Shown: positions 1-64,000 of the stretch, in pieces
Layout of the letters: each line of letters begins with the position of its first letter
Position numbering within the stretch: the first letter of the stretch is position 1
NCBI GenBank assembly: GCA_965221125.1
Contig: CBDCRW010000004.1
Coordinates: forward strand, 640,001 to 704,000
DNA: 64,000 nucleotides
Source of the DNA: Alphaproteobacteria bacterium
GTDB taxonomy: Bacteria; Pseudomonadota; Alphaproteobacteria; UBA828
Direction: 5' to 3'
Program-made: the position numbers and the translations under genes
Notes under the pieces: model-generated
What the model saw: only the letters and a program-made list of their open reading frames with translations
What the model was told of the DNA's origin: nothing
Database searches by the model: none

Positions 1-73
1 GGAGATATGAGCGGAGAGCCCGGCCCGAAGGGGTCGCCCAACCTTCCTGCCCGCTTGTGCGACCGACCCGGCA

Positions 74-511
74 TCACGCCACGTCCCGGACGGGCCTGAG
101 ATGATCGAAATCGTCGGAGTTGGCGACGATGCAACGCTGCGGCCCGGCGATGTCGAAGATAAAGACGAGCGCATCGCCGGACCTGACGACAGCGTCGTAG
201 AACGCGGTCCAGGCGTCGTCCTTCTCCTTGTGCTCTGACAGCACCTCGACCGGGAAGTCGACATCGTCGATGGCGTAGACGACGGTGCGGTCGGCGGTGG
301 CGACCTGGAAGCGCGGCGGAACGACGGGATCGCTCTGCCAGAGGATGGCGCCGCTATCGCGATTGAAGACGACGGTCTTCAGATCGGGATCGGCGGCGAC
401 GCGCCGTTTGACCTCGGCCCAGGCGGCGCAGCGGTCATTGATGCGGGCGGGTTCGTCGACGAGATCGATCCAGTCCTCATCGACGGTGCGGATGACGTAA
501 CGGACGGCCAT
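74..511 (-). CDS. Hypothetical protein (~145 aa), possibly two tandem similar domains
   Basis: ATG at 511 preceded by GAGGAGG; protein-like composition (MAVRYVIRTVDEDW...). Confidence 0.65.
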   Translation of the reverse strand: MAVRYVIRTVDEDWIDLVDEPARINDRCAAWAEVKRRVAADPDLKTVVFNRDSGAILWQSDPVVPPRFQVATADRTVVYAIDDVDFPVEVLSEHKEKDDAWTAFYDAVVRSGDALVFIFDIAGPQRCIVANSDDFDHLRPVRDVA

Positions 512-1625
512 GACCTCCTCCCTCTCTCTTCCGGTCGGCTTGCCCGACCCTCCGCTCTTCTCTTCCTCCACCGGACCGGGGGCCCGCTTCGGCCTGCGAG
601 CCGGAGGCGCGGAAGAGCGGCGCGAAGCGGGCGCGGAGCGCCGCCGCGCCGATGTCGACCAGGTCGTCGTTGAAATCGTTGCCGGCGGGCACGATCACGG
701 TGGCGGCGATGCCCGCCCGCGCGCAGCGCCGGGCGAGGCGCTCGGCCGCGAGCGCGCCGTCCTCGTCGTTGTCCCGCGCGATGACCAGCCGCGCGAGGCC
801 GGGCGGAGGCGCGAAGGCGCCGAGGCTGCCGGCCGAGAGCGCGGCGGCAGCCGTGATCTCCGGCACGGCGGCGACCAGGGAGAGCACGGTCTCAATGCCC
901 TCGCCGACGACGAGCGGAGCGTCGTCGGAGGGCGCGCCGAAGCGCACCGCGAGGCCGTGGATGCGGCCGAGCGCCTTGCGCGGCGCCGCGACGCCCGCCT
1001 TGGCGGGCGAGCGCGGATCGAGCCAGGTGCGTTGAACCCCGAGGATGCGGCCGTCGTCGCCGGTGACGGCGGCGACCAGCGCCGGGAACCGGCGCACCAG
1101 GGAGCCTTCGCGGTAGCGAAGCTCCGGGTGATAGCGCAGCGCCGCGAAGCGGCAGCGCGAAAGCCCCCGGGCGTGGAGATACCGCTCGGCATGGCTGCCG
1201 TCGATCGCACGGCAGCGCCGCCACAGGCGGCGCGCCGCCTCGGTTGCGTCGTAGGGCGCGTCCGAAATCGCGGTGGGCGAAGCCCCCGGACGGCAGGCCC
1301 CCGGATCGCGTCCGGGGCAGGCCGGCAGGGCGAGGAAGGCGCGCGCCTCGTCGAGCGCCGCGCGCAGCGTCGGCGCTCCCGAGCGGTAGCGGATCAGATC
1401 GAGCAGGTCGCCGTGTGTCCCCTGGGCCGCGTCGGTCCACTTCCCCGGCGTGCCGGGCCCGCGCAGGCGGACAAAGAGCGAGCGCCCGCGGGCGCCGTCG
1501 AGGTCGCCGCAGATCCAGTAGCGGCCCTGCCGGCGGCCGTTGGGGAGATAGCGCCGGCAGACGTCCTCGGCACGCGCGCCGAGCGCGGCGGCGATGGCGG
1601 CGGCGGGAGACGGGCCGTGGTGCAT
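477..1625 (-). CDS. Toprim-domain primase-like protein of conjugative elements
   Basis: AAGGAGG before ATG at 1625; N-terminal GDLLDLI region; Toprim motifs VGEGIET, IARDND, DFND. Confidence 0.85.
   Translation of the reverse strand: MHHGPSPAAAIAAALGARAEDVCRRYLPNGRRQGRYWICGDLDGARGRSLFVRLRGPGTPGKWTDAAQGTHGDLLDLIRYRSGAPTLRAALDEARAFLALPACPGRDPGACRPGASPTAISDAPYDATEAARRLWRRCRAIDGSHAERYLHARGLSRCRFAALRYHPELRYREGSLVRRFPALVAAVTGDDGRILGVQRTWLDPRSPAKAGVAAPRKALGRIHGLAVRFGAPSDDAPLVVGEGIETVLSLVAAVPEITAAAALSAGSLGAFAPPPGLARLVIARDNDEDGALAAERLARRCARAGIAATVIVPAGNDFNDDLVDIGAAALRARFAPLFRASGSQAEAGPRSGGGREERRVGQADRKREGGGHGRPLRHPHRR
1299..1321. repeat. Palindromic mini-repeat CCCCGGA-N5-TCCGGGGCAGG (copy 1, inside the Toprim CDS)
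   Basis: Same ~23-bp element at 1299, 1691, 18225 and 18282. Confidence 0.75.
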
Positions 1626-1690
1626 GAGGGACCTCCTTCCGGGACATGCGGGACGCCCGATACCGGCCGGCCTCCGCCTCCGGCCGGCGC

Positions 1691-1713
1691 CCCCGGAACG
1701 GGTCCGGGGCAGG
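1691..1713. repeat. Palindromic mini-repeat (copy 2, intergenic)
   Basis: ccccggaacgggtccggggcagg. Confidence 0.7.
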
Positions 1714-1774
1714 CTGCGGGCCGGCGGCATGAAAGGCCCGGCGCGGGAAGCGCCGGGCGGGAAGGGGGTAGGGT

Positions 1775-2326
1775 TCAGGCGCGGGATGCATCGGCCAGCC
1801 GACCGACGCGGATGCGGCCGGTCCAGGCGGCGGCGCGCGCGGCGGGATCGCCGTCGCGCAGTTGGTGGCGCAGCTCCATCCAGAGCCGCCCGAGCACGTT
1901 CGCGCCGCGGTAGCGGTTACCGTCCGGCTTCGCGCCCCACCAGGGGTCGCGGGACGAGACCTCGACGATCGCGCGCGCGCCGGTCGCGGCAAGCGCGGCG
2001 TCGATCGCGGCGGCGTCGGCCTCGCGCTTCATGCGCAGCACCCAGCGCATGACGTTCACCCGCTGCCCGTTCCAGCGCGGGTCGAGGCCGGCGGCTGTGC
2101 CGCGCCCGATGGCGGCCGCCTCGCGCGCCGTCGGCGCGCCGGCGATCCGGCGCTGCACCGCCGGGGCGGCGCCGAACTTGCAGGCCTGGTACAGGTGCTC
2201 GGACGTGGCAAACGTCCACGGTCCGGCGGCGATCGGCGCGGCCAGCGGCGCGAAGTTGCTGAACTCGCCCCAGGGGGCTTTCGTGAAACGAAAGCCGCAA
2301 ACCTCGTCGCGGTTGTAGATACGCAT
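1775..2326 (-). CDS. NADAR family (YbiA-like) ADP-ribose/N-glycoside hydrolase
   Basis: FSNF, SEHLYQACKF, DPWWG and GANVLGRLWMELR motifs; GGAGG RBS. Confidence 0.9.
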   Translation of the reverse strand: MRIYNRDEVCGFRFTKAPWGEFSNFAPLAAPIAAGPWTFATSEHLYQACKFGAAPAVQRRIAGAPTAREAAAIGRGTAAGLDPRWNGQRVNVMRWVLRMKREADAAAIDAALAATGARAIVEVSSRDPWWGAKPDGNRYRGANVLGRLWMELRHQLRDGDPAARAAAWTGRIRVGRLADASRA

Positions 2327-2465
2327 GGCGTCATCCTCCGTTGCCGGCGGCGGACTCCCTCCGGCCCTGCCGCGCTTCGCCCAGGCGCAAGCCAGCCTCC
2401 GCTCCCGCGGGCCGGCGGAGCGGCCCCGCGCAGCCCGGAGGGGACGCGCTCCGGTTCGAGAGCAG

Positions 2466-2499
2466 AAAAAAGGGGACCGACGCCGAAGCGCCGGTCCCC
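2466..2499 (-). terminator. Rho-independent terminator, probably the original terminator of the backbone ssb (11331-11783)
   Basis: GGGGACCG...CGGTCCCC stem with a TTCG loop followed by T6 on the minus strand. Confidence 0.75.
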
Positions 2500-2765
2500 G
2501 AGGCAGGAGGGAGGAACGATGACGGAATCAGAATGGTTATGGGAAGTTGGACCGTGTAACGTTTGAGTGAGTGGTTTGATTCACAACGATCTTTTGGTGT
2601 TCCGGTGCCCTTCCGTGCGGATCTCTTGTAAACAATGCCGCCGAGATTGGCCCGATATGGGCGACATTGTTTACACTTTTGTCGTCGGCACCCGATGCGA
2701 GGCCAGGAAGGACGGGCCGACGCGCGAAGCGCCGGCCCGATCGGGAGTAGACGGCGATCATGCTC

Positions 2766-3185
2766 CTAGAACGGCGAATCGGAGGCATGGCCGGCTTCTG
2801 CCGGCCGGCGGTCGTCCTGGGTGGCGGCGGTGCCGTTGGTGCGCTCGAGGAACTGGATCCGCGAACCGGGCACCAGCAGGATCTCGGTGGAGAAGCGGTC
2901 GCTGTCCTCGCCCTCCTTCCGCCACCTGCGCGTCTGGAGCTTGCCGCTGACGTAGACCAGGCGACCCTTCTTCGCGTGCTTTTCGAGCATGCCGATGAGC
3001 CCGTCCTGGAAGGTCACCGCCTTGTGCCATTCCACGCGATCGACGCGCTCGCCGGTCTTGTCGATGTACCCCTCGTCGGTCGCCACGCTCATATTGGCGA
3101 CGCGCCCGCCGGACGTGAGATTGGTGATGGTCGCATCGGCGCCCAAGCGTCCGATGAGCTCAGCCCTGTTCATCCCGAAGCTCAT
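2766..3185 (-). CDS. ssb: Single-stranded DNA-binding protein (cargo copy)
   Basis: MSFGMNRAELIGRLGAD...EWH...GKLQTRRW; C-terminus SDSPF; RBS CAGGAG. Confidence 0.95.
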   Translation of the reverse strand: MSFGMNRAELIGRLGADATITNLTSGGRVANMSVATDEGYIDKTGERVDRVEWHKAVTFQDGLIGMLEKHAKKGRLVYVSGKLQTRRWRKEGEDSDRFSTEILLVPGSRIQFLERTNGTAATQDDRRPAEAGHASDSPF

Positions 3186-3489
3186 GATCGTCTCCTGTTC
3201 ATCCGAGTTTCTGACGATGGTTGCGGAACGAAGCGGGCCGGGGGATCTCTCTCCCCGCCCTTCTCCGTTCATCCTCCTCCAGCCACTCTCCACCTCTGCC
3301 AGGCCCGGCGCCCCGGTGGCCGACAGGTAGCCGACGGCTTCACGGATCGCACGCGACGAGAGGCCGGCTGCGGCCGGGCGTGCGCCGGCATTGGAAGCCG
3401 CCAGGGCGCAGTTTTGATCAGGGGGGCGCGGGATGGGGGCGATCAGGGCGCGATGGGGCCAGCCGGCAGGCGGGTGTCGCTGAACGAGG

Positions 3490-5469
3490 TCATTGCCCGA
3501 TCGATCTCAAGCGCGACGCCAGGGTGATGTCGCGCTTCAGATTCCTTGGCGCCGTTGCGACGGCAGCGTCGAAGACGTTTCGGTCTCCGACGAAGACGAC
3601 CTGCTCCGAGGCCCGCGTGGCCGCGGTGTAGATCAGCGTTCTGTCGAGGATCCTGGACCGGTAGACGGGCACGATCACCAGGGGCCACTGCGAGCCCTGC
3701 GCCTTGTGCACGGAGATCGCGTAGGCGAGCTCGATGTTGGTGGCGTCGGCGGCGCCCAGCCGGTGCTCCTGGCTGTCGATGACCGCCGTCGCATGGTCCC
3801 GGTGCGCTTCGACGATACGGCCGGTGGAGCCGTTCATGAGGTCGCGCTCGTAGTCGTTGCGGGTCCAGATGACGGGATCGCCTTCGGCGATGTCGGCACG
3901 GCCGGGAACGAGACGGGGGGTATGGGCGCTGCCCTGCATCCGCAGTTCGTGGAACCGGCGGTTGATGGCGAGGATGCCCGCCGGTCCTGCGTTGACCGGC
4001 GCGACGATCTGAGCGTCGCCCCGGCGCAATCCGTTCTTGGCGAGCCGCGCGCCGGCATCGAAGATGACGTCGAACGCCTCCTCCGGGGCGGCGTCGATGA
4101 ACGTCACCCCCGGCGCCAGGCCGCGGAAGGGGCCGAGCTCCGGGCGGCGGCCGTTGCGAATGGCCTCGGCCACGACCGGTATCCCGGTCTCGGCCGATTG
4201 ACGCATCACGCGGTCGAGGACGGTCTTCGGGATGGCGGGATGTTCGATGAGCACGTGGAAGGTCAGGCCGAAGCCGATGGGCGGAAGCTGCGCGGGATCG
4301 CCGACGAGAACGAGGGAGGCGTCCCCGATGCGTCTCACCACCTGCCAGAGCAGGGGAAGGTCGACCATGGACGCCTCGTCGACGATGACGATGTTGCCTG
4401 CATGCAAGCGCGCACCCGCGCCGCCGGAGGTCTCCTTGAGGAAGCGGGCGATCGTCATCGCGGGGCGCCCCGCCGATTGGGCCATGCGCTGCGCCGCGCG
4501 GCCCGAGAGCGCGATGAGCACGGTGTCGCGGCCGAAGCGTTCCGCCAGCTCGCAGATGCCGCGCAGGGACGTGGTCTTGCCGGAGCCGGCATAGCCGCCC
4601 AGCACCGACAGCCGGTGCCGGAAGGCGCCCGCGATGGCGGCTTTCTGCGGGCCCGTGAGGCGGTGCGGCCGGCGGCGTTCATACTCGTCAACGGCGTGCC
4701 CGATCTCCTCGCCGGCAACAGCTGGCAAGGCCAGGTCGGACGCCGGAACTTCGGCGGCGAAGCGTGCGAGCTCTTCGGCAAGGAAGGCCTCCATGGCGGC
4801 CGCGCCCATGGGCTGAACGCCGTCCTCGAAGGGCTCGGCGCCGCCGGCTTCGACGGCGCTCTCGACCGCCCAGGGTCCGGCAGGGCTGCCGTCCGGAGCC
4901 GCTACGCCGGTGAGCAGCTTCGCGGCCCCGGCCTCTGCCGAGGCGCGGGACGTCCATGTATGGTTCCGGTCGAGGCGGCGGTAGAGGGTGGCCTCGACGG
5001 CGGCGACGGCGCGGCGGGGATCGTCGGGCGCGACGCCGAGAGCGCGGCAGACCCTGTCGGTTGCAGGCCAGGGCAGGAAGCTCGCGAGGAGGTAGGGATT
5101 GTCCTTCAGGGCGTCGATGCCGTCATGGCCCCAGCAGCGGGCGATCCTGATCGCGGTACGCGTCCCGACAGCGGGGGCGACCCCCCGGCTTTCCAGCCAG
5201 TCGAGAAGCTCGATCTCGGGGCTCTTCAACTCGTAGGCCGCGAACGCGTTGGTGGCGGTTTCCTCGCCGAGGATGGCGGTGACCTCGGGATGTTTCCGGT
5301 CGAGCGCGTTACGCAGGCCGTCGCCGAATGCGGCTGCCAGGGCAGCGGCCTTCGCGGGGCCGATGCCGCGGAAGTCCCGGTCCTCGGCAAGGTACGCCGC
5401 GAGCGCGCCGGGCCTTCGCGGCATCGGGGCCTCGACGGCGGCACGGGCGGCTGCGCCCGGCCGGCTCAT
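3490..5469 (-). CDS. recD2: RecD2-like SF1B DNA helicase
   Basis: N-terminal GIGP HhH-like motif, NPYLL, Walker A GYAGSGKT, DEASM, GDPAQLPPI, YAISVHKAQGSQW, YTAATRA. Confidence 0.9.
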   Translation of the reverse strand: MSRPGAAARAAVEAPMPRRPGALAAYLAEDRDFRGIGPAKAAALAAAFGDGLRNALDRKHPEVTAILGEETATNAFAAYELKSPEIELLDWLESRGVAPAVGTRTAIRIARCWGHDGIDALKDNPYLLASFLPWPATDRVCRALGVAPDDPRRAVAAVEATLYRRLDRNHTWTSRASAEAGAAKLLTGVAAPDGSPAGPWAVESAVEAGGAEPFEDGVQPMGAAAMEAFLAEELARFAAEVPASDLALPAVAGEEIGHAVDEYERRRPHRLTGPQKAAIAGAFRHRLSVLGGYAGSGKTTSLRGICELAERFGRDTVLIALSGRAAQRMAQSAGRPAMTIARFLKETSGGAGARLHAGNIVIVDEASMVDLPLLWQVVRRIGDASLVLVGDPAQLPPIGFGLTFHVLIEHPAIPKTVLDRVMRQSAETGIPVVAEAIRNGRRPELGPFRGLAPGVTFIDAAPEEAFDVIFDAGARLAKNGLRRGDAQIVAPVNAGPAGILAINRRFHELRMQGSAHTPRLVPGRADIAEGDPVIWTRNDYERDLMNGSTGRIVEAHRDHATAVIDSQEHRLGAADATNIELAYAISVHKAQGSQWPLVIVPVYRSRILDRTLIYTAATRASEQVVFVGDRNVFDAAVATAPRNLKRDITLASRLRSIGQ

Positions 5470-6005
5470 TCGGACGTCTCGTCGAGCTGAAGGCGGCTCT
5501 GTCCGGGGCCGGAGTTCTCTTTCTCCGGCGGCCTGGGCCTGTAGCGGCGACCGGCGGCGATCAGCGCTTGATCGGTAGCCTCATAGCGCCTCAGGCGGGC
5601 GATGAGCGCCGCGTTCCTGGCGACCAGCTCGCTGACGCGGCGCTCGGCGGCCGCGCTGCGCCGCTGTTCCTCGCGCAGGCGGGAGGCCGGCACCATGGCC
5701 TCCCCGCCGGCGTCGCCCGGCGCCTCGACAGCTCCCGTGGTCTGGCGGTCGTGCACGGAGGGCGGCGATCCTCTGGCGGAGAAGGCCACGCCCTTCCGGC
5801 CGGCGTAGTCCTTGAGCATGGCGCGGAAGGACGGGTTCTGCGTCACCGTCGACCGGCCAACCCCGACCAGCTGGCAGATCTTCGCCAGATGGAGAGCCCG
5901 GCCGTTCATGGGCAAGGTCTCGCCGGCCGCCTCGCGCGCGTCGATCTCTTCGCGCAGGCGCAGCACCGCCTGCCGGCCGCGTTCCGCGCCGCTGCCCCTG
6001 CTCAT
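5466..6005 (-). CDS. TnpC-like HTH/coiled-coil accessory protein
   Basis: HTH-like LAKICQLVGVGRSTVTQNP then coiled coil; ATGA overlaps with both neighbours. Confidence 0.7.
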   Translation of the reverse strand: MSRGSGAERGRQAVLRLREEIDAREAAGETLPMNGRALHLAKICQLVGVGRSTVTQNPSFRAMLKDYAGRKGVAFSARGSPPSVHDRQTTGAVEAPGDAGGEAMVPASRLREEQRRSAAAERRVSELVARNAALIARLRRYEATDQALIAAGRRYRPRPPEKENSGPGQSRLQLDETSE

Positions 6006-6421
6006 GCGTCATGCTCGCTATATTCTCGATCGACCGGCTGAAGCGGAGCGTCCAGCCGATGGTCGGGAATGCCGAGAACGTGCGTGTTGTAGGCCCAGAC
6101 GGCGAACCGGGTCATCATCGCCTCGTTCTCGGCGCGAAGCCGGCAGAGGTCCGCTTCCAGGGAATCGATGCGCTCGAGGAGGGCCGCTTCGGTGTCGGTC
6201 TTCGGTCTCGGCCGCCGCCCCGCCCCGCTGCCCCTGAGTTGCTCCCTGCGGGCCGCGAGCGCCGTCCTTATCCGTTCATGCCTGGACAGCGCCTGGCGCG
6301 AGTAGGCGTGGCCGAGCCGTCGCCGCGCCAGCCTCACGACCGCGCCCCACGTGGCCACCTCGAGCGTGCCGATGGTCCTGGCGAGCGTTTCGACGTTGGT
6401 CTCGGTGAGGTGCCGGGCCAT
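6002..6421 (-). CDS. GinD/TnpC-like accessory protein
   Basis: MARHLTE...TWGAVV...YSRQALSRHERI plus coiled coil; starts 1 nt after the recombinase stop. Confidence 0.75.
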   Translation of the reverse strand: MARHLTETNVETLARTIGTLEVATWGAVVRLARRRLGHAYSRQALSRHERIRTALAARREQLRGSGAGRRPRPKTDTEAALLERIDSLEADLCRLRAENEAMMTRFAVWAYNTHVLGIPDHRLDAPLQPVDREYSEHDA

Positions 6422-6422
6422 G

Positions 6423-8477
6423 TCACGGTTTCCGTAGCCGGGGTAAGGAATCGGGAGCCGGGCCGGGGCCGGGCAGGGCTTTCGCCGAACCGGCCCCGTC
6501 GCCGCCGATCGCATAGCGTGCCGCGCCGTCGAGCCTCAGGACGGCGCCCGGCGCGATCGCCGCGTCGTCGATCAGGGCGACGAGCTCGCGCAGGCGCGCA
6601 AGCTCGGTCCTCTTGCGGGAGAGCCAGATCTCCGAGTTGCCTTCGCCGATAGCTGCGGCCTCTTCCGCGGACGCGACAGCTTTCTGGATGACGGCTAGGC
6701 GGTCGCGCAGGGCGCGCTCGGCGCGCTCGTCTCCCTTGACGCAGGCGTGCTCGACGCAGTTCAGGCAGTCCCGGTACATCGGGCAGGGCGACGCCGCAAA
6801 GTCGTGCAGGCAGGCGCCGTAACGCGTCAGATGCACCCCGGCGAGACTGCCCTCGATCAGCTGCCGCGGGGTCACCGGCCGCTGAGGGGTTGCCGTCATC
6901 GGGCTGCCGAAGATGTCCCCGCCGAGAGAGCGCGCCTTGGAGACGAGGGAATCGGCGGTTTCGTGGTCGTAGTACGCGTTGTGCCGGATGTCCTTGCGGC
7001 CCGCCCATCTCGCGATGTCGAGCTGCGACAGGTTCCCCTCGTTCGCCAGCGTGGTCATGTAGTGGCGCAGCTGGTGAGGCGTGATGCGGACGGTCTCGCC
7101 ATCGTCGTCCACCAGCCCGAGACGGCCGAACAATCCAGCCTTTTGATCGCTCGTGCAGTCTCTCCCGTTCATGGTGTTCTTGATCTCGCTGGTCGAGACG
7201 CAGGAAAGGCGCCAGAAGAGAGTGCACGATTGCCGGGCCATGTCAGCGGTGCGTACGAGCAGCGCGCGGTCGTATCCGAGGCCGGATCTGGGATCGGCCA
7301 GCGGGAAGCCTTGCGGGAGCTCCGCCCGAAAGCCTTCTTCGATCGGCGCGCGGAGATAAAGCTTGGCGTTCATTGCGAGCTTGACGCCCAGCTGTGTTGC
7401 GTGGTCCGCGCGAACATCGAATCCGTTTCTGCGCAGCGCGACAAGCACGGTCCTCGGATCGGCGGCCGTTCCGAGACTCCTCATGCTGATGTAGCCCTCG
7501 CGGGCGAGAGGATCGTCCGGGGCGTCGCCCGGGAGGATGTCCTCGCCGGCCATGTACCTGCGCGCAAGCGCGCGGGCGGGCTCGGTGACGTCTCGAATGC
7601 GCTTCAGCGCGTCCCTCGCCAGCGGCACGAACGCGCTCGGGATCCAGCGCGTCTCGGGCTCGCCGCCCTTCGACGGATACCAGCGCAGGCCGTAGCGGTC
7701 CTTGCCGCTCTCGACGGCCTCCACTTCGCAATCGTAGGCGTCGAGCCGGTGCAGCTCGGAGATGCGGCTGTGCGTCACCAGGAGAAGGGCGTATGCGGAA
7801 GCGGCAATCACGTCCATTGGATGCTCGGCGCGGCGGTATGCCTCTCCGAGCGCGGCAAGCGCGCGTTCCGAGGGAAGTTTCCGGGCCCGAGCCCGCTCGC
7901 GTTCGACGCCGATGCGATCGAAGCTCGTCGGCCGCCTGATGGGGCAGGTCCAGACGAGAGGCCGCGCGACGAGGCCGTGATGGTCGAGAAAGCCGGCGAT
8001 CGCTTGAAGCTGCAGGCCGACGCGATACGCAGTGTGGCGGCTGTAAGCAGAGCGAGAGGCCGCGGCGGCGGCGTTGAAGTCGTCGGGCCGCGCGTCGGCA
8101 ATCGATTTGCCAGCTTCGGCGAGAGTCTTGTCGAGATGCCGCATCGCCGAGAGCATCAGCTGAGGGGCCATCTGTGGGGCAAGACCATACCTGTAGCGCA
8201 GGTACGCCTTGAAGAAGTCGGCGTTGCGGGCGCCGAACGGCGCGTAGTGCTCGATCGACCTTGGCGCTTTCTTCAGGGGATGACCCCAGTTGAGGCGAAG
8301 CACGCTCTTGCTGCGGCCCGACACAGTGGCAACTCCGCGCAGCTCCCATCTCGGCGCGTCCCAGTCGAGCTCGGCGCCGAACACCGTGAGGTCGTCGCGC
8401 GCATGACGGATGAACTCGGCGAGCCTCGCTTCGGCATCGAGCGCCTCCGCCGGCCGGAAGAGCGCGAGCTCAGCCAT
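6423..8477 (-). CDS. Large tyrosine recombinase (GinC-like) with C-terminal Cys cluster
   Basis: SRISEL, HQLRH, AYYDH; CLHD..CP..CLNC..C; ATG at 8477 overlaps the upstream gene stop. Confidence 0.85.
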   Translation of the reverse strand: MAELALFRPAEALDAEARLAEFIRHARDDLTVFGAELDWDAPRWELRGVATVSGRSKSVLRLNWGHPLKKAPRSIEHYAPFGARNADFFKAYLRYRYGLAPQMAPQLMLSAMRHLDKTLAEAGKSIADARPDDFNAAAAASRSAYSRHTAYRVGLQLQAIAGFLDHHGLVARPLVWTCPIRRPTSFDRIGVERERARARKLPSERALAALGEAYRRAEHPMDVIAASAYALLLVTHSRISELHRLDAYDCEVEAVESGKDRYGLRWYPSKGGEPETRWIPSAFVPLARDALKRIRDVTEPARALARRYMAGEDILPGDAPDDPLAREGYISMRSLGTAADPRTVLVALRRNGFDVRADHATQLGVKLAMNAKLYLRAPIEEGFRAELPQGFPLADPRSGLGYDRALLVRTADMARQSCTLFWRLSCVSTSEIKNTMNGRDCTSDQKAGLFGRLGLVDDDGETVRITPHQLRHYMTTLANEGNLSQLDIARWAGRKDIRHNAYYDHETADSLVSKARSLGGDIFGSPMTATPQRPVTPRQLIEGSLAGVHLTRYGACLHDFAASPCPMYRDCLNCVEHACVKGDERAERALRDRLAVIQKAVASAEEAAAIGEGNSEIWLSRKRTELARLRELVALIDDAAIAPGAVLRLDGAARYAIGGDGAGSAKALPGPGPAPDSLPRLRKP

Positions 8478-9957
8478 GAGCCACCCCCGTCCGCATCGCG
8501 CGGCAACGATCGGCGACCTCCGCGACGGCCATGATGGTTGCGTCGTTGGCGGCGGCCACCTGCGGGGAGATCCCGTCCGCGAGAAGCGTCCTGCGCTCCT
8601 CGACCAGGGACTGCAGCAGATCCTCGTGAGGCGCGTCACGCCAGGGACGGAACGCGGCGCAGGTGTAGCATGCAAGCGGCGCCAGACGGACACAGCTGCG
8701 CGGGCCCGCGCAGGTTCCCACGCCTCCGCCGGCGGCGGACGCAACGCGACGCGACGGCGCTTCCCCGGCGCCGGATTCGACCTCGCCCGCAACGATCGTG
8801 CCCCTGAACAGCCCGGCCAGCGGCTCCGCCCGGCCATGAAGGGCGGCGTCCATGCGGTCCTGGATCGAGCCGCGCGACTCCACATACACGCCGACGTGCT
8901 GGAGGTCGGTGTGATCGAGAAGGTGAGCGATCAGAACAGGAGGGTGACCCACATCGGCAGCACGCGTCCCGAGAGTGCTCCGGAACCGCCGGGGCGCCAG
9001 GTTGATCGGAGCGGCAGTGCGCGCCGACCGAAGGCCGAGCGCGCTCTGGATGCGCCTCAGAGCGCGGCCGGCACCGCCCCTGCCGATGTGTGCCTCCGCG
9101 AGCGATGCGAAGGCGGTCGCCTCGACGGCAAAGATCGGACGCCGGTCGACCGGAATGCCCCGGAAGCGCTCGTCGCGGGATCGCTCCTCGACGAGTTCCC
9201 TAAGCAGAACGGCAAGCTCGCCAGGGATGACCCGCTCGCGCGTGAGGCGCTTCGGCGTCCTCTTCTTGAGAGACGGCACCAGGAGGCGAGATGCGGCCGA
9301 TCCCGGTGCAGGCGGAACCAGATCGCCACAAGTCAGCATCGACAGCTGGCCGGGCCGGGCCCCCGTTGCGGTCAGCGTGAGAAGAATGCCGAAGTCCTGC
9401 CTGCTCACGCGGCCCTCGCCATACGCCTCGCGTGCCGCAAGGGTGATGCTCTGCAACTCCACATCGGTGAAGGGACCCTTCGTGGGGTGGTGCGTGCGGA
9501 CGGCGGCGCCCTTGACGTTCCCGGGTATCTTGATGCTGCTGAAGAACTGCAGCACGTCGCGGTCGACCCCGGCGTAGCCGCGTGCGACCCAGAACTTCAG
9601 GAACGCCGCGACGTGGCCCAGATAGTGCAGTTGCTCGCGAGCGAGCAGCGACCGGTAGTCCATGAGAGCCGCCGCAGAGATGGTGGCGCCGACCGGGACA
9701 TCCCGCGCCATTCTTGCGAGGGCCTGGACGCCCCCCAACACGGTGTCGGGGGAGCGATCTTCCATGTAGGCAAGGGCAGCCTGCTTGACGTTGTCGGCGT
9801 GCCCGGCGCCCCAATGATCTCGTATCGGCTTGAAGGAGATGCGGGTCACGCCCTTCTCCAGCACGATCTTCCAGACGTCGCCGCCGGAATCGAATCCCGC
9901 ATGGATGCCGCGCTCTCGCGGAGCGCCGGCAGGCTGCAATCCGCCCGGACTACTCAC
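8470..9957 (-). CDS. Tyrosine recombinase (GinB-like) with C-terminal Cys cluster
   Basis: TGARPGQL, RRFRST, LLDH, VGVY; C..C..CYTC. Confidence 0.85.
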   Translation of the reverse strand: MSSPGGLQPAGAPRERGIHAGFDSGGDVWKIVLEKGVTRISFKPIRDHWGAGHADNVKQAALAYMEDRSPDTVLGGVQALARMARDVPVGATISAAALMDYRSLLAREQLHYLGHVAAFLKFWVARGYAGVDRDVLQFFSSIKIPGNVKGAAVRTHHPTKGPFTDVELQSITLAAREAYGEGRVSRQDFGILLTLTATGARPGQLSMLTCGDLVPPAPGSAASRLLVPSLKKRTPKRLTRERVIPGELAVLLRELVEERSRDERFRGIPVDRRPIFAVEATAFASLAEAHIGRGGAGRALRRIQSALGLRSARTAAPINLAPRRFRSTLGTRAADVGHPPVLIAHLLDHTDLQHVGVYVESRGSIQDRMDAALHGRAEPLAGLFRGTIVAGEVESGAGEAPSRRVASAAGGGVGTCAGPRSCVRLAPLACYTCAAFRPWRDAPHEDLLQSLVEERRTLLADGISPQVAAANDATIMAVAEVADRCRAMRTGVAHG

Positions 9958-11194
9958 CCTCGAACAATCCCTGGTGCATGCCTCTCAGGGCGGCCTCGGC
10001 CGCCCGTTCGACGTGACGGTGCGTGTAGACCGCCGCCATCTTCGAATCCGGACTCCATCCCATCAGGAAGTTGCGGATGCGCTCCTCGCTCGCCTCGGGG
10101 GTGCGATCGCCACGCTCCGCCCTGCCGTCGATCGCGGCCGAGAACCTGTCGTTCCAGGTGTGGCGCAACAGGTGAGGATGGAGACGGAAGCCGAGAACGC
10201 TTTCGAGCGCAGCGAAGACGTTGCCCACGCTTCTCGGGGTCAACGGCGCTCCCGGCCTGATTCCTGCATGGGACACGAAGACATAGGCGTGCATCCGGGC
10301 GCCGGGTTCGGTCCGGCGCCAATCCGACAGGTAGGCGAAGAGGATGTCCGCCAGCTCCGGCCTGATCGGCACGGGCCGTGCGCCGGACTTGGTCTTCGGC
10401 TTCTGCCGACGAGGGTCCCGGGGGTCCGGAGGGCGCCGATGGATCGAGATCGTCAGTTTCCTGAAGTCGATGTCCGGGATCTTCAGGCCGCAAAGCTCGC
10501 CCCTGCGCATGCCGGTCTCGTCAAGGCAGGCAACAACGGCAAGGTTGCGATAGCGAACCGCCTCGCTCCGGAACGGGTTTTCCGGCGAGGACGGATCGAT
10601 GACGGCGAACAGCCGGTCGCGCTGTTCCGGCGACAGGCCCTTCCTGGGCTCGGACGGTTGACGCGCGCCCACCTTCGCCCGGGCGGTCAGAGCCTTGACG
10701 GTGTCGCGAAGGAGCTGCTGCGATCCGGCGGCACGGCTGTGGCTTGCAAGCCAGTCGAGATAGGCAGCGACGGACCGCACACGGTTGGCTCCGGTCTGGG
10801 GGTCCAGCATCTCATCGCAGTCGTGGGGAAGGTGCCGATGAAGCTCCTTGCCCGATCTGGAAAGCGGCAGGACATTGGCTTGGTGGGGACGCTCGGTCCG
10901 ATCCGGAACCCGGGCGGTCTTCAGCGCATGGGAAAGACTCTCGACCTCCCGCAGCTCCAGACCGGCGCCCGTGGCCATGCGTGCTTCGAGGGAGAGCCCG
11001 TTCGAGTGCGCCCACACCCGGGCCGCCGCGATCGCGCGCATGTGCGCCTCGATCGTGTTCTCGGCGCGGCCGGCGTTTCTGAGAATGGAGACCGCATACC
11101 GTATCGGCTCGGGCGCGGGGGCCGAGCCGGGCTCGACCAGGGCGGGGAGCGTCTCGCCGCCGGGAAGTCTGATTCTGCGGACGCTCTCGGGCAT
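9950..11194 (-). CDS. Tyrosine recombinase (GinA-like)
   Basis: TGMRRGEL, KTK, HLLRH, MGW and AVY give a complete catalytic set. Confidence 0.9.
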   Translation of the reverse strand: MPESVRRIRLPGGETLPALVEPGSAPAPEPIRYAVSILRNAGRAENTIEAHMRAIAAARVWAHSNGLSLEARMATGAGLELREVESLSHALKTARVPDRTERPHQANVLPLSRSGKELHRHLPHDCDEMLDPQTGANRVRSVAAYLDWLASHSRAAGSQQLLRDTVKALTARAKVGARQPSEPRKGLSPEQRDRLFAVIDPSSPENPFRSEAVRYRNLAVVACLDETGMRRGELCGLKIPDIDFRKLTISIHRRPPDPRDPRRQKPKTKSGARPVPIRPELADILFAYLSDWRRTEPGARMHAYVFVSHAGIRPGAPLTPRSVGNVFAALESVLGFRLHPHLLRHTWNDRFSAAIDGRAERGDRTPEASEERIRNFLMGWSPDSKMAAVYTHRHVERAAEAALRGMHQGLFEGE

Positions 11195-11330
11195 CGAAAG
11201 TTTACGCTCTTGCCTTGTTCCGGCTTACCTAGAATTGCGACTCCAAACGTGTCAATCATGAAATTCAACAAAAAATGAAAGCCCGCAAGGTGTTACCCCT
11301 GCGAGCTTTACATTTCTACCTAACTTCCCC

Positions 11331-11783
11331 TTAGAACGGGATTTCGTCGTCCAGATCCGCGGGCGCCGAGGCCGGGGCCGCGCCGGTGTCGCCCGCCGCG
11401 TCCGGGTCGGGCTGCATCCGGTCGTTGCCGTTCGGCTTGTCCAGGAATTGCACCCGGCCGCCCGGGACCAGCAGGATCTCGGTCGAGAAACGGTCGCCGT
11501 CCTCGCCCGGCTTCGACCAGCGGCGGGTCTGGAGCTTGCCGTCGACATAGACCAGCCGGCCCTTGGTGGCGTGCTTCTCGAACATGTCGATCAGCCCCTC
11601 CTGGAAGGTGACGACCCGGTGCCATTCGGTCTTGTCGACCTTCTCGCCGGTCTGCTTGTTGATGTACGACTCGTCGGTCGCGATGCTCAGGTTGGCCACG
11701 CGGCCCCCCGAGGTGAGGTGGTTGACGGTCACGTCGGCGCCGAGGCGGCCGATCAGTTCCACGCGGTTGAGTCCGAATGCCAT
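11331..11783 (-). CDS. ssb: Single-stranded DNA-binding protein (backbone copy; integration target)
   Basis: MAFGLNRVELIGRLGAD...; acidic tail DLDDEIPF. Confidence 0.95.
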   Translation of the reverse strand: MAFGLNRVELIGRLGADVTVNHLTSGGRVANLSIATDESYINKQTGEKVDKTEWHRVVTFQEGLIDMFEKHATKGRLVYVDGKLQTRRWSKPGEDGDRFSTEILLVPGGRVQFLDKPNGNDRMQPDPDAAGDTGAAPASAPADLDDEIPF

Positions 11784-11891
11784 GACGATTCCCCTTCATG
11801 GTCTGGATGATGACGATGGGTGATGAACGACCGGGGCCGGGTCACTCCCCCGAAGCCCCGACCGTTCAATCTCTCCAAGCCCTCCTCCCCT

Positions 11892-12143
11892 CTATTCCGG
11901 CAGAGGGAGCGACGACGCCGGGTCCCAGGGTTCCGCCGGCGCCGCGTCCTGGAAGGACATGCCGAACGCCGGTTCCGGGTAGAGGCTCGCGAAGCCGTGT
12001 TCGGGATAGACTGCGCCCCGGTCAGGACAGCGGATGGCGCGCTCGTCCTCGGCGATCTCGCGGACGGTGTGACGGCCGACGCCGATCTCGGCGAGCAGAT
12101 CGCTGCCGGTCGGAATGTCGTGGGATGTGTCGGGATGGAACAT
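11892..12143 (-). CDS. Small hypothetical protein (83 aa)
   Basis: GAGGAGG RBS before ATG at 12143 (MFHPDTSHDIP...). Confidence 0.5.
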   Translation of the reverse strand: MFHPDTSHDIPTGSDLLAEIGVGRHTVREIAEDERAIRCPDRGAVYPEHGFASLYPEPAFGMSFQDAAPAEPWDPASSLPLPE

Positions 12144-12244
12144 GGGCGGGACCTCCTCTGCCGCTGCCCGATCCGGCATCGGCGCGGGGGACCCACTCCC
12201 TCCGGCCTGCCGGACACTCGCCCGACAGGCGCTCCTCTCCTGCT

Positions 12245-12781
12245 CTACGAACCGGACGCGGCGCGGCGGATGGCGGCCAGGCGCTCGCATACCGCCCGCG
12301 GCGACATGGCTCCGAGGTTCAGCACCGGAATGCCGCGGGCCTCGGCGATGCGAATACCCATGCCCGTGCCGCCGACCGGCTCGCCGCGTGCCGACCAGCA
12401 CACGACCGCATCGACGGGCCGGTCCAGCCGCTGGCCCAGCAGGATCGCGACATTCCGGGCGTGCAGCTTCCGGGCGCCCGACGAGCAGCGGTGCCAGGCG
12501 GGATGCAGGCCAGCCGCGATTTCCATGCATGCGGGGAGCAGCGACGGGGTGAGCACGCGGCAGTCCGGCCCCCGGTGCCCGTTATAGCCCCGCCATGGCA
12601 GCCAGATGGTCCGCTGCTCCACCGGCGCTCCCGCCGCGAACGCGCTGTCGGCCCCGTCCGCGCCGCCTGAAGACAAATGCCAGCCGGTCCGCGCCAGCCA
12701 GCCCGCCATCGTCTCCATATTCGCCAGCACGGTCGCCGGCGTCTCGCGCGAGCCGATCCCCGCATAGGTCAATGTCGTCAT
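12245..12781 (-). CDS. Standalone SLOG-superfamily (Smf/DprA/YspA-like) nucleotide-binding protein
   Basis: YAGIGSRETP, SGGADGAD, HARN, GGTGMG motifs; GGGAGA RBS. Confidence 0.85.
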   Translation of the reverse strand: MTTLTYAGIGSRETPATVLANMETMAGWLARTGWHLSSGGADGADSAFAAGAPVEQRTIWLPWRGYNGHRGPDCRVLTPSLLPACMEIAAGLHPAWHRCSSGARKLHARNVAILLGQRLDRPVDAVVCWSARGEPVGGTGMGIRIAEARGIPVLNLGAMSPRAVCERLAAIRRAASGS

Positions 12782-12939
12782 GGTCCGATCTCCCCGGTTG
12801 CGACGGCCGCGACTCCCTCTCGGTCAACGGCTTCGCTCCCGGACCGCTTTTCTCCACCTCTGCGATGCGAACGGACCGGCCTCGCTTGCATTGCCGCGCT
12901 GCCCGGGGCATCGGTTGCGGCATGAACGGTCGTGGATCG

Positions 12940-13302
12940 ATGGCGAGGCGCGGATTCTGGCCGCTGGCGCTTCTCTGGCTGCCGGCCGGGGTGATGGCGC
13001 AGGCGGTCATCCGGTTCGGGCCGTCGGCGGTCGGGTTCGCGGATTCCGGGGAGGCGCTGGCGGCGCTGGGCTCGCTCGCCGTCGCCGTCCCGTGCGGTCT
13101 GCCGCTGGCGCTCGGCTGCCGGCGCCTCTGGCGCCTCGGCTACCGACGCGCGGCCTGGGCGACAGCTATCGGGCTGGGCGCGCTCACCGTGCAGGCGACG
13201 GTCGTCGCCGGGCTCCTCGGCCCGGTGGCCATCGCCGTCTGCGCCGCTGTGTTGAGCCTGCCGGTCTGGATCGCCTGGCTTTGGTTTGTGCGGCGCGGAT
13301 GA
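12940..13302 (+). CDS. Small multi-pass membrane protein
   Basis: About four hydrophobic segments (MARRGFWPLALLWLPAG...). Confidence 0.55.
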   Translation: MARRGFWPLALLWLPAGVMAQAVIRFGPSAVGFADSGEALAALGSLAVAVPCGLPLALGCRRLWRLGYRRAAWATAIGLGALTVQATVVAGLLGPVAIAVCAAVLSLPVWIAWLWFVRRG

Positions 13303-13567
13303 TTGCGGACGGCGGGCCGGCAGCGGAGCATGGCCGCCATGTGCGAGCCCCTATGGTCGCCGGACGGCACGGGGTCGGCTGCGCAGTAGTGCGATGGGCC
13401 GAAACCGGGCGGCCGTGGCCCCGACAAGACGACGATGGGCCGGCTGCGCAGCAGGGCGGTCAGACCGAACGGCGCGGAGAGGCGGTGGGTTTGGCGTCAC
13501 CGGCCCGCACAGGCATGTCCGGGACAGACATTGGCCATTCGCGCATTTTTGTGCGAGAGTGCTGCGG

Positions 13568-13780
13568 GTGAACGGACGTGAATTCATAACGCGGGTGAGA
13601 AGGCTGGCGCGCAGAAGCGGCATCGCGGTCCGGTTCGACAGGACAAGGGGCAAGGGCAGTCACGGCACCCTGTATTACGGCGACCGACATACCGTGGTGA
13701 AGGACCGCAGGAAGCCGCTCAAGACCGGTACGCTGCGCGGCATGTGCAAACAGCTGGGCATCGACCCGAACGACCTATAG
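13568..13780 (+). CDS. hicA: HicA-family toxin
   Basis: GTG start; GKGSH motif and KTGTLRGMCKQLGI tail; directly upstream of hicB. Confidence 0.9.
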   Translation: MNGREFITRVRRLARRSGIAVRFDRTRGKGSHGTLYYGDRHTVVKDRRKPLKTGTLRGMCKQLGIDPNDL

Positions 13781-13792
13781 GGAGTTCCGATC

Positions 13793-14227
13793 ATGGCAAC
13801 CCGATACAGCTACCCCATCGACCTCCACAAGGAACGCGAAGGCGGGTTTTCGGTGACCTTTCCGGACTTCGACGAGGCCTTCACCGACGGCGATACCGTC
13901 GCCGAGGCGGTCGCGGAAGCCGCGGACTGCCTGGAGGAGGCGCTCGCGGGCCGCATCGCGCGGCGCGAGGACATCCCGGCTCCGAGCCCGGCGAAGGGCC
14001 GGCCGGCGGTGACGCCCGGCGCGGTGCTCGCCGCCAAGGCGGCGCTCTACGAGGTCCTGCGCGAGCAGCGGCTGTCCAACAGCGCCTTCGCGGTGGCCAT
14101 GGGCGTTCAGGAGAGCGAGGTTCGCCGCATGCTCGACCCCCGTCATGCCACCAAGATCGGCAGACTGGAGGAAGCCCTGGCCCGTTTCGGAAAGCGTCTG
14201 GTGGTTACTGTGGAGGTGGCCGCCTGA
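13793..14227 (+). CDS. hicB: HicB-family antitoxin with C-terminal HTH
   Basis: GGFSVTFPDF..AFTDGDT..EA; IPAPS; HTH region. Confidence 0.92.
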   Translation: MATRYSYPIDLHKEREGGFSVTFPDFDEAFTDGDTVAEAVAEAADCLEEALAGRIARREDIPAPSPAKGRPAVTPGAVLAAKAALYEVLREQRLSNSAFAVAMGVQESEVRRMLDPRHATKIGRLEEALARFGKRLVVTVEVAA

Positions 14228-14295
14228 CCGGCGAGCGGCGGATGGTGGGCCGGCTGCGGAGCAGGAGTGTGGGGGCGTGGATTTCCGCGAGCAGA

Positions 14296-14799
14296 TCAAG
14301 CATCGCCGAAGAGCTGATGCCACAGGCCCTCGATCGAATCGATGCGTGTGAATTGGCCCTTGTTGACGACACGGTGGGTGGGCCTCTCGGCCTTCACGCC
14401 TTGGGCGTTCGCCTTGGTGTGCTTCGCGGTCCTGAACGATTCGAGATCCGGCAGTCTCTTTCCGGGCTCGCCGCCGAAATACAGAAAGGGTCCGAGTTCG
14501 AGGGAATCGGGATCGAAGTACACCCATACGACGCAGCCGGATGGCTTTTCGGCCAGAGAAAGACCGACTTTCTGGGTTGCGGTCCTGGAACCGCGATAAG
14601 ACGCTTTCAACTGTATGTGGCGAACATGCCCGTTGCACTCGGCGATGAGATCATACCCGGCCCGGTCCACTTCTGGCTTTGATGTTTCGATCGAGCAATC
14701 GCCTCTCTGCCAGGACCGTTTCAGCAACTCGCCGACCAGAAGGTGCTCGATGAGGTTCTCGCGGAATGCGGAATGGAGATAGTGCTTGCTGTCGTTCAT
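14296..14799 (-). CDS. PD-(D/E)xK nuclease-fold protein
   Basis: EVDRAGYDL...HIQLKAS pattern; lower GC than flanks. Confidence 0.7.
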   Translation of the reverse strand: MNDSKHYLHSAFRENLIEHLLVGELLKRSWQRGDCSIETSKPEVDRAGYDLIAECNGHVRHIQLKASYRGSRTATQKVGLSLAEKPSGCVVWVYFDPDSLELGPFLYFGGEPGKRLPDLESFRTAKHTKANAQGVKAERPTHRVVNKGQFTRIDSIEGLWHQLFGDA

Positions 14800-14899
14800 G
14801 AACCGGGGATCGCTCTTGGGTTGGCTGACGGTCGGCATCGTCGGTGGCCGCGATCGATTCCGGTGGTGTTTGTCGCACCGCCTGTGAAACGCAAGCGCG

Positions 14900-15169
14900 T
14901 CAATGCCAGGCCTCACCCTCCGGATCGTCGTCTTCGGCTTGCATGGAGGCCGCCGCCATGGCGGTCCAGTCCTCGCGGTCGTAACCGAGCCTTCGATTCA
15001 GTTTGTCGCAAAGGTCCAGGGCATTGTCGAGGTCGAGGGTCACGAGCGCCGTCGGGACATGCCCGGCGAGGCCCTCGAAGACGATGTGGATTTGCTGGGC
15101 ATCGACCTCGACATCGTAGGCGGGCACGAAGCAGAAGTTCGGCTCGTCGGGGAGTGTCTGCTCGATCAT
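14900..15169 (-). CDS. Hypothetical protein (89 aa)
   Basis: AAGGA RBS; protein-like sequence in backbone orientation. Confidence 0.65.
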   Translation of the reverse strand: MIEQTLPDEPNFCFVPAYDVEVDAQQIHIVFEGLAGHVPTALVTLDLDNALDLCDKLNRRLGYDREDWTAMAAASMQAEDDDPEGEAWH

Positions 15170-15303
15170 GGGGTTGTTCCTTCACGGGAGTGCGGTGCCG
15201 GCGCGCGGGACAGATGTAACCCTTGCGCGACCGGGACGGAAGCGGCGCCGGCCAGGCGAGGATGCCGGGCCGGCGACACGGGTGGAGAGCGACGCCCGCC
15301 GGG

Positions 15304-18300
15304 TCAGGCTGCGAGCGGCCAGCGTTCGAGAACGCGTTCCAGCACGCCGGCATTGGGCGCGAATATCCGGGCCCGGAACGAGACGATCTCGACGGTGCAG
15401 CCCATGCGCTTCAGCGCGGCCATATCGGTATCCGCCGGCCCCTCGATCTCGACCCGGTCGGCGCCCATCAGCCTACGCCGCGCGAGCCGCCAACCGTTGG
15501 CGAGAGACAGCGCGGTGCCGCGTTCCATGACCGCCGCGAAGGCTTCCGCGCCGGTCATGGCGGGACCGCCGTCGAGACCGAACCCGGCGCGCACGGAGCG
15601 TACCTGCTCGGCGTCGAGCACGCGTCCGATGAGGGCGATGCCATCGTCACTGGTGAGCCGTCGGACCCGCATGTTCTCGGCGGGCAGGCGGTCCCAGACC
15701 GGCAGTAGCAGGCCGGAGGCGAGCCAGAAGCGCGAGTCCCGGTGGGACGGCAGTCCGGCGATCTCGGCGTCCCAGACGCGCCGCCACCCGGCTTCGTCGG
15801 CCCGGCGCCAGTTGGAGGCGTCGAGCTCGGCCTTCGCCATGGTCTCGGCGGTCGCGGGCCGGATGAGCCGCACCCGCTCCTTCACGCCGCCGTCGTCGAG
15901 CATGCGCGAGGCGGCCGGCAGCACCACGGCGGCGCGCTTCGAGCGGGCGTTGACGGCGAGACGGGGCTTTCCGTCCGGTCCCGGATCCCGCTCGCCGATC
16001 TCCAGCGCGGCGTCGGCGGTGAGCGGCACCAGCCGATCGCGGCGCACGATCTCGACCAGCTCGGTCGCCGCGCCTGTGCCGGGATGCTCGTAGAGCGTCT
16101 CCCGGCCGGCGACGGCGAGCGAGTCGGCGGTCACCGTCTCGACCCCGACCTCGTAGCTGCCGGCCTCGATCGCCTGCTCGATATTGGCGGCGATGCGGGC
16201 CTCCAGCTCGGCAAAGAGCTGGTTCTGCTCGGCGATGGGGAGCGCCAGCAGACGGTTGAGGAACCTGGGCATGGGCGGCAGGTCCTCCTTGAGCGATCCC
16301 TCCCAGGTGAGCTTGAGCCCGGTGGCCTTCTCGAAGCGCTCCAGAGTCCAGCCCTGGATGGACCCGCGCCAGAGCGCGCCGTAGAACTGGCGCAAGGCAG
16401 CCTTGGCATACGGGCTCTCAAGGTTGTCGCTCTCGCGGAACAGCGCCGCGTCGCTGCCGCCCATGGCGGTCTGACTGTCCCGCTGGCCCCGCGTGATGGC
16501 GCCGAGGCTGTCGAGCCGCCGGGCGATGGTGGCGATGAACCGGCGCTCGCCCTTAACGTCCGTAGTGACGGGCCGGAACAGCGGCGCGGAGGCTTGGTGC
16601 GTGCGGTGGGTACGGCCCAGACCCTGGATCGCCTGGTCGGCGCGCCAGCCGGGTTCCAGCAGATAGTGGATGCGGCGTTCCGTGTTCCCGCAGGACAGAT
16701 CGGCGTGGTAGCTGCGGCCCGTGCCGCCCGCCATGGAGAACACGAGGATGCGCTTGCTCCCATCCATGAACGCGGCGGTCTCGGCAAGATTGGCAGAGGT
16801 CGGCCGCGAGCGCAGCGAGAGACGTTCGCCCTTGGCGTCCACGATCCTCACCACTCGGCGCGACCGGCCGGTGACCTCGGCGACGGCCTCGTGCCCGAAA
16901 TGCTGCACGATCTGGTCGAGCGCCGTCGGCACCGGCGGGAGCGCCGCGAGCTTCTCGATCAGCGCGTCGCGGCGGTCCTCGGCCTCCTTGCAGATGACGG
17001 GGTTGCCGTCGTCGTCCCTGGCGGGGCGGCTCAGGAGATTGCCGGCGTCGTCGGTGAAGGGCTCCTGGAGCTGCACCGGGAAGGCGTGCATCAGGTAGGA
17101 GAGAATGGCGTCCCGGGGCGTCAGGTCGATATTGAGATCGTCCCACTCCGAGGCCGGGACGTCGGCGATGCGGCGCTCCATCAGCGCCTCGCCCGTGGAC
17201 ACGAGCTGGACCACGGCGGACCGGCCGGCGGCAAGGTCGGCCTCGATCGCGCGGATGGTCGAGGGGCACTTCATGCCGGTCAGCAGGTGGCCGAAGAAGC
17301 GCTGCTTGGTGCCCTCGAAGGCCGACAATGCCGCCGCCTTGGCGTTCTTGTTGAGCGTGTCCTCGCCCTGGACGATGCCGGTCGCCTTCAGCGCCTCCTC
17401 GATGTTGGCATGGATCACCTTGAAGGCGCCGGCATAGGCGTCGTAGATGCGCCGCTGCTCGGGCGTGAGGGGGTGTTCGAGGATGCCGACCTCGATCCCG
17501 TCATAGGCCAAGGCTCTCGCCTGGTAGAGACCGAGGGCCTTCAGATCGCGCGCCACGACCTCCATCGCGGCGACGCCGCCCGCCTCCATGGCGGAGACGA
17601 ACTCGACGCGCTTCTCGAACGGCGTCTCGCCGGCGCCCCAGAGGCCGAGCCTGCCGGCATAGGCCAGACCCGGCACGGTGGTGGCGCCGGTGGCCGAGAT
17701 ATAGGCGATCCGCGCATCCGGCAGTGCGTTCTGGAGCCGCAGGCCGGCCCGTCCCTGCTGGGAGGGCTTGGTCTCGCCACGCTCGGACTTGGAGCCGGCG
17801 GCGTTGGCCATGGCATGCGCCTCGTCGAAGACGATGACCCCGTCGAAGGCGTGGCGGTCCTCTTCGTCCAATGAGCCCGCCAGCCATTCGACGATCTGGT
17901 CGAGCCGCGAGGGCTTCCCCTGGCGGGACGGCGAGCGCAGCGTGGCGTAAGTCGCGAACAGGATCCCCTCGTCGAGCGGGATCTCCATCCCCTGCCGGAA
18001 ATTGCCGAGCGGGATGACGTCGCTCTCCAGCCCGCCGAGCGCCGTCCAGTCGCGGCGCGCGTCCTCCAGCAGCTTGTCGGACTGGCTGAGCCAGAGGGCG
18101 CGTTTCCTGCCCCGCAGGCGGTGGTCGAGGATGATGGCGGCGACCTGGCGGCCCTTGCCGCATCCGGTGCCGTCTCCCAACATCCATCCCCGGCGGAAGC
18201 GCACCGGCTCCGACAGGGTCTCGCCCCCGGATCCAGTCCGGGGCAGGCTCTCCTGGGTGACGAGGGAGGTGTCGATTTCCTCCCCGGATCCGGTCCGGGG

Positions 18301-19845
18301 CAGGCTCTCGCCGTCCTTCGGGCAGCGGTGGACGGTCTCCCACTGGGAGTCGATCCGGTACTCCGCCGCGAGATGGCGCGAATGGGCCTCGCCCGCCAGC
18401 ACGACGCTCTCGAGCTGGGCATCGGACAGCATGCCGTCCGTTACCACGCGTTCCGGCAGCATCGGCCGCCAGGCCGGTACCGGATGGGGCACGGCGGCCA
18501 TGGCGGCGGACTGCACCAGCGGCGTCGGATGCTCGACCGCGCCCGGCACCCGCACCGCACGCGGCCGCCAGGGAGCGTAGGGACCCGCGTCGGCGGCCGA
18601 CGATTCGGCATCGGCGGTCGCTGTCTCCACCGGCCCGGTCTCGACGACCAGTTCCGATACCGGTCCCCAGTCATGGGCCTGCCGCGTCTCGGGCGTAGAT
18701 ACGGGCTTCTGACCCCGCCGCTTCTCGGTCTTCGGCGCTACCGGCTTGCCGAACAAGTCGCGCGCGGGGCCGGACTGGACCGGGGCGGACGCGATCGGCT
18801 GCCGCTTCGGTACCCGCGCGATGACGGCATCGAGTAGTTCGGCGGCGTTCTCGGCGCGTGCCGTTCCGTCCAGTTCGACAGCGGGTCCGGCGCCGCGCTC
18901 CAGCACGGTGAGGCGGGTGTCGAATCCGGTGCCCCGGCGGGCATAGGCCCGGCCGTCGATCGCCATGGTGAAGACGCAGCGGGCCGGCGGGTCGAGACGG
19001 CCGACGGTGTCGCCCGGCGCGCAATGGGCCGACGTGATCGTCACCAGCCGGCCGCCCGGCGGCAGCATCGAGGCGGCGGAGCGGACATGGCGGAGGTCGG
19101 CGTCGCGGGTGGTGCGGTCGACGCCGGGCGTTGCCGAAAACGGCGGGTTCATCAGGACCACCGTCGGCCGGACGTCGCGCAGCCGGTCCGCGATCGTCTC
19201 GGCGTTGAACGCGGTGACCACCGCCTCGGGGAAGAGCTGCGTCAGCAACCGCGCCCTGGTCTGCGCGTATTCGTTGAGGTGGAGATTGCCTGTGGCGGAG
19301 TTGCCGAGCGCGCACTGCGCCATGACGGCCAGCATCCCGGTGCCGGCGGAGGGTTCCAGCACGACATCGCCCGGCCGGATGGCGGCGGCCTGTAGCGCGG
19401 CATAGGCGAGCGGCAGCGGCGTCGAGAACTGCTGGAGGCGGACCTGCTGCTCGGAGCGCCTGGTATGCGAGGGCTCCAGCGCCGCGAGGGCCTCCAGCAT
19501 CGCCAGCATGCGGCGCGTGCCGTCAATACCGGCGCCCGCATTGCGCCGCATGCCCCGGCCGTAGCGCTGCATGAAGATCACGACGGCCGCTTCGGCGGCC
19601 TCGTAGGCATCCTTCCAGACCCAGGCGCCCTCGGCGTCGGTGGCGCCGAAGGCATCCGTCATGGCGGCCCGCAGCGTTGCGGCATCGAGCGGACGTCCGG
19701 CCTCCAGCACCGGCAGCAGGGTTCGGGCCGCGGCGAACAGGGCGTCGCCCGCGATCGGGCGGGCCGGCGATGCGGCCGGGTCGGTGGGGACGGCGGGAGG
19801 AAGAGAACGCGCGAGGGCGTCCGGCGCCGGATGGGCGTCGAGCAT
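15304..19845 (-). CDS. N6-adenine methyltransferase-strawberry notch (SF2-like) helicase fusion
   Basis: LEPSAGTG and NPPF MTase motifs; GDGTGCGKGRQ, DEAH, SATG, AGGTGRSYHAD, QGLGRTHR. Confidence 0.92.
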   Translation of the reverse strand: MLDAHPAPDALARSLPPAVPTDPAASPARPIAGDALFAAARTLLPVLEAGRPLDAATLRAAMTDAFGATDAEGAWVWKDAYEAAEAAVVIFMQRYGRGMRRNAGAGIDGTRRMLAMLEALAALEPSHTRRSEQQVRLQQFSTPLPLAYAALQAAAIRPGDVVLEPSAGTGMLAVMAQCALGNSATGNLHLNEYAQTRARLLTQLFPEAVVTAFNAETIADRLRDVRPTVVLMNPPFSATPGVDRTTRDADLRHVRSAASMLPPGGRLVTITSAHCAPGDTVGRLDPPARCVFTMAIDGRAYARRGTGFDTRLTVLERGAGPAVELDGTARAENAAELLDAVIARVPKRQPIASAPVQSGPARDLFGKPVAPKTEKRRGQKPVSTPETRQAHDWGPVSELVVETGPVETATADAESSAADAGPYAPWRPRAVRVPGAVEHPTPLVQSAAMAAVPHPVPAWRPMLPERVVTDGMLSDAQLESVVLAGEAHSRHLAAEYRIDSQWETVHRCPKDGESLPRTGSGEEIDTSLVTQESLPRTGSGGETLSEPVRFRRGWMLGDGTGCGKGRQVAAIILDHRLRGRKRALWLSQSDKLLEDARRDWTALGGLESDVIPLGNFRQGMEIPLDEGILFATYATLRSPSRQGKPSRLDQIVEWLAGSLDEEDRHAFDGVIVFDEAHAMANAAGSKSERGETKPSQQGRAGLRLQNALPDARIAYISATGATTVPGLAYAGRLGLWGAGETPFEKRVEFVSAMEAGGVAAMEVVARDLKALGLYQARALAYDGIEVGILEHPLTPEQRRIYDAYAGAFKVIHANIEEALKATGIVQGEDTLNKNAKAAALSAFEGTKQRFFGHLLTGMKCPSTIRAIEADLAAGRSAVVQLVSTGEALMERRIADVPASEWDDLNIDLTPRDAILSYLMHAFPVQLQEPFTDDAGNLLSRPARDDDGNPVICKEAEDRRDALIEKLAALPPVPTALDQIVQHFGHEAVAEVTGRSRRVVRIVDAKGERLSLRSRPTSANLAETAAFMDGSKRILVFSMAGGTGRSYHADLSCGNTERRIHYLLEPGWRADQAIQGLGRTHRTHQASAPLFRPVTTDVKGERRFIATIARRLDSLGAITRGQRDSQTAMGGSDAALFRESDNLESPYAKAALRQFYGALWRGSIQGWTLERFEKATGLKLTWEGSLKEDLPPMPRFLNRLLALPIAEQNQLFAELEARIAANIEQAIEAGSYEVGVETVTADSLAVAGRETLYEHPGTGAATELVEIVRRDRLVPLTADAALEIGERDPGPDGKPRLAVNARSKRAAVVLPAASRMLDDGGVKERVRLIRPATAETMAKAELDASNWRRADEAGWRRVWDAEIAGLPSHRDSRFWLASGLLLPVWDRLPAENMRVRRLTSDDGIALIGRVLDAEQVRSVRAGFGLDGGPAMTGAEAFAAVMERGTALSLANGWRLARRRLMGADRVEIEGPADTDMAALKRMGCTVEIVSFRARIFAPNAGVLERVLERWPLAA
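18225..18309. repeat. Two in-frame copies of the palindromic mini-repeat, each encoding ESLPRTGSG
   Basis: ccccggatccagtccggggcaggctctc and ccccggatccggtccggggcaggctctc. Confidence 0.85.
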
Positions 19846-19911
19846 GGCAGGCTCCGTGCTGGAATGGACCGGGCAGGTCGGCGGCGCGGCACGGAACTCC
19901 CGCCCCGCTTC

Positions 19912-19953
19912 GCCGGACCGCCCAAGGCCGGCTGACCGGACTCCCGCCGGCGC
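19912..19953. repeat. Conserved intergenic repeat (copies at 20688-20729, degenerate at ~25485)
   Basis: 28-bp GGCCGGCTGACCGGACTCCCGCCGGCGC identical at 19926 and 20702, both preceded by GCCGGACC. Confidence 0.8.
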
Positions 19954-20062
19954 AATGCGCGCCCGTGAAACCCCACGCAAGCGCGGCTGGTGTATGCGTT
20001 CAGGAAGGTGTGGGAGCGCCTGGGGAGCCCGCGCCGCTCAGGGCGGGCTCAGGCGGGACGGG

Positions 20063-20296
20063 TCAGCGCAAGGCGCGGGCGATATGGCCCGCATAGACGC
20101 CGACGGCCCGCCAGTAGCAGGCCATGGGACCCTTGTGCCGGCGCCACTGGAGCTCGGCGCGGTGCTGCGCGTCCTTGCGGAGGTCAAGCAGGGTCAGCCG
20201 TAGGGCGTGGCGCGCGGAAGGCGGCAGCGACCGGAAGCGCGCGAGCCAGGCGTGTTTCAGGTCGGCGTCGGCGCGGTGGATGACGGAGCGCGACAT
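20063..20296 (-). CDS. Hypothetical protein (77 aa)
   Basis: ORF in backbone orientation; WRRHKGPMACYW. Confidence 0.65.
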   Translation of the reverse strand: MSRSVIHRADADLKHAWLARFRSLPPSARHALRLTLLDLRKDAQHRAELQWRRHKGPMACYWRAVGVYAGHIARALR

Positions 20297-20300
20297 GGGG

Positions 20301-20489
20301 CTAACCGGAGAGCCGGTCGGCGCGCTCTGCGGCGATCGCCTCGCGATTCATTTCGGCCTGCTCGGCCCGGTCCTCGGCCGTGAGGCCGTCGGCGTCGGTC
20401 GGCTGCTAGGACGTCGAGCCGCAGCCGGGGCACCAGAGGATGTTGTGCTCGGGTCCGCGGTCGCCGCAGTCGGTGCATTTCCAGCCCAT
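20301..20489 (-). pseudogene. Small Zn-ribbon protein (CxxC...CxxC) with an internal TAG
   Basis: AAGGAG RBS, MGWKCTDC...WCPGCGSTS*QPTDADG...; in-frame TAG at 20406-20408; absent from the ORF track. Confidence 0.55.
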
Positions 20490-20770
20490 GCCGGTCTCCT
20501 TTCGGTGTGAATTGGCTTCCCCGAAACGTCTCTCTCCTCATGGGAGCGCGCGGCGCCCGGGCGGAGGGGAGAAACACCGCCCGGACGAAGCGCGAGATGC
20601 CGGATCACCTCCTTTCGCTGTGGAGCCTGCGGGGCGAGAAACCGTCGCCGGGCAGGGGTGCGGCGCGAGTCCTCCCGCCCCGACCCCGCCGGACCACCCC
20701 CGGCCGGCTGACCGGACTCCCGCCGGCGCGAGGCGCGCCGGGGAAACCCGGCGCGGGACGTGCGGCGCCG

Positions 20771-21193
20771 TCAGACGAAATACTCGCCTGCCGCCGTGAA
20801 GGTGGACTCGTTGGCAGTGAGGGTCTCGTCGATCGCCTCGTCCGAGGTCAGGTGCTCGTACTCGGCGCGAAGCTGGCGGTAGAGCCAGCGCGCGAGATCG
20901 CGCATGGCCTCGATCACCGTGTCCTCGGCACCGTCAGTCGGCGGCTGCCAGGTCGCGCTGTCGCGCTCGACCTCGATGGACATGGTGTATTCGTGGTAGT
21001 AGCGGCCCTGCTGCCTGATGGTACTGTGCAGGGAATAGAAATTGCGCTTCTGGGCGGTCTGCAAGGCGTCGGCGATGCGGTGCAACTCGTCATCCCTGGG
21101 CGCGTGAGCGCGGATGGCGCGGGCCGCTCCCCGGGCGTGGGCATACGTACCTTCGAACGACGCTCCGTCTCCCTGCGACCAGAATCCGCTCCA
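20771..21193 (-). pseudogene. 3' half of a conserved ICE/plasmid protein (often labelled antitoxin of a TA stability system), split by the RIT element
   Basis: SGFWSQGDGASF...LARWLYRQL continues in frame from the 24636-24867 fragment. Confidence 0.8.
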
Positions 21194-21217
21194 ATGCCGA
21201 TATCGGCATTGGAGCGG
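21186..21217. repeat. Perfect 32-bp palindrome at the RIT left junction
   Basis: CCGCTCCAATGCCGATATCGGCATTGGAGCGG equals its own reverse complement. Confidence 0.95.
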
Positions 21218-21374
21218 TTGAACCGAGAACAGGACTATGCCGCGTTCGTCAGCTAAGGCATTGATTTCCCCCACAATGGTGTAGGCGTTATCGGCATATT
21301 CACAGGGTTGGTTGCGCGTCCGGATTTCCTGATGGTCCTTCTCTCCCTTCACCACGAAGGGAGAGAAGCGAACA

Positions 21375-22619
21375 ATGTCGAACGTCGAGAAGTCTTCGAA
21401 GCCGAGCGAGACGGGCTGGCTCATGCCGTACCGGCACGCCTACCTGGGCGAACTCGACAAGCTCGGTTACACCGCGCGTACGATCAGCAGGCACGCGGCG
21501 AGCGTAAACGCCTTCATCGCACAGGTGGACCTTCGCCAAGTCGGTTCAGGAGAGATCGACGCAACCGCGCTCGCGGAGGTTCGAGCTGCTGTTCCCGAAC
21601 TGCGGTCGACCGACGAGCAACGCCAACGCCGGTGGTGCATCGCGCAGTTCACGGCCTGGCTCGCAAGTACCGGCGTAATCGACCCGCTGATACCTCCTCC
21701 TCCGCCGGCACCGGGATCGCTGGAACACCTCACGGCTGCATACGGCGACTGGATGCGTCAACAGCAGGGACTGGGCGAGGGAACGATTGAGGTTCGCGAG
21801 TCTGCTCTCAGGCGCTTCATGGCCTTCCGCTTCGGTGCCGTCCCGGGCGATCTGGATGACATCACCGCGGATGACATCAGGGGATTCCTCAACCTGCCCT
21901 CAGCGCGGAAAGGGCACGGGCCCGGAATAATCACGCGGGCATCGCACCTGCGGAACATCTTCAGGTTCCTGTACGCAACCGGTCGCACTCGGCTGAACCT
22001 CGCCCTCTGCGTTCCCGGCATCCCGAGACGGGCCCCGCGCCTATCACGCCACCTGTCCGCCGGCGAGGTACGGCAACTGGTCGACGCGGTTCACGAGGAC
22101 AACGGCTTCGGCCGACGTAACCGCGCGATGCTGCTTCTGATGGCGCGGCTCGGGCTGCGACCCAAGGAGGTGGCCGCAATACGGCTCGACGACATCAACT
22201 GGGCGGCGGGGGAAATCGTCGTCCGCGGCAAGGGCGGGCAGCACGAGCGCATGCCGCTCCCCACCGATGTCGGAGAGGCCATCGTTGCCTACATCTGCGA
22301 TGGCCGTGCCGGCAACACGCGGCATCTGTTTGTCTCCGCGCGAGCTCCCCACAGGCCGGTGACATCCCAGACAATCAACAGGACGCTCAGCCGGGCCTTC
22401 GCAAGGACAGAGCTGGAGCCGCCCAACGGCGAGATCCGGTGCCACCTAATGCGCCATTCCCTGGCCGTCGCCATGCTGGGCCGAGGCGCATCGCTGGGGG
22501 AAGTGGGCGAGGTGCTGCGCCACCGCTCCCTTCGGACGACTACGACCTACGCCCGCTACGACTTCCAGGCCCTGCGGTCGGTCGCCCGCCCGTGGCCGGT
22601 GCCGGGAGAGAGCCGATGA
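21375..22619 (+). CDS. RIT tyrosine recombinase A
   Basis: LGLRPKE, GKG, HLMRH, LRH, TTTY. Confidence 0.92.
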   Translation: MSNVEKSSKPSETGWLMPYRHAYLGELDKLGYTARTISRHAASVNAFIAQVDLRQVGSGEIDATALAEVRAAVPELRSTDEQRQRRWCIAQFTAWLASTGVIDPLIPPPPPAPGSLEHLTAAYGDWMRQQQGLGEGTIEVRESALRRFMAFRFGAVPGDLDDITADDIRGFLNLPSARKGHGPGIITRASHLRNIFRFLYATGRTRLNLALCVPGIPRRAPRLSRHLSAGEVRQLVDAVHEDNGFGRRNRAMLLLMARLGLRPKEVAAIRLDDINWAAGEIVVRGKGGQHERMPLPTDVGEAIVAYICDGRAGNTRHLFVSARAPHRPVTSQTINRTLSRAFARTELEPPNGEIRCHLMRHSLAVAMLGRGASLGEVGEVLRHRSLRTTTTYARYDFQALRSVARPWPVPGESR

Positions 22620-23563
22620 CGACCTTCATCGAACACCTCGAAGAATACATCGCCGAACGTCGTCATTACGGCGGTGACTGGTCTGTCGTCCAATGGAACT
22701 TGCGCCCGTTGGCCGCCTTCGCAGATGCCGAGGGTGCGGAATGGATTACGGTTGACCTGATCCTGCGCTGTAAGGAGCAGTACCTTCCTGCGAGTTCCAT
22801 AAGTTGGAGCAACCGGCTGAGCTCGGCGCGCGGCTTTACGGCTTGGCTCAAGGCCCGTGACCCCCGAACGGAAGTCCCACCCAAGGGGCTGGTTCCCAGG
22901 CGTTATCAGCGCCCGGCACCCTACATCTACTCCGATGACGAGATCGTCCAGATCGTCACCGAGGCCGCGAAGCTGCCGTCTCCGCGTGGGTTACTAGGAA
23001 AGACCCTTGCCACACTGTTCGGCCTGCTGGCTGCTAGCGGGCTGCGAATCGGCGAGGCACTCGGGCTTGACGATCGGGACGTCGACCTCGACGCCGCCGT
23101 CCTGCATGTAAGCAACGCCAAGAACGGCGATGGCCGATTTATCCCGATAACGGACTGTACTGCCGATCGCCTCAGCACCTACCGCGGCGAGCGGAACCGG
23201 GTTCTCGGCACCGCGCCGACAGCGTTCTTCACCAGCGACAGCGGGAAACGGCTGAGAAAACTTACGGCGGAGCAGAAGTTCGCAAGGCTCGGTCAGGCGA
23301 TCGGCCTGCGGGAGACACCGGTCGGAGGCGGATATGGCCGCGGTCCCCGCCTCCACGACATGCGTCACACCTTTGCCACCAAGACGATTATCGACTGGTT
23401 CCGAGCGGGACGCGACCCTGACCATGAGATGTACAAGTTGAGCACATACCTGGGCCACAAGGATCCGACTGGGACCTACTGGTACATCGAGGCGGTGCCC
23501 GAACTCCTGCAACTCGTCAGTGAGCGCGCCGAGCGGAGCTTCACCGAAGGAGAGGCATCATGA
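22616..23563 (+). CDS. RIT tyrosine recombinase B
   Basis: ATGA overlap at 22616; SGLRIGE, HDMRHTFA, YLGH, YWY. Confidence 0.92.
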   Translation: MTTFIEHLEEYIAERRHYGGDWSVVQWNLRPLAAFADAEGAEWITVDLILRCKEQYLPASSISWSNRLSSARGFTAWLKARDPRTEVPPKGLVPRRYQRPAPYIYSDDEIVQIVTEAAKLPSPRGLLGKTLATLFGLLAASGLRIGEALGLDDRDVDLDAAVLHVSNAKNGDGRFIPITDCTADRLSTYRGERNRVLGTAPTAFFTSDSGKRLRKLTAEQKFARLGQAIGLRETPVGGGYGRGPRLHDMRHTFATKTIIDWFRAGRDPDHEMYKLSTYLGHKDPTGTYWYIEAVPELLQLVSERAERSFTEGEAS

Positions 23564-24555
23564 CTTCGTACCCGCTCCCCATCCTCGTGGAACGCTTCTT
23601 TACCGACCGCCTCGCGAACCAGTTGGACGCCACGCCCAACACGGTGGACAGCTATCGCCGTAGCTTCGTGCTGCTTCTGAGGTTCGCACGTGACCGTCTC
23701 GGCCGCGATCCAACTGACATGCTTGTCACCGACATTGATGCCGAGCTCGTCGGGGAGTTCCTCGACCACATCGAAACCGAGCGCGGCAACACTGCCCGCA
23801 GTCGCAACACCAGACTGACAGCGGTCCGCTCCTTCTTCAGCTTCGTTGCCATCAACGAACCGGGGCTCCTCCACCACTGCCAACAGGTGCTCGCCCTGCC
23901 CGCAAAGCGCTACGAGCGGCCGGCGCTCTCGTATCTTGAGCACGACGAGATCGAGGCGCTCCTCGCTGCCCCCAATATTGCGACATGGTACGGGCGGCGG
24001 GACAGGACCATCCTCCACCTCTTCGTGCAGACCGGCCTGAGGGTCTCGGAGTTGATCGGCCTCGACTGTGGTGATGTCGATCTCGGAACCGGCGCCCATG
24101 TCAGCTGCTGCGGCAAGGGACGCAAGCGACGGAAAACGCCTTTGAGGAAGGACACGGTGGAGTCGCTCCAGGGCTGGCTTGAGGAACGCGGCGGAGCCGA
24201 TGACCAGCCATTGTTCGTGAGCAACCGCAACGGTCGTCTCAGCCGGGACGCGGTCGAGCGAATCGTCCACAAGTACGCCGCGCTGGCATCCAAGGAATGT
24301 CCAGCGCTCAAGGGCAAGAGGATAAGTCCCCACTGCCTTCGACACACTGCGGCGATGACGCTGCGTCACCGCGGTGTCGGCGGCACGTTGATCGCGCTGT
24401 ACCTGGGGCACGAGTCTGTCGCGACGACGAGCATCTACCTTCACGCGGACATGAAACTGAAGGAGAAAGTCCTGGAACGGACGAAGCCGATTGAGGCGCC
24501 GAGCGGACGATACAGGCCCGGAGACGCGCTTCTGGCGTTCCTCGAATCCCTATGA
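23560..24555 (+). CDS. RIT tyrosine recombinase C
   Basis: TGLRVSE, GKGRK, HCLRH, LGHE, TSIY. Confidence 0.92.
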   Translation: MTSYPLPILVERFFTDRLANQLDATPNTVDSYRRSFVLLLRFARDRLGRDPTDMLVTDIDAELVGEFLDHIETERGNTARSRNTRLTAVRSFFSFVAINEPGLLHHCQQVLALPAKRYERPALSYLEHDEIEALLAAPNIATWYGRRDRTILHLFVQTGLRVSELIGLDCGDVDLGTGAHVSCCGKGRKRRKTPLRKDTVESLQGWLEERGGADDQPLFVSNRNGRLSRDAVERIVHKYAALASKECPALKGKRISPHCLRHTAAMTLRHRGVGGTLIALYLGHESVATTSIYLHADMKLKEKVLERTKPIEAPSGRYRPGDALLAFLESL

Positions 24556-24635
24556 ATATGCCGATAACTCTGGCGCAGCTCTGAGTGAAATCAATGCCTT
24601 AGGCCGTGAACGCGGCATAGTCCAGTTCTCGGCAT

Positions 24636-24867
24636 ATCCGGTCCAGAACAAGTGCGGCTTGTCCCGCGTTCCGCCGCCATAGAGGCGCACCGGGCTGGTG
24701 CGCAGCGTCACGCCGAGGATTCCGCATATCGTCTGGAAATCCTCGTAGACGAAATCGTACCACTCGTAGTCGAGGCAGGACTCGCGATACCAGGCGCGGG
24801 CGGCTTCCTTCGCGGCGTCCGAAAGCTCGTCGATCGTGTAGACCGTGATCTCGACGACCTGGGGCAT
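24636..24867 (-). pseudogene. 5' half of the RIT-interrupted gene
   Basis: GAGGAG RBS; MPQVVEITVYTIDELSDAAKEAARAWYR...KPHLFW. Confidence 0.8.
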
Positions 24868-24870
24868 GGG

Positions 24871-25404
24871 TCAACACTCCTCGGGACGGGGGTTGCGGGG
24901 GATGCTGCCGCCGGCGACGCGCACGAACCGGACCGCCTCCTGGATGCGGCGGAGCGCGACGCGGTCGTGATCGGGATTGGCGCGGGACCAGGTGACCGGC
25001 CGGCGCGCGTACCAGGCTCCCGAATCCGCAACCTGCCCTTCGGCGTATGCGACGAAGTGTTTGCTGGCTGAAATCGCCCACGTCCCGGCGGGTGCGGCGT
25101 CGAGGAAGGTGCCGAGCGTGATCGCGCGTACGTCAAAGGGAACATCCGCGAAGATGCGCTCCCAGACTTCCTCCCGCCGGGCGAAACGGCGGTTGCGGTA
25201 TTTCGGATGGCGGAGAGCGTAATCCGGCGTCCAACCGAACTCCGCCAGCGCGGCGGCGAGCTCGTCGATGAAGACGCCGTTGACCGAGGGGCGGTCGAAC
25301 AGGCGGCGGATGACGGCGGCGGCCTCGTGGGTGAGCACGCCGGCGATCGCGGAAATCGCGGACGGGCCGCACTTCGTGGCGCGGCCGGTGATGCGGTGGA
25401 GCAT
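24871..25404 (-). CDS. Hypothetical protein (177 aa)
   Basis: GGAGA RBS; CGPSAISAIAG...HF..Y pattern reminiscent of a papain-like fold (weak). Confidence 0.65.
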   Translation of the reverse strand: MLHRITGRATKCGPSAISAIAGVLTHEAAAVIRRLFDRPSVNGVFIDELAAALAEFGWTPDYALRHPKYRNRRFARREEVWERIFADVPFDVRAITLGTFLDAAPAGTWAISASKHFVAYAEGQVADSGAWYARRPVTWSRANPDHDRVALRRIQEAVRFVRVAGGSIPRNPRPEEC

Positions 25405-25575
25405 GGCGGTCTCCGTGCTGGAACGGACATGGCGGGAGTCCGGCGCGGGGGGTCCTCCCGCGCGGGCCCGCCGGCCTGCCCTGCGCCGGCTGTCCGGACT
25501 CCGGGCGGCGAGAGGCGTGAAGAAGGGGAAGGTGCGCCGGCGCGGGCGGCGGAAGGCTCAGGCCGCCGGCCGGGA

Positions 25576-26052
25576 TCACCAGCGCTGCGCGTCGAGGTGG
25601 CGCAGCGCGGCGGCGGTGAGCTCGCGAATCTCGGCGTAGGAACGCTCGTCGGAATCGTTCCACTCGATGAGGCTGTTGAGGTGCGGCTCGAAATCCGCTG
25701 CGTCCTGTTCCCGGGCGCTGGTGTCGATGCCGGCGAGCCGGGTGTAGACGGCGCAGATGGTCTCGGAGGCCTCGCCGGTATGGGACGGGTCGTAGTGGAG
25801 CACCGAACCGGTGTGGATGCGGATGGCCGCGCCGAGGCAGAAGCAGCGCGGGCTCTCCGGCGAGGCGAGGCGGAACGCGGGACGGTGGCGAACCTCGTCG
25901 TTGTCGACGACATGGAAGCCGCCGTCGAACTCGATGACGTCGCCGTCGTCGTCGCGGCCCCACCCACCCTGGTGCCAGCGCTTGGGGAGGTCGAAGGTTT
26001 CGTGGACGCGGCGGGCGATCTCGAGCTGCTGCTCGGGGCTGAGAATCGGCAT
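25576..26052 (-). CDS. DUF6197-like protein
   Basis: WHQG...CFCLGAAI...LIEWND..RSYAEI pattern. Confidence 0.65.
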   Translation of the reverse strand: MPILSPEQQLEIARRVHETFDLPKRWHQGGWGRDDDGDVIEFDGGFHVVDNDEVRHRPAFRLASPESPRCFCLGAAIRIHTGSVLHYDPSHTGEASETICAVYTRLAGIDTSAREQDAADFEPHLNSLIEWNDSDERSYAEIRELTAAALRHLDAQRW

Positions 26053-26104
26053 GGTCGTTGCTCCCGTGAATGGGTGCGGCGGGTGGAGAGGGGCGGAAGC
26101 GCGC

Positions 26105-26521
26105 TCAGTCGTCTTCGGGCCACATGATGGTGATGACGGGCTCATCCTGGTCCCCGCCGCCGATCGCCACGATGGGGCAGTGCCTGCGGGGTGGCCGGTT
26201 GCTGTCGCGAAGGTCCTTGCGGATATCGCGCACCAGCACGCACATGGTCACGCGGTCGCTGTTCGAGGCGCGGAGCGCGTAGTAGCGCGCCATCCAGAGC
26301 ACGTCCCAGAGACGCCCGCGCTCGTCCTGGTAACCGCGGTATCCGTCGGGCAGGGCGACCAGGCGTTCCCACACGGCGCGAGAGAGTGCGACGGGAATCC
26401 TGAACCCCGCCTCGCGCGCGGTCTCGGAGACATCGACGAGGACGCCGTCCTCGATCGCCTGGGCGCGAGTGTAGGAGAAGATCACGGGACCGAATGGGGA
26501 GGCGTTGGCGGGTTCGGGCAT
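26105..26521 (-). CDS. DUF6573-like protein
   Basis: SYTRAQAIEDGVLVDV...QDERGRLWDVLWM. Confidence 0.8.
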   Translation of the reverse strand: MPEPANASPFGPVIFSYTRAQAIEDGVLVDVSETAREAGFRIPVALSRAVWERLVALPDGYRGYQDERGRLWDVLWMARYYALRASNSDRVTMCVLVRDIRKDLRDSNRPPRRHCPIVAIGGGDQDEPVITIMWPEDD

Positions 26522-26569
26522 GGTCGGGCTCCTTGCGGATGAGAGAAGGAAGCGGTGGCTGCGGGCCGG

Positions 26570-27310
26570 TCAGAGAAGCCCCAGCGCCTGGAAGCTGACC
26601 GCGTTGCACGGGGCGACGATGACGTGGTCGAGCAGCGCGACGTCGATCGTCTTCAGCGCGTCGCGGATGCGGTTCGTCATGGCGATGTCCGCCCTGGACG
26701 GGTTCGGGTCCGAACTGGGATGGTTGTGAATTGCGATGACCGCGCTCGCCTGAAGCTCCAGCGCCCGCACGCAGATTTCGCGGGGATAGGCCGGCGTGTG
26801 GCAAACGGAGCCGCGCTGGTGGAGCTCGTCGGCGAGGAGCCTGTTCTTCCGGTCCAGGTGCAAGATCCGGAATTCCTCGACCTCGCGGTGCCCGGCGAGG
26901 GTGCGGCAGTACTCGATCACCTTGTCGTAGCTGCCGAGCGATGGGCGCACCGTGTCGGGCACCTCGGCCCTTGCCATGCGGATGCCGAGCGCTTCGGCGG
27001 CCTTGAGGGCGGCGACGGCGTCTTCCGGCAAGCCGTGCACGGTGTGCAGGCGGGCCGGCCGGGCGGCGAGGACGCGCGGCGCGGTGCCGAACATGTCGAG
27101 CAGGCTCGCGGCAAGTGCGCTTGCGTCGTCCACCGACGAGCACCCGGTGAGCAACAGCTCCAGCAGATCGCGGTCGTCGACAGCCTCGTGGCTGGCGCGC
27201 AGGAAGCGGCGCTGGAGTCGGCGGCGGCCCGCAGCCTGCCGGATGGACGCGGGCCCGGCAGGCAGGTCGTAAAGCGGCATCTCGTCGAAACCCGTCACGG
27301 GGTCGGGCAT
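26570..27310 (-). CDS. radC: RadC/JAB-domain protein
   Basis: HhH-like N-terminal half; EEFR..., YPREI, HNHPS..PNPSRAD, LLDHVIV. Confidence 0.92.
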   Translation of the reverse strand: MPDPVTGFDEMPLYDLPAGPASIRQAAGRRRLQRRFLRASHEAVDDRDLLELLLTGCSSVDDASALAASLLDMFGTAPRVLAARPARLHTVHGLPEDAVAALKAAEALGIRMARAEVPDTVRPSLGSYDKVIEYCRTLAGHREVEEFRILHLDRKNRLLADELHQRGSVCHTPAYPREICVRALELQASAVIAIHNHPSSDPNPSRADIAMTNRIRDALKTIDVALLDHVIVAPCNAVSFQALGLL

Positions 27311-27356
27311 GGCGACATCCTCCATGGGGTCGAAGGGAAGCGGCGTGGACGCGGGG

Positions 27357-27590
27357 TCAGTGCGGCGTGTCGGCCTCCGGCATCGGGTCGGACGGGGCGA
27401 GATCGACCGCGACCCTGCCGTCGTGCACGATGATCGTGACGGTGCGGCCGGGCGGCATCAGCCAGAGCAGGTCGGTCCAGACGGCGCGGGCGATGGCGCG
27501 CTTGTGGGCGTCGTCGTCGGGCCCTTGCCGGGCGGGAACTCGGGATGCCGATCCGGGGGAACAGGCGGCAGGCATGGTGGCGAGCGTCAT
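27357..27590 (-). CDS. Small hypothetical protein
   Basis: RBS-like GGGAGA; backbone orientation. Confidence 0.4.
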   Translation of the reverse strand: MTLATMPAACSPGSASRVPARQGPDDDAHKRAIARAVWTDLLWLMPPGRTVTIIVHDGRVAVDLAPSDPMPEADTPH

Positions 27591-27675
27591 GGTTGCGGTC
27601 TCCCATGGTTGCGGGTCGCCCCGGCGCGCGGCGGCGCCGGGGCGGCCTCGGGGTGGATGGAGGGCCGGCAGGCGG

Positions 27676-29412
27676 TCAGGCGCCGCCCGCCGCGTTCTCG
27701 ATGTCGGCAAGCGTCACGGTCACGTCGGGGCGGTGGATGCGGATGTCGACGGCGCGGCCCCTGGGCACGAACCAGAACAGCTCCCGCCGGACGACCTCGG
27801 CGATCGAGGTGCGGCAGGCCTCGTCATCGCTGAGCAGCAAGCGCGTCGCGAGGTGCAGCGCGTCCTCGTCGAAGCGGGCGAGCTGGGTCTCGTAGCTGTC
27901 CGCGCCGGCATCGTCCGACGGCGAGAAGAAGCCGTCGCGGAGCAGTGCGGCGAGTTCGTGGGGCTGGAGCGCGCTGTCTTTCGCGACCAGCGGAAGGGCG
28001 TCGTGGAGCCAGCTCCAGGCCTCGCCCGCGAAGGCGAGATCGGTCGGCAGGCCGAGGGTGGGCGCCGGGCCGTCCGCCGCCCGGACGGCGAGCGCGATGC
28101 GGACCGCTTCGGGCCTGGGCGGCAGCTCAGCGGCGGTCGGCCCCGTCCGCTCCGGCAGCGGCGCGTCGTCGATCGCGGAGGATTTCCCGTCCAGCACGAG
28201 CTCGGTCACGATCCCGGTCACCCGGTCGATGGCGTCATACCAGGCGTAGCCTTCGAGCCGGCGGTCGGCCTCGAACAGGCGCGGCGCGATGCCGTTGCGG
28301 TCGGCGGCGCGCCACAGCGCCTGCGCCTCGGGCGGATCGAGATCGCAGTCCATGACCAGCGCGTCCGCGCCTGCCGGGGCGAGCTTCGGCGGATCGCGCC
28401 AGTCGTCGACATTGGCGAGCGCGGGCCGCCAGGGGCGCAGCACGGCCGGCGACGGCGCGATGTCGATGCCGGCATCGCGCGCCCGCGTCCAGTCCTCGAA
28501 GGCCGGGCGCGGCGAGGGATCGGCCGCCATGGCGCGGTAGATCGCCCGCCGCGCGGCCTTGCGCATGTCCTTGAGGAAGGCGTTCTCGACCGCCTCCTTG
28601 CGGGCCGGCAGGACCAGTTCGAGATCGGGGCAATCGTCGACGTCCGCCAGGACGCTCCAGGTCGGACCGTGGACGGTGTCGACCGTGGGCAGGCCGACGG
28701 TCAGGGTGAGGCCGAAGAAGTTGAGGTCGGGGTTCCTGTAGCCGCTGCGGCGGTTCCTGAAGATGCCGAAGACGAGACCCTGCCATTGCTCGGCATGAAC
28801 CGCGCCGTCGAGGAAGGCGCGGCGGGAAAGATCTTCGGCTGCGGAGTCTCCGTCCGTGCCGTCCTCGAACACGACCGGCAGCGGGTAGTGCCGGGCGGCG
28901 TTCTCCGCGGCTGTCTTGATCGCCGCGGCAGCCTCGGTCGCCTCGAATGAAATCGACGTCCCCCAGGGATACGGGGCTTCATCGTCGGCCTGCACTTCGG
29001 CCCCGGCCTCGCCGAGAAAGTGCTCGGGCGTCAGTTGGACCCGCCAGCCGGTCGATACCTCGGCGGCGGATGAATGCGGCCTGGACGAAACGATGCAATT
29101 GCGGCGCGCCAGGCTGGCGAAGCCGAAGCCGGCGGCGTCCTCGCGCCGCACCAGCTCCCGGTCCCAGCCGTTCTCGCCGAAGCTGAGCAGGACGGCGGGA
29201 TCGGCGATGCCGGCGCCGTCGTCTGAAACGGTGACGGTGAGCGGCGTCTCGCCCGCGGTGGCGGCGGAAACCGAGATACGCACCCGCGTGGCGCTGGCGC
29301 GGCGGCTGTTCTGCAAGGTCTCGGCGAAGATGTCGGCGAGGGTGGCGGCGTAGATGCGGGTGACCCGCTTGACGGCGCTCTCGTGGATACGGGCGCGAAT
29401 GGTGCGGTTCAT
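27676..29412 (-). CDS. GHKL (HATPase_c) ATPase with long C-terminal region
   Basis: ETLQNSRRA (N box), DDGAGI (G1), AAGFGFASL (G2); GGAGG RBS. Confidence 0.85.
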   Translation of the reverse strand: MNRTIRARIHESAVKRVTRIYAATLADIFAETLQNSRRASATRVRISVSAATAGETPLTVTVSDDGAGIADPAVLLSFGENGWDRELVRREDAAGFGFASLARRNCIVSSRPHSSAAEVSTGWRVQLTPEHFLGEAGAEVQADDEAPYPWGTSISFEATEAAAAIKTAAENAARHYPLPVVFEDGTDGDSAAEDLSRRAFLDGAVHAEQWQGLVFGIFRNRRSGYRNPDLNFFGLTLTVGLPTVDTVHGPTWSVLADVDDCPDLELVLPARKEAVENAFLKDMRKAARRAIYRAMAADPSPRPAFEDWTRARDAGIDIAPSPAVLRPWRPALANVDDWRDPPKLAPAGADALVMDCDLDPPEAQALWRAADRNGIAPRLFEADRRLEGYAWYDAIDRVTGIVTELVLDGKSSAIDDAPLPERTGPTAAELPPRPEAVRIALAVRAADGPAPTLGLPTDLAFAGEAWSWLHDALPLVAKDSALQPHELAALLRDGFFSPSDDAGADSYETQLARFDEDALHLATRLLLSDDEACRTSIAEVVRRELFWFVPRGRAVDIRIHRPDVTVTLADIENAAGGA

Positions 29413-29499
29413 GGGCGAACCTCCATGAAAGTGCGGAAACGGAAACGCCCCGCCGGCGACGTTGCGCTGGCGGGGCGTTCTGGTCGGACCTGCGGGCTC

Positions 29500-31941
29500 C
29501 TACTGGACGCGGCGGAGGAACTCGGGGATCTCCATCGGGTCCGGGTGGGCGGCGTGCCCGTTGACCGGACCGGTCGCTGCGATGCCGTCCGGACCACCCG
29601 TGACAGCCGGATCGGAATCGGCCTCTCCGGCATCGCCCGGATCGGCATCCGGATCGGGATCGGCCGCTTCGGCACTGCCGTTGCCGGCATGCGCCGTCGC
29701 GCCCTCCGACGGGTCCGGCTCGGGAGCGGCATCCGTCGCCTGGCCGTTGCCGGCCGGCGCCGTTTCATCCGGATCGGTCCCGGCGCCGGCGGCCGGTTCT
29801 ACGGGTTCCGGCTTGTCGACCGGCACCGTCCCGGCGTCATCCGCCGCAGCGTCCCCGGCGTCTCCGACCGTCCGCCCGGTGTCGAACGCCGCGAAGCCGG
29901 GCGGCGTCCAGGCGAGGGCGGCCGCGTGCATCGCGGCGCTCACGCCGATGGGTGGGTCGCCGGCGGCGAAGGCGGCTTCCATCGCTTCGGCCAGCGCGGG
30001 CTTCCTGTATTTGGACCGCGCCGACGCCCAGTTGAGGCCGAACACCGTGCGGGCGATGTCGAGGACCCGCGCCTTGGCGATCCGCGACCACAGCATCGCC
30101 GCCGTCGGGCGGACATGCCTGGCGAAGTCGATGTCGAGCCGGGCGACTGTGGCTTCGAGCTCGGGACGGGCCTGGGGCTCGAAGGAGAGCTGGCCCTTTA
30201 CCGTGCGCGCGACGCAGGCGGCGAACAGTGCCTCCTTCTCCGCCCGGGGCAAGGCCCTGAGCGCGGCGAAGGACTGGCCGCCGTCCCCGATGGTGAGCCA
30301 GTCGAGAGACAGATGCGAGCGGTCCTCCAGCATGGCCTCACCGGGCGACCAGTCGGCGAAGTCGTCGTCGTTCATGCGGATGTTGGGCCGGTCCGGGCTT
30401 TCCTTGACCGCAATGTCGAGGGCGTGGTCGTGATAACCCGGCGCGAACACGGCCCGGGCCATCTGGAACAGCGCGAGGTCGAAGGCGGCCTCGAAGTCGC
30501 CGGCGAGATGCGCCTTGATGAGCGCGGTGCGGATCGCGCGCAGATCGTCCGCGAGGCCGATGCCGACGCCAGCCTCCTTGCGCGCCTCGGATTCGGGATC
30601 CTTCGGCGGTGCCATCGGCCCCGAAACGGACGGATTGACGGACGGGCCGGCAATGCGATCGCCATGACCGGCGGTGTGGACGCCTTGCGCGGCGGCGTGC
30701 GCGTCGTGACCGTTGCCGGCCCGGGTCGCCGCACCGTCGGGCTGCGCCGGCTTCGGCATGTCCTCAGGTCTAACCAGTCCCTGGATGACCTGGAGAGAGG
30801 CGTCATTGCCGATGGTGACGATGCAGCCGGCAATCGCGATATCCTCGCGCCGGAACACCGCGCGCGCCTCGATGGCGCCCTCGATCTCGTCGAGACGTGC
30901 TACGACGGCTTCACCCTCGGCGACCAGTTCGTCGGTCCAGTCGTCCTCATCGAGATTGGCTAGCTCGTCGTGACGGGTCGCCAGCTTCTCCATCTCGGCC
31001 CGCTCCTCGTCGGTCGGCGTGCCGGGCTGCGGCTCGATGCGCCCGTAGCGGGCGGTGTGGTCCCACGCGACCTCGACCATGGGGACGGCCCACTTCCAGC
31101 GCGTCGCCAGCTCGTCGGCTGCGGCCTGGAGCTTGTCGGTCGCCAGCTTCTCCAGCAGCACCGGGTCCTCGAACCAGACGCCGTGCTCGTGTTCGTCGGC
31201 GAAAAGGTCGCGCATGACCTGACCGCCGGCGGTCTCATAGGCCTCGACCCCGACGAAACGGGCGATGACCGAGGCGCCCGGCACGCGCTCCTCGGTGAGC
31301 AGGCGCTTCACCTGCCAGGCGGACGGGCGGTAGGCCTGTCCGGAGACCTGCCCCCAGACCGCCATCTGGCGCTCGCGGTCGGCGGTGACGGCGAAGGCCT
31401 TCAGCACTTCGAGGTCGATCTCGTCGGCCCGGTAGGCGTCCAGCAGCTCCGGCGCGGCGTTGCCGAGGCGCAGGCGCTGCTCGACGATGCGCTCGGACGC
31501 GCCGAACCGCGCCGCGATGGCGGACACCGACTGGCCGGCGTCGGCCAGCTCCTTGAACGCGACCACCTGGTCGGCGGGGTGCATGGCGATGCGGATGACG
31601 TTCTCGGCGAGCGAGAGTTCGGAGGGATCGGCGTCGCCGGACCTGACCTGGCAGGGAACCGGATGGTCGGCGTCGAATACGCCGTCCTCGACCAACTCCT
31701 GCATGGCCTTCAGGCGGCGGCCTCCGGCGACCACGGCATAATGCTCGGCGCCATCCTCGTCGGGTTCATCCGGGCGGACGACAAGGTTCTCCAGCAGCCC
31801 GAGGGCGGCGATGGAAGCCTTGAGCGAAGCGTCGGCCTGAGCATCGGGCGGGGTCTTGCGGACGTTCTCGGGGGCGAGCGCGAGCCGGGAGAGCGGGATC
31901 TCCCGGATGAGCGGTTCGGCCCTGGGGGCGATGAAGTTCAT
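29500..31941 (-). CDS. Long ParB/Spo0J-family protein
   Basis: ENVRK, GLLENL, VVAGGRRLKA, SLAEN..R, HPADQ, HTH; GGAG RBS before ATG at 31941. Confidence 0.9.
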   Translation of the reverse strand: MNFIAPRAEPLIREIPLSRLALAPENVRKTPPDAQADASLKASIAALGLLENLVVRPDEPDEDGAEHYAVVAGGRRLKAMQELVEDGVFDADHPVPCQVRSGDADPSELSLAENVIRIAMHPADQVVAFKELADAGQSVSAIAARFGASERIVEQRLRLGNAAPELLDAYRADEIDLEVLKAFAVTADRERQMAVWGQVSGQAYRPSAWQVKRLLTEERVPGASVIARFVGVEAYETAGGQVMRDLFADEHEHGVWFEDPVLLEKLATDKLQAAADELATRWKWAVPMVEVAWDHTARYGRIEPQPGTPTDEERAEMEKLATRHDELANLDEDDWTDELVAEGEAVVARLDEIEGAIEARAVFRREDIAIAGCIVTIGNDASLQVIQGLVRPEDMPKPAQPDGAATRAGNGHDAHAAAQGVHTAGHGDRIAGPSVNPSVSGPMAPPKDPESEARKEAGVGIGLADDLRAIRTALIKAHLAGDFEAAFDLALFQMARAVFAPGYHDHALDIAVKESPDRPNIRMNDDDFADWSPGEAMLEDRSHLSLDWLTIGDGGQSFAALRALPRAEKEALFAACVARTVKGQLSFEPQARPELEATVARLDIDFARHVRPTAAMLWSRIAKARVLDIARTVFGLNWASARSKYRKPALAEAMEAAFAAGDPPIGVSAAMHAAALAWTPPGFAAFDTGRTVGDAGDAAADDAGTVPVDKPEPVEPAAGAGTDPDETAPAGNGQATDAAPEPDPSEGATAHAGNGSAEAADPDPDADPGDAGEADSDPAVTGGPDGIAATGPVNGHAAHPDPMEIPEFLRRVQ

Positions 31942-32364
31942 TCCAGTCTCCATGGAGGGTGTTGTTTCGCACGTTATTTGACGCCGAATCTCCCAGATTA
32001 TTTGACGTGATCGCTGCCCTGATTTCCCAGATTGCTCGGTCTTTTCCGGATCGAAGCGTAGGAGCTCATGGTCTCTGCGGGCGGTCCGGGGTCGCTGTCT
32101 GATTGAGGTTTGGACTGGTGCTTGAGGAGAGCTGACGAGGTGTCGCGCGGCCGTCGGCGCGTCAAGCGGCTGCGCCGCTCCTGCGCTTCGCTTCGGCCCT
32201 TCGGGTGACTCGCCACCGTCCACACGACGAAGTGCTGCCATGGCCTGAAGCAAGCTTCCGGCCACGGACTGGCCGCTCACCTGACGTAGTATCCCGGTGG
32301 AGGCGCAGCGCCTTCCGGACCGTTGGGGAAGGGTGGTTCCCGACGGCGGTTCCGGCTCGAACCC

Positions 32365-33405
32365 CTAGGCGTTGGCGGAACCGGGCTCCGGGAACCGCGG
32401 GGCCTGCGGCCGACTGCTGCCGTTGGCGGCGGCGGCCGCCGCCCGCTTGTCCGCTGCGCCTGCGACGACGCTGTAGCCGCCCTCGGCGTTGCGCGCGACG
32501 CGACCCTCCTGGACGAGCTTTTGCAAGATTACGCCGACGGTCTTGTGCCGGGTCGCGGCGCGTTCCCGGATCTGGCGTTGCGAGAGCGGCGCCCCGGCGT
32601 CGGCGAGCGCCTTGAGAACGCGGCATTCGGGTGTTTCGGGCTGAGGCGCCCCGCCGCCGGCCGTGGGCGGCTGGCGCAGCCGGAAGGAGGGCTCCTCTCC
32701 GTCTTCCTTGAGCTCGATCTCGATGTCGTCGAGACCGCGTGCGGCGCGATGCTCGACGGTCATGAGGGTCTGCCGGTCCCGGCGGCGCAGGTAGAGGTTC
32801 GAGTCCCCCCAGGCGTGCAGCTCACTGCTGCCCCGCAGGGCCTGCCCCGGCCTCGTGGCCCCGCTCTTGCGGGCGTGGTGGACGAGGAGGACGGCGGTCT
32901 CGAAGCGGCGTTGCAGGTCGCGCAGGAAGCCGAGGATCGGGGCGACGTCCGCAACCGTGTTCTCGTCCACGCCGTGCAGGCGGACCAGGGGGTCGAGGAC
33001 CACGAGGCGCGGTGCGATGCGCTCCACGGTCTGCTGCAGGCGGCGGCGGTCGTCGAGATGGTCGAGGCGCAGTGTGGGCACGTCGATGACGGCGATGTCG
33101 AGGGTCTCGAAGCGGGCGCCTGCGGCGCGGGCGATCCCCTGCAGGCGCTTGCGCACGAGGTGGCCGGCGTCTTCTGCGGCGAACAGCAGGACCGGGCCAG
33201 GCCGGGCCGGGGCGAAGTGCCGCAGGCATGGGACGCCGGCGGCGACTGCGACCGCGAGGTCCAGCGCCAGGATGGACTTGCCGCACTTCGGCTCGCCGCC
33301 GACGATGCCGACGGCCTGCTCGCCCCATAGCGTGTCCACCAGCCATTGCTGCTCGCGCGGCCGCTCCTCCAGCTCGATCGGGGCGCGGGTCGGGAAGCCG
33401 GTCAT
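32365..33405 (-). CDS. AAA_25 / RepA-like (SF4) helicase-ATPase with C-terminal winged HTH
   Basis: GEPKCGKS, VVLDPL, LVHHARK, ALRGSS; ATGA overlap with the upstream ATPase. Confidence 0.85.
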   Translation of the reverse strand: MTGFPTRAPIELEERPREQQWLVDTLWGEQAVGIVGGEPKCGKSILALDLAVAVAAGVPCLRHFAPARPGPVLLFAAEDAGHLVRKRLQGIARAAGARFETLDIAVIDVPTLRLDHLDDRRRLQQTVERIAPRLVVLDPLVRLHGVDENTVADVAPILGFLRDLQRRFETAVLLVHHARKSGATRPGQALRGSSELHAWGDSNLYLRRRDRQTLMTVEHRAARGLDDIEIELKEDGEEPSFRLRQPPTAGGGAPQPETPECRVLKALADAGAPLSQRQIRERAATRHKTVGVILQKLVQEGRVARNAEGGYSVVAGAADKRAAAAAANGSSRPQAPRFPEPGSANA

Positions 33406-34205
33406 GGCCGCAGTTCCTCGAGCGCGTGCTGCAGGTGGTCGGCACTGACGGTCCTCGCCTCGTCGAGAGCGGCGGCGGAGAGCGCGTAGTGGGCGATGCG
33501 GTTGATCTGGCGCGGCAGGCCGCGCGCGCCCTGGAACAGGGCCTCGACGGCGGGCTCTTCGAACAGCGGCAGTTCGCATCCCGCGAGCCTGAGGCGGTGC
33601 TTGATGTAAGCGTCGACCTCGTCGCGGTCGAGACCGCTCAGGTGGTGGCGGACGACGAGGCGCTGGCTGAGGGATTCGTGCATGGCCATGGCCAGGCGGC
33701 GCCTGAGCTCGGTCAGACCGACGAGGACGAGGCACAGGCGCTGCTCTGCATCCATGGCGAAGTTGGTGAGCAGGCGCAGGTCCTCAAGGACGTCGTTGCG
33801 CAGATGATGGGCCTCGTCGATGACGAGGACCGGCAGCTGCTTGGCCTCGGTGACGAGGCGGGAGATCTCGTTTCGGATGGCCTGATAGGCCGAGGCGCGG
33901 GAGCGCTCGATGGGCAGGCCGATCTCCCACGCGATCGCCTTGTACATGTCGAGCACGTTGCCCGTGGTCAGCGAGACGTAGTGGACCCGGTAGAGGCCTG
34001 GATGAAGCTGCGCGGTCAGATGCCGGCACACGGTGGTCTTGCCGGAGCCCACCTCGCCGGTGAGCAGGCCGATGCCGCGCAGGTCGATGAGGTGGCCGAG
34101 CCTGGCCTCGGCCTCGCGGCGCGCGTTGGACTCGAACAGCTCGTCGGTCTCTGCCGGGGTCTCGAAGGGCAGGCGGGTGAAGGCGAAGTGGCGCAGGTAC
34201 ATCAC
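33402..34205 (-). CDS. ExeA/TniB/TnsC-like AAA+ ATPase
   Basis: MYLRHF..PF, GEVGSGKT, IDEAH, GLPRQIN. Confidence 0.9.
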   Translation of the reverse strand: MMYLRHFAFTRLPFETPAETDELFESNARREAEARLGHLIDLRGIGLLTGEVGSGKTTVCRHLTAQLHPGLYRVHYVSLTTGNVLDMYKAIAWEIGLPIERSRASAYQAIRNEISRLVTEAKQLPVLVIDEAHHLRNDVLEDLRLLTNFAMDAEQRLCLVLVGLTELRRRLAMAMHESLSQRLVVRHHLSGLDRDEVDAYIKHRLRLAGCELPLFEEPAVEALFQGARGLPRQINRIAHYALSAAALDEARTVSADHLQHALEELRP

Positions 34206-35530
34206 TCGTCCTCCTTCTTGTCCTTGAGGTTGCGCATGGCCAGCGGCGAGGGCGGAGGCTCGGGCGCCGGATCTTCGGCCTCGATCTCCCTGGCCGGGTA
34301 GGTGCGCCTGACGGCGGTATTGGCGTAGGCGTCGAGAGGGCTGGCCTTGCCGGCCGGCTTGCCGTCATGGACCACGTCGAGAGGGCGCGAGGGCGGCGCG
34401 GCCGGGTCGTAGCGCAGGATGACGTTCTGACCCACCAGGAGGGCGTCGACCTCGTAGACGCGGCCGTTCAGACTAACGGTGCGGTCCTTGTAGACACGGC
34501 GCCTGGCCTCGAAGAGGAACAGATCGTCGAGGTCCATGGTGGCGTCGGGATAGCGCACGCCGGCCGAGGCCAGCGCCCACTGCTCAAGCGGGGTGCGCCC
34601 CTCGTCGAGGCCACGATGCGGGCTGTTGTGATACTCCCCCTCGATCCAGGCCCAGAGGCTGCGGTTGAGCGCCTCCAGGCTGTCGACGTCATCGCCGAGG
34701 TGGCGGAGCCAGCCGGCCCGGAGGGTGCGGAAGAAGCGCTCGATCTTACCCTTTCCCGCTGGCTGGAACGCCCTTGCGTGAATCAACGCAACGCCGAGCC
34801 TGGCGCAGACCAGGGAGAGATGACGGGAGCGGTAGGCGCTTCCGTTGTCGACGTACAAGCGGGCCGGGAGGCCGCGCCGGATCAGCGCGTCCTTGAACAC
34901 CGGCAGGAACGCCGCAGTGTTCTCCGCCATGGCGAAGGCGGCGAACGGGATGACGCGGGTGGCGTCGTCGATGAAGGCGATCAGGTAGGTCTTGCGCCGG
35001 GTTCGGCCGTGCCGGACCTTGGGTCCGTGCATGACGTCGCTCATCCACATCTCGCCGGCATGCCGGAAGGCGAAGCGGCGGCGATCCGCCCCGTCGGGCG
35101 GCTTCTTGTCGAACAGGCCCTCGCGGCTGAAGAGGCGGTGCACGGTGGACGAGGCGAGCGGGTGGTCGATACCCTCCTCCTTGACCTTCTGGATGATGGC
35201 GCGAACCGACAATGCGTCGTTCTCGGTCTTCAGCGCGATGAGGCGCTCGGCGACCTCGGGCGGCAGCCGCCGGGGCTTCCCCCGGTCGGTGCGGGGCTTG
35301 GGGTAGAGCGCGTCGAAGCCGCCGTAGCGGTAGTCCTTGATCCAGCGCCGCATGGTCTCGGCGGCGACCCGGGTCCTGGTGGTTCCGGGGATCGTGTAGG
35401 TCTTCTCGGCTTTGGCGCGCATCATCGCGCCGGCACCCGGTGCACCCACGGGCAGATGCACCAGATCGGCGATGACGTCGTATCGGAAGAGCGCGATCTG
35501 TTGGCGAAGGTCGTCGTCTGAGCTGTTCAT
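34202..35530 (-). CDS. DDE transposase (integrase core plus Mu-like C-terminal domain)
   Basis: WMSD, IDDATR, YVDNGSAY, GKGKIERFF, YHNSPH. Confidence 0.92.
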   Translation of the reverse strand: MNSSDDDLRQQIALFRYDVIADLVHLPVGAPGAGAMMRAKAEKTYTIPGTTRTRVAAETMRRWIKDYRYGGFDALYPKPRTDRGKPRRLPPEVAERLIALKTENDALSVRAIIQKVKEEGIDHPLASSTVHRLFSREGLFDKKPPDGADRRRFAFRHAGEMWMSDVMHGPKVRHGRTRRKTYLIAFIDDATRVIPFAAFAMAENTAAFLPVFKDALIRRGLPARLYVDNGSAYRSRHLSLVCARLGVALIHARAFQPAGKGKIERFFRTLRAGWLRHLGDDVDSLEALNRSLWAWIEGEYHNSPHRGLDEGRTPLEQWALASAGVRYPDATMDLDDLFLFEARRRVYKDRTVSLNGRVYEVDALLVGQNVILRYDPAAPPSRPLDVVHDGKPAGKASPLDAYANTAVRRTYPAREIEAEDPAPEPPPSPLAMRNLKDKKEDE

Positions 35531-35575
35531 GGTGCGATCCTCGTTCAGGGACTCCCTGGCCCCGGGATCGTCACG

Positions 35576-36211
35576 CTACGAACTCTCCGGCGGCGGGTCC
35601 GGCCCCGCCCGTTGTTGGAACTGCGGTTTGCGATTCCCCACGTCGATGCCGTGGGGTTGGAAGCCCAGAGGCGCGGGTAGCGTCCGGAGCTGCCCGGCGA
35701 CCAGGCCGCGCAGTTCCATCAACGCGCTGTCGCTCTTCAGACGCTCGCGCACCGCGCTCATGGTGGGCGCGCAGCCCGCGAGCAGGTCGGGGATCAGGCC
35801 GATGACGCGCACAAGCGCGTCGTGCACAAGCTTCAGCCTGCGGCGGATCCAACGCACGGCGCCGGGAAGCTCGATGGCGTCCTCGTCCTCGGGGCAGCGC
35901 ACCTCGTCCGCTGCCTCCTCCAGGCTGCCGGCCTCCTCCGCCACGACAACAACCGCTTCCAGCGCATCGAGCGTGCCCGGCAGCCGCGCCGCCAGACAGT
36001 CGGCCAGCAGGCCGATGGTCGTATGGCTCTCACGGCAATACCAGCGAGGAACCCTTGCGCCGGGCGGGGTCTTCCGCTCGTAGGTGCCGTGGCTTGCCAC
36101 AGAACATCCGCCGTGCGGGTGATTCGGGCAGCGCTCAAGCCTTGCGTCGCGCCACGCCTCGGTCTTAACGTATTCCTCGCTGGTGAGCCCCGTTTCGTAG
36201 CGAAGCTGCAC
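35576..36211 (-). CDS. Zn-finger-like transposon accessory protein (DUF6431-like)
   Basis: CPNH..GC..HGTYER..RWYC; first gene of the transposon operon. Confidence 0.7.
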   Translation of the reverse strand: MQLRYETGLTSEEYVKTEAWRDARLERCPNHPHGGCSVASHGTYERKTPPGARVPRWYCRESHTTIGLLADCLAARLPGTLDALEAVVVVAEEAGSLEEAADEVRCPEDEDAIELPGAVRWIRRRLKLVHDALVRVIGLIPDLLAGCAPTMSAVRERLKSDSALMELRGLVAGQLRTLPAPLGFQPHGIDVGNRKPQFQQRAGPDPPPESS

Positions 36212-36580
36212 CGGCCCTGGCCCGGCGGGAGTTCCGTCCCCCGGGCCTCTCTTTGTCGTTCAGTGAGAGGCCAAGATTACGGACGCTCCCCGCCGCCGCC
36301 AAGCTGTGGAGCCGTGGACGCGTCCTGCGGACCGATCGGCGTCCTGCGGACCGTGTGGACAGCCCGTGGACAAGCTGGCGCTTGCCCACCGCCTGACCAC
36401 ACTCGCCGATCTCGCGCCCACCGCTCCACAGCTTCAACAGCAATGAGGATTCTGCTGAGGATCAAAAAAATGCCGCAGGCAGCGTCCTTCCCGCACTCGG
36501 CCACCATCCCGGGAAATCCACCAACCAATCAAAGTGAGAAAAAAACCCGTGCTTCTATCCGGCTAGACCGGAAAACAACA

Positions 36581-36944
36581 CCCCGACATGCGCGAGCCGG
36601 CGCACGCGATGGTGTGCTGGACCGAGGGCGGACGGGTCGAGGGCGGAACCGGGATGGCGATCCGCCTTGCCAGGCACTACCGGATCCCGATTGTCAACCT
36701 TGCCGGAATGGACATGCGCGAGGCGATGGATCGCCTGGACCGAATCGGGCAGTCGCGCGACAGCCCTGACCTGGAGCAGGAGCTTGCGACTTCGGGCGGA
36801 TCCGAGGGCGAAACCCCGTCCGTGACACCGGCGCGGTCCCAGCGCGACAAGAGGGACGAGGACTGGTGGTTGGCCGAAGGCGTGCAGCAGGCGCGGACCG
36901 AAGAGCCACGAAAGATGACCCGGCAGCACTCACTGCATCTCTGA
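36581..36944 (+). pseudogene. 3' fragment of a SLOG-domain protein, truncated at the transposon end
   Basis: HAMVCWTEGGRVEGGTGMAIRLARHYRIPIVNL aligns with the C-terminal part of 12245-12781. Confidence 0.75.
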
Positions 36945-37050
36945 CGCGAGCGGGGGTGCCCGTGAGGGAACGGCCCTGGACGCTTCTCTTCTTCGACAAA
37001 TGTCCCGTTAGGTGCTGCGGCTCCCCTTCCCCGCAAATCGTCACCCATAG

Positions 37051-38663
37051 CCCGAATTATTCATGGCAGGTCTGGTTTTGGGGTGGCGGACGTAGCGTAA
37101 GTCGTTGCCATCGGGTAGGAATTCGTTGCCGAGGCGTCTTCCTCTCCGAACAACGAAAATGCCACGCCCGCCATGACCGACGATAGTCTTCTTCCCTTCG
37201 ATCTGCCAAGCGTCCAACGCAAGAAGGTGAGCGCCGCCTTCGACGGCGGCCTGATCTCGTCTGACGGCGGCCTCGTCCTGCTTCGTGAGGCGGAACGCAG
37301 CTTGCGCCTGGCCGAGACCCTGGCCGGCTGCATCCGCGACCGGCGCAAGCAGGCGCAGGTGATCCACTCGCTCTCGGCCATGCTGCGCTTCCGCATGTTC
37401 GCCATTGCGTGTGGCTACGAAGATGCCGACGACTGCGACGCGCTGCGCGCGGACCCTCTGTTCAAGCTGGCCTCAGGCAAGGCGCCGGAGAGCGGCCGCG
37501 CACTCTGCTCCCAGCCGACCATGAGCCGCCTGGAGAACGCGCCGTCTCGTATCGAGGTGGCGCGCATGACGGCGGCGCTGGTCGATCTCTTCTGCCGCAG
37601 CTTCCAAGCCCCTCCCGCCGCCATAACCCTTGACATCGACGACACCTGCGATGCGGTGCACGGCCACCAGCAGCTCTCGCTCTTCAACGCTCATTACGAC
37701 ACGCGCTGCTTCCTGCCCGTCCACGTCTACCATGTGGAAAGCGGCAAGCCGGTGGCGGTCCTCCTGCGCCCGGGCAAGACGCCGTCGGGCCCTGAGGTCC
37801 GCACCCTCATCAAGCATCTGGTCCGCCGCATCCGCCGCCACTGGCCGCACACCCGGATCGTCTTCCGCGGAGACAGCCACTACGGCCGCCCGGAAGCCAT
37901 GGCCTGGTGCGAGGAGAACGGGGTCGACTACATCTTCGGCCTCGCGGGCAACCGCGCGCTGCACGCGCTCGCATACGAGATGGCCGACGATCTCAAGGTG
38001 CGCCGCGCCAAGGCCGGCGCAGACAGGATGCGCAGCTTCACCGCCTTCGACTACGCCGCCCGCTCCTGGAGCTGCGAACGCCGGGTCGTCGCCCGGCTCG
38101 AGGCGAGCACCCGCGGCTTCGATGCCCGCTATGTCGTCACCTCACTCAAGGGCGAGCCCCGCCATCTCTACGAAGACATCTACTGCGCCCGCGGCCAGGC
38201 CGAGAACCTGATCAAGATGCACAAGGGCCAGCTCGCCTCGGACCGCACCTCCTGCCAGAGCCCGCTCGCCAATCAGCTCAGGCTGGTCCTCCACACCGCA
38301 GCCTACTGGCTCATGCTCGCGCTGCGCGACGCCATTCCCCGCGCCGCGCCGCTCGCCCGTGCAGAGTTTGCAACCCTCAGGCTGCGCCTCCTCAAGATCG
38401 GTGCCCGCGTCATCGAGAAGGCCACCCGCATCCGCATCCACTTCGCCTCGGCCTGCCCCGACGCCGCCCTCTTCCGCCTGCTCGCAGGCCGCCTCGCCGC
38501 AGCAGGCCCATGAGCGACGGGGCGGCGTGCCCCAATCACCCAGGCTCCATAAACCATCAACCCGATAACGACCATCCTCAGTTCCCGACGCCAAACCGCG
38601 TCAGGCCCCGACGCGCCCAATCAACCGAGCATCAAGTGCAAGGCAGTCCATGAATAGGTCGGG
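37051..38663 (+). mobile_element. IS1380-family insertion sequence
   Basis: IRs CCCGAATTATTCATGG / CCATGAATAGGTCGGG; 4-bp target duplication ATAG (37047-37050, 38664-38667). Confidence 0.93.
37173..38513 (+). CDS. IS1380-family transposase
   Basis: FDGGLISSDGG, SQPTMSRLEN, LDID, RGDS, YCARGQAENLIK. Confidence 0.95.
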   Translation: MTDDSLLPFDLPSVQRKKVSAAFDGGLISSDGGLVLLREAERSLRLAETLAGCIRDRRKQAQVIHSLSAMLRFRMFAIACGYEDADDCDALRADPLFKLASGKAPESGRALCSQPTMSRLENAPSRIEVARMTAALVDLFCRSFQAPPAAITLDIDDTCDAVHGHQQLSLFNAHYDTRCFLPVHVYHVESGKPVAVLLRPGKTPSGPEVRTLIKHLVRRIRRHWPHTRIVFRGDSHYGRPEAMAWCEENGVDYIFGLAGNRALHALAYEMADDLKVRRAKAGADRMRSFTAFDYAARSWSCERRVVARLEASTRGFDARYVVTSLKGEPRHLYEDIYCARGQAENLIKMHKGQLASDRTSCQSPLANQLRLVLHTAAYWLMLALRDAIPRAAPLARAEFATLRLRLLKIGARVIEKATRIRIHFASACPDAALFRLLAGRLAAAGP

Positions 38664-38731
38664 ATAGAGACTTAAGGATCCCTGACGAGGTTTATGTCCC
38701 GTTGAAGCTGACTTCCCGACAAATTGCGTCC

Positions 38732-39385
38732 TCAGCGCCCCAACTTTGTCTTAGCAAACTCTATCGTTGCGCGTGACAGGGCTGCGTATTCGTTACGCGC
38801 CTCCGCCTCGTCGCAGATCTCTTCCCAAAGCAGTCTCTTTAGTTCTCCATTGTTACAGCGCTCTGCTGTATCAACAAGACTCAACAAACTCGCTTGCCTC
38901 TCGGCACGCTTTTCGACAAGCTCCGGTCGATTGAGTTCCAGCAAACGTTCGGTTAGGGCCGCGGCGTCACTTCCTGGCTTTGGGCGCATAATCGGACCAA
39001 GATGCCAAAACTGCTCCTCAGGGTCGACCAAATAGGGATCGACGAATGTTTGTTCATCCACGGGGGTATTGGACTTGTTTGTATTGCACACATCGCATGC
39101 CAACGTTAGATTATTCCAACTAAACCATTTTGACGGTTCATCAGACTTAGGAACTACATGCTCAATATCTCCATAGCTTATGTGCCTAAGTTTACTTTCA
39201 CAGTACGCGCACTTCCCGAAGGTCTCCAAAACTAACGCCTCCTTGACCTCGGGGTGATTGTAACGGCCTTTTTCTGTCTTTGTGGGCACCAATCCGGCGT
39301 TGATCTTGTTAACGACTATATTTGTCCAACGTAGTGCGTTTTGCGACAGTACACCCGGCTCCTCGCCCTTTTCCAGCTTAATCAT
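38732..39385 (-). CDS. HNH endonuclease, PtuB-like (Septu-type)
   Basis: MIKL..., CAYCE, DIEHVVPKS, WNNLTLACDVCNTNK; ATGA overlap with the ATPase. Confidence 0.88.
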   Translation of the reverse strand: MIKLEKGEEPGVLSQNALRWTNIVVNKINAGLVPTKTEKGRYNHPEVKEALVLETFGKCAYCESKLRHISYGDIEHVVPKSDEPSKWFSWNNLTLACDVCNTNKSNTPVDEQTFVDPYLVDPEEQFWHLGPIMRPKPGSDAAALTERLLELNRPELVEKRAERQASLLSLVDTAERCNNGELKRLLWEEICDEAEARNEYAALSRATIEFAKTKLGR

Positions 39386-40683
39386 TGCCCCTCCGTCAGC
39401 GCCGCGAGAGCTTCCGGATAGTGGACTTCGTACCCTAAACCGCGAAGTTCCTCCCGAAGTGTTGACAGGGTCTCTCTCGTTATCTCTCTCTGCCGGTACC
39501 GAGCTACGATGTTGGCGAGCTCCACCTCCACCCATTCTGGCATTGTCGCCTTCACTCCTAAAACCTCACGCAATACTGAATTAGCGCTGCCTGCCCTGTT
39601 AACAGTATCTAGTTCTTGGCTGACGACCCGACTGGATTCCGAAGCCTGGATCTGTTCACCGCCTTCGACATCTCCAGTCTCAGTATGAACGTATTGAAGA
39701 ACGTATACGCTCGAATCGCTGACCGAGGAAACCATAAATGGACTATGCGTCGCGATGATAAACTGCGCCTTAGGGAAAGTCTTCAACAGTCTACTCATGA
39801 CTGTTCGTTGCATCGTTGGGTGCAGATGGTTTTCTGGTTCATCAAAGGTGACTACAAACTCCTGGTGCTGCTGGGAAAACAGGTACAATCGCCAAGTTAG
39901 ATCGATGAGTGTCATTACGCCACCGGAAGCGGCGTCGATGATGAACTCGCCTGACTTGGTTACGAGAACAACCTCGGGAGGCCGCACTGAGACTTCGAGA
40001 AAGCCGAGCGATTCTGGCAACATAGATTGAAGAGCCTTAACAAATCCCTGATAGGCACTCAGGACTTGTTGGTTGCCCTGTACTTGACTATTGCCTTCGC
40101 CAAACATTGCCATCGCAATAATGGCTTCTTTCATTCTATAAGTAGGACTGTACCCCGTATGATTGCCTTGGTATCTATTGACAACCTCGCTGTTGTAAAT
40201 GTTATACGCTGTTTGCGGTGTGATGATATTTGTTGGAATCTGAGCGACCTGTTGGAAATGGGAGATGGGAGCATGTGAATCGATATGGATGCCAGGGACG
40301 TTCTGCTGTTGGTGTATTGCGACATTGTAGGAAACCGACGTTTCTTTTTGTACTTGTAGCTCAGACTGTACTCCGTTCGTGTAAGTAAGGGTTCCGACGT
40401 TAGACATATCTGAAGTTGTAGTCCATAGCCTCCGCCACAAATTCGCAATGGTATCTGTGAAAAGTCCCGCCAAGTAGGAATATTGACCGTCGGGTTGCCG
40501 AATGGGTGTGGCCAAAAACGGTTGATTAACACCAAAATGACTATGGAGTATCCTTAGAAGAGAACTCTTTCCAGCCCCGTTTGCGCCCGTTAACACGGTC
40601 AGTCGGGGGTGAAAAGAAATATCTACATGGCCGAACTGCCGCCAGCCTTGAATTTGTATCGAGGCAAATTTTGTGAAGCTCAT
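39382..40683 (-). CDS. ABC-type ATPase, PtuA-like (Septu-type)
   Basis: GANGAGKS, ASGG, DEPENHLHP, ATHSP; lower GC. Confidence 0.88.
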   Translation of the reverse strand: MSFTKFASIQIQGWRQFGHVDISFHPRLTVLTGANGAGKSSLLRILHSHFGVNQPFLATPIRQPDGQYSYLAGLFTDTIANLWRRLWTTTSDMSNVGTLTYTNGVQSELQVQKETSVSYNVAIHQQQNVPGIHIDSHAPISHFQQVAQIPTNIITPQTAYNIYNSEVVNRYQGNHTGYSPTYRMKEAIIAMAMFGEGNSQVQGNQQVLSAYQGFVKALQSMLPESLGFLEVSVRPPEVVLVTKSGEFIIDAASGGVMTLIDLTWRLYLFSQQHQEFVVTFDEPENHLHPTMQRTVMSRLLKTFPKAQFIIATHSPFMVSSVSDSSVYVLQYVHTETGDVEGGEQIQASESSRVVSQELDTVNRAGSANSVLREVLGVKATMPEWVEVELANIVARYRQREITRETLSTLREELRGLGYEVHYPEALAALTEGQ

Positions 40684-41447
40684 GAAACAAACTCCTGAAG
40701 CAGGTTTTTCTGTTTCGATGGGACCAATTGTACAGGCAAGTGTTTCGTCACAAAATCAACGAGCTGCCAAAGTCCGCGCTGTTGGGTCGAGAAATAGAGA
40801 GTCTGTCACTAGTGTTGGAGATGTAGTCATTGTGGATCGCTTCATGACAGAGTGTTTGATGCGTCTTAGAATAGCGGATGAATCCGTTCCGACTATTGGC
40901 TGCGAAGTTGAAGGAGCACGTTTTCAAAATATCTAACCTCGGCTCGGCTCATTCAATGGCACGCATCAGTCAGTGCGCGGGGGGTTGGTGCCACAAAGTG
41001 AAGGTCGTGCGCCTTTGCTTGAAGGATGTACGGACGATTGACCAGCTGATTCACGAGGTTCGCATTTTCTCTCACCGTTGCGCGGCACTTCGTTCCAGGG
41101 AATTCATGAGGGGCGCGCGTTGGCCCACGCAGAGCGCTGCACATCTGGGACGAGGTCCAGAACTTCTTACCGGAAGCGGTTGGAACTCATCATAGCTTCG
41201 TTCGCATCCGCCGCAACGGGGCCGCGGCATTCACCTTCTACGGCTCGGCTTTTGTGGGGGTCTTGGGCGGCGTCGCGCGCAATTCTGGCGCAGGTCGGGG
41301 CCGTGCGCATGGGCGGGGGCCGCGAAGGAAGACGGCAGGGCGGCTATACATGACCGGCGGACTGGGGTCGTCAAGCCTCGCACAACATTCCGTGAGAAGG
41401 CCATCGCGCCAGCGTGCCTGGAGGTATCCACTATGTTTGGCGAACCC

Positions 41448-44400
41448 CTACAGGTTTCGTGTCGGCCCCCTGTCGCGGCTCTGCAACTGCGTCCGGTGCT
41501 CGGCGGAGAACCCCTCCATGCGGGACACAGCGTCTCGCAGCTGCCGCCGGGCGTCCTCCATGCGGTCGAGGTGGACGCCGTAAGTTCCGGGATCGTCGAG
41601 GATCGCCCTGCCCGCTTGTAGCAGCCGCTCGTTGCGCTCCAGCCAGTCACGGAACGGACGTAGCGTCTGGGGCGCGACGTCGCGATCGTGGGCGCGTCGG
41701 TAGATGCTGTCGTAGCGCTGCCAGTGCCTGTCGGCTTCCTCCAGCCAGGCCTCGAGGCGGGCGCCCGCTTCGAGATGGCGGGTGTAGCGCTGCACGAGGG
41801 CCCGGAGCCGCCGGCGCGGTTCGGCGGGCAGGTTCTCGTTCCCCGCGAACGCGTCGATGCGCCGGATGAGCGCGGCCGCCCCGTCGAGATCGAACGGGGA
41901 CATGCCGGACCGCTCCGCGCGGGCGGCATGACGCTGCCAGTCGATGCGCAGTTGCCGGTATGCGTCTTCCAAATGCTCCCGCGACGGAGAGGCATCGGGC
42001 TCGGCGGAGTTGGGCCGAACCGGGCGCGGCTCCTGCTCGCCCGGCTGCTGTGCTTCCGCGACATGCTCCGTCGGGCGGGCGGGCGTCTCGACGGGGACGT
42101 CGGCCTTCGCGAGCTCCTGCGACCGTTCCGTGTCGGTCTGCCGCTCACGCGCCGCCTTCCCGACGACGGAGCGGCGGTAGCTGCCGGCCCGGGCATGGAC
42201 GTTGTGCAGCTCTTGCAGCTCGCTTTCGCCGATACCGGCGCGCTCGGCCAGCAGGCGCTCATACACCTGCGGTCTGGTACGGAACATTCTTGCCTGTTTC
42301 ATCAGCGCGCCGTGTCTGTCCAGGGTCTCCCGGAAAGCCGGGCTCAACGCCACCGCGTCGCCCTCGTCACGGGTGCGCTCCCGGAGCTCATCCCACGCGG
42401 CCAAAACCTCGGCGCGCTCGGCCGCGAACGCGTCGATCGCCGCGCCGTGGCGCCAGCCGTTGACCGCATGGCGGATTTCCTGGGCGATGCGGATCAGCGC
42501 GTTGTCGTTCGCAGCGGCATGGGCCTCGGCTGTCCCTTGCCTCGCCTCTCCGGCGCCGCGCCCGTGATGCTGCGCGTTCTCCCGCGCATTCCGCCACATG
42601 CCGTCGGAGACGTAATCGAGCGCCGCCTCCTTGGGCTGGGAGCGCGACCAGCGCTCGGCCAGATAGGCCCGGACGTCGCTGTCCAGCACCGGCCGCTCCG
42701 CCTCGTCCTCGGGCCTGTGCTCGGCGATGTCGAAGGCGAGCGGCGCACGGTTGACATAGACGTCGATCCCCTCGCGATGCCGGGTCGCCGCGGGATAGAT
42801 GGTTTCCCGCGCCGGCCTTTCGTCTGCGAGCAGGAAGGCACGATCCACGGTCAGCCCCTGGGCCGAGGCGATGGTCATAGCGTAGCCGTAGTCCAGGCGG
42901 ATGTTGTCGTGCCAGTCGCGGATCTCGTCATGGCGGAACGCGACGTGCCTGCCGTCGTCGGTCCGGGCCGTGATATGGACGGAATACTCGGGCTCGGGAG
43001 CGCCGCTGTCCGGCTCAGGCGTTCGTCCGCCGGTTTGCCGGTTCCGGGCCTTGCGCGACACCGCCGCGTCTTTGGCGCGCTTCACTTCGAGGTCCTCCAC
43101 TGTGACCACGGTGCCGTTGAAGAGCTGCTTCTCCCACTGCGTGGCGCCGATGCGGATGCGGTCTCCGACCGCGATCTCGAGCGGCTCCGTCAGGCGCCCG
43201 TCCAGGTCCCGGCTCACCTCGATGACGGCGCGCTTCGCGTCGGGTGTGCGGGCAAGAACCCGTTGCCGCATCAGCCACGACAGCGCCCGGCCCTCCGCCT
43301 TCGTGCGCGCGAGCACGACGGTGGATGTGCCGGGCTGTGCGCGCACATGGCGCTCCCAGTCGTCCACCAGACGGGTCAGCGTCTTTTCCTCGTCGTGACA
43401 GAGGTGGAGGCGGCCCCGCACATGCCATGCCTCGATCGCCTTCTCCGCCTCCCCGTCCCTGAGCGCTTCCGAGACCGTCACCTGCCACGGCGTGAACAGG
43501 GGCTTGCGATCCATCGCCTCGTAGGCGGCGAGGATGGCATCACGTTCCTGCGGGTTCGTCAGCCCCGCCCGGAAGCGCGCCTGCTCCGGTGTCTCCTTGT
43601 GCACATGGACCAGCACGTCCTCGAGGTCCGCCTTCTGGCGCCTGATGCGGTCGACGCGGACGCTGCCGGCGACGTCGCGGATGAGTCTCAATCCCGGTCC
43701 CGCCTCCACCGGTTGCTGCTGCCGTGTGTCGCCGGCGAACACCACCTTCGCACCGTGGCGCTCGGAGAGCTGGAGAATGTGGTGCGCCTGCCGGGTCGAC
43801 AGCATCCCCGCCTCGTCCACCACGATCAGCGTGCGCTTGCCGATCTCGACCTGCTCCTTGGCCGCGAGCTTCAGCAGCTTGTCGACGCAATAGGCGCGCG
43901 CGTCGCAGTCGTCGCCCAGCGCCACCGCCGTGCGCCAGGCCACGGCCGTCGGCACGATCTCGTAGCCGTGCTCCTTGTGAAGATCCGTGATGGGCCTGAG
44001 CGTGGTGGTCTTGCCCGAGCCCGCCGCGCCCTCGATCACCGCCACGCGGCCGCCCTTTATTGTCGCATGACGGATCGCCAGCGACTGCTCCTGGCTCAGC
44101 GGATATCCCTGCTCCAACAGGGTCTCCACCTTCTCCTTGACCGCCTCTTCCGGCAGGCCGTGGCCGGTATCGGCGGTCATGGCTGCCGTCATGTCCTTGA
44201 CCGCCTGTTCCAGTTCGAGGTTGTGACGGGTGGAATAGACCTCGGTGTGGACCATGCCCGCCCTGGACTCGGCCGTGGGCTTCTTGGGCTCCAGCTGCTC
44301 GATCTCCGGGTTGCGGCGAAGCCGCTCAATGGAAGTCTTCAGCGCTTCGGGACCGATCAGGCCTGCCGCCGCATTCGCCGCCGCCTCCACCATGTCCGGG

Positions 44401-45431
44401 CGGCGGAACACCGCTTCCTCGCGGGCTAGGTGGGCAGGAAGATCGTCGAGCCGGGCCGTCAGCTCCCGGATGGCCTCGCGGCCGATCTCCACGTCGTTGC
44501 CGGTAATGGCGGCGATCAGCTCCTCGCGTTCGACGAAGCCGTCGGCCTCGCCCATCCAGCGCCGGTGCCTGACCTCGGGGTCGTTGTCGTGCGATTTGCC
44601 GGCACGGGTCAGCTTGTTGACGCCGGCCATGCGAGAGGCATTGCCGAGCGAGGGAATGCCCAGCTCACCGGCCTTAGCGACGATCGCCTTGCGACGCTTC
44701 GACCAGAATACCTGCAGGTCCTCCGGCATGCCCTCGATTCGGGTGAACCCGTTGTTGGGACCGTACTGCTCCATGCGGATTCCCAGGCGCTCACGGAGGT
44801 TCCAGGCAAGCGCATTGCGGTAGATCGCGCCCGCAGCCTTGGCCCAGCTGTAGACCGGGTACTGGTGCATGGCCCGCCACTTGCCGTCCTCGTGGGTGCG
44901 GGCCGCGTTGAAGATCACGCAGTGGGTATGAAGCTGCGGGTCGTTGTCCCGGCTGGTGCCGTGCTGGAACATCGCCACCGAGATATCGGCAGGCAGGACC
45001 CTGATGCGCCCCTCCTCGTCCCGGATCCGGGTCCAGGCGCAGTAGCGGAACACGGTCTCTTCCAGAGCCACCCGCGCGGCGTCGTTGTGCGCCTTCTCGA
45101 TCTCACCGCGCAGCTCGGGATCGGCAAGGGCCCAGAGCGTGGACACGCTCTTGTCGGCCGAGAAGGTCATGTCCACGCCGGGCGAGCGCGTCTCGCTGCC
45201 CGCGTTCCTGGTGAGCCTGGTGGAGCCGTCAGGCGCGAAGCCGTTGTAGAGCTTCTGGAAGTCGCTGCTGTCGACCTTGCCGCCGTTCTCCAGCCCGAGC
45301 AGGCTATTGGGGTTGAACCACACCCCGTCCGGCTCTTCGCCTGCCGTGTAGTACTCGTTCGGATGACGGAACGAGCGCTGGCTCTCCAGGTAGTAGGAGG
45401 CCGAGGCGGCCTGGGCGAGGGTGGTTACCAT
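41448..45431 (-). CDS. MOBF relaxase-helicase (TrwC/TraI-like)
   Basis: N-terminal YY...YY, DMTFSADKS, HGTSRDNDPQLHTH (HUH), GAAGSGKT, DEAG, YAMT..AQG. Confidence 0.95.
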   Translation of the reverse strand: MVTTLAQAASASYYLESQRSFRHPNEYYTAGEEPDGVWFNPNSLLGLENGGKVDSSDFQKLYNGFAPDGSTRLTRNAGSETRSPGVDMTFSADKSVSTLWALADPELRGEIEKAHNDAARVALEETVFRYCAWTRIRDEEGRIRVLPADISVAMFQHGTSRDNDPQLHTHCVIFNAARTHEDGKWRAMHQYPVYSWAKAAGAIYRNALAWNLRERLGIRMEQYGPNNGFTRIEGMPEDLQVFWSKRRKAIVAKAGELGIPSLGNASRMAGVNKLTRAGKSHDNDPEVRHRRWMGEADGFVEREELIAAITGNDVEIGREAIRELTARLDDLPAHLAREEAVFRRPDMVEAAANAAAGLIGPEALKTSIERLRRNPEIEQLEPKKPTAESRAGMVHTEVYSTRHNLELEQAVKDMTAAMTADTGHGLPEEAVKEKVETLLEQGYPLSQEQSLAIRHATIKGGRVAVIEGAAGSGKTTTLRPITDLHKEHGYEIVPTAVAWRTAVALGDDCDARAYCVDKLLKLAAKEQVEIGKRTLIVVDEAGMLSTRQAHHILQLSERHGAKVVFAGDTRQQQPVEAGPGLRLIRDVAGSVRVDRIRRQKADLEDVLVHVHKETPEQARFRAGLTNPQERDAILAAYEAMDRKPLFTPWQVTVSEALRDGEAEKAIEAWHVRGRLHLCHDEEKTLTRLVDDWERHVRAQPGTSTVVLARTKAEGRALSWLMRQRVLARTPDAKRAVIEVSRDLDGRLTEPLEIAVGDRIRIGATQWEKQLFNGTVVTVEDLEVKRAKDAAVSRKARNRQTGGRTPEPDSGAPEPEYSVHITARTDDGRHVAFRHDEIRDWHDNIRLDYGYAMTIASAQGLTVDRAFLLADERPARETIYPAATRHREGIDVYVNRAPLAFDIAEHRPEDEAERPVLDSDVRAYLAERWSRSQPKEAALDYVSDGMWRNARENAQHHGRGAGEARQGTAEAHAAANDNALIRIAQEIRHAVNGWRHGAAIDAFAAERAEVLAAWDELRERTRDEGDAVALSPAFRETLDRHGALMKQARMFRTRPQVYERLLAERAGIGESELQELHNVHARAGSYRRSVVGKAARERQTDTERSQELAKADVPVETPARPTEHVAEAQQPGEQEPRPVRPNSAEPDASPSREHLEDAYRQLRIDWQRHAARAERSGMSPFDLDGAAALIRRIDAFAGNENLPAEPRRRLRALVQRYTRHLEAGARLEAWLEEADRHWQRYDSIYRRAHDRDVAPQTLRPFRDWLERNERLLQAGRAILDDPGTYGVHLDRMEDARRQLRDAVSRMEGFSAEHRTQLQSRDRGPTRNL

Positions 45432-45573
45432 GGTGCGGCGGCCGTGCTTGCCCGCAGAAACACGGCAGCGAGTGCCGATGGCGCAATCCTCATAGGCTTC
45501 ATATCGTCACACAATGGATTCGTGACATCCATCAGCCGTCGACTGTACCATCGGTCATTCTTCTCGGCAATCC

Positions 45574-45598
45574 GCACTTTAGTGCATAGGTGTGACAC
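45574..45598 (+). promoter_or_regulatory. Candidate MOBF oriT nic site
   Basis: GCAC-TTTA-GTGC hairpin followed by ATAGGTGT^GACAC, resembling MOBF nic sites, between divergent relaxase and accessory genes. Confidence 0.55.
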
Positions 45599-45792
45599 GT
45601 TTCTTTCGCTGTTATGTGGTTTCCATTGGAGAGACTCCGCGCAAGGCGAGGCTTCCACGGCAGGGACGGGGAGAGATCGCACCGGGTGGGGCCCCATCGC
45701 AGGGACCGAACGAGGCGTCCGTTGACATGGTGGGGTGGTCGGGCGATCTTGCGACACACCAGATGTAGTGGTCGGAAGAGGACGGAGACACA

Positions 45793-46098
45793 ATGGCGGC
45801 AAGACGCTTCAACGAGACGGATATCGACTTCGATGGCATCGACGGCGACCTGGCGAAGCTGGCGCCGCCGAAGCTGAGCCTGAAGGACGTCCTGGACCGT
45901 CTGCGAGACCGCATGGTCGAGCAACGGTCCAAGGGCGTCACGGTGGCGCAGATGCACGAAGTGCTGAAGGCACGAGGCATCGAGATCGGGGAGAGAAGCC
46001 TGAAGGCCTTCCTCGACAAGGGCGAGCTGCCGGGACGGAAGGCCGCGAAGTCCGTGGCGAATGCCACGGCTTCGGGGGAAGGCGGGGACCCGTTCTGA
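45793..46098 (+). CDS. Probable relaxosome accessory (mobilization) protein
   Basis: GGAGA RBS; small helical protein divergent from the relaxase across the oriT region. Confidence 0.6.
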   Translation: MAARRFNETDIDFDGIDGDLAKLAPPKLSLKDVLDRLRDRMVEQRSKGVTVAQMHEVLKARGIEIGERSLKAFLDKGELPGRKAAKSVANATASGEGGDPF

Positions 46099-46957
46099 AC
46101 GCGCAGGCGCGAAGCGCCGGGCGCGGGAGGGCGATATCGCTCGAAGAGCGATGAGCCGTGGCCGATGTCGGGAAAGAGGGTGAGCAACGGCGAAGGCGCG
46201 TCAGCGCCGAGCCTGTTGCGAGGCTGTAGCGGACCGCGAGCCGCCGAAAGGCGGCGAGAGAGGCAGGAGCGGCGGCGGAGCGAAGCGACGCACCGCGATG
46301 CGCGGATCCACGGAGGAGAGAAGAGCCGCCGGCGAGGGGAGCGGAGCGACCGAGCCACCGCGGCGGCCGTGCACGGGTCTGGCTGCCCGCACCCGCAAGC
46401 GTAGCGCGCAGCGACCGAAGGGAGCGCAGGCGCCAGGGATCGTCACCGGAACGGCGAAGACCGCGCAGCGGGCTTCGTGGAGCCGGGCGGGGCGAAGCCG
46501 CGCCCGGCGGAATAGAGCCCGGCGACCGGTCCGTAGGACCGGGCGGGCGCCCTTACCTTCCGAGCAGAACAGCGGGTGACAAAGGGCCATCATCGGGCAC
46601 GGTCGAGGATGACCAACAGGCTAAGGGCATCGAAAATTCACCGAACGGGACTCGGAGCGATCGCTTGGTGGCGGCGTCGAATGCGATGACGGAAAGAACC
46701 AAGAGGATGGAATGGAAGGCGTCGGCGCGCGAAGCACGGCGGCGATGAGCCGTCCGCAGGACGGCGAGGCGAAGCGCTGAGGATGGAGGGCCGAAGCTGG
46801 GAAGGAAGGAGACCGGCGAGCGTCCGGCGACGGCGCGTCGGCGCCGAGCCGGACGCGAGGCCCGGTCGGGCGGAGCGAGGCGGGATGGCGGCGCCGGGAG
46901 CGCGAGCGGCAGCGGCGCGAAGCGCCGCGCCGCGACGCGCGACACTTGGCACGGAGC

Positions 46958-46998
46958 AAAAGGGGGGCCGATCCCTCGCCGAAGCGAGGAACCGGCCC
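46958..46998 (-). terminator. Rho-independent terminator after the DUF2493 fragment
   Basis: GGGCCG..CCTCGC/GCGAGG..CGGCCC stem with TTCG loop and T tract on the minus strand. Confidence 0.6.
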
Positions 46999-47022
46999 TG
47001 AAGGGTCGCGGAAGCGCCGTCG

Positions 47023-47193
47023 TCACGCGGCCACGCTCATGACCGGGATGCCGAGCTGGCGGGCCTTGTCGACCAGGTTCCCGGTGATGCCTGAACCGGG
47101 GAACGCAATGACGCCCTTCGGCAGCAGGTTCAGCAGCTCGTCGTTCCGCCTGAAGGGCGCGGCCTTCCCGTGGGCGGTCCAGTCCGGGCGGCA
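47023..47193 (-). pseudogene. 3' fragment of a DUF2493/YspA-like SLOG protein
   Basis: PDWTAHGKAAPFRRNDELL...VIAFPGSGITGNLVDKARQLGIPV. Confidence 0.8.
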
Positions 47194-47470
47194 GCGCGAG
47201 GCGAACGCGGCCGAGATCGACGCGGTGCTTGCCGAGACTGCCGACCGCCCCATCGTCGAGGTCTCGACCCGCGACCCCTGGTGGGGCGCGCGCCCCGTCG
47301 CGGACCGCTTCGAGGGCCACAACGTCCTCGGCCGGCTGTGGATGGAACTGCGCCAGCAGCTCCGCGAGAACGACCCGGCTGCACGCTCCGGCGCCTGGAT
47401 CGGCCGCATCCGCGTCGGCTGCCTCGCCGGCGACGCCCCTCTCGCACAAGCCGCGCCGCAGAACGCCTGA
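47193..47470 (+). pseudogene. 3' fragment of a second NADAR gene
   Basis: REANAAEIDAVL...IVEVSTRDPWWGA...GHNVLGRLWMELR, close to the C-terminal half of 1775-2326. Confidence 0.85.
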
Positions 47471-47605
47471 CCGCATTTGCGCCGACCACCGCAGATCGCG
47501 CCCGCCCATCGCCCCGAGCCGGCGAAAGGGGCGGGCGCTCTGGCTCGGGCGAGGTCGGACGACCGAGAGACGTCCGCGCCGACTCCCCGCATTCAGGAGC
47601 CGCCC

Positions 47606-48631
47606 ATGCCCGACCCCGACACCATCTCCGCCGACTACACGCTGCGCCCCAGCGAGCTCGCCGCCACCCTCAAGATCCTTGTCGAAGCCAGGCAGCCCGT
47701 CATGGTCTGGGGTGGGCCCGGAATCGGCAAGAGCGAGGTCGCGCAGCAGGTCGCCGCCGAAGGCGGCCGCACCTACTACGACGTGCGCGCCTTGCTGCTC
47801 GATCCCGTCGACCTGCGCGGCATCCCCTGGCGCGACGACGACAACCGCACGCGCTGGGCGCCCCCGGACTTTCTGCCACCCACCGACAGCACCGACCTCT
47901 ACCTCGTCAACCTGGAAGAGCTTCCCTCCGGCGTGCCCATGGTGCAGGCGGCGCTCTTCCAGCTCGTCCGCGACCGCAAGTGCGGTGAGTACGAACTGCC
48001 CGAAGGCGCCTCGCTCATGGCCTGCGGCAACCGCGAGGGCGACCGCGGCGTCACCCACCGCATGCCGACCCCGCTGGCATCCCGCTTCGTCCACCTCGAG
48101 ATCAAGGTCGATCCGTCGGACTGGTTGGAATGGGGAGCCGCGCACGGAATCGCGGCCGAGACACTCTTCTTCATCCAGCTCAGGCCGGAGCTTCTGAATG
48201 TGTTCGATCCACAGTCGCGCGAGGCGGCATTCGCGTGTCCCCGCACGTGGGAGTTCGTCTCAAACGTGGTGAACCAGCGCGGCAACCTCGACCCGGCCGC
48301 GGAGCGCGCGCTGTTCCGGGGCGCCGTCGGCGAAGCGGCGGCAGTCGAGTTCTCGGCCTTCCTCAAGGTCTGGCGGGAATTGCCTCACCCGAGGGCCGTC
48401 ATCGACGATCCGGAGAATGCCGACGTGCCCGAGAACGCCAGCGCGCTGATCGCGCTCTGCGGCTCGCTCTACCGCATGGCCGACGACGTCAACCTCGGCT
48501 CGATCGTCTCTTACGCCATGAGGCTCAGGCGCGAGGTGGGCGAGTTCCTCGTGGGCTCCTGCGTGCGCCGCGAGCCCGCGCTCCAGCACACCGACGCCTT
48601 CATCCGCTGGGCCGCCGCACGGACCCAGTGA
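47606..48631 (+). CDS. MoxR-like AAA+ ATPase
   Basis: CAGGAG RBS; GGPGIGKS, DLRGIP, LEEL, ACGNR, PLASRF, CPRTWE. Confidence 0.88.
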   Translation: MPDPDTISADYTLRPSELAATLKILVEARQPVMVWGGPGIGKSEVAQQVAAEGGRTYYDVRALLLDPVDLRGIPWRDDDNRTRWAPPDFLPPTDSTDLYLVNLEELPSGVPMVQAALFQLVRDRKCGEYELPEGASLMACGNREGDRGVTHRMPTPLASRFVHLEIKVDPSDWLEWGAAHGIAAETLFFIQLRPELLNVFDPQSREAAFACPRTWEFVSNVVNQRGNLDPAAERALFRGAVGEAAAVEFSAFLKVWRELPHPRAVIDDPENADVPENASALIALCGSLYRMADDVNLGSIVSYAMRLRREVGEFLVGSCVRREPALQHTDAFIRWAAARTQ

Positions 48632-49547
48632 CCCCCTGCCTAACCTGGCGCCCTTCGCCGGCGGCCTCGCCCACATCGCCGTCGAGCGCGAGTCCCAGGT
48701 CGGCAAGGAGGAGGGAGGCTCCAACTTCACCACCATCGCCAACCAGCTCGCCTTCCTCAACTACCCGGAGATGGCCGCCAGCACGGCGGCATCGAGCTTC
48801 GATCCCCTGGCGCTTGCCGACGGCGACACCGACCTGTTTGTGGTCGCGCCCGAGGAGACCGTCGAGCACGTCAAGGGCTGGCTCCGCCTCTGGGTCGCCA
48901 TCCCCAACGCCGTCGCCGGCGTCAGGCCGCTGGAGCGCGACATGCTGATCGTGATCGACGAGATGCCGCGTATCGGCTACCTCAAGCCGGTGATGGACGG
49001 CTACACCATGGCCGCCGGGAAGGGGGTGCATTTCTGGTGCTTCGCGCAGTCCATCTCGGCGCTGGACTCGTCATGGGGAAAGGAGCACCGCAGGACCCTG
49101 CTGCACTTGGCCGAGGTGGTGCAGGTGCTGGGCTTCCCGAGGACCGACGCCGAAGGCGCAGAGGAGCTTTCCAAGGCGATCGGCACCGCGACGTTCGTGG
49201 GCAGGACCGAGAGCAAGTCGGGGACCGTGGCCGAGAGCCGTGTCGTCACCGCCAACACACAGTGGCAGGCCGGCGAGTCGACGTCCCTCGTGCGCGAGCG
49301 GCTGGTGACGCCCGACGAGCTAATGACCCTGGGCGCCGACCGCCAGTACGTAATCGCGGCGCCCAAGGACATGCCGCGCGATGCGCTGCACCTCCACCAC
49401 GCCCGCTACTGGCACCGTCCCGACGCAGACCGTCTTGCCGATCCCAACCCCTTCGTCATCCGCAAGGAGCGCGCGGCGGGGGCCGGGGGCGGCGGCACGA
49501 GCCTGCTGGCGGGTGGGCTTCGAAGGTTCCTTCAAGGAGCGGCATGA
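48632..49547 (+). pseudogene. C-terminal fragment of a VirD4/TraG type IV coupling protein
   Basis: SSFDP, IDEMPRIG, FAQSISAL, AEELSKAIG, LVTPDEL; no N-terminal membrane anchor or Walker A. Confidence 0.8.
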
Positions 49548-49833
49548 TCGGACACGGGGTTCCGCCGGCAGGGAGGCCGAGGGGCGCCGCACGTAGCATG
49601 TGCAGGACCGTGGTGCTTTACCGCCCCCGGTATTGTTGGGATGGATACTAAATAGACAGGTCATTGGTCAGTTAATTCACACAAAATACACATGCGATGA
49701 GTTATGCTGCGCAGTAGATTTCCCTTCGTCCGGACGGCGCGAACGCTGGAGTGTGCCGGGCGAGTCGGTAGCGCTAACCGACCTGACATTGTTGCGCTTC
49801 GCGTTGGCGCCCTCAATCGAGGAGTGACGGAAG

Positions 49834-50121
49834 ATGGCGTGCTACCTGGTCGCGGACATGCGCATTTCGGACCCGGGGCTCTTTGCCGAGTTTGCAGAGG
49901 CGGTTCCGGCGACGGTCGAACAATACGGCGGCAGATACCTGATCCGGGGCGGCAAGTTCGAAGTGGCGCAGGGCGACTGGACGCCGGACCGCGTGGTCGT
50001 CATCGAGTTCGGCAGCATGGACCAGGCGAAAGCATGGTACGATTCGCCGGAATTCGAGGGCCCCAGGCAAACGCTGGCACGCTCCAGCAACTCCAATTTC
50101 ATTTTCGTCGAGGGCGTGTAG
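49834..50121 (+). CDS. DUF1330 family protein
   Basis: YGGRYLIRGG...EF.S...A.AWY.SPE...VEG. Confidence 0.9.
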   Translation: MACYLVADMRISDPGLFAEFAEAVPATVEQYGGRYLIRGGKFEVAQGDWTPDRVVVIEFGSMDQAKAWYDSPEFEGPRQTLARSSNSNFIFVEGV

Positions 50122-50387
50122 TCCCCACCACAGTGGCTGGCTTGCCTCCCCGATCGGCCGGGTGCGCGCTGCGGCTTGCGTGGAGCGCGCCATGAAAGCG
50201 TCTTTCGGAGCGGAGCGGCAGCCATCCGGCGCCGAACGAGCCGCTATGGCGCCGTTCACCCCGGTCGTCGGGACGTTCGGCATGCGACGCTGAACGAGTC
50301 CGCGCACATGCCCCTGCACGACGGCCGCAACCGGCGACAATTCGAGATCGAACTCGGTTCCGCGCAACGCAGGGTTCCGTCAGGCCA

Positions 50388-52592
50388 ATGAGATCGGCGC
50401 TCATGAACCTGATGTCCGAGCTGCGCGCGGACGTGCTCTCGGGCAACCTGTTCCCTGCGCTGTCGGTCGGCCTGGTCGTGGGCGTAATCGGCTCGGCATA
50501 CCTGATTTCCGTGGGGGCCCTCGTATTCTCAGGCCCGTTGGCGCCGTTTCTGTCCCAGGGCACGATCATGGTGCTGTTCGGCGGATTCGTCGTCTGCCTG
50601 TGGATCGCCCTGACCAGCGGCTACCGCGGCGCGCTCTCGATGACCGCAGTGCCGTCCTCAATGGTGCTGGTCGTGATCGCGTCCACGATCGGCGTGGAGG
50701 GCGATGCGGTCGCGCGCTTCGTGACCACGGCCACGGTCGTGATCATCGGGGCAGTGGCGACGGGCGTCTGCTTTCTGATCGTCGGGCATTTCCGGCTCGC
50801 CAACCTGATCCGGTTCATCCCCTATTCCGTGGCGGGCGGGTTCATCGCCGGGACGGGGGTCCTGCTGTGCGTGGCCGCCCTGTCGCTGATGGGAGTCACG
50901 TCGGAGAGGCAAACCCTCCCCTCGCTCCTGGAGCCCGACGTGCTGTGGAGATGGGCTCCGGGCGTGGCCTACGGTCTCGGCCTCGCCCTAGCCACGAAAC
51001 GTTGGAGCAATCACTTCATTCTGCCGGCGAGCTTCCTGCTCATCGCCGCGCTCTATCATCTGGTCCTGGCCGGCCTCGGCGTCTCTGGAGATGAAGCCAG
51101 GGCGGCGGGCCTGCTGTTCGCCGGCACGGCGGAAGGAGGCCTGTGGCATCCCTTCCAGTCCGACGACGTGACGCGTGTGGATTGGGCCGCGGTAGTCGCT
51201 CAAGTTCCCAACATCCTGACCCTGATCGTGGTGACCCTGATCGCCGTGGCCATGCACCTGAGCGCCCTCGAGCTGGCAGCGAACCTGGAGCTGGAGTGGA
51301 ACAGGGAGTTCAAGGCGGCAGGCGGGGCCGGGGTGCTCGCCGGCCTGGGCGCCGGTCCGGGTGGAAGCCTGATATTCACGTTCTCGATACTCAGCGACAG
51401 GTTTGGGGCGGAAACGCGGCTGACCGGGGTCGTTACCGCTCTGCTGGTGGGTTCCGTCGTCCTCTTGGGCGACTCGATCCTGAACCTGATCCCCGTGCCG
51501 CTCATCGCAGGGATGTTGCTCTTCCTCGGCCTCGGCCTGCTGGATGAGTGGATCGTGAAAGGCCGCCGGCGGCTGCCCTGGACCGAATACGCGATTCTCC
51601 TGCTGATCGCCGCGACTATCGTCTCCCTGGGTTTTCTCGAGGGGGTGGGCGTCGGAATGCTGATCACCATGGTGTTCTTCGCCGTCCGCCTCAGCCGCGT
51701 GGACCTGGTCGAAGCCAGCTATACCGCCCGTGAGCGTCACAGCAACAGGAGCCGTTCCATTCCCGATCGAGCCATCCTGCGGGCGGAGGGAGAGCGGATA
51801 CAGGCGTACCGGCTGCGCGGATACATCTTCTTCGGCAGCGTCGGCCCCCTGCTGGACCGCCTCAGGCAGTCTCTGGACAACACCCCGAGGCCGGCCTGCA
51901 TCCTGCTGGATTTCGGCGCCGTCTCCGGCTTCGATTTCTCGGCCATCAACGGACTGTGCAGGTTCATGCATGCCGCGCAGGCCGTCGGAGCGCGGGTGGT
52001 TCTGAGCGCCGCATCGGAGAAACTCGAGAACGGACTGGAGCGCAACCTTCCCTCCGCCGTTCACGAAAACCTGCTGTTCGAGGCGGACGCGGATCGTGCC
52101 CTGGAAGGCTGCGAGGACATCGTCCTCGCCGCGTGGCGGTCGGTCCCGGACGCGGACAAGGACTCGGGCGACTCGCTGCTGGAGCGCGTGGTCGGCGACA
52201 TGGAGCGCCATCTCGACCGGCAGGTCGTGTTCGAGGACATGGTCGACGAGCTCCGGGACTGGCTGGAGCCTCGCGACTACGACGCCGGCGAGGCCCTCGT
52301 ATCGATTGGCGAGCCGCAGAAGGGCCTGCAACTGCTGATAAAGGGCCAGGCCTCCGCCTTCGATTCCACGGGCGCGCGGCTGTTTCAATGCGGGCCGGGC
52401 GATGCGGTCGAGCCGAGAGCCGCCTTCGGCGCGCATGCGGCCGAGACCGCCATGATCGCGGACCAGCCCTGCCGAACGATGATGCTGACCCCTGCCGCCC
52501 GGCTGTGGCTGGAAGAGAATGAAGAGCAGCTGATCGTGAAGCTCTATCGCTATCTCCTCACCATCGACTCCCGAGGGCACGGACACGCGTGA
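50388..52592 (+). CDS. SulP-family anion transporter with STAS and cNMP-binding-like domains
   Basis: Multi-TM N-terminus, RFIPYSVAGGF, GYIFFGS and LDF..V..FDFSA (STAS), C-terminal cNMP-like fold. Confidence 0.9.
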   Translation: MRSALMNLMSELRADVLSGNLFPALSVGLVVGVIGSAYLISVGALVFSGPLAPFLSQGTIMVLFGGFVVCLWIALTSGYRGALSMTAVPSSMVLVVIASTIGVEGDAVARFVTTATVVIIGAVATGVCFLIVGHFRLANLIRFIPYSVAGGFIAGTGVLLCVAALSLMGVTSERQTLPSLLEPDVLWRWAPGVAYGLGLALATKRWSNHFILPASFLLIAALYHLVLAGLGVSGDEARAAGLLFAGTAEGGLWHPFQSDDVTRVDWAAVVAQVPNILTLIVVTLIAVAMHLSALELAANLELEWNREFKAAGGAGVLAGLGAGPGGSLIFTFSILSDRFGAETRLTGVVTALLVGSVVLLGDSILNLIPVPLIAGMLLFLGLGLLDEWIVKGRRRLPWTEYAILLLIAATIVSLGFLEGVGVGMLITMVFFAVRLSRVDLVEASYTARERHSNRSRSIPDRAILRAEGERIQAYRLRGYIFFGSVGPLLDRLRQSLDNTPRPACILLDFGAVSGFDFSAINGLCRFMHAAQAVGARVVLSAASEKLENGLERNLPSAVHENLLFEADADRALEGCEDIVLAAWRSVPDADKDSGDSLLERVVGDMERHLDRQVVFEDMVDELRDWLEPRDYDAGEALVSIGEPQKGLQLLIKGQASAFDSTGARLFQCGPGDAVEPRAAFGAHAAETAMIADQPCRTMMLTPAARLWLEENEEQLIVKLYRYLLTIDSRGHGHA

Positions 52593-52661
52593 CGGCTCAG
52601 TTTCTGAAACCGGAGTGTGGCGTATGCATGCTGCCGGGGCAGCTGGATCTCGGCTGGGATG

Positions 52662-54114
52662 GATCGTGTCCCGAGGAGTGGTGTAAGAGCGTCGCGCTTT
52701 ACGCGGCATCCGGCGGGTAGGGCCGGGTTATTCAGGCTGCCACAGCGGACAGCTTGATCGTGGGATTGTCGCTCAGGGGAGCGATCGATTCCAGCGTCAT
52801 GTACCTCCTTCCGACGGTCCATTCGTCGTTCTGCTCGAGCAGCACGGCGCCGACGAGGCGGGTGATGGCGTCCTCGTTGGGGAAGATGCCGACGACGTTG
52901 GTGCGTCGCTTGATCTCGCCGTTGACGCGTTCGAGCGGGTTGGTCGAGTGAAGCTTGACCCGGTGCTCCTTGGGGAAGCTCATGTAGGCGAGGACGTCGT
53001 GCTGGGCCTCGTCCATGAGGGCCGCCAGCTTGGAGGCCTTGGGCCTGAGCTGGTCGGCGATCAGGCGCCACTGGGCGGCAGCGGCCTCGGCATCGTCCTG
53101 GGCGAAGGCGGTGGCGACGAAGGCGGAGACGACGCGCCGGCCCTGCTTGCCGGCATGGGCCAGCAGGTTGCGCATGAAGTGGACGCGGCATCTCTGCCAG
53201 GTGGCGCCGAGGATCCGGGTGGTGGCGGCCTTCAGGCCCTTGTGGTCGTCGGAGATCACCAGCTGCACGCCGCGCAGGCCGCGCCTGGTCAGCGAGCGCA
53301 GGAACTCGGTCCAGAAGGTCTCGGCCTCGGAGGCGCCGATCGCCATGCCGAGGATCTCGCGCCGGCCCTGGTCGTTGACCGCGACGGCCACGGTGACCGC
53401 GACCGGGACGATGCGCCCGGCCTCGCGCACCTTCACGTAAGTCGCATCCAGCCAGAGATAGGGCCAGTCGCCTTCGAGCGGGCGGTCGAGGAAGCTGCGG
53501 ATCTTGTCGTCTATCTCCCCGCAAAGGCGCGAGACCTGGCTCTTCGATATCCCGCTCATGCCCATGGCCTGAACCAGTTCGTCGACCGAGCGGGTCGATA
53601 CCCCCTGGATGTAGGCCTCCTGGATCACCGCCGTGAGCGCCTTCTCCGCCGTCCGTCGGGGCTCCAGGAAGCCGGGGAAGTAGCTCCCCTTCCTGAGCTT
53701 CGGAATCTTCAGGTCGACCGTGCCGGCCCGGGTCTCCCAAGGCCGATCGCGGTAGCCGTTGCGCTGGTTGATCCGCTCCGGCGTCCGCGCGCCATGCTCG
53801 GCGCCGGTCAGGCCCTCGACTTCCAGCTCCATAAGGCGCTGCGCAGAGAAGGCGATCATCTCACGCAGCAGATCGGCGTCAGAGCTCTTCTCCAACAGCG
53901 TCCGCAGGGTAAGCTTGTCATCGGTCATCGTGGTTCTCCTTAGGCTCGGGTCGATTCGGATTCACCCAAACCCTAAACCGGAACCGCGATGGCCACCCCG
54001 CTGTGGATAACCGGCTTGGCGCCACCAGACTCGAGGGCGGTCGCGGCGCCAAGCCGGTTACCCACAGCTACCGGGGGTAGCGGGAGCTCCTACACCACGT
54101 CTGGGGACACAACC
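52662..54114 (-). mobile_element. IS256-family insertion sequence
   Basis: ~28-bp imperfect IRs (GTGTCCC..GTGGTGTA.GAGC); 8-bp target duplication CTGGGATG at 52654-52661 and 54115-54122. Confidence 0.93.
52732..53928 (-). CDS. IS256-family transposase
   Basis: [40 protein letters not shown]. Confidence 0.96.
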
Positions 54115-54864
54115 CTGGGATGCGCGAGGGCGCGGTCGATCTATGTGGAACCCGAACGCTGATGACATCTGGCGGTTCCGTTAGCTGCAGCGGACTTCGC
54201 TGCGAGCCGGACCAACGGCCCCGCCGGCGGCAATCGCTTTCGGCCTCGTGAGCGCGCTCCCGGCATCTGACGGTGGTGTAATCAGACCATTTGATGGGCC
54301 TCAAGCGGCCCATCCGGGCGAGCCAGCACGGAGGATCGGGTTGCCAGCCGAAACGCTGAAGCGGAACGGGCACGGCCTACCACGGATGGTCACAAAGGAC
54401 CGCGACAGTGCGTGAGAACTGCGGAACGTGAGGGGTATCCACTACCGGGTGTGGGCCGCGATGCGCAAGTCGGTAGACTGACTGCAGATGTGGCGGTAGC
54501 CGTCGAGCGTCGCGTTGATCCGCGACGAGGCTAACGGCGCCGATTGCAAGCTTCCTTACATCAGATATTTAGTCTGATCCCGATCATGGTCAGGAGATGG
54601 CCTGAGAGATCACGAGATAGATTATTCGGGGTGTGCGCCGCCATCTCCCGGTCGGGAGGGGGCTGGAGGAGTCTCCTGGTTCCATCATCGAAGTACCTAT
54701 AGGGTACCGACCAACTCTCGGGAAATCGGGCGGGCGATAATCGAGAAATTGGGAAATCAAGAGAGTCAATGCGGGGATTTCTGAACAAGCTAGGAACATG
54801 TTTTACTTTTCAATGACCCACATTGCATTGCGGGCTTGGGAAAGAGCAGTGAGGAAGAGTCAGA

Positions 54865-55689
54865 ATGAAGAAGATCCTATCGGGCCGTCAACTGGAGCGT
54901 ACAGTCGCCGTGCTGCTGGAGAAGTCCGATTGGACCGTGGAAGTCCAGAGAGCTTGCCATGGTTTGCTGGTCGATATCTGGGCATCAGACAAGCACGGTG
55001 AAAATCTCATTGTAGAGTGCAAAGCTTATCGAAAGCTCTTAGGTGTCGCTACTGCACGTCAGTTTGTAGCCGCTGTCAGTGTGCTCCGTCAGGAGCAACC
55101 CACACTGGAAGCATGGTTGGTTACGATCTCCGGGTTTACACCGAACGCTCTTGCACTGCTTACGCGATACAACATCACGGGCATGACGCTTGAGGAGGTG
55201 TTCGCGAGACTTGGCAAGAATAGGGAAGAGCTGAAGATAGAGGACGTAGACTTAAGAAAGGAAGATAGCCAAGCGTATTCAGGCAGTACGCGAGTGTTTG
55301 TTATCATGCCGTTCAGCGATGATATGTTGGATGTGTTCATTTTGGGCATTCGTTCCGTTACTGAGAAGCTTGACATGGTTGCTAAACGAGCAGATGACAT
55401 TGATCACAGTGGCCAAATCATTGAAGAAATTCAATCTGCAATTCGAGAGTACGATATTGTTATTGGAGATACTTCAGGTGCGAATCCAAATGTCTGTTAC
55501 GAGGTTGGATTTGCGCACGGAGTGGGTAAGCAATGTATCCTAATTTGTAAGAAGGGGAATAAGCTTCCGTTCGATCTTCAGGGGATGAACCATCTCATCT
55601 ACAAGAATATTCTCGATCTTCGGCCCCAGCTTGAAAACAAACTGAAACAAGTCAGGGAGCACACCGATGGTGGGGAAAAGAAACCTTGA
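54865..55689 (+). CDS. Mrr-like restriction endonuclease fused to a nucleoside 2-deoxyribosyltransferase/TIR-like domain
   Basis: VDIWA..LIVECKAY and VTISGFT; C-terminal VFVIMPF..RADD..NPNVCYEVG..LPFD; lower GC. Confidence 0.85.
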   Translation: MKKILSGRQLERTVAVLLEKSDWTVEVQRACHGLLVDIWASDKHGENLIVECKAYRKLLGVATARQFVAAVSVLRQEQPTLEAWLVTISGFTPNALALLTRYNITGMTLEEVFARLGKNREELKIEDVDLRKEDSQAYSGSTRVFVIMPFSDDMLDVFILGIRSVTEKLDMVAKRADDIDHSGQIIEEIQSAIREYDIVIGDTSGANPNVCYEVGFAHGVGKQCILICKKGNKLPFDLQGMNHLIYKNILDLRPQLENKLKQVREHTDGGEKKP

Positions 55690-55784
55690 AGTGGAAGTTG
55701 CGTGGAATGCTACCATGGCCACCACATTGTTGAGGGGCGGCCGCCGTCGACCAAACGGGACAGAGCATAATTGGAGCATCGGAA

Positions 55785-56135
55785 ATGCCTGAGAATAGCG
55801 GCAATAGCGCGTGGCTTGTGACTTGGGAAAACGCTGGCCAGGACAATCGTTCGGTGGAATTGGTATTACCCGATGAACTGCCGGTGGAGCGAGTGAAGTG
55901 GTTGGTTCAAGAGTTGTATCTTGCCAAGACGGCATCAGACGCCGAGAAGCACGATTCAGGTCTCAATCGACGCGTTGCTTATCCTGCGGAAATATCGAAA
56001 ACGAAACGAGGCAATGATCACATTGTGTGCGGCCATAACCCCTATTTGTTGGCCCGGCGCGTCGAAGGTCTGAGCCTCCAGACGGATGATGACGGGGAGA
56101 GGGCCGAATACCTGGTTTGGACCGAGCTTCATTAG
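55785..56135 (+). CDS. Hypothetical protein (116 aa)
   Basis: GGAG RBS; AWLVTWE...CGHNPYLLAR. Confidence 0.7.
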   Translation: MPENSGNSAWLVTWENAGQDNRSVELVLPDELPVERVKWLVQELYLAKTASDAEKHDSGLNRRVAYPAEISKTKRGNDHIVCGHNPYLLARRVEGLSLQTDDDGERAEYLVWTELH

Positions 56136-56177
56136 CACGACCTCACCAGCGCTCCTTAGCAGATTCGCGCAGCGCAC

Positions 56178-57005
56178 GTGACAACCCCTGACAGGAAGGT
56201 GCTCACGGTGACAAAGCCGGACAGGGTGTTCAAAGACCCGTTGTATATGACGGCGTGGCTGGAAGTCGCTTTGGAAAAAGAGCAGGAGAAATACAAAAAG
56301 TGCCCGATCGTGCCGGACATGGCTCCCGGCCACAACGAGGCACAGGCCTGGGGATACATTGTCACCGGGTACTTCCTGGCCGAACAGTCGTTGAAGGCGC
56401 TTCTGTACCTGCGTGAAAAGGAGGCGCCGAAGATGCATCCGCTGTCGACGCTATTCGCTTCGCTTGATGACAACGACAAAGAGATCCTCCGTGAGTTCTA
56501 CAGCGATTACCGAGCGACGGTCGGCGGGATCAGGGGAGAGTTCCGATTCGGCTCTCTCGATGAGTTCCTGGTCAACCTCGACGGCGACATGGGGTCGAAT
56601 CAGGGTTCCCTGGCGTGGCGGTACTACCTCATCGAAGAGGTCCCCGAGATGCCGTATGTCAGCGTGGATTACCTGCACGAGGTGGTGTTCGGATGCACCA
56701 AAATTGTCGAACACGCGAGGAACGGCCGGTTCGATCCTGTCCGATACACCCATAGTTGGCGTTTGCGATGGAAGCGCAAGAGGACATATGGCGCCTGGCT
56801 GCGCGGCCGGATGGGCTCCGCCGGGTGGGACGAGCTCGAGGACAGGCTGGAAATACTCTGGGGGCCGGATTATCGCGGGCGGCACGATTTATGGCTTTTC
56901 GAAGGTACGGGAATGACCGCAAGTTTTTCAACGATCCCCGAGTGCAGCGGCGTTGCGGTCGTCGACAAGCGTGAAGATATTATGGCCCTTCTTTCGCGCG
57001 CTTGA
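56178..57005 (+). CDS. HEPN-like domain protein
   Basis: EQSLKALL...HPLSTLF helical pattern and WRY motif. Confidence 0.65.
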   Translation: MTTPDRKVLTVTKPDRVFKDPLYMTAWLEVALEKEQEKYKKCPIVPDMAPGHNEAQAWGYIVTGYFLAEQSLKALLYLREKEAPKMHPLSTLFASLDDNDKEILREFYSDYRATVGGIRGEFRFGSLDEFLVNLDGDMGSNQGSLAWRYYLIEEVPEMPYVSVDYLHEVVFGCTKIVEHARNGRFDPVRYTHSWRLRWKRKRTYGAWLRGRMGSAGWDELEDRLEILWGPDYRGRHDLWLFEGTGMTASFSTIPECSGVAVVDKREDIMALLSRA

Positions 57006-57014
57006 GCCGTGGTT

Positions 57015-57269
57015 CCATCGACTGGCGATCCGGAAGGCCCCGGAGCGGCCCGACCGGGTGGCGTCGACGGCCCGCTCGGCGTCGCCGGCCGCGGCGAGGA
57101 TGCGCCGGGCATGGCCGAGAGCGGTCTCGCCGAGCGGGGTGAGCCGCACCCCGTCGGGCAAGCGCTCGAACAGGCGACCGCCGAGACGCGCCTCGAGCCG
57201 GGCGATGTCGCGGGTGAGGGTGGGCTGGGTGACGTTGCAGCGCTCGGCGGCCAAGCCGATCCTGCCGGT
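57015..57269 (-). pseudogene. LysR-type regulator HTH fragment
   Basis: TGRIGLAAERCNVTQPTLTRDIARLEARLGGRLFER..VRLTPLG; lacks start and effector domain. Confidence 0.75.
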
Positions 57270-57415
57270 CCCCTGCGCAGCTCATCGAGCTCTTGCCGCG
57301 CCGTCTCCGCATCCGCCCGCGCCGCGTCTTCTGTCTCGGAGAGACCGCCGCATCCCGCGAGCGCAACCACCGCCGCCGCTGCCACGCACCCCGCCGACAG
57401 CCGCAAATCCCGCAT
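57270..57415 (-). pseudogene. N-terminal fragment of a lipoprotein
   Basis: Signal peptide with LAGC lipobox, then joins the LysR fragment out of frame. Confidence 0.45.
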
Positions 57416-57506
57416 TGACACTCGCACCGGCACCGACAATGCTCCGACGCGGTGCCGGAAGGCTCAAAGGACGGCTGCGAGCATCTCGCGCCCCCGCAAC
57501 CAACAA

Positions 57507-57539
57507 AAACGCCGCTGAGACAATATCTTAGCGGCGTTT
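57507..57539. terminator. Hairpin / probable terminator
   Basis: AAACGCCGCTGAGA-caata-TCTTAGCGGCGTTT. Confidence 0.55.
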
Positions 57540-57941
57540 CTGATTCTTCGCAGTTTCTTCCGAAATGGGTTTCGGAATGTCCTCGGAGCGGACTTTAAGA
57601 GTACTCCAGGCACCTCTAGGCATCTCCCGACGTGTAACCTTTCGGGCTAGCCGAGGAGGAGCCGAGGAGCCCAGATCAGCGGCGATCCGCTGTCCACTCC
57701 GAACCACATAGTGGGCTGTTGCTGCTCTAATCGAAGTTCCAAGGTTCCGAGACTGACAGGTGCAGTCTCACTGGGAGCGCGTCGAAGGCGACGATGCGAT
57801 ACCCTGCCACCACAATCGAAGCAGATCGGCAGGCAGCTCTGGGGAGTGCAACAAATTCGGGACGCGTTCGGGAGACGTTCGGGGACTGCGTGCTCGTTGC
57901 AGTATTACAGTCCCGCATCTGTTCATGAAGGAGGCGTAATC

Positions 57942-58679
57942 ATGGCTACGATGGATCGGGACTCTGAATTCGTTGCGGAAACACTTCGCGCGTTCCGCAA
58001 GGCCCGCGGCTGGACCCAAGAGAATCTGGCCCACGCGGCAGGACTTAGTGTACGCACCATCGAGAAGGTGGAAAGCGGCAGACACTGTCCAAATGAGCAA
58101 ACGCTACGCTGCATCGCCCGAGCGTTGGGCGTGGATATAGGGTCTTTCGACAAGACTTCGCCGGAGGAAAAGAGCCATGTGAGAGAACAGATAGAACGCT
58201 TGATTAGAAAGACTTTACTGATTTCAGTTAGGCCTGTACGCACACCATCGGAATTTCTGAGTGTTTTCGACCAGCGCCATGCGTTTCGCTTCGATTACTC
58301 CGAGGTTACGGACGAAGAAGACGTCGACACGGTCGCCGAGATGATCGATTGGATCTCCGACCTCTGTGACGTTTGGGTTGAATGCTCAATGTCACAAAGA
58401 TTGGAATACGCGAGTAGTTTCGTCGACCTGTGCAAGAGGCTCGAGGAAAAGAAGTATTACTGCTACATGGGCCATCATAGGCAACAAGAATGTGTTGGAG
58501 GCAAGCGTGGCATGATTTTCGAGGTAGGTGTCATGTCGATACGTCCCATGGACGAGTTAGAAAAGGAGCAATGTCTGATGGTTCAACTTGAAGACGATTG
58601 GGAGACACTGGTGCAAGATCGACCATCACTGGATCAGATTCTCAGGGGAACCGCTTTCCATGAAGAGGCCGCCTCGTAA
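57942..58679 (+). CDS. XRE-family HTH protein with uncharacterised C-terminal domain
   Basis: GAAGGAGG RBS; RKARGWTQENLAHAAGLSVRTIEKVESG. Confidence 0.85.
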   Translation: MATMDRDSEFVAETLRAFRKARGWTQENLAHAAGLSVRTIEKVESGRHCPNEQTLRCIARALGVDIGSFDKTSPEEKSHVREQIERLIRKTLLISVRPVRTPSEFLSVFDQRHAFRFDYSEVTDEEDVDTVAEMIDWISDLCDVWVECSMSQRLEYASSFVDLCKRLEEKKYYCYMGHHRQQECVGGKRGMIFEVGVMSIRPMDELEKEQCLMVQLEDDWETLVQDRPSLDQILRGTAFHEEAAS

Positions 58680-58714
58680 CACAGAGTGCAACCCGAATAT
58701 CGGCGAATGACGAT

Positions 58715-59151
58715 CCTCTGAGCCCGAACTCCAACGCCCCGTCGCCGGCAGCCCCCGGCCACGACAGCCTCGGACGTTGGGCCCATCGTCGCCGCGCCCA
58801 CGCCGCGGTTTGGTGCCGCCTCCACGACCACCGACACGAACCGGCCGGCTCGCGAAACAGCTGTCGCCACTTGAACACCTGATTGACGTTGACGTCGTAA
58901 CGCTGCGCGACCACCGCCACCGAAACCCTGGGCTCATAGGTCTCCGCCACGATCTGCCGCTTCTTTCCCTCGCTCCACCGACGACGGCGACGAACCCGCC
59001 CGCCATCCTCCGCGCCCGCCTCTTCCTCTCCAACTGACATCATCAGGTGTCCACCAAGAAATAAGTGGACACTCAGGAAGCGCCCGCTTCCCGATCGCTA
59101 AATCTGCCGAAGCTCACGCGACCGGAACAGGCGGCCTACACCGGATGGTTG
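58715..59151 (-). mobile_element. IS66-family remnant (frameshifted tnpA only)
   Basis: RRRRWSEGKKRQIVAET..VAQRYDVNVNQVFKWR, then FVSVVVE in another frame; end-like GCAACCATCCGGTG at ~59151; no tnpB/tnpC. Confidence 0.75.
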
Positions 59152-59176
59152 CGGCTAGGGCTCTCTTTGCCATCGA

Positions 59177-59626
59177 TCAAACCCTCCCCTCCTTTCGCAG
59201 GGCGATCAGCACGTCCGCAAGCTTCCCTAGTCGCCGAAGTACCAAGGGGTCGGTTAGCTTCGCCACAAACTCGTCGCGTTCGACTTCGCTATCCGCTTCT
59301 ACAGGCATAGTTTGAGATCCGTTCTGACGTTCAAGGAAATTCGCTGGGAGCGTGACGCAATCTGCGGTGCCTACCTGTGCGACTGTCTCCGCTATTAGAG
59401 CGGTCGTGTCTATACATCGGTGTAGCGGCAACTCTTCGGATTGACGCGACCAGCGATCGCCGGTGTGCCGAAGTATCTTTACCGAGAGCTGGCGTGGATC
59501 ATACTGTGCCCACCCCAAGCTCAAGTACCGACAGTCGGTCCGGTGCTCAGGGCGGTGGCCGTCATGCTGCGCGTAGTCGAGCAAGACGACAGGGCGATGC
59601 TTTAGAGTCCGAGGATTTGGAGGCAT
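59177..59626 (-). CDS. DUF6530-like protein
   Basis: LKHRPV..Y..DG..LSLGWAQY..SVK..RHTGDRWSRQSEELPLHR. Confidence 0.8.
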   Translation of the reverse strand: MPPNPRTLKHRPVVLLDYAQHDGHRPEHRTDCRYLSLGWAQYDPRQLSVKILRHTGDRWSRQSEELPLHRCIDTTALIAETVAQVGTADCVTLPANFLERQNGSQTMPVEADSEVERDEFVAKLTDPLVLRRLGKLADVLIALRKEGRV

Positions 59627-59874
59627 GGTCGAATTCCTGTCAGTGCCGTCACTAATATCAGTAAACGCAGTGCGCTTGTCAAGGGCGAGGTAGGGGACTC
59701 GGCTCGTCTGGGGATCAATCAAGAATTGTGATTCGGCGGCTCGGAGGAAGTCGGTCCGAGACGCTACCTCTGCGCTCGGCCCCATGCGGGGTCCCAGCGC
59801 CTCGCGCCGTCCTTCAGTGTCGGCGCCGCCATTTCTTGCGAAAATGGCCGGCTGCGTGCCACCGAGGAGTAGCT

Positions 59875-60432
59875 ATGCCATCAGCGAAACAGGGGAATGC
59901 CGCTACCGGAATGGATACAAGGCTGATGTGTGAGCTGCTCGGACAGGCGGCGGTCAACGACGATGGCAAGCTTCAATTGCTCCGCGAAACGGCCGCCGAT
60001 CCCGGGGTCGCGGCATTGCTCAGATTCCTGGTCGACCAGCGCTGGCTCAGGGAAGACGGCCCCGGGGCTTGGATCGTCACCCCAGCCGGCCGTTTCTGGT
60101 TCCAGAGCCTCGACTACGGCGACACTGTGAAGTTCCACGAGTATGGGGGCGCGGTGTTCCTGCTCCAAGTCAGATTGAACCACGGCGAGACCATCGTCTG
60201 GCACAAGGGCCGGTTCGCCACCATCAACATCGAATTCATACCCCAGCCGGAGCACTTCGAGATCAGGAGAGAGAACGAGTCGACGACCACATCCGGCGGG
60301 GTGGGCATGCGGGAGGCACTGGCCGTGGCGTGCGGGCTCCTGGCGGAGAATCTGGAATCGCCGCAGCCGCCCCAGCCGCCTCAGCGGGAGGAGCTCCGGC
60401 TGCACATGCTGGACTACCTGGAGCGGTTGTGA
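59875..60432 (+). CDS. Hypothetical protein with winged-helix-like N-terminus
   Basis: GAGGAG RBS; LVDQRWL..WIVTPAGR. Confidence 0.65.
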   Translation: MPSAKQGNAATGMDTRLMCELLGQAAVNDDGKLQLLRETAADPGVAALLRFLVDQRWLREDGPGAWIVTPAGRFWFQSLDYGDTVKFHEYGGAVFLLQVRLNHGETIVWHKGRFATINIEFIPQPEHFEIRRENESTTTSGGVGMREALAVACGLLAENLESPQPPQPPQREELRLHMLDYLERL

Positions 60433-60434
60433 AC

Positions 60435-61904
60435 CTACTCGCCCGCACCCGCCGGCTCATCCGGGACATGCGCCTCCCACTCGGCCTCGCTGTTGATCGG
60501 ACCGCGATCGAGCAGCGCGAATAGCGAGCGGCGGGCGAGGCCCTGTCCCGACGCGAGGGCGTCGTCCAGCTCCTTTTCCCGCTTCCGCGGGTGCTTGCTG
60601 ACGGTGCCGTGGACAACCTTCGATCGCGTTCGGTAGAACGACTTCATCGCCTTGGAGACCGCGCGGCGGTCGTCGTCGGATTGGCCCAGGAGCCACGCGG
60701 CGCGCCCGCCGATCTTGCGCCTGATCTCGCCGTCATCGAACGGACCGTAAATGGCCTCCAGGGCAACGCTGGCATCGATGAGCCGGTCCTCCGCGCCGAA
60801 TCTGCCGCCGGCGATGCCCAGGGAGGAGGCGGCGCGGCGGATGGCCAGCTCCGTGCTGCGGTCCCCCTTCCCCGCGCAGAACGCCACCCACCCGCGGGCC
60901 GCAGCCGTGAACTCGCGGAGGTCCGGCACGGATGGTTTGAGGTCCTCGGGCCAAATATCGAACACGCCGATTTGGCTCCCAGCGGAATCGGTGCGGAGAT
61001 TGGGGTTCAACTGCTTCATCCACAGCGGCACCACCGTGAACGCGGTGTGGCTCACCAGTTTCGATCGCACTGCGATGCTCAACAGGTGCAGCAGGGTGTC
61101 GCGTTCGTCGAACATGTCGGTCAATGACTCGATGCGATGGTCCGCCGGGAACCAGTACCTGTGCTGGAGGGAATGGTCCGTGCTGCCGGAATCCTGGCGG
61201 GGCGCTGCCCCGGGGCCCCAGTTGAACCGGCGGACCAGGACGGCGCGCGAGGAAGCGTGGCCAAATCTGCCGGGATGCCGGTCCAGCCCTCCGTCCCTCT
61301 GGTGGACCCACGGCTCCGGATCTTCGGGCAGCCCAAAGCGCTCTCTGACGGCGTCGTAGGAGGCGAGATATGCGCCCCGGCCGAGCGACATCGGCTCGTC
61401 GAACTCGAGGCCGTGGAGCACTGTGATCTCATGGGCGTGCAGGCGCACGTCATTCCCGGCGACGAGGAAGCGGTGCAGCAGCGTCGCCGCGTACGTGCCG
61501 CCGACCCTCGCCGACAACTTGGCGAGGAAGGAAATCAGGAACTTGACGTCACCGGTCGCGCGTCCGTACACGGCTCCAAGACGAAACCCGCCCTCCGATC
61601 CGGAGGACCACGCCTGCGCGATGGCCGGATGCTCGCGCAGCACGTCCAGCACGCCGTCCGGCAAGGCGTCGACCTGGAGATAGTGTTCGTCGAACAGCTT
61701 GGCGGCATAGGCGTCGGTGTTGGCGAGGGCCGCCATTTCCAGGTAGCGGCGGTGCCGTTCCCTCCGGTAGGCGTCTATCTTCATTGATCCGTGCATGTCA
61801 GACGGAACGCGCAGGTGTCGCGCTCCCGCGAGCGTGTCTTCGAGGGCAGTGCCGAATCGGCGGATCCACGCTTTCCGGTCGAACTTCTCAGGGGTCGCGA
61901 TCAT
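60435..61904 (-). CDS. ApeA-like HEPN-domain protein
   Basis: DRLIDASVALEAIY...RAAWLL...FYRTRSKVVHG (Rx4H). Confidence 0.82.
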   Translation of the reverse strand: MIATPEKFDRKAWIRRFGTALEDTLAGARHLRVPSDMHGSMKIDAYRRERHRRYLEMAALANTDAYAAKLFDEHYLQVDALPDGVLDVLREHPAIAQAWSSGSEGGFRLGAVYGRATGDVKFLISFLAKLSARVGGTYAATLLHRFLVAGNDVRLHAHEITVLHGLEFDEPMSLGRGAYLASYDAVRERFGLPEDPEPWVHQRDGGLDRHPGRFGHASSRAVLVRRFNWGPGAAPRQDSGSTDHSLQHRYWFPADHRIESLTDMFDERDTLLHLLSIAVRSKLVSHTAFTVVPLWMKQLNPNLRTDSAGSQIGVFDIWPEDLKPSVPDLREFTAAARGWVAFCAGKGDRSTELAIRRAASSLGIAGGRFGAEDRLIDASVALEAIYGPFDDGEIRRKIGGRAAWLLGQSDDDRRAVSKAMKSFYRTRSKVVHGTVSKHPRKREKELDDALASGQGLARRSLFALLDRGPINSEAEWEAHVPDEPAGAGE

Positions 61905-62534
61905 CGAGCTGCGGTCGTGCGAAAGCAGGTAGGATCGGGGCAAGCGTTTGCGGGATGATTCACGAGCCACTGGGAGACGTCGATGGCCCGGCACCGTGGA
62001 GCATTTCCATGTGAAGCTTCCTGGCGGCGTGCCTCCGATTCTGATGTCGGTTTCGTAAGGCAAGTTGTTGCTCGACCATGGCGAGGACCGCGGCTGGTTC
62101 TCCGACTTAAGTCAACGATGCAGTATCGCGTCTGACAAGCTTGGCTCAACCGAGCGCGAGTTGCACCGCTGGCGGATCCCCGCTCCGGCAGACGGTTGGT
62201 CGATCGACTCGACGTTCTCCCCGGACGCGCTGCGCCGCTTGCCTATCGGCCAACACGTCGTCCTTGTCCTGGATCGGAAGAACGTGCGTTCGGCGAGCCA
62301 AGTCGGTGTCGCGGTCGCCATAGCACTTGTCGCCCGGATGATTGTGTTGGCAACGTTGAATGAGTTCGCGCCCCATGCGAAGCTCAGGACCGCCCTGAAC
62401 ATATGGTCACTGACCACTCGAACAGAGCCGTCTCGACAGATTTTCGTCCTGGAGCCACGCCAACGTATTGGGCCAGACTAGGTATTGTGGAGTTCCCCCT
62501 TACTTACTCTGCAGAGAGAGAAAGGACAGCGTAC

Positions 62535-62837
62535 TTGAAAATTAGGAATCGCAATGGAACTGCGGATAACAGGTGCAGTTGCAGAACGTGGAAGCAGCAT
62601 TGGATGAATGTGACTGGCCGTAGGTGGCCGAAAGCGTGTGGCGTCTTGGGCTGCAGGAATCCTGCGGAACTCGGAGCTCATGTGCAGCTCGATGACGGAC
62701 GGTCCAAAGAACGTTGGTACATCCTTCCAATGTGCAGAACCTGCAACGGAAAGAAGCATAACCTAGAGGCCAAAATGGATAGAAGATACTATCTGGCTTG
62801 GGCTCGCAAATCCAAGACGTGTGACAAGTACTTTTAG
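62535..62837 (+). CDS. Small Cys/His-rich HNH-like Zn protein
   Basis: AAAGGA RBS and TTG start; CSC..WKQHW..C....C..GAHV..WYILPMCRTCN. Confidence 0.7.
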   Translation: MKIRNRNGTADNRCSCRTWKQHWMNVTGRRWPKACGVLGCRNPAELGAHVQLDDGRSKERWYILPMCRTCNGKKHNLEAKMDRRYYLAWARKSKTCDKYF

Positions 62838-62854
62838 TCGTAGAACTCGCTTAT

Positions 62855-63994
62855 TCAGGATCCACCGCCCTTCGAGCCAGGGCGGCCTGTAGCGCGGGGG
62901 GCGATCAGAATGTCGAGCATTTCGCGGGCACAATAAACGCGGTTGCGTCTTGCGTCGCCGACGGGCGAGACGACACCGGCCATCTCCAGCCGGTCGATGG
63001 CGCGTCGAGCCGTCGTATAGGCCACATCCAGCTCTTTCGCGATCCCGCCCACGGTCCAGTAGGGGTTTTCGACGAAGAGGCGTAGCACCTTCTCCGGTCG
63101 CCCGGACTGAATGCCGGCCAGTTCTTCCCGCCAATCCTCGAACAGGCCGTCGATCTCCTCCATGCGATCAATTGCGTCGTCGGCTTGAAGCCGGACGCCG
63201 CACAGGAAATAGATGAGCCACTTCTCCCACGCCCCTTCCCGCGTCACCGCGAGCAGACGGGCATAGTACTCGTCGCGCGTCTCCTCGAAATATGCGCTCA
63301 GATAGAGGAGCGGTGACGGCAGCACTTCACGCTGCACCAGCAGGAGAGTGATGAGCAGGCGGCCGACACGGCCGTTGCCGTCGAGAAACGGATGAATGGC
63401 CTCGAACTGCGCGTGTGCGAGGCCGGCATGGATGAGCGGCGGCAGGGTGTCGTCATGAAGAAACCGCTCCAAGGAGTCGAGGCAGGCCATGAGTTCGTCG
63501 GCGGGCGGTGGCACGTAGCTCGCTTCGCTCAAGCTACAGCCGGGCGGTCCGATCCAGTTCTGGCTGCGCCGGAACTCACCGGGCGTCGCCGTGTCGCCAC
63601 GCACGCCGCGCATGAGACACTCATGGACTTCCCGGATGAGACGCAAGGACAGGGGCAGCGCATCCAGCCGTTCCAATCCGTACTCCAGGGCCTCAACGTA
63701 GTTGACGACCTCTTCGAGATCGTCGGAGGCGGGCCCGACGGTCGCACCCGCCTGGGCGGCCAGCAACTCCTCAAGTGTGGTCCGCGTGCCCTCGATCCGG
63801 CTTGACAGCACCGCTTCCCGGCGAAGGAACGGGCTGATAAAGAGATGCGGATTGGGAAAGCGCCAGCCTTCGCCCGCGAGCCGGCCGATCGCCCGATCCG
63901 CGCCAGAGAGCGCGGCGACGAGTTCTGCGTCCCATGCGATCGGCGGAGCCAGCGGCGCCGGCACGAAGGCGGTGTAGCCGCCGGGGCCTTGCAC
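62855..63994 (-). CDS. Fic-domain protein with C-terminal HTH (5' end probably outside the window)
   Basis: EAVLSSRIEG, PGEFRRSQNWIG, HPFLDGNGRVGR. Confidence 0.93.
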   Translation of the reverse strand: MQGPGGYTAFVPAPLAPPIAWDAELVAALSGADRAIGRLAGEGWRFPNPHLFISPFLRREAVLSSRIEGTRTTLEELLAAQAGATVGPASDDLEEVVNYVEALEYGLERLDALPLSLRLIREVHECLMRGVRGDTATPGEFRRSQNWIGPPGCSLSEASYVPPPADELMACLDSLERFLHDDTLPPLIHAGLAHAQFEAIHPFLDGNGRVGRLLITLLLVQREVLPSPLLYLSAYFEETRDEYYARLLAVTREGAWEKWLIYFLCGVRLQADDAIDRMEEIDGLFEDWREELAGIQSGRPEKVLRLFVENPYWTVGGIAKELDVAYTTARRAIDRLEMAGVVSPVGDARRNRVYCAREMLDILIAPRATGRPGSKGGGS

Positions 63995-64000
63995 ATTGCG

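Follow-up and report, generated by a model that had tools for sequence, protein, structure and literature searches.

Tn554, from staphylococci, is a site-specific tyrosine-recombinase transposon, with a gene set made of two recombinases, TnpA and TnpB, together with TnpC, and with att554 as its target. It tolerates a mismatched core, and it carries along core bases from its previous site. RIT elements have a recombinase trio, bounded by terminal inverted repeats that are long and imperfect, and lack a small fourth gene. Closest to the locus that we describe here are the GInts. Bardaji et al. 2017 (PMC5385486) report that these elements, which carry ginABCD, insert preferentially at the end of ssb, leaving its product unaltered: six of the 11 GInts analysed lie where a homologue of ssb ends, and attL overlaps the gene end. 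They describe flanking direct repeats that are short, imperfect and 10-17 nt long, cuts staggered by 6 nt, and variants of the attachment site that have acquired host bases, and they liken GinD to the TnpC-like helper of Tn554. The catalytic set of GinC is given as incomplete, the first arginine missing according to Bardaji et al. (PMC5385486), the tyrosine according to Idola et al. 2023 (PMC10214605). In E. coli, cassettes of three integrases plus a small gene are named GInts by Hochhauser et al. Strand-biased circularizing integrative elements (SE), according to PMC10214605, have intA-tfp-intB and srap as their core, were reported only in Gammaproteobacteria, and encode proteins that cluster apart from GInt proteins; the PSI-BLAST queries of that study met no ginC-ginD blocks in Alphaproteobacteria. 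PMC8865565 also names the Tn554 gene set, and classifications of the Tn554 family there take in ginABCD subfamilies.

Neither the element type nor the ssb target presented below is new, then. The preliminary description of this DNA had implied that ssb was an undescribed target, and here it was mistaken, as Bardaji et al. 2017 (PMC5385486) already report it. What we hold to be moderately new is that such an element has multiplied inside a single genome, with ssb genes of conjugative-element-type backbones as its landing sites, and, to a similarly moderate extent, its conserved cargo of helicase and ssb in an alphaproteobacterial lineage. Jiang et al. reportedly found Tn6571 on Pseudomonas plasmids in 2020. 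A search of the literature on GInts at ssb, on plasmids or in the leading region, and on Tn6571, returned no paper stating insertion at a plasmid ssb; earlier reports may exist.

The window, that is, the whole stretch of DNA analysed, spans 64,000 nucleotides of an alphaproteobacterial genome. We are highly confident, arguing from sequence, that it holds a GInt-type (Tn554-superfamily) integrative element of about 8.8 kb, with the ssb tail as its target and with a recombination module that would work as proposed further on. The island is the interval that separates the stop codon of an ssb gene on the minus strand (11331-11783) from a displaced stop codon (2528-2530) and terminator (2466-2499). 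This target ssb codes for a protein of 150 aa of conjugative-element type (PF00436, 84 bits), with the tail ...DLDDEIPF. At the left junction, read on the minus strand, the gene ends ATC CCG TTC TAA at 11342-11331, followed by GGGGAAGTTAGG. The attL core is thus CCG TTC TAA (11331-11339): its proline wobble, at 11337, differs according to target, and its stop, TAA, is constant and derived from the island. The island left end proper, GGGGAAGTT (11322-11330, minus strand), comprises one arm of an 8-bp inverted repeat (11322-11329), and across copies the left junctions read CC[C/G/T/A] TTC TAA GGGGAAGTT. At the other extremity, also on the minus strand, we find CCAACTTCCC ATAA CCA TTC TGA (2550-2528), where the second arm, AACTTCCC, and then ATAA occupy 2537-2548. 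ATAA stands directly before the core at eight of eight right junctions, from the seven alphaproteobacterial loci with a right junction identified. In the attR core, CCA TTC TGA (2528-2536, minus strand), the target contributes the stop and all that lies downstream, and the wobble, at 2534, differs among copies that are identical elsewhere; right junctions read AACTTCCC-ATAA-CC[G/A] TTC T[AG][AG] before unrelated flanks begin. The resulting direct repeat, CCN TTC TRR, is 9 nt long and imperfect (7/9 in the window); each of the five full islands is flanked by it, and empty sites have a single repeat copy.

Rechecking upheld all that the preliminary description had read in the letters: the junctions, the terminator, and three integrases with a small gene. 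It had further proposed that the joined ends make a symmetric site. They do read as an inverted repeat with a spacer of 14 bp in its middle, AACTTCCC-ATAACCNTTCTAAG-GGGAAGTT, and its arms covary between lineages, since G031 has AAAGGGCCT-ATAACCCTTCTAAA-AGGCCCTTT where the element of the window has AACTTCCC-ATAACCATTCTAAG-GGGAAGTT. The claim that integration spares the SSB protein is borne out by the junction, where ssb reads ...IPF stop. Transcription, too, is provided for. The island carries a replacement terminator for ssb (11269-11312, minus strand), made of a TGTAAAG box, a 13-pair hairpin (11309-11278) and a T run; in a terminator scan with folding it reaches -28.4 kcal/mol (z -4.65), a value equalled by none of 200 shuffles, and relatives show a comparable GTAAAG hairpin at that end. 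Because the island supplies its own stop, TAA, as well as this terminator, the target SSB keeps its ...IPF tip and stays terminated. The original stop and terminator would remain at the far end of the island; the terminator (2466-2499, minus strand), in which a 12-pair stem at 2499-2472 with 10 G-C pairs precedes a T run, now lies 8.8 kb from its gene.

Six translationally coupled genes follow the left end, three coding for tyrosine-recombinase-like proteins, then a GinD-like, a VPA1267-like and a RecD2-like helicase gene, with a second ssb after them. The three recombinase genes are consecutive on the minus strand at one island end and overlap by 8 nt each, the start of int2 lying over the stop of int1. 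The GinA-like product of int1 (9950-11194, 414 aa; PF00589, 54 bits) aligns to the Int protein of Tn1549 across the box I arginine and HxxRH. The GinB-like product of int2 (8470-9957, 495 aa) matches the NCBIfam site-specific integrase model NF041502 at 355 bits for a cutoff of 350, with its R, K, RxxR, H and Y positions conserved and a C-terminal cysteine motif. GinC-like int3 (6423-8477; 684 aa from the ATG at 8477) is a large recombinase-fold protein with a weak PF00589 match over box II. In an alignment of 11 homologues it keeps SRIsE, RW..KG, HQxRH, W.GR and Y.H, as well as a cysteine-rich C-terminus; together with ten homologues it holds candidate residues at all catalytic positions, assigned through the partial Pfam match, with the lysine in RW..KG and the tyrosine in N..Y.H. 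In this it departs from published GinC, though completeness of that set is not a defining trait. The fourth gene (6002-6421, minus strand, starting 1 nt after the int3 stop) is the GinD-like one; its coiled-coil product of 139 aa is 28-39% identical to that of the fourth gene of five plasmid-borne elements, and bears a faint similarity to DUF6262. A PDB sequence search with int2 and int3 gave nothing useful. Both the order of the genes and the lengths of their products (414, 495, 684 and 139 aa) fit ginABCD; the names GinA- to GinD-like rest on this fit and on collinear homologues in the elements linked to ssb in E. coli and Pseudomonas.

In its plan the island resembles published GInts: three recombinase-fold genes and a small gene at one end with the cargo after them, site-specific insertion at the ssb end between short imperfect direct repeats, and an intact product. 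Its 9-nt repeat falls slightly below the published range of 10-17 nt. The cargo differs more, being small, conserved and coupled to the module, before an ssb gene with an altered tip. Its first gene, o179 (5466-6005, minus strand), overlaps the stop of ginD by its start and is related to the VPA1267 family (NCBIfam NF040697, E 1.1e-7, below the family cutoff; Atlas feature score of 0.94 to VPA1267/DUF6262 clusters). It is found in five of the five alphaproteobacterial relatives searched, and is interrupted by an insertion in one copy. We had considered that it might be a paralogue of the 139-aa gene product, and BLASTP gives no such relationship (E 0.5). The start of the RecD2-like SF1B helicase gene (3490-5469, minus strand) overlaps in turn the stop of o179. 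The protein, of 659 aa, has AAA_30, UvrD_C_2 and HHH_RecD2 domains, matches TIGR01448 at 338 bits, below the cutoff of 500, and is 82-87% identical in relatives; PADLOC, run on the cargo, returned generic RecD-type helicase matches alone and no defined defence system. Last comes the internal ssb (2766-3185, minus strand; 139 aa; PF00436, 75 bits), 68% identical in protein sequence to the target ssb, with a hairpin of its own downstream. Its tip, ...SDSPF, is non-canonical, its gene ends CCG TTC TAG, and in relatives the tip is LPF or LTF, the latter with ACG TTC. We also asked whether it serves as a landing pad for further islands; in none of the five full copies is its tail interrupted by a second one, and across this tail the copies remain collinear, without a difference. 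The preliminary description mentioned neither this second ssb (3185-2766) nor the helicase (5469-3490), nor the replacement terminator (11309-11278), nor the multi-copy state to which we now turn.

The genome contains five full copies of the island, with 0 mismatches over 8,794 bp, and one contig-end fragment; int1 is present at six loci with 100% aa identity. One of the copies is split by a 2.8-kb IS21-like insertion. Together the copies occupy four different flanking contexts, each at an ssb tail, and in every context, on either side, the sequence that they share gives out no more than one base from the CCN wobble; the flanks beyond are 74-81% identical to one another at the DNA level. The assembly (7 contigs, 92% complete, 5.8% contamination) is such that polishing could account in part for identical copies. 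In a public short-read run, the unit 2535-11336 collapses into a single unitig of 8,802 bp with a depth of 97.6, against 6-16 for the flanks, which argues against polishing as the source of this identity. Three ssb sites of the same genome are empty. They read ...CCG TTC TGA, ...CCC TTC TGA and ...CCG TTC TAG, with a terminator after each, and two of the three have homologues among the occupied sites. With its five copies and their precise junctions, the genome thus confirms an island of three recombinases that is site-specific for the Pro-Phe-stop tail of ssb, and the empty site that had been predicted is there three times over. Persistence of three canonical ssb tails in the empty state was counted, for its part, against our main explanation. 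There are 233 CCNTTCTRR sites in the genome, yet island copies lie at ssb tails without exception. At copy C5 the left side has merely some 20 bp of putative ssb tail, because an IS110-family element sits there. A tandem second island, suspected from this non-ssb flank, was dismissed, the flank being a multi-copy element of that family. A tblastn search for diverged paralogues in the same genome brought up no match below 97% identity to any of the three recombinases or to either small gene; the sole weaker matches were generic helicase ones. In all four contexts the ssb gene belongs to a backbone of conjugative-element type, in which ssb, a terminator and a DUF7146-Toprim gene follow one another. 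Homologues of the target ssb, 67-79% identical, are found at seven other sites of this type in the genome, and a TrwC relaxase is present in the window. To be present five times over in a single genome, without a difference and always in an ssb gene of this kind, sets the island apart from published GInts.

Outside this genome, 16 of the 18 related loci begin directly after the CCN TTY stop of an ssb gene. They comprise L013 and L014, both starting at an ssb end, in which int1 is 85-86% identical; all six loci of three genomes of the same genus; three of the four loci that turned up among 401 sampled genomes of the class; and five of the six plasmid records inspected among 52 matches. The target is common to relatives down to about 30% protein identity. 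The view of the preliminary description that conjugative elements are the hosts, with their leading region as the supposed site, stands in part: the four contexts described above are of conjugative-element type, and distant relatives adjoin the ssb of conjugative plasmids, but some relatives sit in chromosomal-type ssb genes. All four module proteins are collinear with, and 28-39% identical to, those of elements placed after ssb on plasmids of E. coli, Pseudomonas, Xanthomonas and Azospirillum; compared with the gammaproteobacterial plasmid elements examined, the alphaproteobacterial lineage is merely about 30% identical. The E. coli GInt associated with ssb and carrying Avs4 (plasmid NZ_CP069668.1, with chromosomal copies beside ssb1) illustrates both sides of the comparison. 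It starts directly after ssb ...ATT CCG TTC TAG, and shares four collinear homologous genes and a GTAAAG hairpin at the left end; it differs by a protein identity of 29-35%, a cargo that is an anti-phage gene rather than helicase and ssb, and a gammaproteobacterial host. In E. coli, too, a ginABCD-like module is 99.8-100% identical beside the chromosomal ssb and beside a plasmid ssb, and our reading is that this distant relative would have moved between replicon types. In genome G049 we searched for the reciprocal product of a truncated chromosomal ssb, and did not find it.

Should the island be assigned to another group with several recombinases, Tn554 proper, RIT or SE? We regard this as quite unlikely. 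All of these carry tandem tyrosine recombinases, but Tn554 has two recombinase genes where the island has three of recombinase fold, its gene order and sizes are not those of the island, and its target is att554. Against RIT elements speak a terminal repeat of just 8 bp, where theirs are long, and the fourth small gene. The four collinear proteins shared with post-ssb plasmid elements, and the ssb end as target, are those of GInts. In favour of a different assignment one may recall that Tn554-family classifications include ginABCD subfamilies (PMC8865565), and that Idola et al. (PMC10214605) had no ginC-ginD blocks in Alphaproteobacteria with their queries. Their description makes SE comparable, with four conserved genes for recombinase-fold proteins and a small auxiliary, and a circular intermediate with a heteroduplex spacer; yet the large recombinase-fold protein comes third in the island, as in ginABC, and the order intA-tfp-intB with srap, as described there, sets SE apart.

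Another explanation would have the element no longer mobile by its own recombinases, and its copies spread through gene conversion or homologous recombination between the ssb and Toprim genes that flank them. On either side the backbones are indeed homologous, and neither the excision joint (2534/11337) nor the circle joint appears among the contigs of public runs aligned to the locus; contigs drop rare forms, so that this absence says nothing on whether excision occurs. Flanks of 74-81% identity, however, are poor substrates for homologous recombination, conversion would drag flanks of variable length where the copies, in all four contexts, cease to match no more than one base away from either core, and relatives are placed at unrelated chromosomal-type ssb genes: we find the explanation very improbable. 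It is next to inconceivable, finally, that the 8.8 kb are ordinary backbone of a conjugative element, duplicated along with such elements and never inserted separately. Helicase and ssb genes are typical of backbones, and the internal ssb resembles the target ssb, but homologous backbones of the genome lack precisely the 8.8 kb, as the empty sites already attest, the copies are 100% identical when their backbones are not, and the unit follows unrelated ssb genes in other genomes. Among the public runs, one contig shows a joint 1728->11329, with 45 letters on its short side, which does not match precise excision.

For the insertion of a GInt-type island we would propose the following course. 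The four-gene module, its three tyrosine-recombinase-fold proteins and the GinD-like one, would recombine the site made by the joined ends, AACTTCCC-ATAACCNTTCTAAG-GGGAAGTT, with the last two codons and the stop of ssb, the target being CCN TTY TRR. A circular intermediate is presumed, with a predicted joined-end junction containing AACTTCCCATAACCNTTCTAAGGGGAAGTT and a circle joint expected as ...AACTTCCCATAACC[N]TTCTAAGGGGAAGTT..., the exchange points being expected within ATAACCNTTCTAA. In strand exchange the two strands would most likely be cut with a stagger of about 6-7 bp around CCNTTC(T), at positions deduced from the junctions, with mismatches tolerated. This would explain why the proline wobble is the sole base that varies among otherwise identical copies, and it is as in published GInts, where the attachment site varies as mismatched overlap bases are inherited. 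The second copy of G031, with CCG TTT at attL and CCC TTC at attR, is also taken as a case of mismatch tolerance. Every pair of junction bases has one base in common with some other site, and jumps in the order C7 -> window -> C2/C5 would fit this; the four pairs are weak evidence for such an order.

As the SSB tip is conserved, any ssb, whether chromosomal, plasmid-borne or in an ICE, can be a target, and landing in that of a conjugative element might provide a vehicle between cells. Pushed further, and here we are tentative, rather doubting the whole than trusting it, ssb-tail GInts may travel between cells by lodging in ssb on conjugative plasmids and in ICEs. In this alphaproteobacterial lineage the island would then be a small specialised rider, its module coupled to a RecD2-like helicase, the tip of its own SSB drifted (SPF, LPF, or LTF with ACG TTC) so as to avoid self-insertion, and its wobble bases recording the order of the jumps; the part given to each protein and the hitch-hiking itself are conjectural. 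If true, this would answer how GInts, devoid of transfer genes, move. The genome offers a natural record of recent multiplication, in which the copies are identical, their junctions precise and sister sites still empty, and this record, with the chromosomal and plasmid pair of E. coli, makes the hitch-hiking route directly testable. The attachment sites are well defined and suited to a recombination assay. Near the right end, a palindrome, GTAAACAATG...CATTGTTTAC (2625-2672, minus strand), is a candidate accessory binding site; it is found again in L014 and, in a variant form, in L013.

Five full-length copies of the island, recovered by blastn and motif searches, are present in the source assembly (4.58 Mb, 7 contigs, 92% complete, 5.8% contamination): one on contig C2, the window copy on C4, one on C5 and two, inverted, on C7. 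A fragment lies at the end of C4 and shares its left flank with the C7 copies, and the first recombinase gene, int1, is found at six loci with 100% amino acid identity. The five copies, aligned between GGGGAAGTT and CCCATAA, are free of mismatches over 8,794 bp and differ solely by an IS21-like insertion of 2,815 bp that one of the C7 copies has; the backbones that flank them are just 74-81% identical. Among the contigs of a public short-read run, which contains 96% of the sampled words, exactly 2535-11336 was collapsed into a single contig of 8,802 bp at depth 97.6, the contigs of the window's flanks standing at 6-16. Neither the limits nor the multi-copy state is thus an artefact of the long assembly; the island is a discrete unit, and it multiplied recently. 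In the contigs of public runs, neither a circle joint nor an excision joint turned up. The IS21-like element (2.8 kb, C7:37017-39819, with a 511-aa IstA-like ORF) sits in the hairpin after the internal ssb of the island (~2722-2734), and has an identical copy at C3:6374-9176.

All genes, as called from GC3-guided ORFs and family scans, lie on the minus strand. Past the target ssb (11783-11331; 150 aa, PF00436), which ends in ATC CCG TTC TAA, come int1 (11194-9950; 414 aa, PF00589 at 54 bits), int2 (9957-8470; 495 aa, NCBIfam NF041502 at 355 bits against a cutoff of 350), int3 (8477-6423; 684 aa, with a weak PF00589 match over box II), a small gene (6421-6002; 139 aa), the VPA1267-like gene o179 (6005-5466; 179 aa, NCBIfam E 1.1e-7, below cutoff, and Atlas feature score 0.94) and a RecD2-like helicase gene (5469-3490; 659 aa). 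Because their starts and stops overlap or abut, these six appear to form one translationally coupled operon. A gap of 300 bp separates the helicase gene from a second ssb, internal to the island (3185-2766; 139 aa, tail ...SDSPF, ending CCG TTC TAG), with a hairpin of its own downstream. The preliminary description had overlooked both the helicase and the internal ssb. At their C-termini, int2 (8470-9957) and int3 (6423-8477) carry Cys-rich motifs, GtC..C..CYTC..F.pW and C.HD..PC..RDC..C..CvKGD respectively, conserved down to 30% identity, which look like metal-binding sites.

This architecture is that of the GInts, whose defining traits in the account of Bardaji et al. (2017, PMC5385486) are a terminal ginABCD set, cargo past ginD and flanking imperfect repeats. 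One difference is that in int3 a candidate residue is retained for every member of the catalytic set, whereas its counterpart GinC is described as missing some. The same account has six of the 11 GInts analysed inserted where an ssb homologue ends, 'without altering the corresponding product'; the target, formerly put forward as undescribed, was therefore already published. With the queries of Idola et al. (2023, PMC10214605) no ginC-ginD blocks were found in Alphaproteobacteria, so the lineage of the island is distant from the reference Gin proteins. For the Tn6571 family, Hochhauser et al. refer to a publication on plasmids of Pseudomonas. The element is a GInt-type island, real and well delimited, at a published target.

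The coordinates and strings initially proposed for both ends are all correct. On the minus strand, the left junction joins ATC CCG TTC TAA of the target ssb to GGGGAAGTTAGG; about 8.8 kb downstream, the right junction (2550-2528) reads CCAACTTCCC ATAA CCA TTC TGA, with a strong terminator after it (stem 2499-2472, 12 pairs, then a T run). Across copies, left junctions read CC(C/G/T/A) TTC TAA GGGGAAGTT and right junctions AACTTCCC ATAA CC(G/A) TTC T(A/G)(A/G), then four different flanks. The stop on the left, being invariably TAA, is therefore brought by the island, and that on the right, being variable (TGA, TAG, TAG, TAA), is target-derived. Directly past its own stop the island has a hairpin (11309-11278; 13 pairs, then a T run; fold -28.4 kcal/mol, z -4.65), and comparable GTAAAG-containing hairpins lie past the junction in relatives, those of E. 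coli and Pseudomonas plasmids included. The target ssb thus retains its ...IPF tip, as had been claimed, and gains a new terminator.

The Pro wobble differs at both junctions among otherwise identical copies (left/right pairs C/G, G/A, T/G, A/A), and one copy in another genome, G031, has CCG TTT on the left and CCC TTC on the right, so that two positions differ together. Integration would involve cuts around CCNTTC(T) that are staggered by 6-7 bp, mismatches being tolerated and segregated later. This presumed pattern agrees with the GInt experiments reported by Bardaji et al. (PMC5385486), where cuts were staggered by 6 nt and attachment-site variants took up host bases. The four wobble pairs are compatible with, and hint weakly at, an order of jumps from C7 to the window, then to C2 and C5. 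Joining the island ends gives AACTTCCC-ATAACCATTCTAAG-GGGAAGTT, exactly as first described; the G031 equivalent is AAAGGGCCT-ATAACCCTTCTAAA-AGGCCCTTT, with the same 14-bp spacer. Between the two, the three central bases of both arms change complementarily, which is good evidence for a function of the arms as binding sites. In the other alphaproteobacterial relatives the right side reads RGGGCCY-ATAA, matched on the left by imperfect complements, and ATAA precedes the core at 8/8 right junctions (7 alphaproteobacterial loci with the right junction identified).

Outside the islands, the source genome has eight ssb loci of the target type. Five adjoin an island copy; the other three are unoccupied (ATA CCG TTC TGA, ATT CCC TTC TGA and ATC CCG TTC TAG), with a terminator next to each, which is the empty arrangement that had been predicted, and in two of them the downstream sequence has homology with the DNA on the right of the C2 and C7 copies. 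As the genome holds 233 CCNTTCTRR sites, four independent ssb-tail insertions are far from chance. What may be new is that all four contexts are ssb genes of conjugative-element-type backbones (ssb, terminator, DUF7146-Toprim gene); the window also carries a TrwC relaxase, a ParB-like protein, RadC and an SNF2-type helicase. The left side of the C5 copy is exceptional, about 20 bp (...GGC TTC CCT TTC TAA) being left, compatible with an ssb tail. There the ssb has been replaced by an IS110-family element (C5:55454-57099, locus L007, outside the window), which stops 10-20 bp upstream of the junction; its transposase has 367 aa, and it is present in at least five copies that are 98-99.9% identical. 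In the window, a NADAR-domain gene (1775-2326) lies between the displaced terminator and the DUF7146-Toprim gene; one sister backbone or more lacks it, among them that of the C4:982-kb empty site, where the ssb-Toprim distance is about 400 bp. Further features of the surrounding conjugative-type region (33402-35530, 37173-38513, 52732-53928 and 48771-49547) are insertion sequences (an IS21-like rve + AAA_22 pair, a DDE_Tnp_1_4 and a Mutator-family transposase) and a coupling-protein ORF. The latter spans just profile positions 243-451 of 468, so the host element may have decayed.

Homologues had been expected to lie at ssb 3' ends, and at 16 of the 18 loci inspected outside the source genome they do. 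Two, in other alphaproteobacterial assemblies (genome-contig scan; int1 85-86%), are directly past ssb ...CCG TTC TAA. Among 49 genomes of the order, three others carry homologues (int1 62-72%); all three belong to the same genus, and 6/6 loci are directly past ssb CCN TTY TRR, chromosomal-type genes among them. Of 401 genomes sampled from the class, four others carry a homologue, three past ssb and one (G088) elsewhere. The plasmid collection holds 52 records with a homologue, at less than 60% identity, 28 of them typed conjugative. Five of six inspected have four collinear genes directly past the plasmid ssb (an E. coli IncF plasmid, two from P. aeruginosa, Xanthomonas pCuR and an Azospirillum replicon), unlike the sixth, a degenerate Acinetobacter element.

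The module from int1 to the helicase, small gene and o179 included, is found in 5/5 alphaproteobacterial relatives searched, some copies being damaged: o179 or the helicase gene is cut by insertions, int1 is frameshifted in genome G048 and int3 at locus L014. Four of the six lineages have an internal ssb; L014 lacks it, and none was found in G048. The L014 helicase gene contains a 2.7-kb insertion (two transposase-like ORFs), and this island (features at 16596-19344 and 12265-14382), with its frameshifted int3 and missing ssb, is probably a dead copy. In genome G049 (L013, 9512-9865; L043), the left end adjoins a chromosomal uvrA-ssb pair (57.6% GC), whose ssb is shortened to 117 aa (...GELTMLD-PF*), without linker and acidic tip; that genome yielded no further chromosomal-type ssb. 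To the right of the island lies conjugative-element backbone, and the right end of a second copy, minus 3 nt, is fused into an FAD-oxidoreductase-like gene. This arrangement could stem from a secondary-site event, from a deletion or from an assembly mis-join.

Island-borne SSBs all have non-canonical tips where IPF is canonical: SPF here (2766-2780), LPF in L013 (18997-19011), LTF in G031 and G046 (L022, ~10750). In the LTF tips ACG replaces the Pro codon (ACG TTC), so that the CC of the target core is lost, and the sequence past the internal ssb tail is uninterrupted in all five full copies. Self-avoidance is a possible reading of these tips; drift is the other.

In complete E. coli genomes, the module of a distant relative is 100% identical on a plasmid beside the plasmid ssb (L028, NZ_CP069668.1), and 99.8% identical on chromosomes beside ssb1. 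With the insertions in conjugative-type backbones, this identity thus makes hitch-hiking of the island on conjugative elements, through their ssb, a well-supported inference from positions and identities. The island preserves in nature the traces of recent multiplication, and offers a case in which spread via the ssb genes of conjugative elements can be tested. The E. coli module query is covered to 80% or more by 388 records of the collection; most F-type plasmid ssb tails match its first ~60-110 bases only, which fits empty sites. Finally, contigs from two sponge-metagenome runs (two studies) match most of the island (2871-11205) at 95-99% identity, so close relatives of the island occur in sponge-associated communities. 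One of the two covers the window's own flanks little or not at all, and further sponge-metagenome runs contain about 0.3 of the sampled words.

What the first reader, a model, noticed from the sequence alone, without database searches (positions are those of the whole stretch)
21184..21230. RIT end holds an inverted near-copy of its target core in a second att-like site
Seen: the element is flanked by 10-bp cores ATCCGCTCCA (21184) and ATCCGGTCCA (24636), and removing it restores ...HLFW-SGFWSQ... in frame. The joined ends read TCGGCAT-[core]-ATGCCGA. Directly inside the left end is a second unit TCGGCAT-[TGGAGCGGTT]-GAACCGA whose 10-bp spacer is the reverse complement of AACCGCTCCA, 9/10 identical to the target core. 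This creates the perfect 32-bp palindrome. ATGCCG motifs recur through both IRs. Inference: the element may store or rewrite a target-matching spacer, giving DNA-encoded target choice for a tyrosine-recombinase trio. RIT-associated palindromes have been noted before, but to my knowledge the mechanism is unresolved.
Basis: partly seen in the sequence, partly recalled or inferred. Interest (0 to 1): 0.75.

Follow-up and report, generated by a model that had tools for sequence, protein, structure and literature searches.

The report
RIT transposon double crossover site
The palindrome at one end of this three-recombinase (RIT) mobile element is most likely the unused second recombination site of the element's joined ends, and its target-like spacer is a carried-over copy of an earlier insertion site, not a programmable guide.

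Summary
An intact ritA-ritB-ritC element (about 3.45 kb) splits a 215-aa gene of unknown function. A perfect 32-bp palindrome lies at the ritA end, and its inner spacer mirrors the target core.

The palindrome is not special to this copy. In 23 RIT loci from distant lineages, one end carries a ~20-bp "cap": two copies of the 10-bp terminal arm set back to back. A 6-bp core lies on each side of the cap, the inner one inverted.

The internal core matches its own target far better than other elements' targets (5.0 of 6 against 1.9 of 6 when pairings are shuffled). However, five near-identical Phaeobacter copies at five loci keep the internal core fixed while the local target cores differ. In those copies the cap-side junction carries the element's own core, and the capless junction keeps the native core.

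Best reading: the free element has a joint IRR-core-cap-core-IRL with two inverted crossover sites. Integration through one site leaves the other inside. The 6-bp cores are carried "coupling sequences", as in Tn554 and SE elements. Spacer-guided targeting is not supported, because 1 to 3 mismatches in 6 are tolerated.

This scan noted RIT end palindromes before on other DNA. No experiment was possible.

The parts
20771..21193 (-). C-terminal half of the interrupted target gene (starts WSGFWSQGDGASFE...). Intact homologues are 215-216 aa and match no Pfam or NCBIfam family.
21186..21191 (+). Outer cap-side core X (CCGCTC). By analogy with the Phaeobacter copies, this is probably the 6 bp carried in by the element (a W-S-G codon allele, found in 0 of 18 intact homologues).
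21192..21211 (.). The cap, CAATGCCGAT|ATCGGCATTG: two 10-bp terminal recombinase-binding arms set back to back. It is identical in L005 and L008.
21212..21217 (+). Internal core Y (GAGCGG), an inverted copy of the core. Together with the cap arm and the IRL tip it forms a complete second att-like site.
21186..21217 (.). Perfect 32-bp palindrome (X core + cap + Y core, plus one further pair on each side).
21218..21307 (+). Left inverted repeat (IRL). Its terminal arm TTGAACCGAG differs at several positions from the IRR arm and from the arm of relatives (ATATGCCGAC). Further ATGCCG/CGGCAT arms lie at 21237 and 21292.
21375..22619 (+). ritA, a 414-aa tyrosine recombinase with a ~115-aa N-terminal extension. 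Catalytic residues are intact.
22616..23563 (+). ritB, a 315-aa tyrosine recombinase. It overlaps ritA by ATGA.
23560..24555 (+). ritC, a 331-aa tyrosine recombinase. It overlaps ritB by ATGA.
24548..24637 (+). Right inverted repeat (IRR), with terminal arm CTCGGCATAT at 24628-24637. A direct copy of the arm motif lies 17 bp inside (24613) and an inverted one at 24558.
24638..24643 (+). Capless-junction core Z (CCGGTC), probably the native target core (W-T-G allele, as in 6 of 18 intact homologues).
24636..24867 (-). N-terminal half of the interrupted target gene (MPQVVEITVY...KPHLFWTG).

Best explanation
The element is an intact RIT (recombinase-in-trio) transposon. The palindrome at its ritA end is a "cap": two copies of the 10-bp terminal recombinase-binding arm set back to back, with a 6-bp crossover core on each side.

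In the free, most likely circular, form the ends would read IRR tip - core - cap - inverted core - IRL tip. That joint holds two complete core-type sites in inverted orientation. Integration crosses over in one of the two cores with a 6-bp stretch of an asymmetric target site. The unused site stays inside the element as the "second att-like site". The cap therefore ends up at only one end of the element, at either the ritA or the ritC end, but always on the same side of the target.

The 6-bp cores are carried along like the coupling sequences of Tn554, SE elements and Tn916. After insertion the capless junction keeps the native target core, and the cap-side junction holds the core the element brought. 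The internal core is a record of a target used earlier through the other site. Because RITs hit homologous sites, all three cores look alike.

Shown by sequence comparison: the anatomy, its recurrence in other lineages, the fixed joint and the carried cores. Inferred: the circular intermediate, the exact cleavage positions, any strand bias, and the roles of RitA, RitB and RitC.
For: (1) Anatomy in the window, and 18 empty sites in relatives that lack the cap.

(2) The same plan appears in 23 loci with ritB only 26-92% identical: IR tip - core - cap - inverted core - flank at one end, and IR tip - core - flank at the other. The cap is on the ritA side in 14 and on the ritC side in 9.

(3) The internal core compared with the outer core averages 5.00 of 6 identical. 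The capless core compared with the outer core averages 5.22 of 6. Shuffled pairings give 1.9 of 6, and 0 of 20000 shuffles reach the observed values. With one locus per lineage (n=18) the means are 5.11 and 5.39.

(4) Where the cap centre is asymmetric, its orientation relative to the body fits a single fixed joint IRR-K-IRL: Phaeobacter 5 of 5, a gut-metagenome cluster 9 of 10, Paraburkholderia 2 of 3. The cap lies on the same target side in 5 of 5, 10 of 10 and 3 of 3, even though the body is found in both orientations.

(5) In the Phaeobacter set, the outer cap-side core of L205, L206 and L208 (GGCTCA) is exactly the reverse complement of the internal core of L204 and L207 (TGAGCC). The capless junctions keep in-frame native HExxH codons. 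The internal TGCGTG equals the native core of the L204 target, which is what a carried record of a former site would look like.

(6) All three recombinases keep their catalytic residues.

(7) A published precedent exists for 6-bp carry-over in Tn554 and SE elements (PMC10214605, passages read).
Against: No circle junction, empty donor site or inversion of this copy was seen. The only public runs are assembled contigs, and the contigs that skip the element are diverged paralogues or strains. In a mobilome study of another bacterium, RIT DNA was protected from exonuclease but circular junctions could not be determined (PMC5737581, passage read).

Two loci break the fixed-joint rule (L151, L011) and need an extra inversion to be explained. 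At least six RITs with both flanks readable have no cap (L035, L084, L126, L142, L147; L195). One acidobacterial cluster lacks a recognisable left repeat.

The rule [quoted passage not shown] rests on 4 informative copies of one lineage plus consistency in the window. The window's IRL terminal arm is degenerate, so this copy may no longer move. Ricker et al. 2013, the main RIT survey, could not be read.
Confidence: 0.62

Rival explanations
1. One reading: the internal spacer is a stored, rewritable DNA guide. Its match to the target chooses the insertion site, so the element is programmable.
For: The internal core covaries with the target across lineages. It also follows the target allele within the window's own lineage: window CCGCTC against L005/L008 CCCCGR, while the cap is identical in all three. 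L007, whose three recombinases are 64-78% identical to the window's, sits at a different site of the same gene family. It has core TGGCAG/TGGCAA and internal TTTCAG.
Against: Five Phaeobacter copies at least 99.97% identical keep the internal core fixed at five loci whose native cores differ. Carried and native cores differ at 1, 2 and 3 of 6 positions, yet integration occurred. In L008 the outer core matches the internal one at only 2 of 6, and in L137 at 3 of 6. Six base pairs cannot explain hitting the same codon box of one gene family every time, so the flanks must be read by protein.
Confidence: 0.08
2. Hairpin model: the element moves as a linear molecule with hairpin ends, or through folded single strands. 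The palindrome, including the mirrored target core, is made anew at each insertion by opening or resolving a hairpin, in the manner of telomere resolvases.
For: The palindrome is perfect and includes target-like bases. Nielsen et al. 2017 found RIT DNA protected from exonuclease without detectable circle junctions and proposed hairpin intermediates (PMC5737581, passage). Some RITs sit between long inverted duplications of their target (L085; L051, L128 and L140).
Against: The inner and outer cores are exact mirror images in only 10 of 23 loci. In six loci the inner core equals the capless core but not the outer one (L008, L018, L026, L106, L136, L137). In Phaeobacter the inner core is constant and is not the mirror of the local outer core in L204 and L207. 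Asymmetric cap centres are not what replication of a hairpin would give.
Confidence: 0.1
3. In-place invertible switch: the three sites serve mainly to flip the recombinase body, or the cap, at a fixed locus, and the copy in the window is a resident invertible segment and no longer a transposon.
For: Near-identical RITs at one and the same locus occur in three configurations in different gut metagenomes. L151 and L011 need an in-place inversion to be explained. The window's RIT and its target gene are shared as a block with L005 and L008 at the same site.
Against: Identical copies at five different plasmid loci and two chromosomal loci in one Paraburkholderia genome show real movement. 16 of 18 configurations fit alternative integration through a fixed joint, which in-place inversion alone does not predict. 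This reading can coexist with the best explanation.
Confidence: 0.1
4. The palindrome is a regulatory hairpin (a terminator or operator upstream of ritA) and its likeness to the target is incidental.
For: It lies about 160 nt upstream of ritA and could fold as a 16-bp stem.
Against: In 9 of 23 loci the cap lies downstream of ritC instead. Its halves are copies of the terminal repeat arm. A 9-of-10 match to the target core at a fixed position has a chance probability of about 3e-5 (own calculation).
Confidence: 0.03

Closest known systems
RIT (recombinase in trio) elements (Van Houdt et al. 2009 and 2012; Ricker et al. 2013)
   Same: Three overlapping tyrosine-recombinase genes in the order ritA, ritB, ritC, about 3.4-3.5 kb, flanked by inverted repeats, and inserted in a gene of an integrated mobile region. 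Van Houdt 2012 already mentions an inverted repeat and an "overlapping palindromic sequence" at the ends (PMC3414803, passages read).
   Different: Nothing in the element itself differs from the family. What is added here is an interpretation of the palindrome as a double crossover site with carried 6-bp cores. [quoted passage not shown] They also say that target specificity and movement are untested (PMC10214605). Ricker 2013 was not readable and may describe more.
[quoted passage not shown]
   Same: These are transposons with several tyrosine recombinases. They insert site-specifically and carry 6 bp from the donor flank into the new site instead of duplicating the target (PMC10214605, passages). 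The Phaeobacter RIT copies show the same kind of carried 6 bp.
   Different: Those elements have no back-to-back arm cap and no second inverted site. They insert in one orientation and need an extra small protein (TnpC, Srap). The relationship of the recombinases was not tested here.
Tn916 / CTnDOT coupling sequences
   Same: Integration and excision tolerate non-identical overlap sequences. The junction bases come from the former site.
   Different: Those elements use a single integrase plus Xis and have low target specificity. They have no terminal inverted repeats of about 100 bp and no cap. This comparison is from general knowledge, not from a call.
Lambda-type overlap homology; Cre/loxP and Xer/dif core sites
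   Same: Each RIT site looks like a simple core-type site: two inverted arms of about 10 bp around a 6-bp spacer. The recombinases are Xer-like in sequence (all matches below the Xer cut-offs).
   Different: Lambda Int and Cre need identical overlaps, whereas here 1 to 3 mismatches of 6 are seen between carried and native cores. RITs have two sites sharing a cap, extra subterminal arms and three recombinases.
CTX phage attP (two inverted sites that together make the Xer substrate)
   Same: Two inverted att half-regions sit close together in the free element.
   Different: In CTX phage the two sites pair in single-stranded DNA to form one site. In RITs each site is complete in duplex form and either can be used. 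This comparison is from general knowledge, not from a call.

Membership tests
RIT (recombinase in trio) element | Three adjacent tyrosine-recombinase genes on one strand with short (4-8 bp) overlaps | tested here: met
   Genes at 21375-22619, 22616-23563 and 23560-24555. All three match Pfam Phage_integrase. ATGA overlaps are present at both gene boundaries.
RIT (recombinase in trio) element | Distinct RitA, RitB and RitC types in that order, with RitA the longest because of an extra N-terminal DNA-binding part | tested here: met
   The three proteins are 414, 315 and 331 aa. RitA has a ~115-aa N-terminal extension. Each of the three finds its positional counterpart in the trios of about 100 other loci. 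No subgroup HMMs (Smyshlyaev 2021) were available, so typing rests on order and homology only.
RIT (recombinase in trio) element | Catalytic residues present in all three proteins | tested here: met
   R, K, HxxR, H and Y columns are invariant in the three-way alignment.
RIT (recombinase in trio) element | Flanking imperfect inverted repeats, element about 3.5 kb | tested here: met
   Inverted repeats of 98 nt at 77%. The insertion is 3452 bp relative to intact homologues.
RIT (recombinase in trio) element | Mobility as a unit | tested here: inconclusive
   The window's genome holds a single copy. The same site is occupied in L005 and L008. Movement is shown only for relatives: Phaeobacter at 5 loci and Paraburkholderia at 2 loci. 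No excision product of this copy was found.
Tn554/SE-type carry-over of a 6-bp coupling sequence | Junction bases at a new site derive from the former site; no true target duplication | tested here: inconclusive
   This fits 4 of 4 informative Phaeobacter copies. It also fits the window: X core is the W-S-G allele, absent from 18 intact homologues, and Z core is the W-T-G allele, present in 6 of 18. No donor-recipient pair has been proven.
Guide-directed (programmable) recombinase systems | Changing the stored guide changes the target, so the guide matches each new target | tested here: not met
   The internal core is invariant at five loci whose native cores differ, and mismatches are tolerated.

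The most novel reading that the evidence does not exclude
RIT joints hold two independently renewable 6-bp memory cores. Each would be copied from the last target used through that site by a strand-biased exchange like that of Tn554 and SE elements. Likeness between a stored core and the target would then bias which allele or paralogue of the target gene is hit next. On this reading the element's own DNA fine-tunes target choice, and the double site lets it enter in either orientation.
Probability: 0.2. Interest if true: 0.75.

Novelty: new member of a known kind. Interest (0 to 1): 0.5.

Why it matters
RIT elements are widespread in bacteria, yet the papers I could read state that their transposition has never been reproduced in the laboratory. 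Those papers also say their target specificity and mode of movement are untested (PMC10214605; PMC3414803).

The comparison made here turns a puzzling palindrome into a concrete, testable model. It predicts where the crossovers lie, what the free joint should look like, why the palindrome sits at only one end, why both orientations occur, and why the junction bases vary.

It also shows that the attractive idea of a programmable DNA guide is probably wrong. That should save effort. RITs repeatedly sit in conserved boxes of genes of other mobile elements, so they may matter for the biology of plasmids and integrative elements.

Tried and rejected
1. Other copies or solo caps in the window's genome. 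The element is single-copy. Sixteen places match the 16-bp cap centre within 2 mismatches. The four I read (three with 1 mismatch, one with 2) lie in GC-rich sequence with no extended palindrome; the other eleven were not examined. The control for this search (the reversed pattern) is weak.

2. More close relatives at other loci. The species-genome scan kept the best 80 of 310 relatives and gave four close ones (L005-L008). The metagenome scan kept 80 of 280 and gave L084 and L085. The family-level genome search gave only L195, which has no cap. The covariation test in the window's own lineage therefore rests on one target gene with two alleles plus L007.

3. Public sequencing runs. These are held only as assembled contigs. 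Contigs that join across the element differ by about 10-14% and are other alleles or strains. This gives no verdict on excision, circles or inversion.

4. Function of the target gene. No Pfam or NCBIfam family was found.

5. An acidobacterial cluster (L019 to L125). I could not find a left repeat; the arm motifs lie only downstream of ritC. This is unresolved.

6. Ricker et al. 2013 is not held. Four literature searches found no paper describing the cap as a double crossover site. That holds only for the library searched.

7. One search failed on a script error and was rerun.

8. A target duplication made by a DDE-type transposase was rejected. No such gene is present, and the two flanking cores differ in the way that carried cores do.

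Full report
**1. What is there**

Between 21375 and 24555 lie three tyrosine-recombinase genes on the + strand. They match Pfam Phage_integrase with E-values from 1e-16 to 1e-35. They have ATGA overlaps, and R-K-H-R-H-Y are invariant in all three. They are Xer-like but fall far below the Xer cut-offs. This is a RIT (recombinase in trio) element.

Imperfect inverted repeats of 98 nt at 77% span 21210-21307 and 24548-24645. The perfect 32-bp palindrome at 21186-21217 is the longest in the window. The ATGCCG/CGGCAT motif occurs 7 times in the 248 nt of the ends against 0.46 expected.

**2. The insertion**

The flanks are the two halves of one gene on the - strand. A search of 49 genomes of the same order with the C-terminal half gave matches in 12 genomes, counting the window's own. 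Of 19 loci fetched from relatives, 18 hold an uninterrupted copy in which the two halves abut. One (L175) matched the C half only. These empty sites carry neither the cap nor the inner core, so the palindrome came in with the element. The gene has no Pfam or NCBIfam family. It sits among genes typical of integrated conjugative elements.

**3. The palindrome is a general part of RITs**

I collected 79 loci from species genomes and 80 from metagenomes with the ritB protein. I mapped the three genes on them, aligned the upstream region against the reverse-complemented downstream region, and read outward from both repeat tips.

In 23 loci one end reads repeat tip, 6-bp core, flank. The other end reads repeat tip, 6-bp core, a palindrome of about 20 bp, inverted 6-bp core, flank. 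Three loci were dropped before counting: L110 as a duplicate, L132 because its registration was off by one, and L147 as a spurious palindrome.

The 20-bp piece, which I call the cap, is two copies of the 10-bp repeat tip set back to back. For example, the tip CTCCACATAA goes with the cap TTATGCGGTG|CACTGCATAA. In the window, the tip CTCGGCATAT goes with the cap CAATGCCGAT|ATCGGCATTG.

By this register the window's cores are CCGCTC (outer, 21186-21191), GAGCGG (inner, 21212-21217) and CCGGTC (capless end, 24638-24643). The cap is on the ritA side in 14 loci and on the ritC side in 9. Detection of the cap needed only the 10+10 palindrome, so it did not depend on the cores matching.

**4. Covariation**

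The inner core and the outer core of the same locus agree at 5.00 of 6 positions on average. The capless core and the outer core agree at 5.22 of 6. With the pairing shuffled among loci the means are 1.89 and 1.93, and 0 of 20000 shuffles reach the observed values. With one locus per lineage and target (n=18) the observed means are 5.11 and 5.39.

In the window's own lineage the cap is identical in the window, L005 and L008, but the cores differ in concert. The window has CCGGTC, CCGCTC and CCGCTC. L005 has CCCCGA, CCCCGG and CCCCGA. These fit two natural alleles of the target, W-T-G-F and F-R-G-F, both seen in empty sites.

**5. The internal core does not follow the current target**

Phaeobacter inhibens plasmids carry one RIT, at least 99.97% identical, at five different plasmid loci. 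All five insertions are in the HExxH box of diverged ardC-like genes. Reading outward from the repeat tips:

- L204: IRL-TGAGCC-K1-GGCCCA-flank and IRR-TGCGTG-flank.
- L207: IRL-TGAGCC-K1-GGCCCA-flank and IRR-TGGGCC-flank.
- L205 and L206: IRR-TGCGTG-rcK1-GGCTCA-flank and IRL-TGGGCC-flank.
- L208: IRR-TGCGTG-rcK1-GGCTCA-flank and IRL-TGGGTC-flank.

The inner core is fixed for each side, whatever the local core is. In L205, L206 and L208 the outer cap-side core GGCTCA is exactly the mirror of the other inner core, TGAGCC. The whole piece IRR-TGCGTG-cap-GGCTCA therefore travelled together. The capless junction keeps the native codons (HELAH, HELTH, HEATH).

TGCGTG is the mirror of the native core of the L204 target, so it reads as a record of a former site. 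Carried and native cores differ at 1 of 6 positions (L205, L206), 2 of 6 (L208) and 3 of 6 (L204). Identity is therefore not required.

**6. A fixed joint with two exits**

Where the cap centre is asymmetric, its orientation can be followed.

- Phaeobacter: 5 of 5 copies fit a single joint IRR-rcK1-IRL.
- A gut-metagenome cluster of RITs at least 98.7% identical, all at one target: 5 copies read IRR-K, 4 read IRL-rcK, 1 reads IRR-rcK and 0 read IRL-K. That is 9 of 10 fitting.
- Paraburkholderia: L009 and L010 fit; L011 does not.

In all three sets the body occurs in both orientations relative to the target, yet the cap is always next to the same half of the target (5 of 5, 10 of 10, 3 of 3). 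L102 and L103 show the same flip of the body.

This is what one expects if the free element has the joint IRR-core-cap-core-IRL, either core can cross over with an asymmetric target, and the repeat tip always joins one target arm while the cap arm joins the other. The two exceptions can be explained by an inversion between the inner site and the capless site.

**7. Applied to the window**

The capless core CCGGTC encodes W-T-G, as in 6 of 18 intact homologues. The outer and inner cores CCGCTC encode W-S-G, seen in 0 of 18. The likely history is that the element arrived carrying CCGCTC in both joint sites and crossed over with a CCGGTC target. It then left its own core on the cap side.

The left repeat tip of this copy (TTGAACCGAG) deviates from that of its relatives (ATATGCCGAC), so the copy may be impaired. 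It is single-copy in its genome.

**8. What is not shown**

No joint, empty donor site or inversion of this copy could be observed. Some RITs have no cap: L035, L084, L126, L142 and L147 and L195. Some sit between long inverted duplications of their target (L085; L051, L128 and L140). One cluster lacks a left repeat. The cleavage positions, any strand bias, and the division of labour among RitA, RitB and RitC are all inferred.

**9. Literature**

- Van Houdt et al. 2012 (passages read) mention an inverted repeat and an overlapping palindrome and say they do not fit the usual sites.
- Nielsen et al. 2017 (passage read) propose hairpin intermediates.
- Idola et al. 2023 (passages read) list RIT target specificity and movement as not tested. 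They describe the 6-bp carry-over of SE and Tn554 elements.
- Smyshlyaev et al. [quoted passage not shown]
- Janssen et al. 2010 (passage read) note RITs in radC and in an IS66 transposase gene.
- Ricker et al. 2013 could not be read.

Four searches found no description of the double site.

Earlier notes of this scan reached similar readings on other genomes. I formed my reading before seeing them and tested it on my own data.

**10. Verdict**

The value of the finding lies in a testable model of how that family moves.

Noticed in passing
window 20755-24882 compared with L005 and L008: The interrupted gene plus the RIT is shared as one block at 85.6-88.5% identity. The neighbouring genes are only 72-75% identical (L008) or not alignable (L005). 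The block may therefore spread between related integrative elements, perhaps by recombination in the flanking gene.
   Followed up: partly
window 15304-19980 (-), 27676-29412 (-), 29500-32280 (-): The neighbours look like an integrated conjugative element: a 1558-aa helicase of the Strawberry-notch type with a methyltransferase part, a protein with an HATPase_c domain, and a 926-aa protein with a ParB N-terminal domain.
   Followed up: partly
L009-L011, L147, L204-L208, L085: RITs of different lineages sit in conserved catalytic boxes of genes of other mobile elements. One such box is ...HTLRH|SFATHL... of a tyrosine-recombinase gene (Paraburkholderia, and probably L147). Another is the HExxH box of ardC-like genes (Phaeobacter plasmids, L085; also annotated beside the Sinorhizobium hit H1).
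   Followed up: partly
L085, L051, L128, L140: These RITs are flanked by long inverted duplications of the target gene (for L085, more than 150 bp on each side with a few mismatches). This could come from inversion between two copies or from an assembly artefact.
   Followed up: no
L084 1-105: This close relative (ritB 93% identical) has its ritC-side junction in the same target gene as the window. Its ritA side, however, abuts unrelated DNA with no cap, as if the inner site had recombined with a secondary site.
   Followed up: no
L019, L021, L024, L027, L054, L114, L117, L120-L125: This is an acidobacterial RIT cluster (88-99% identical) with a cap and arms downstream of ritC. No recognisable left repeat lies upstream of ritA, and homology between members ends at different points on the left.
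   Followed up: partly
L195 (G043): This relative is 72% identical in DNA. It has no cap, and its terminal repeats extend 18 bp further, ending in a face-to-face arm pair without a 6-bp core.
   Followed up: partly
window 8696-8713: This is the only other perfect palindrome of 18 bp or more in the window. It was not examined.
   Followed up: no
L007: This RIT, whose three recombinases are 64-78% identical to the window's, is inserted about 45 codons further along the same gene family (after ...RRNFWQ). Related RITs can therefore use different sites of one gene.
   Followed up: partly
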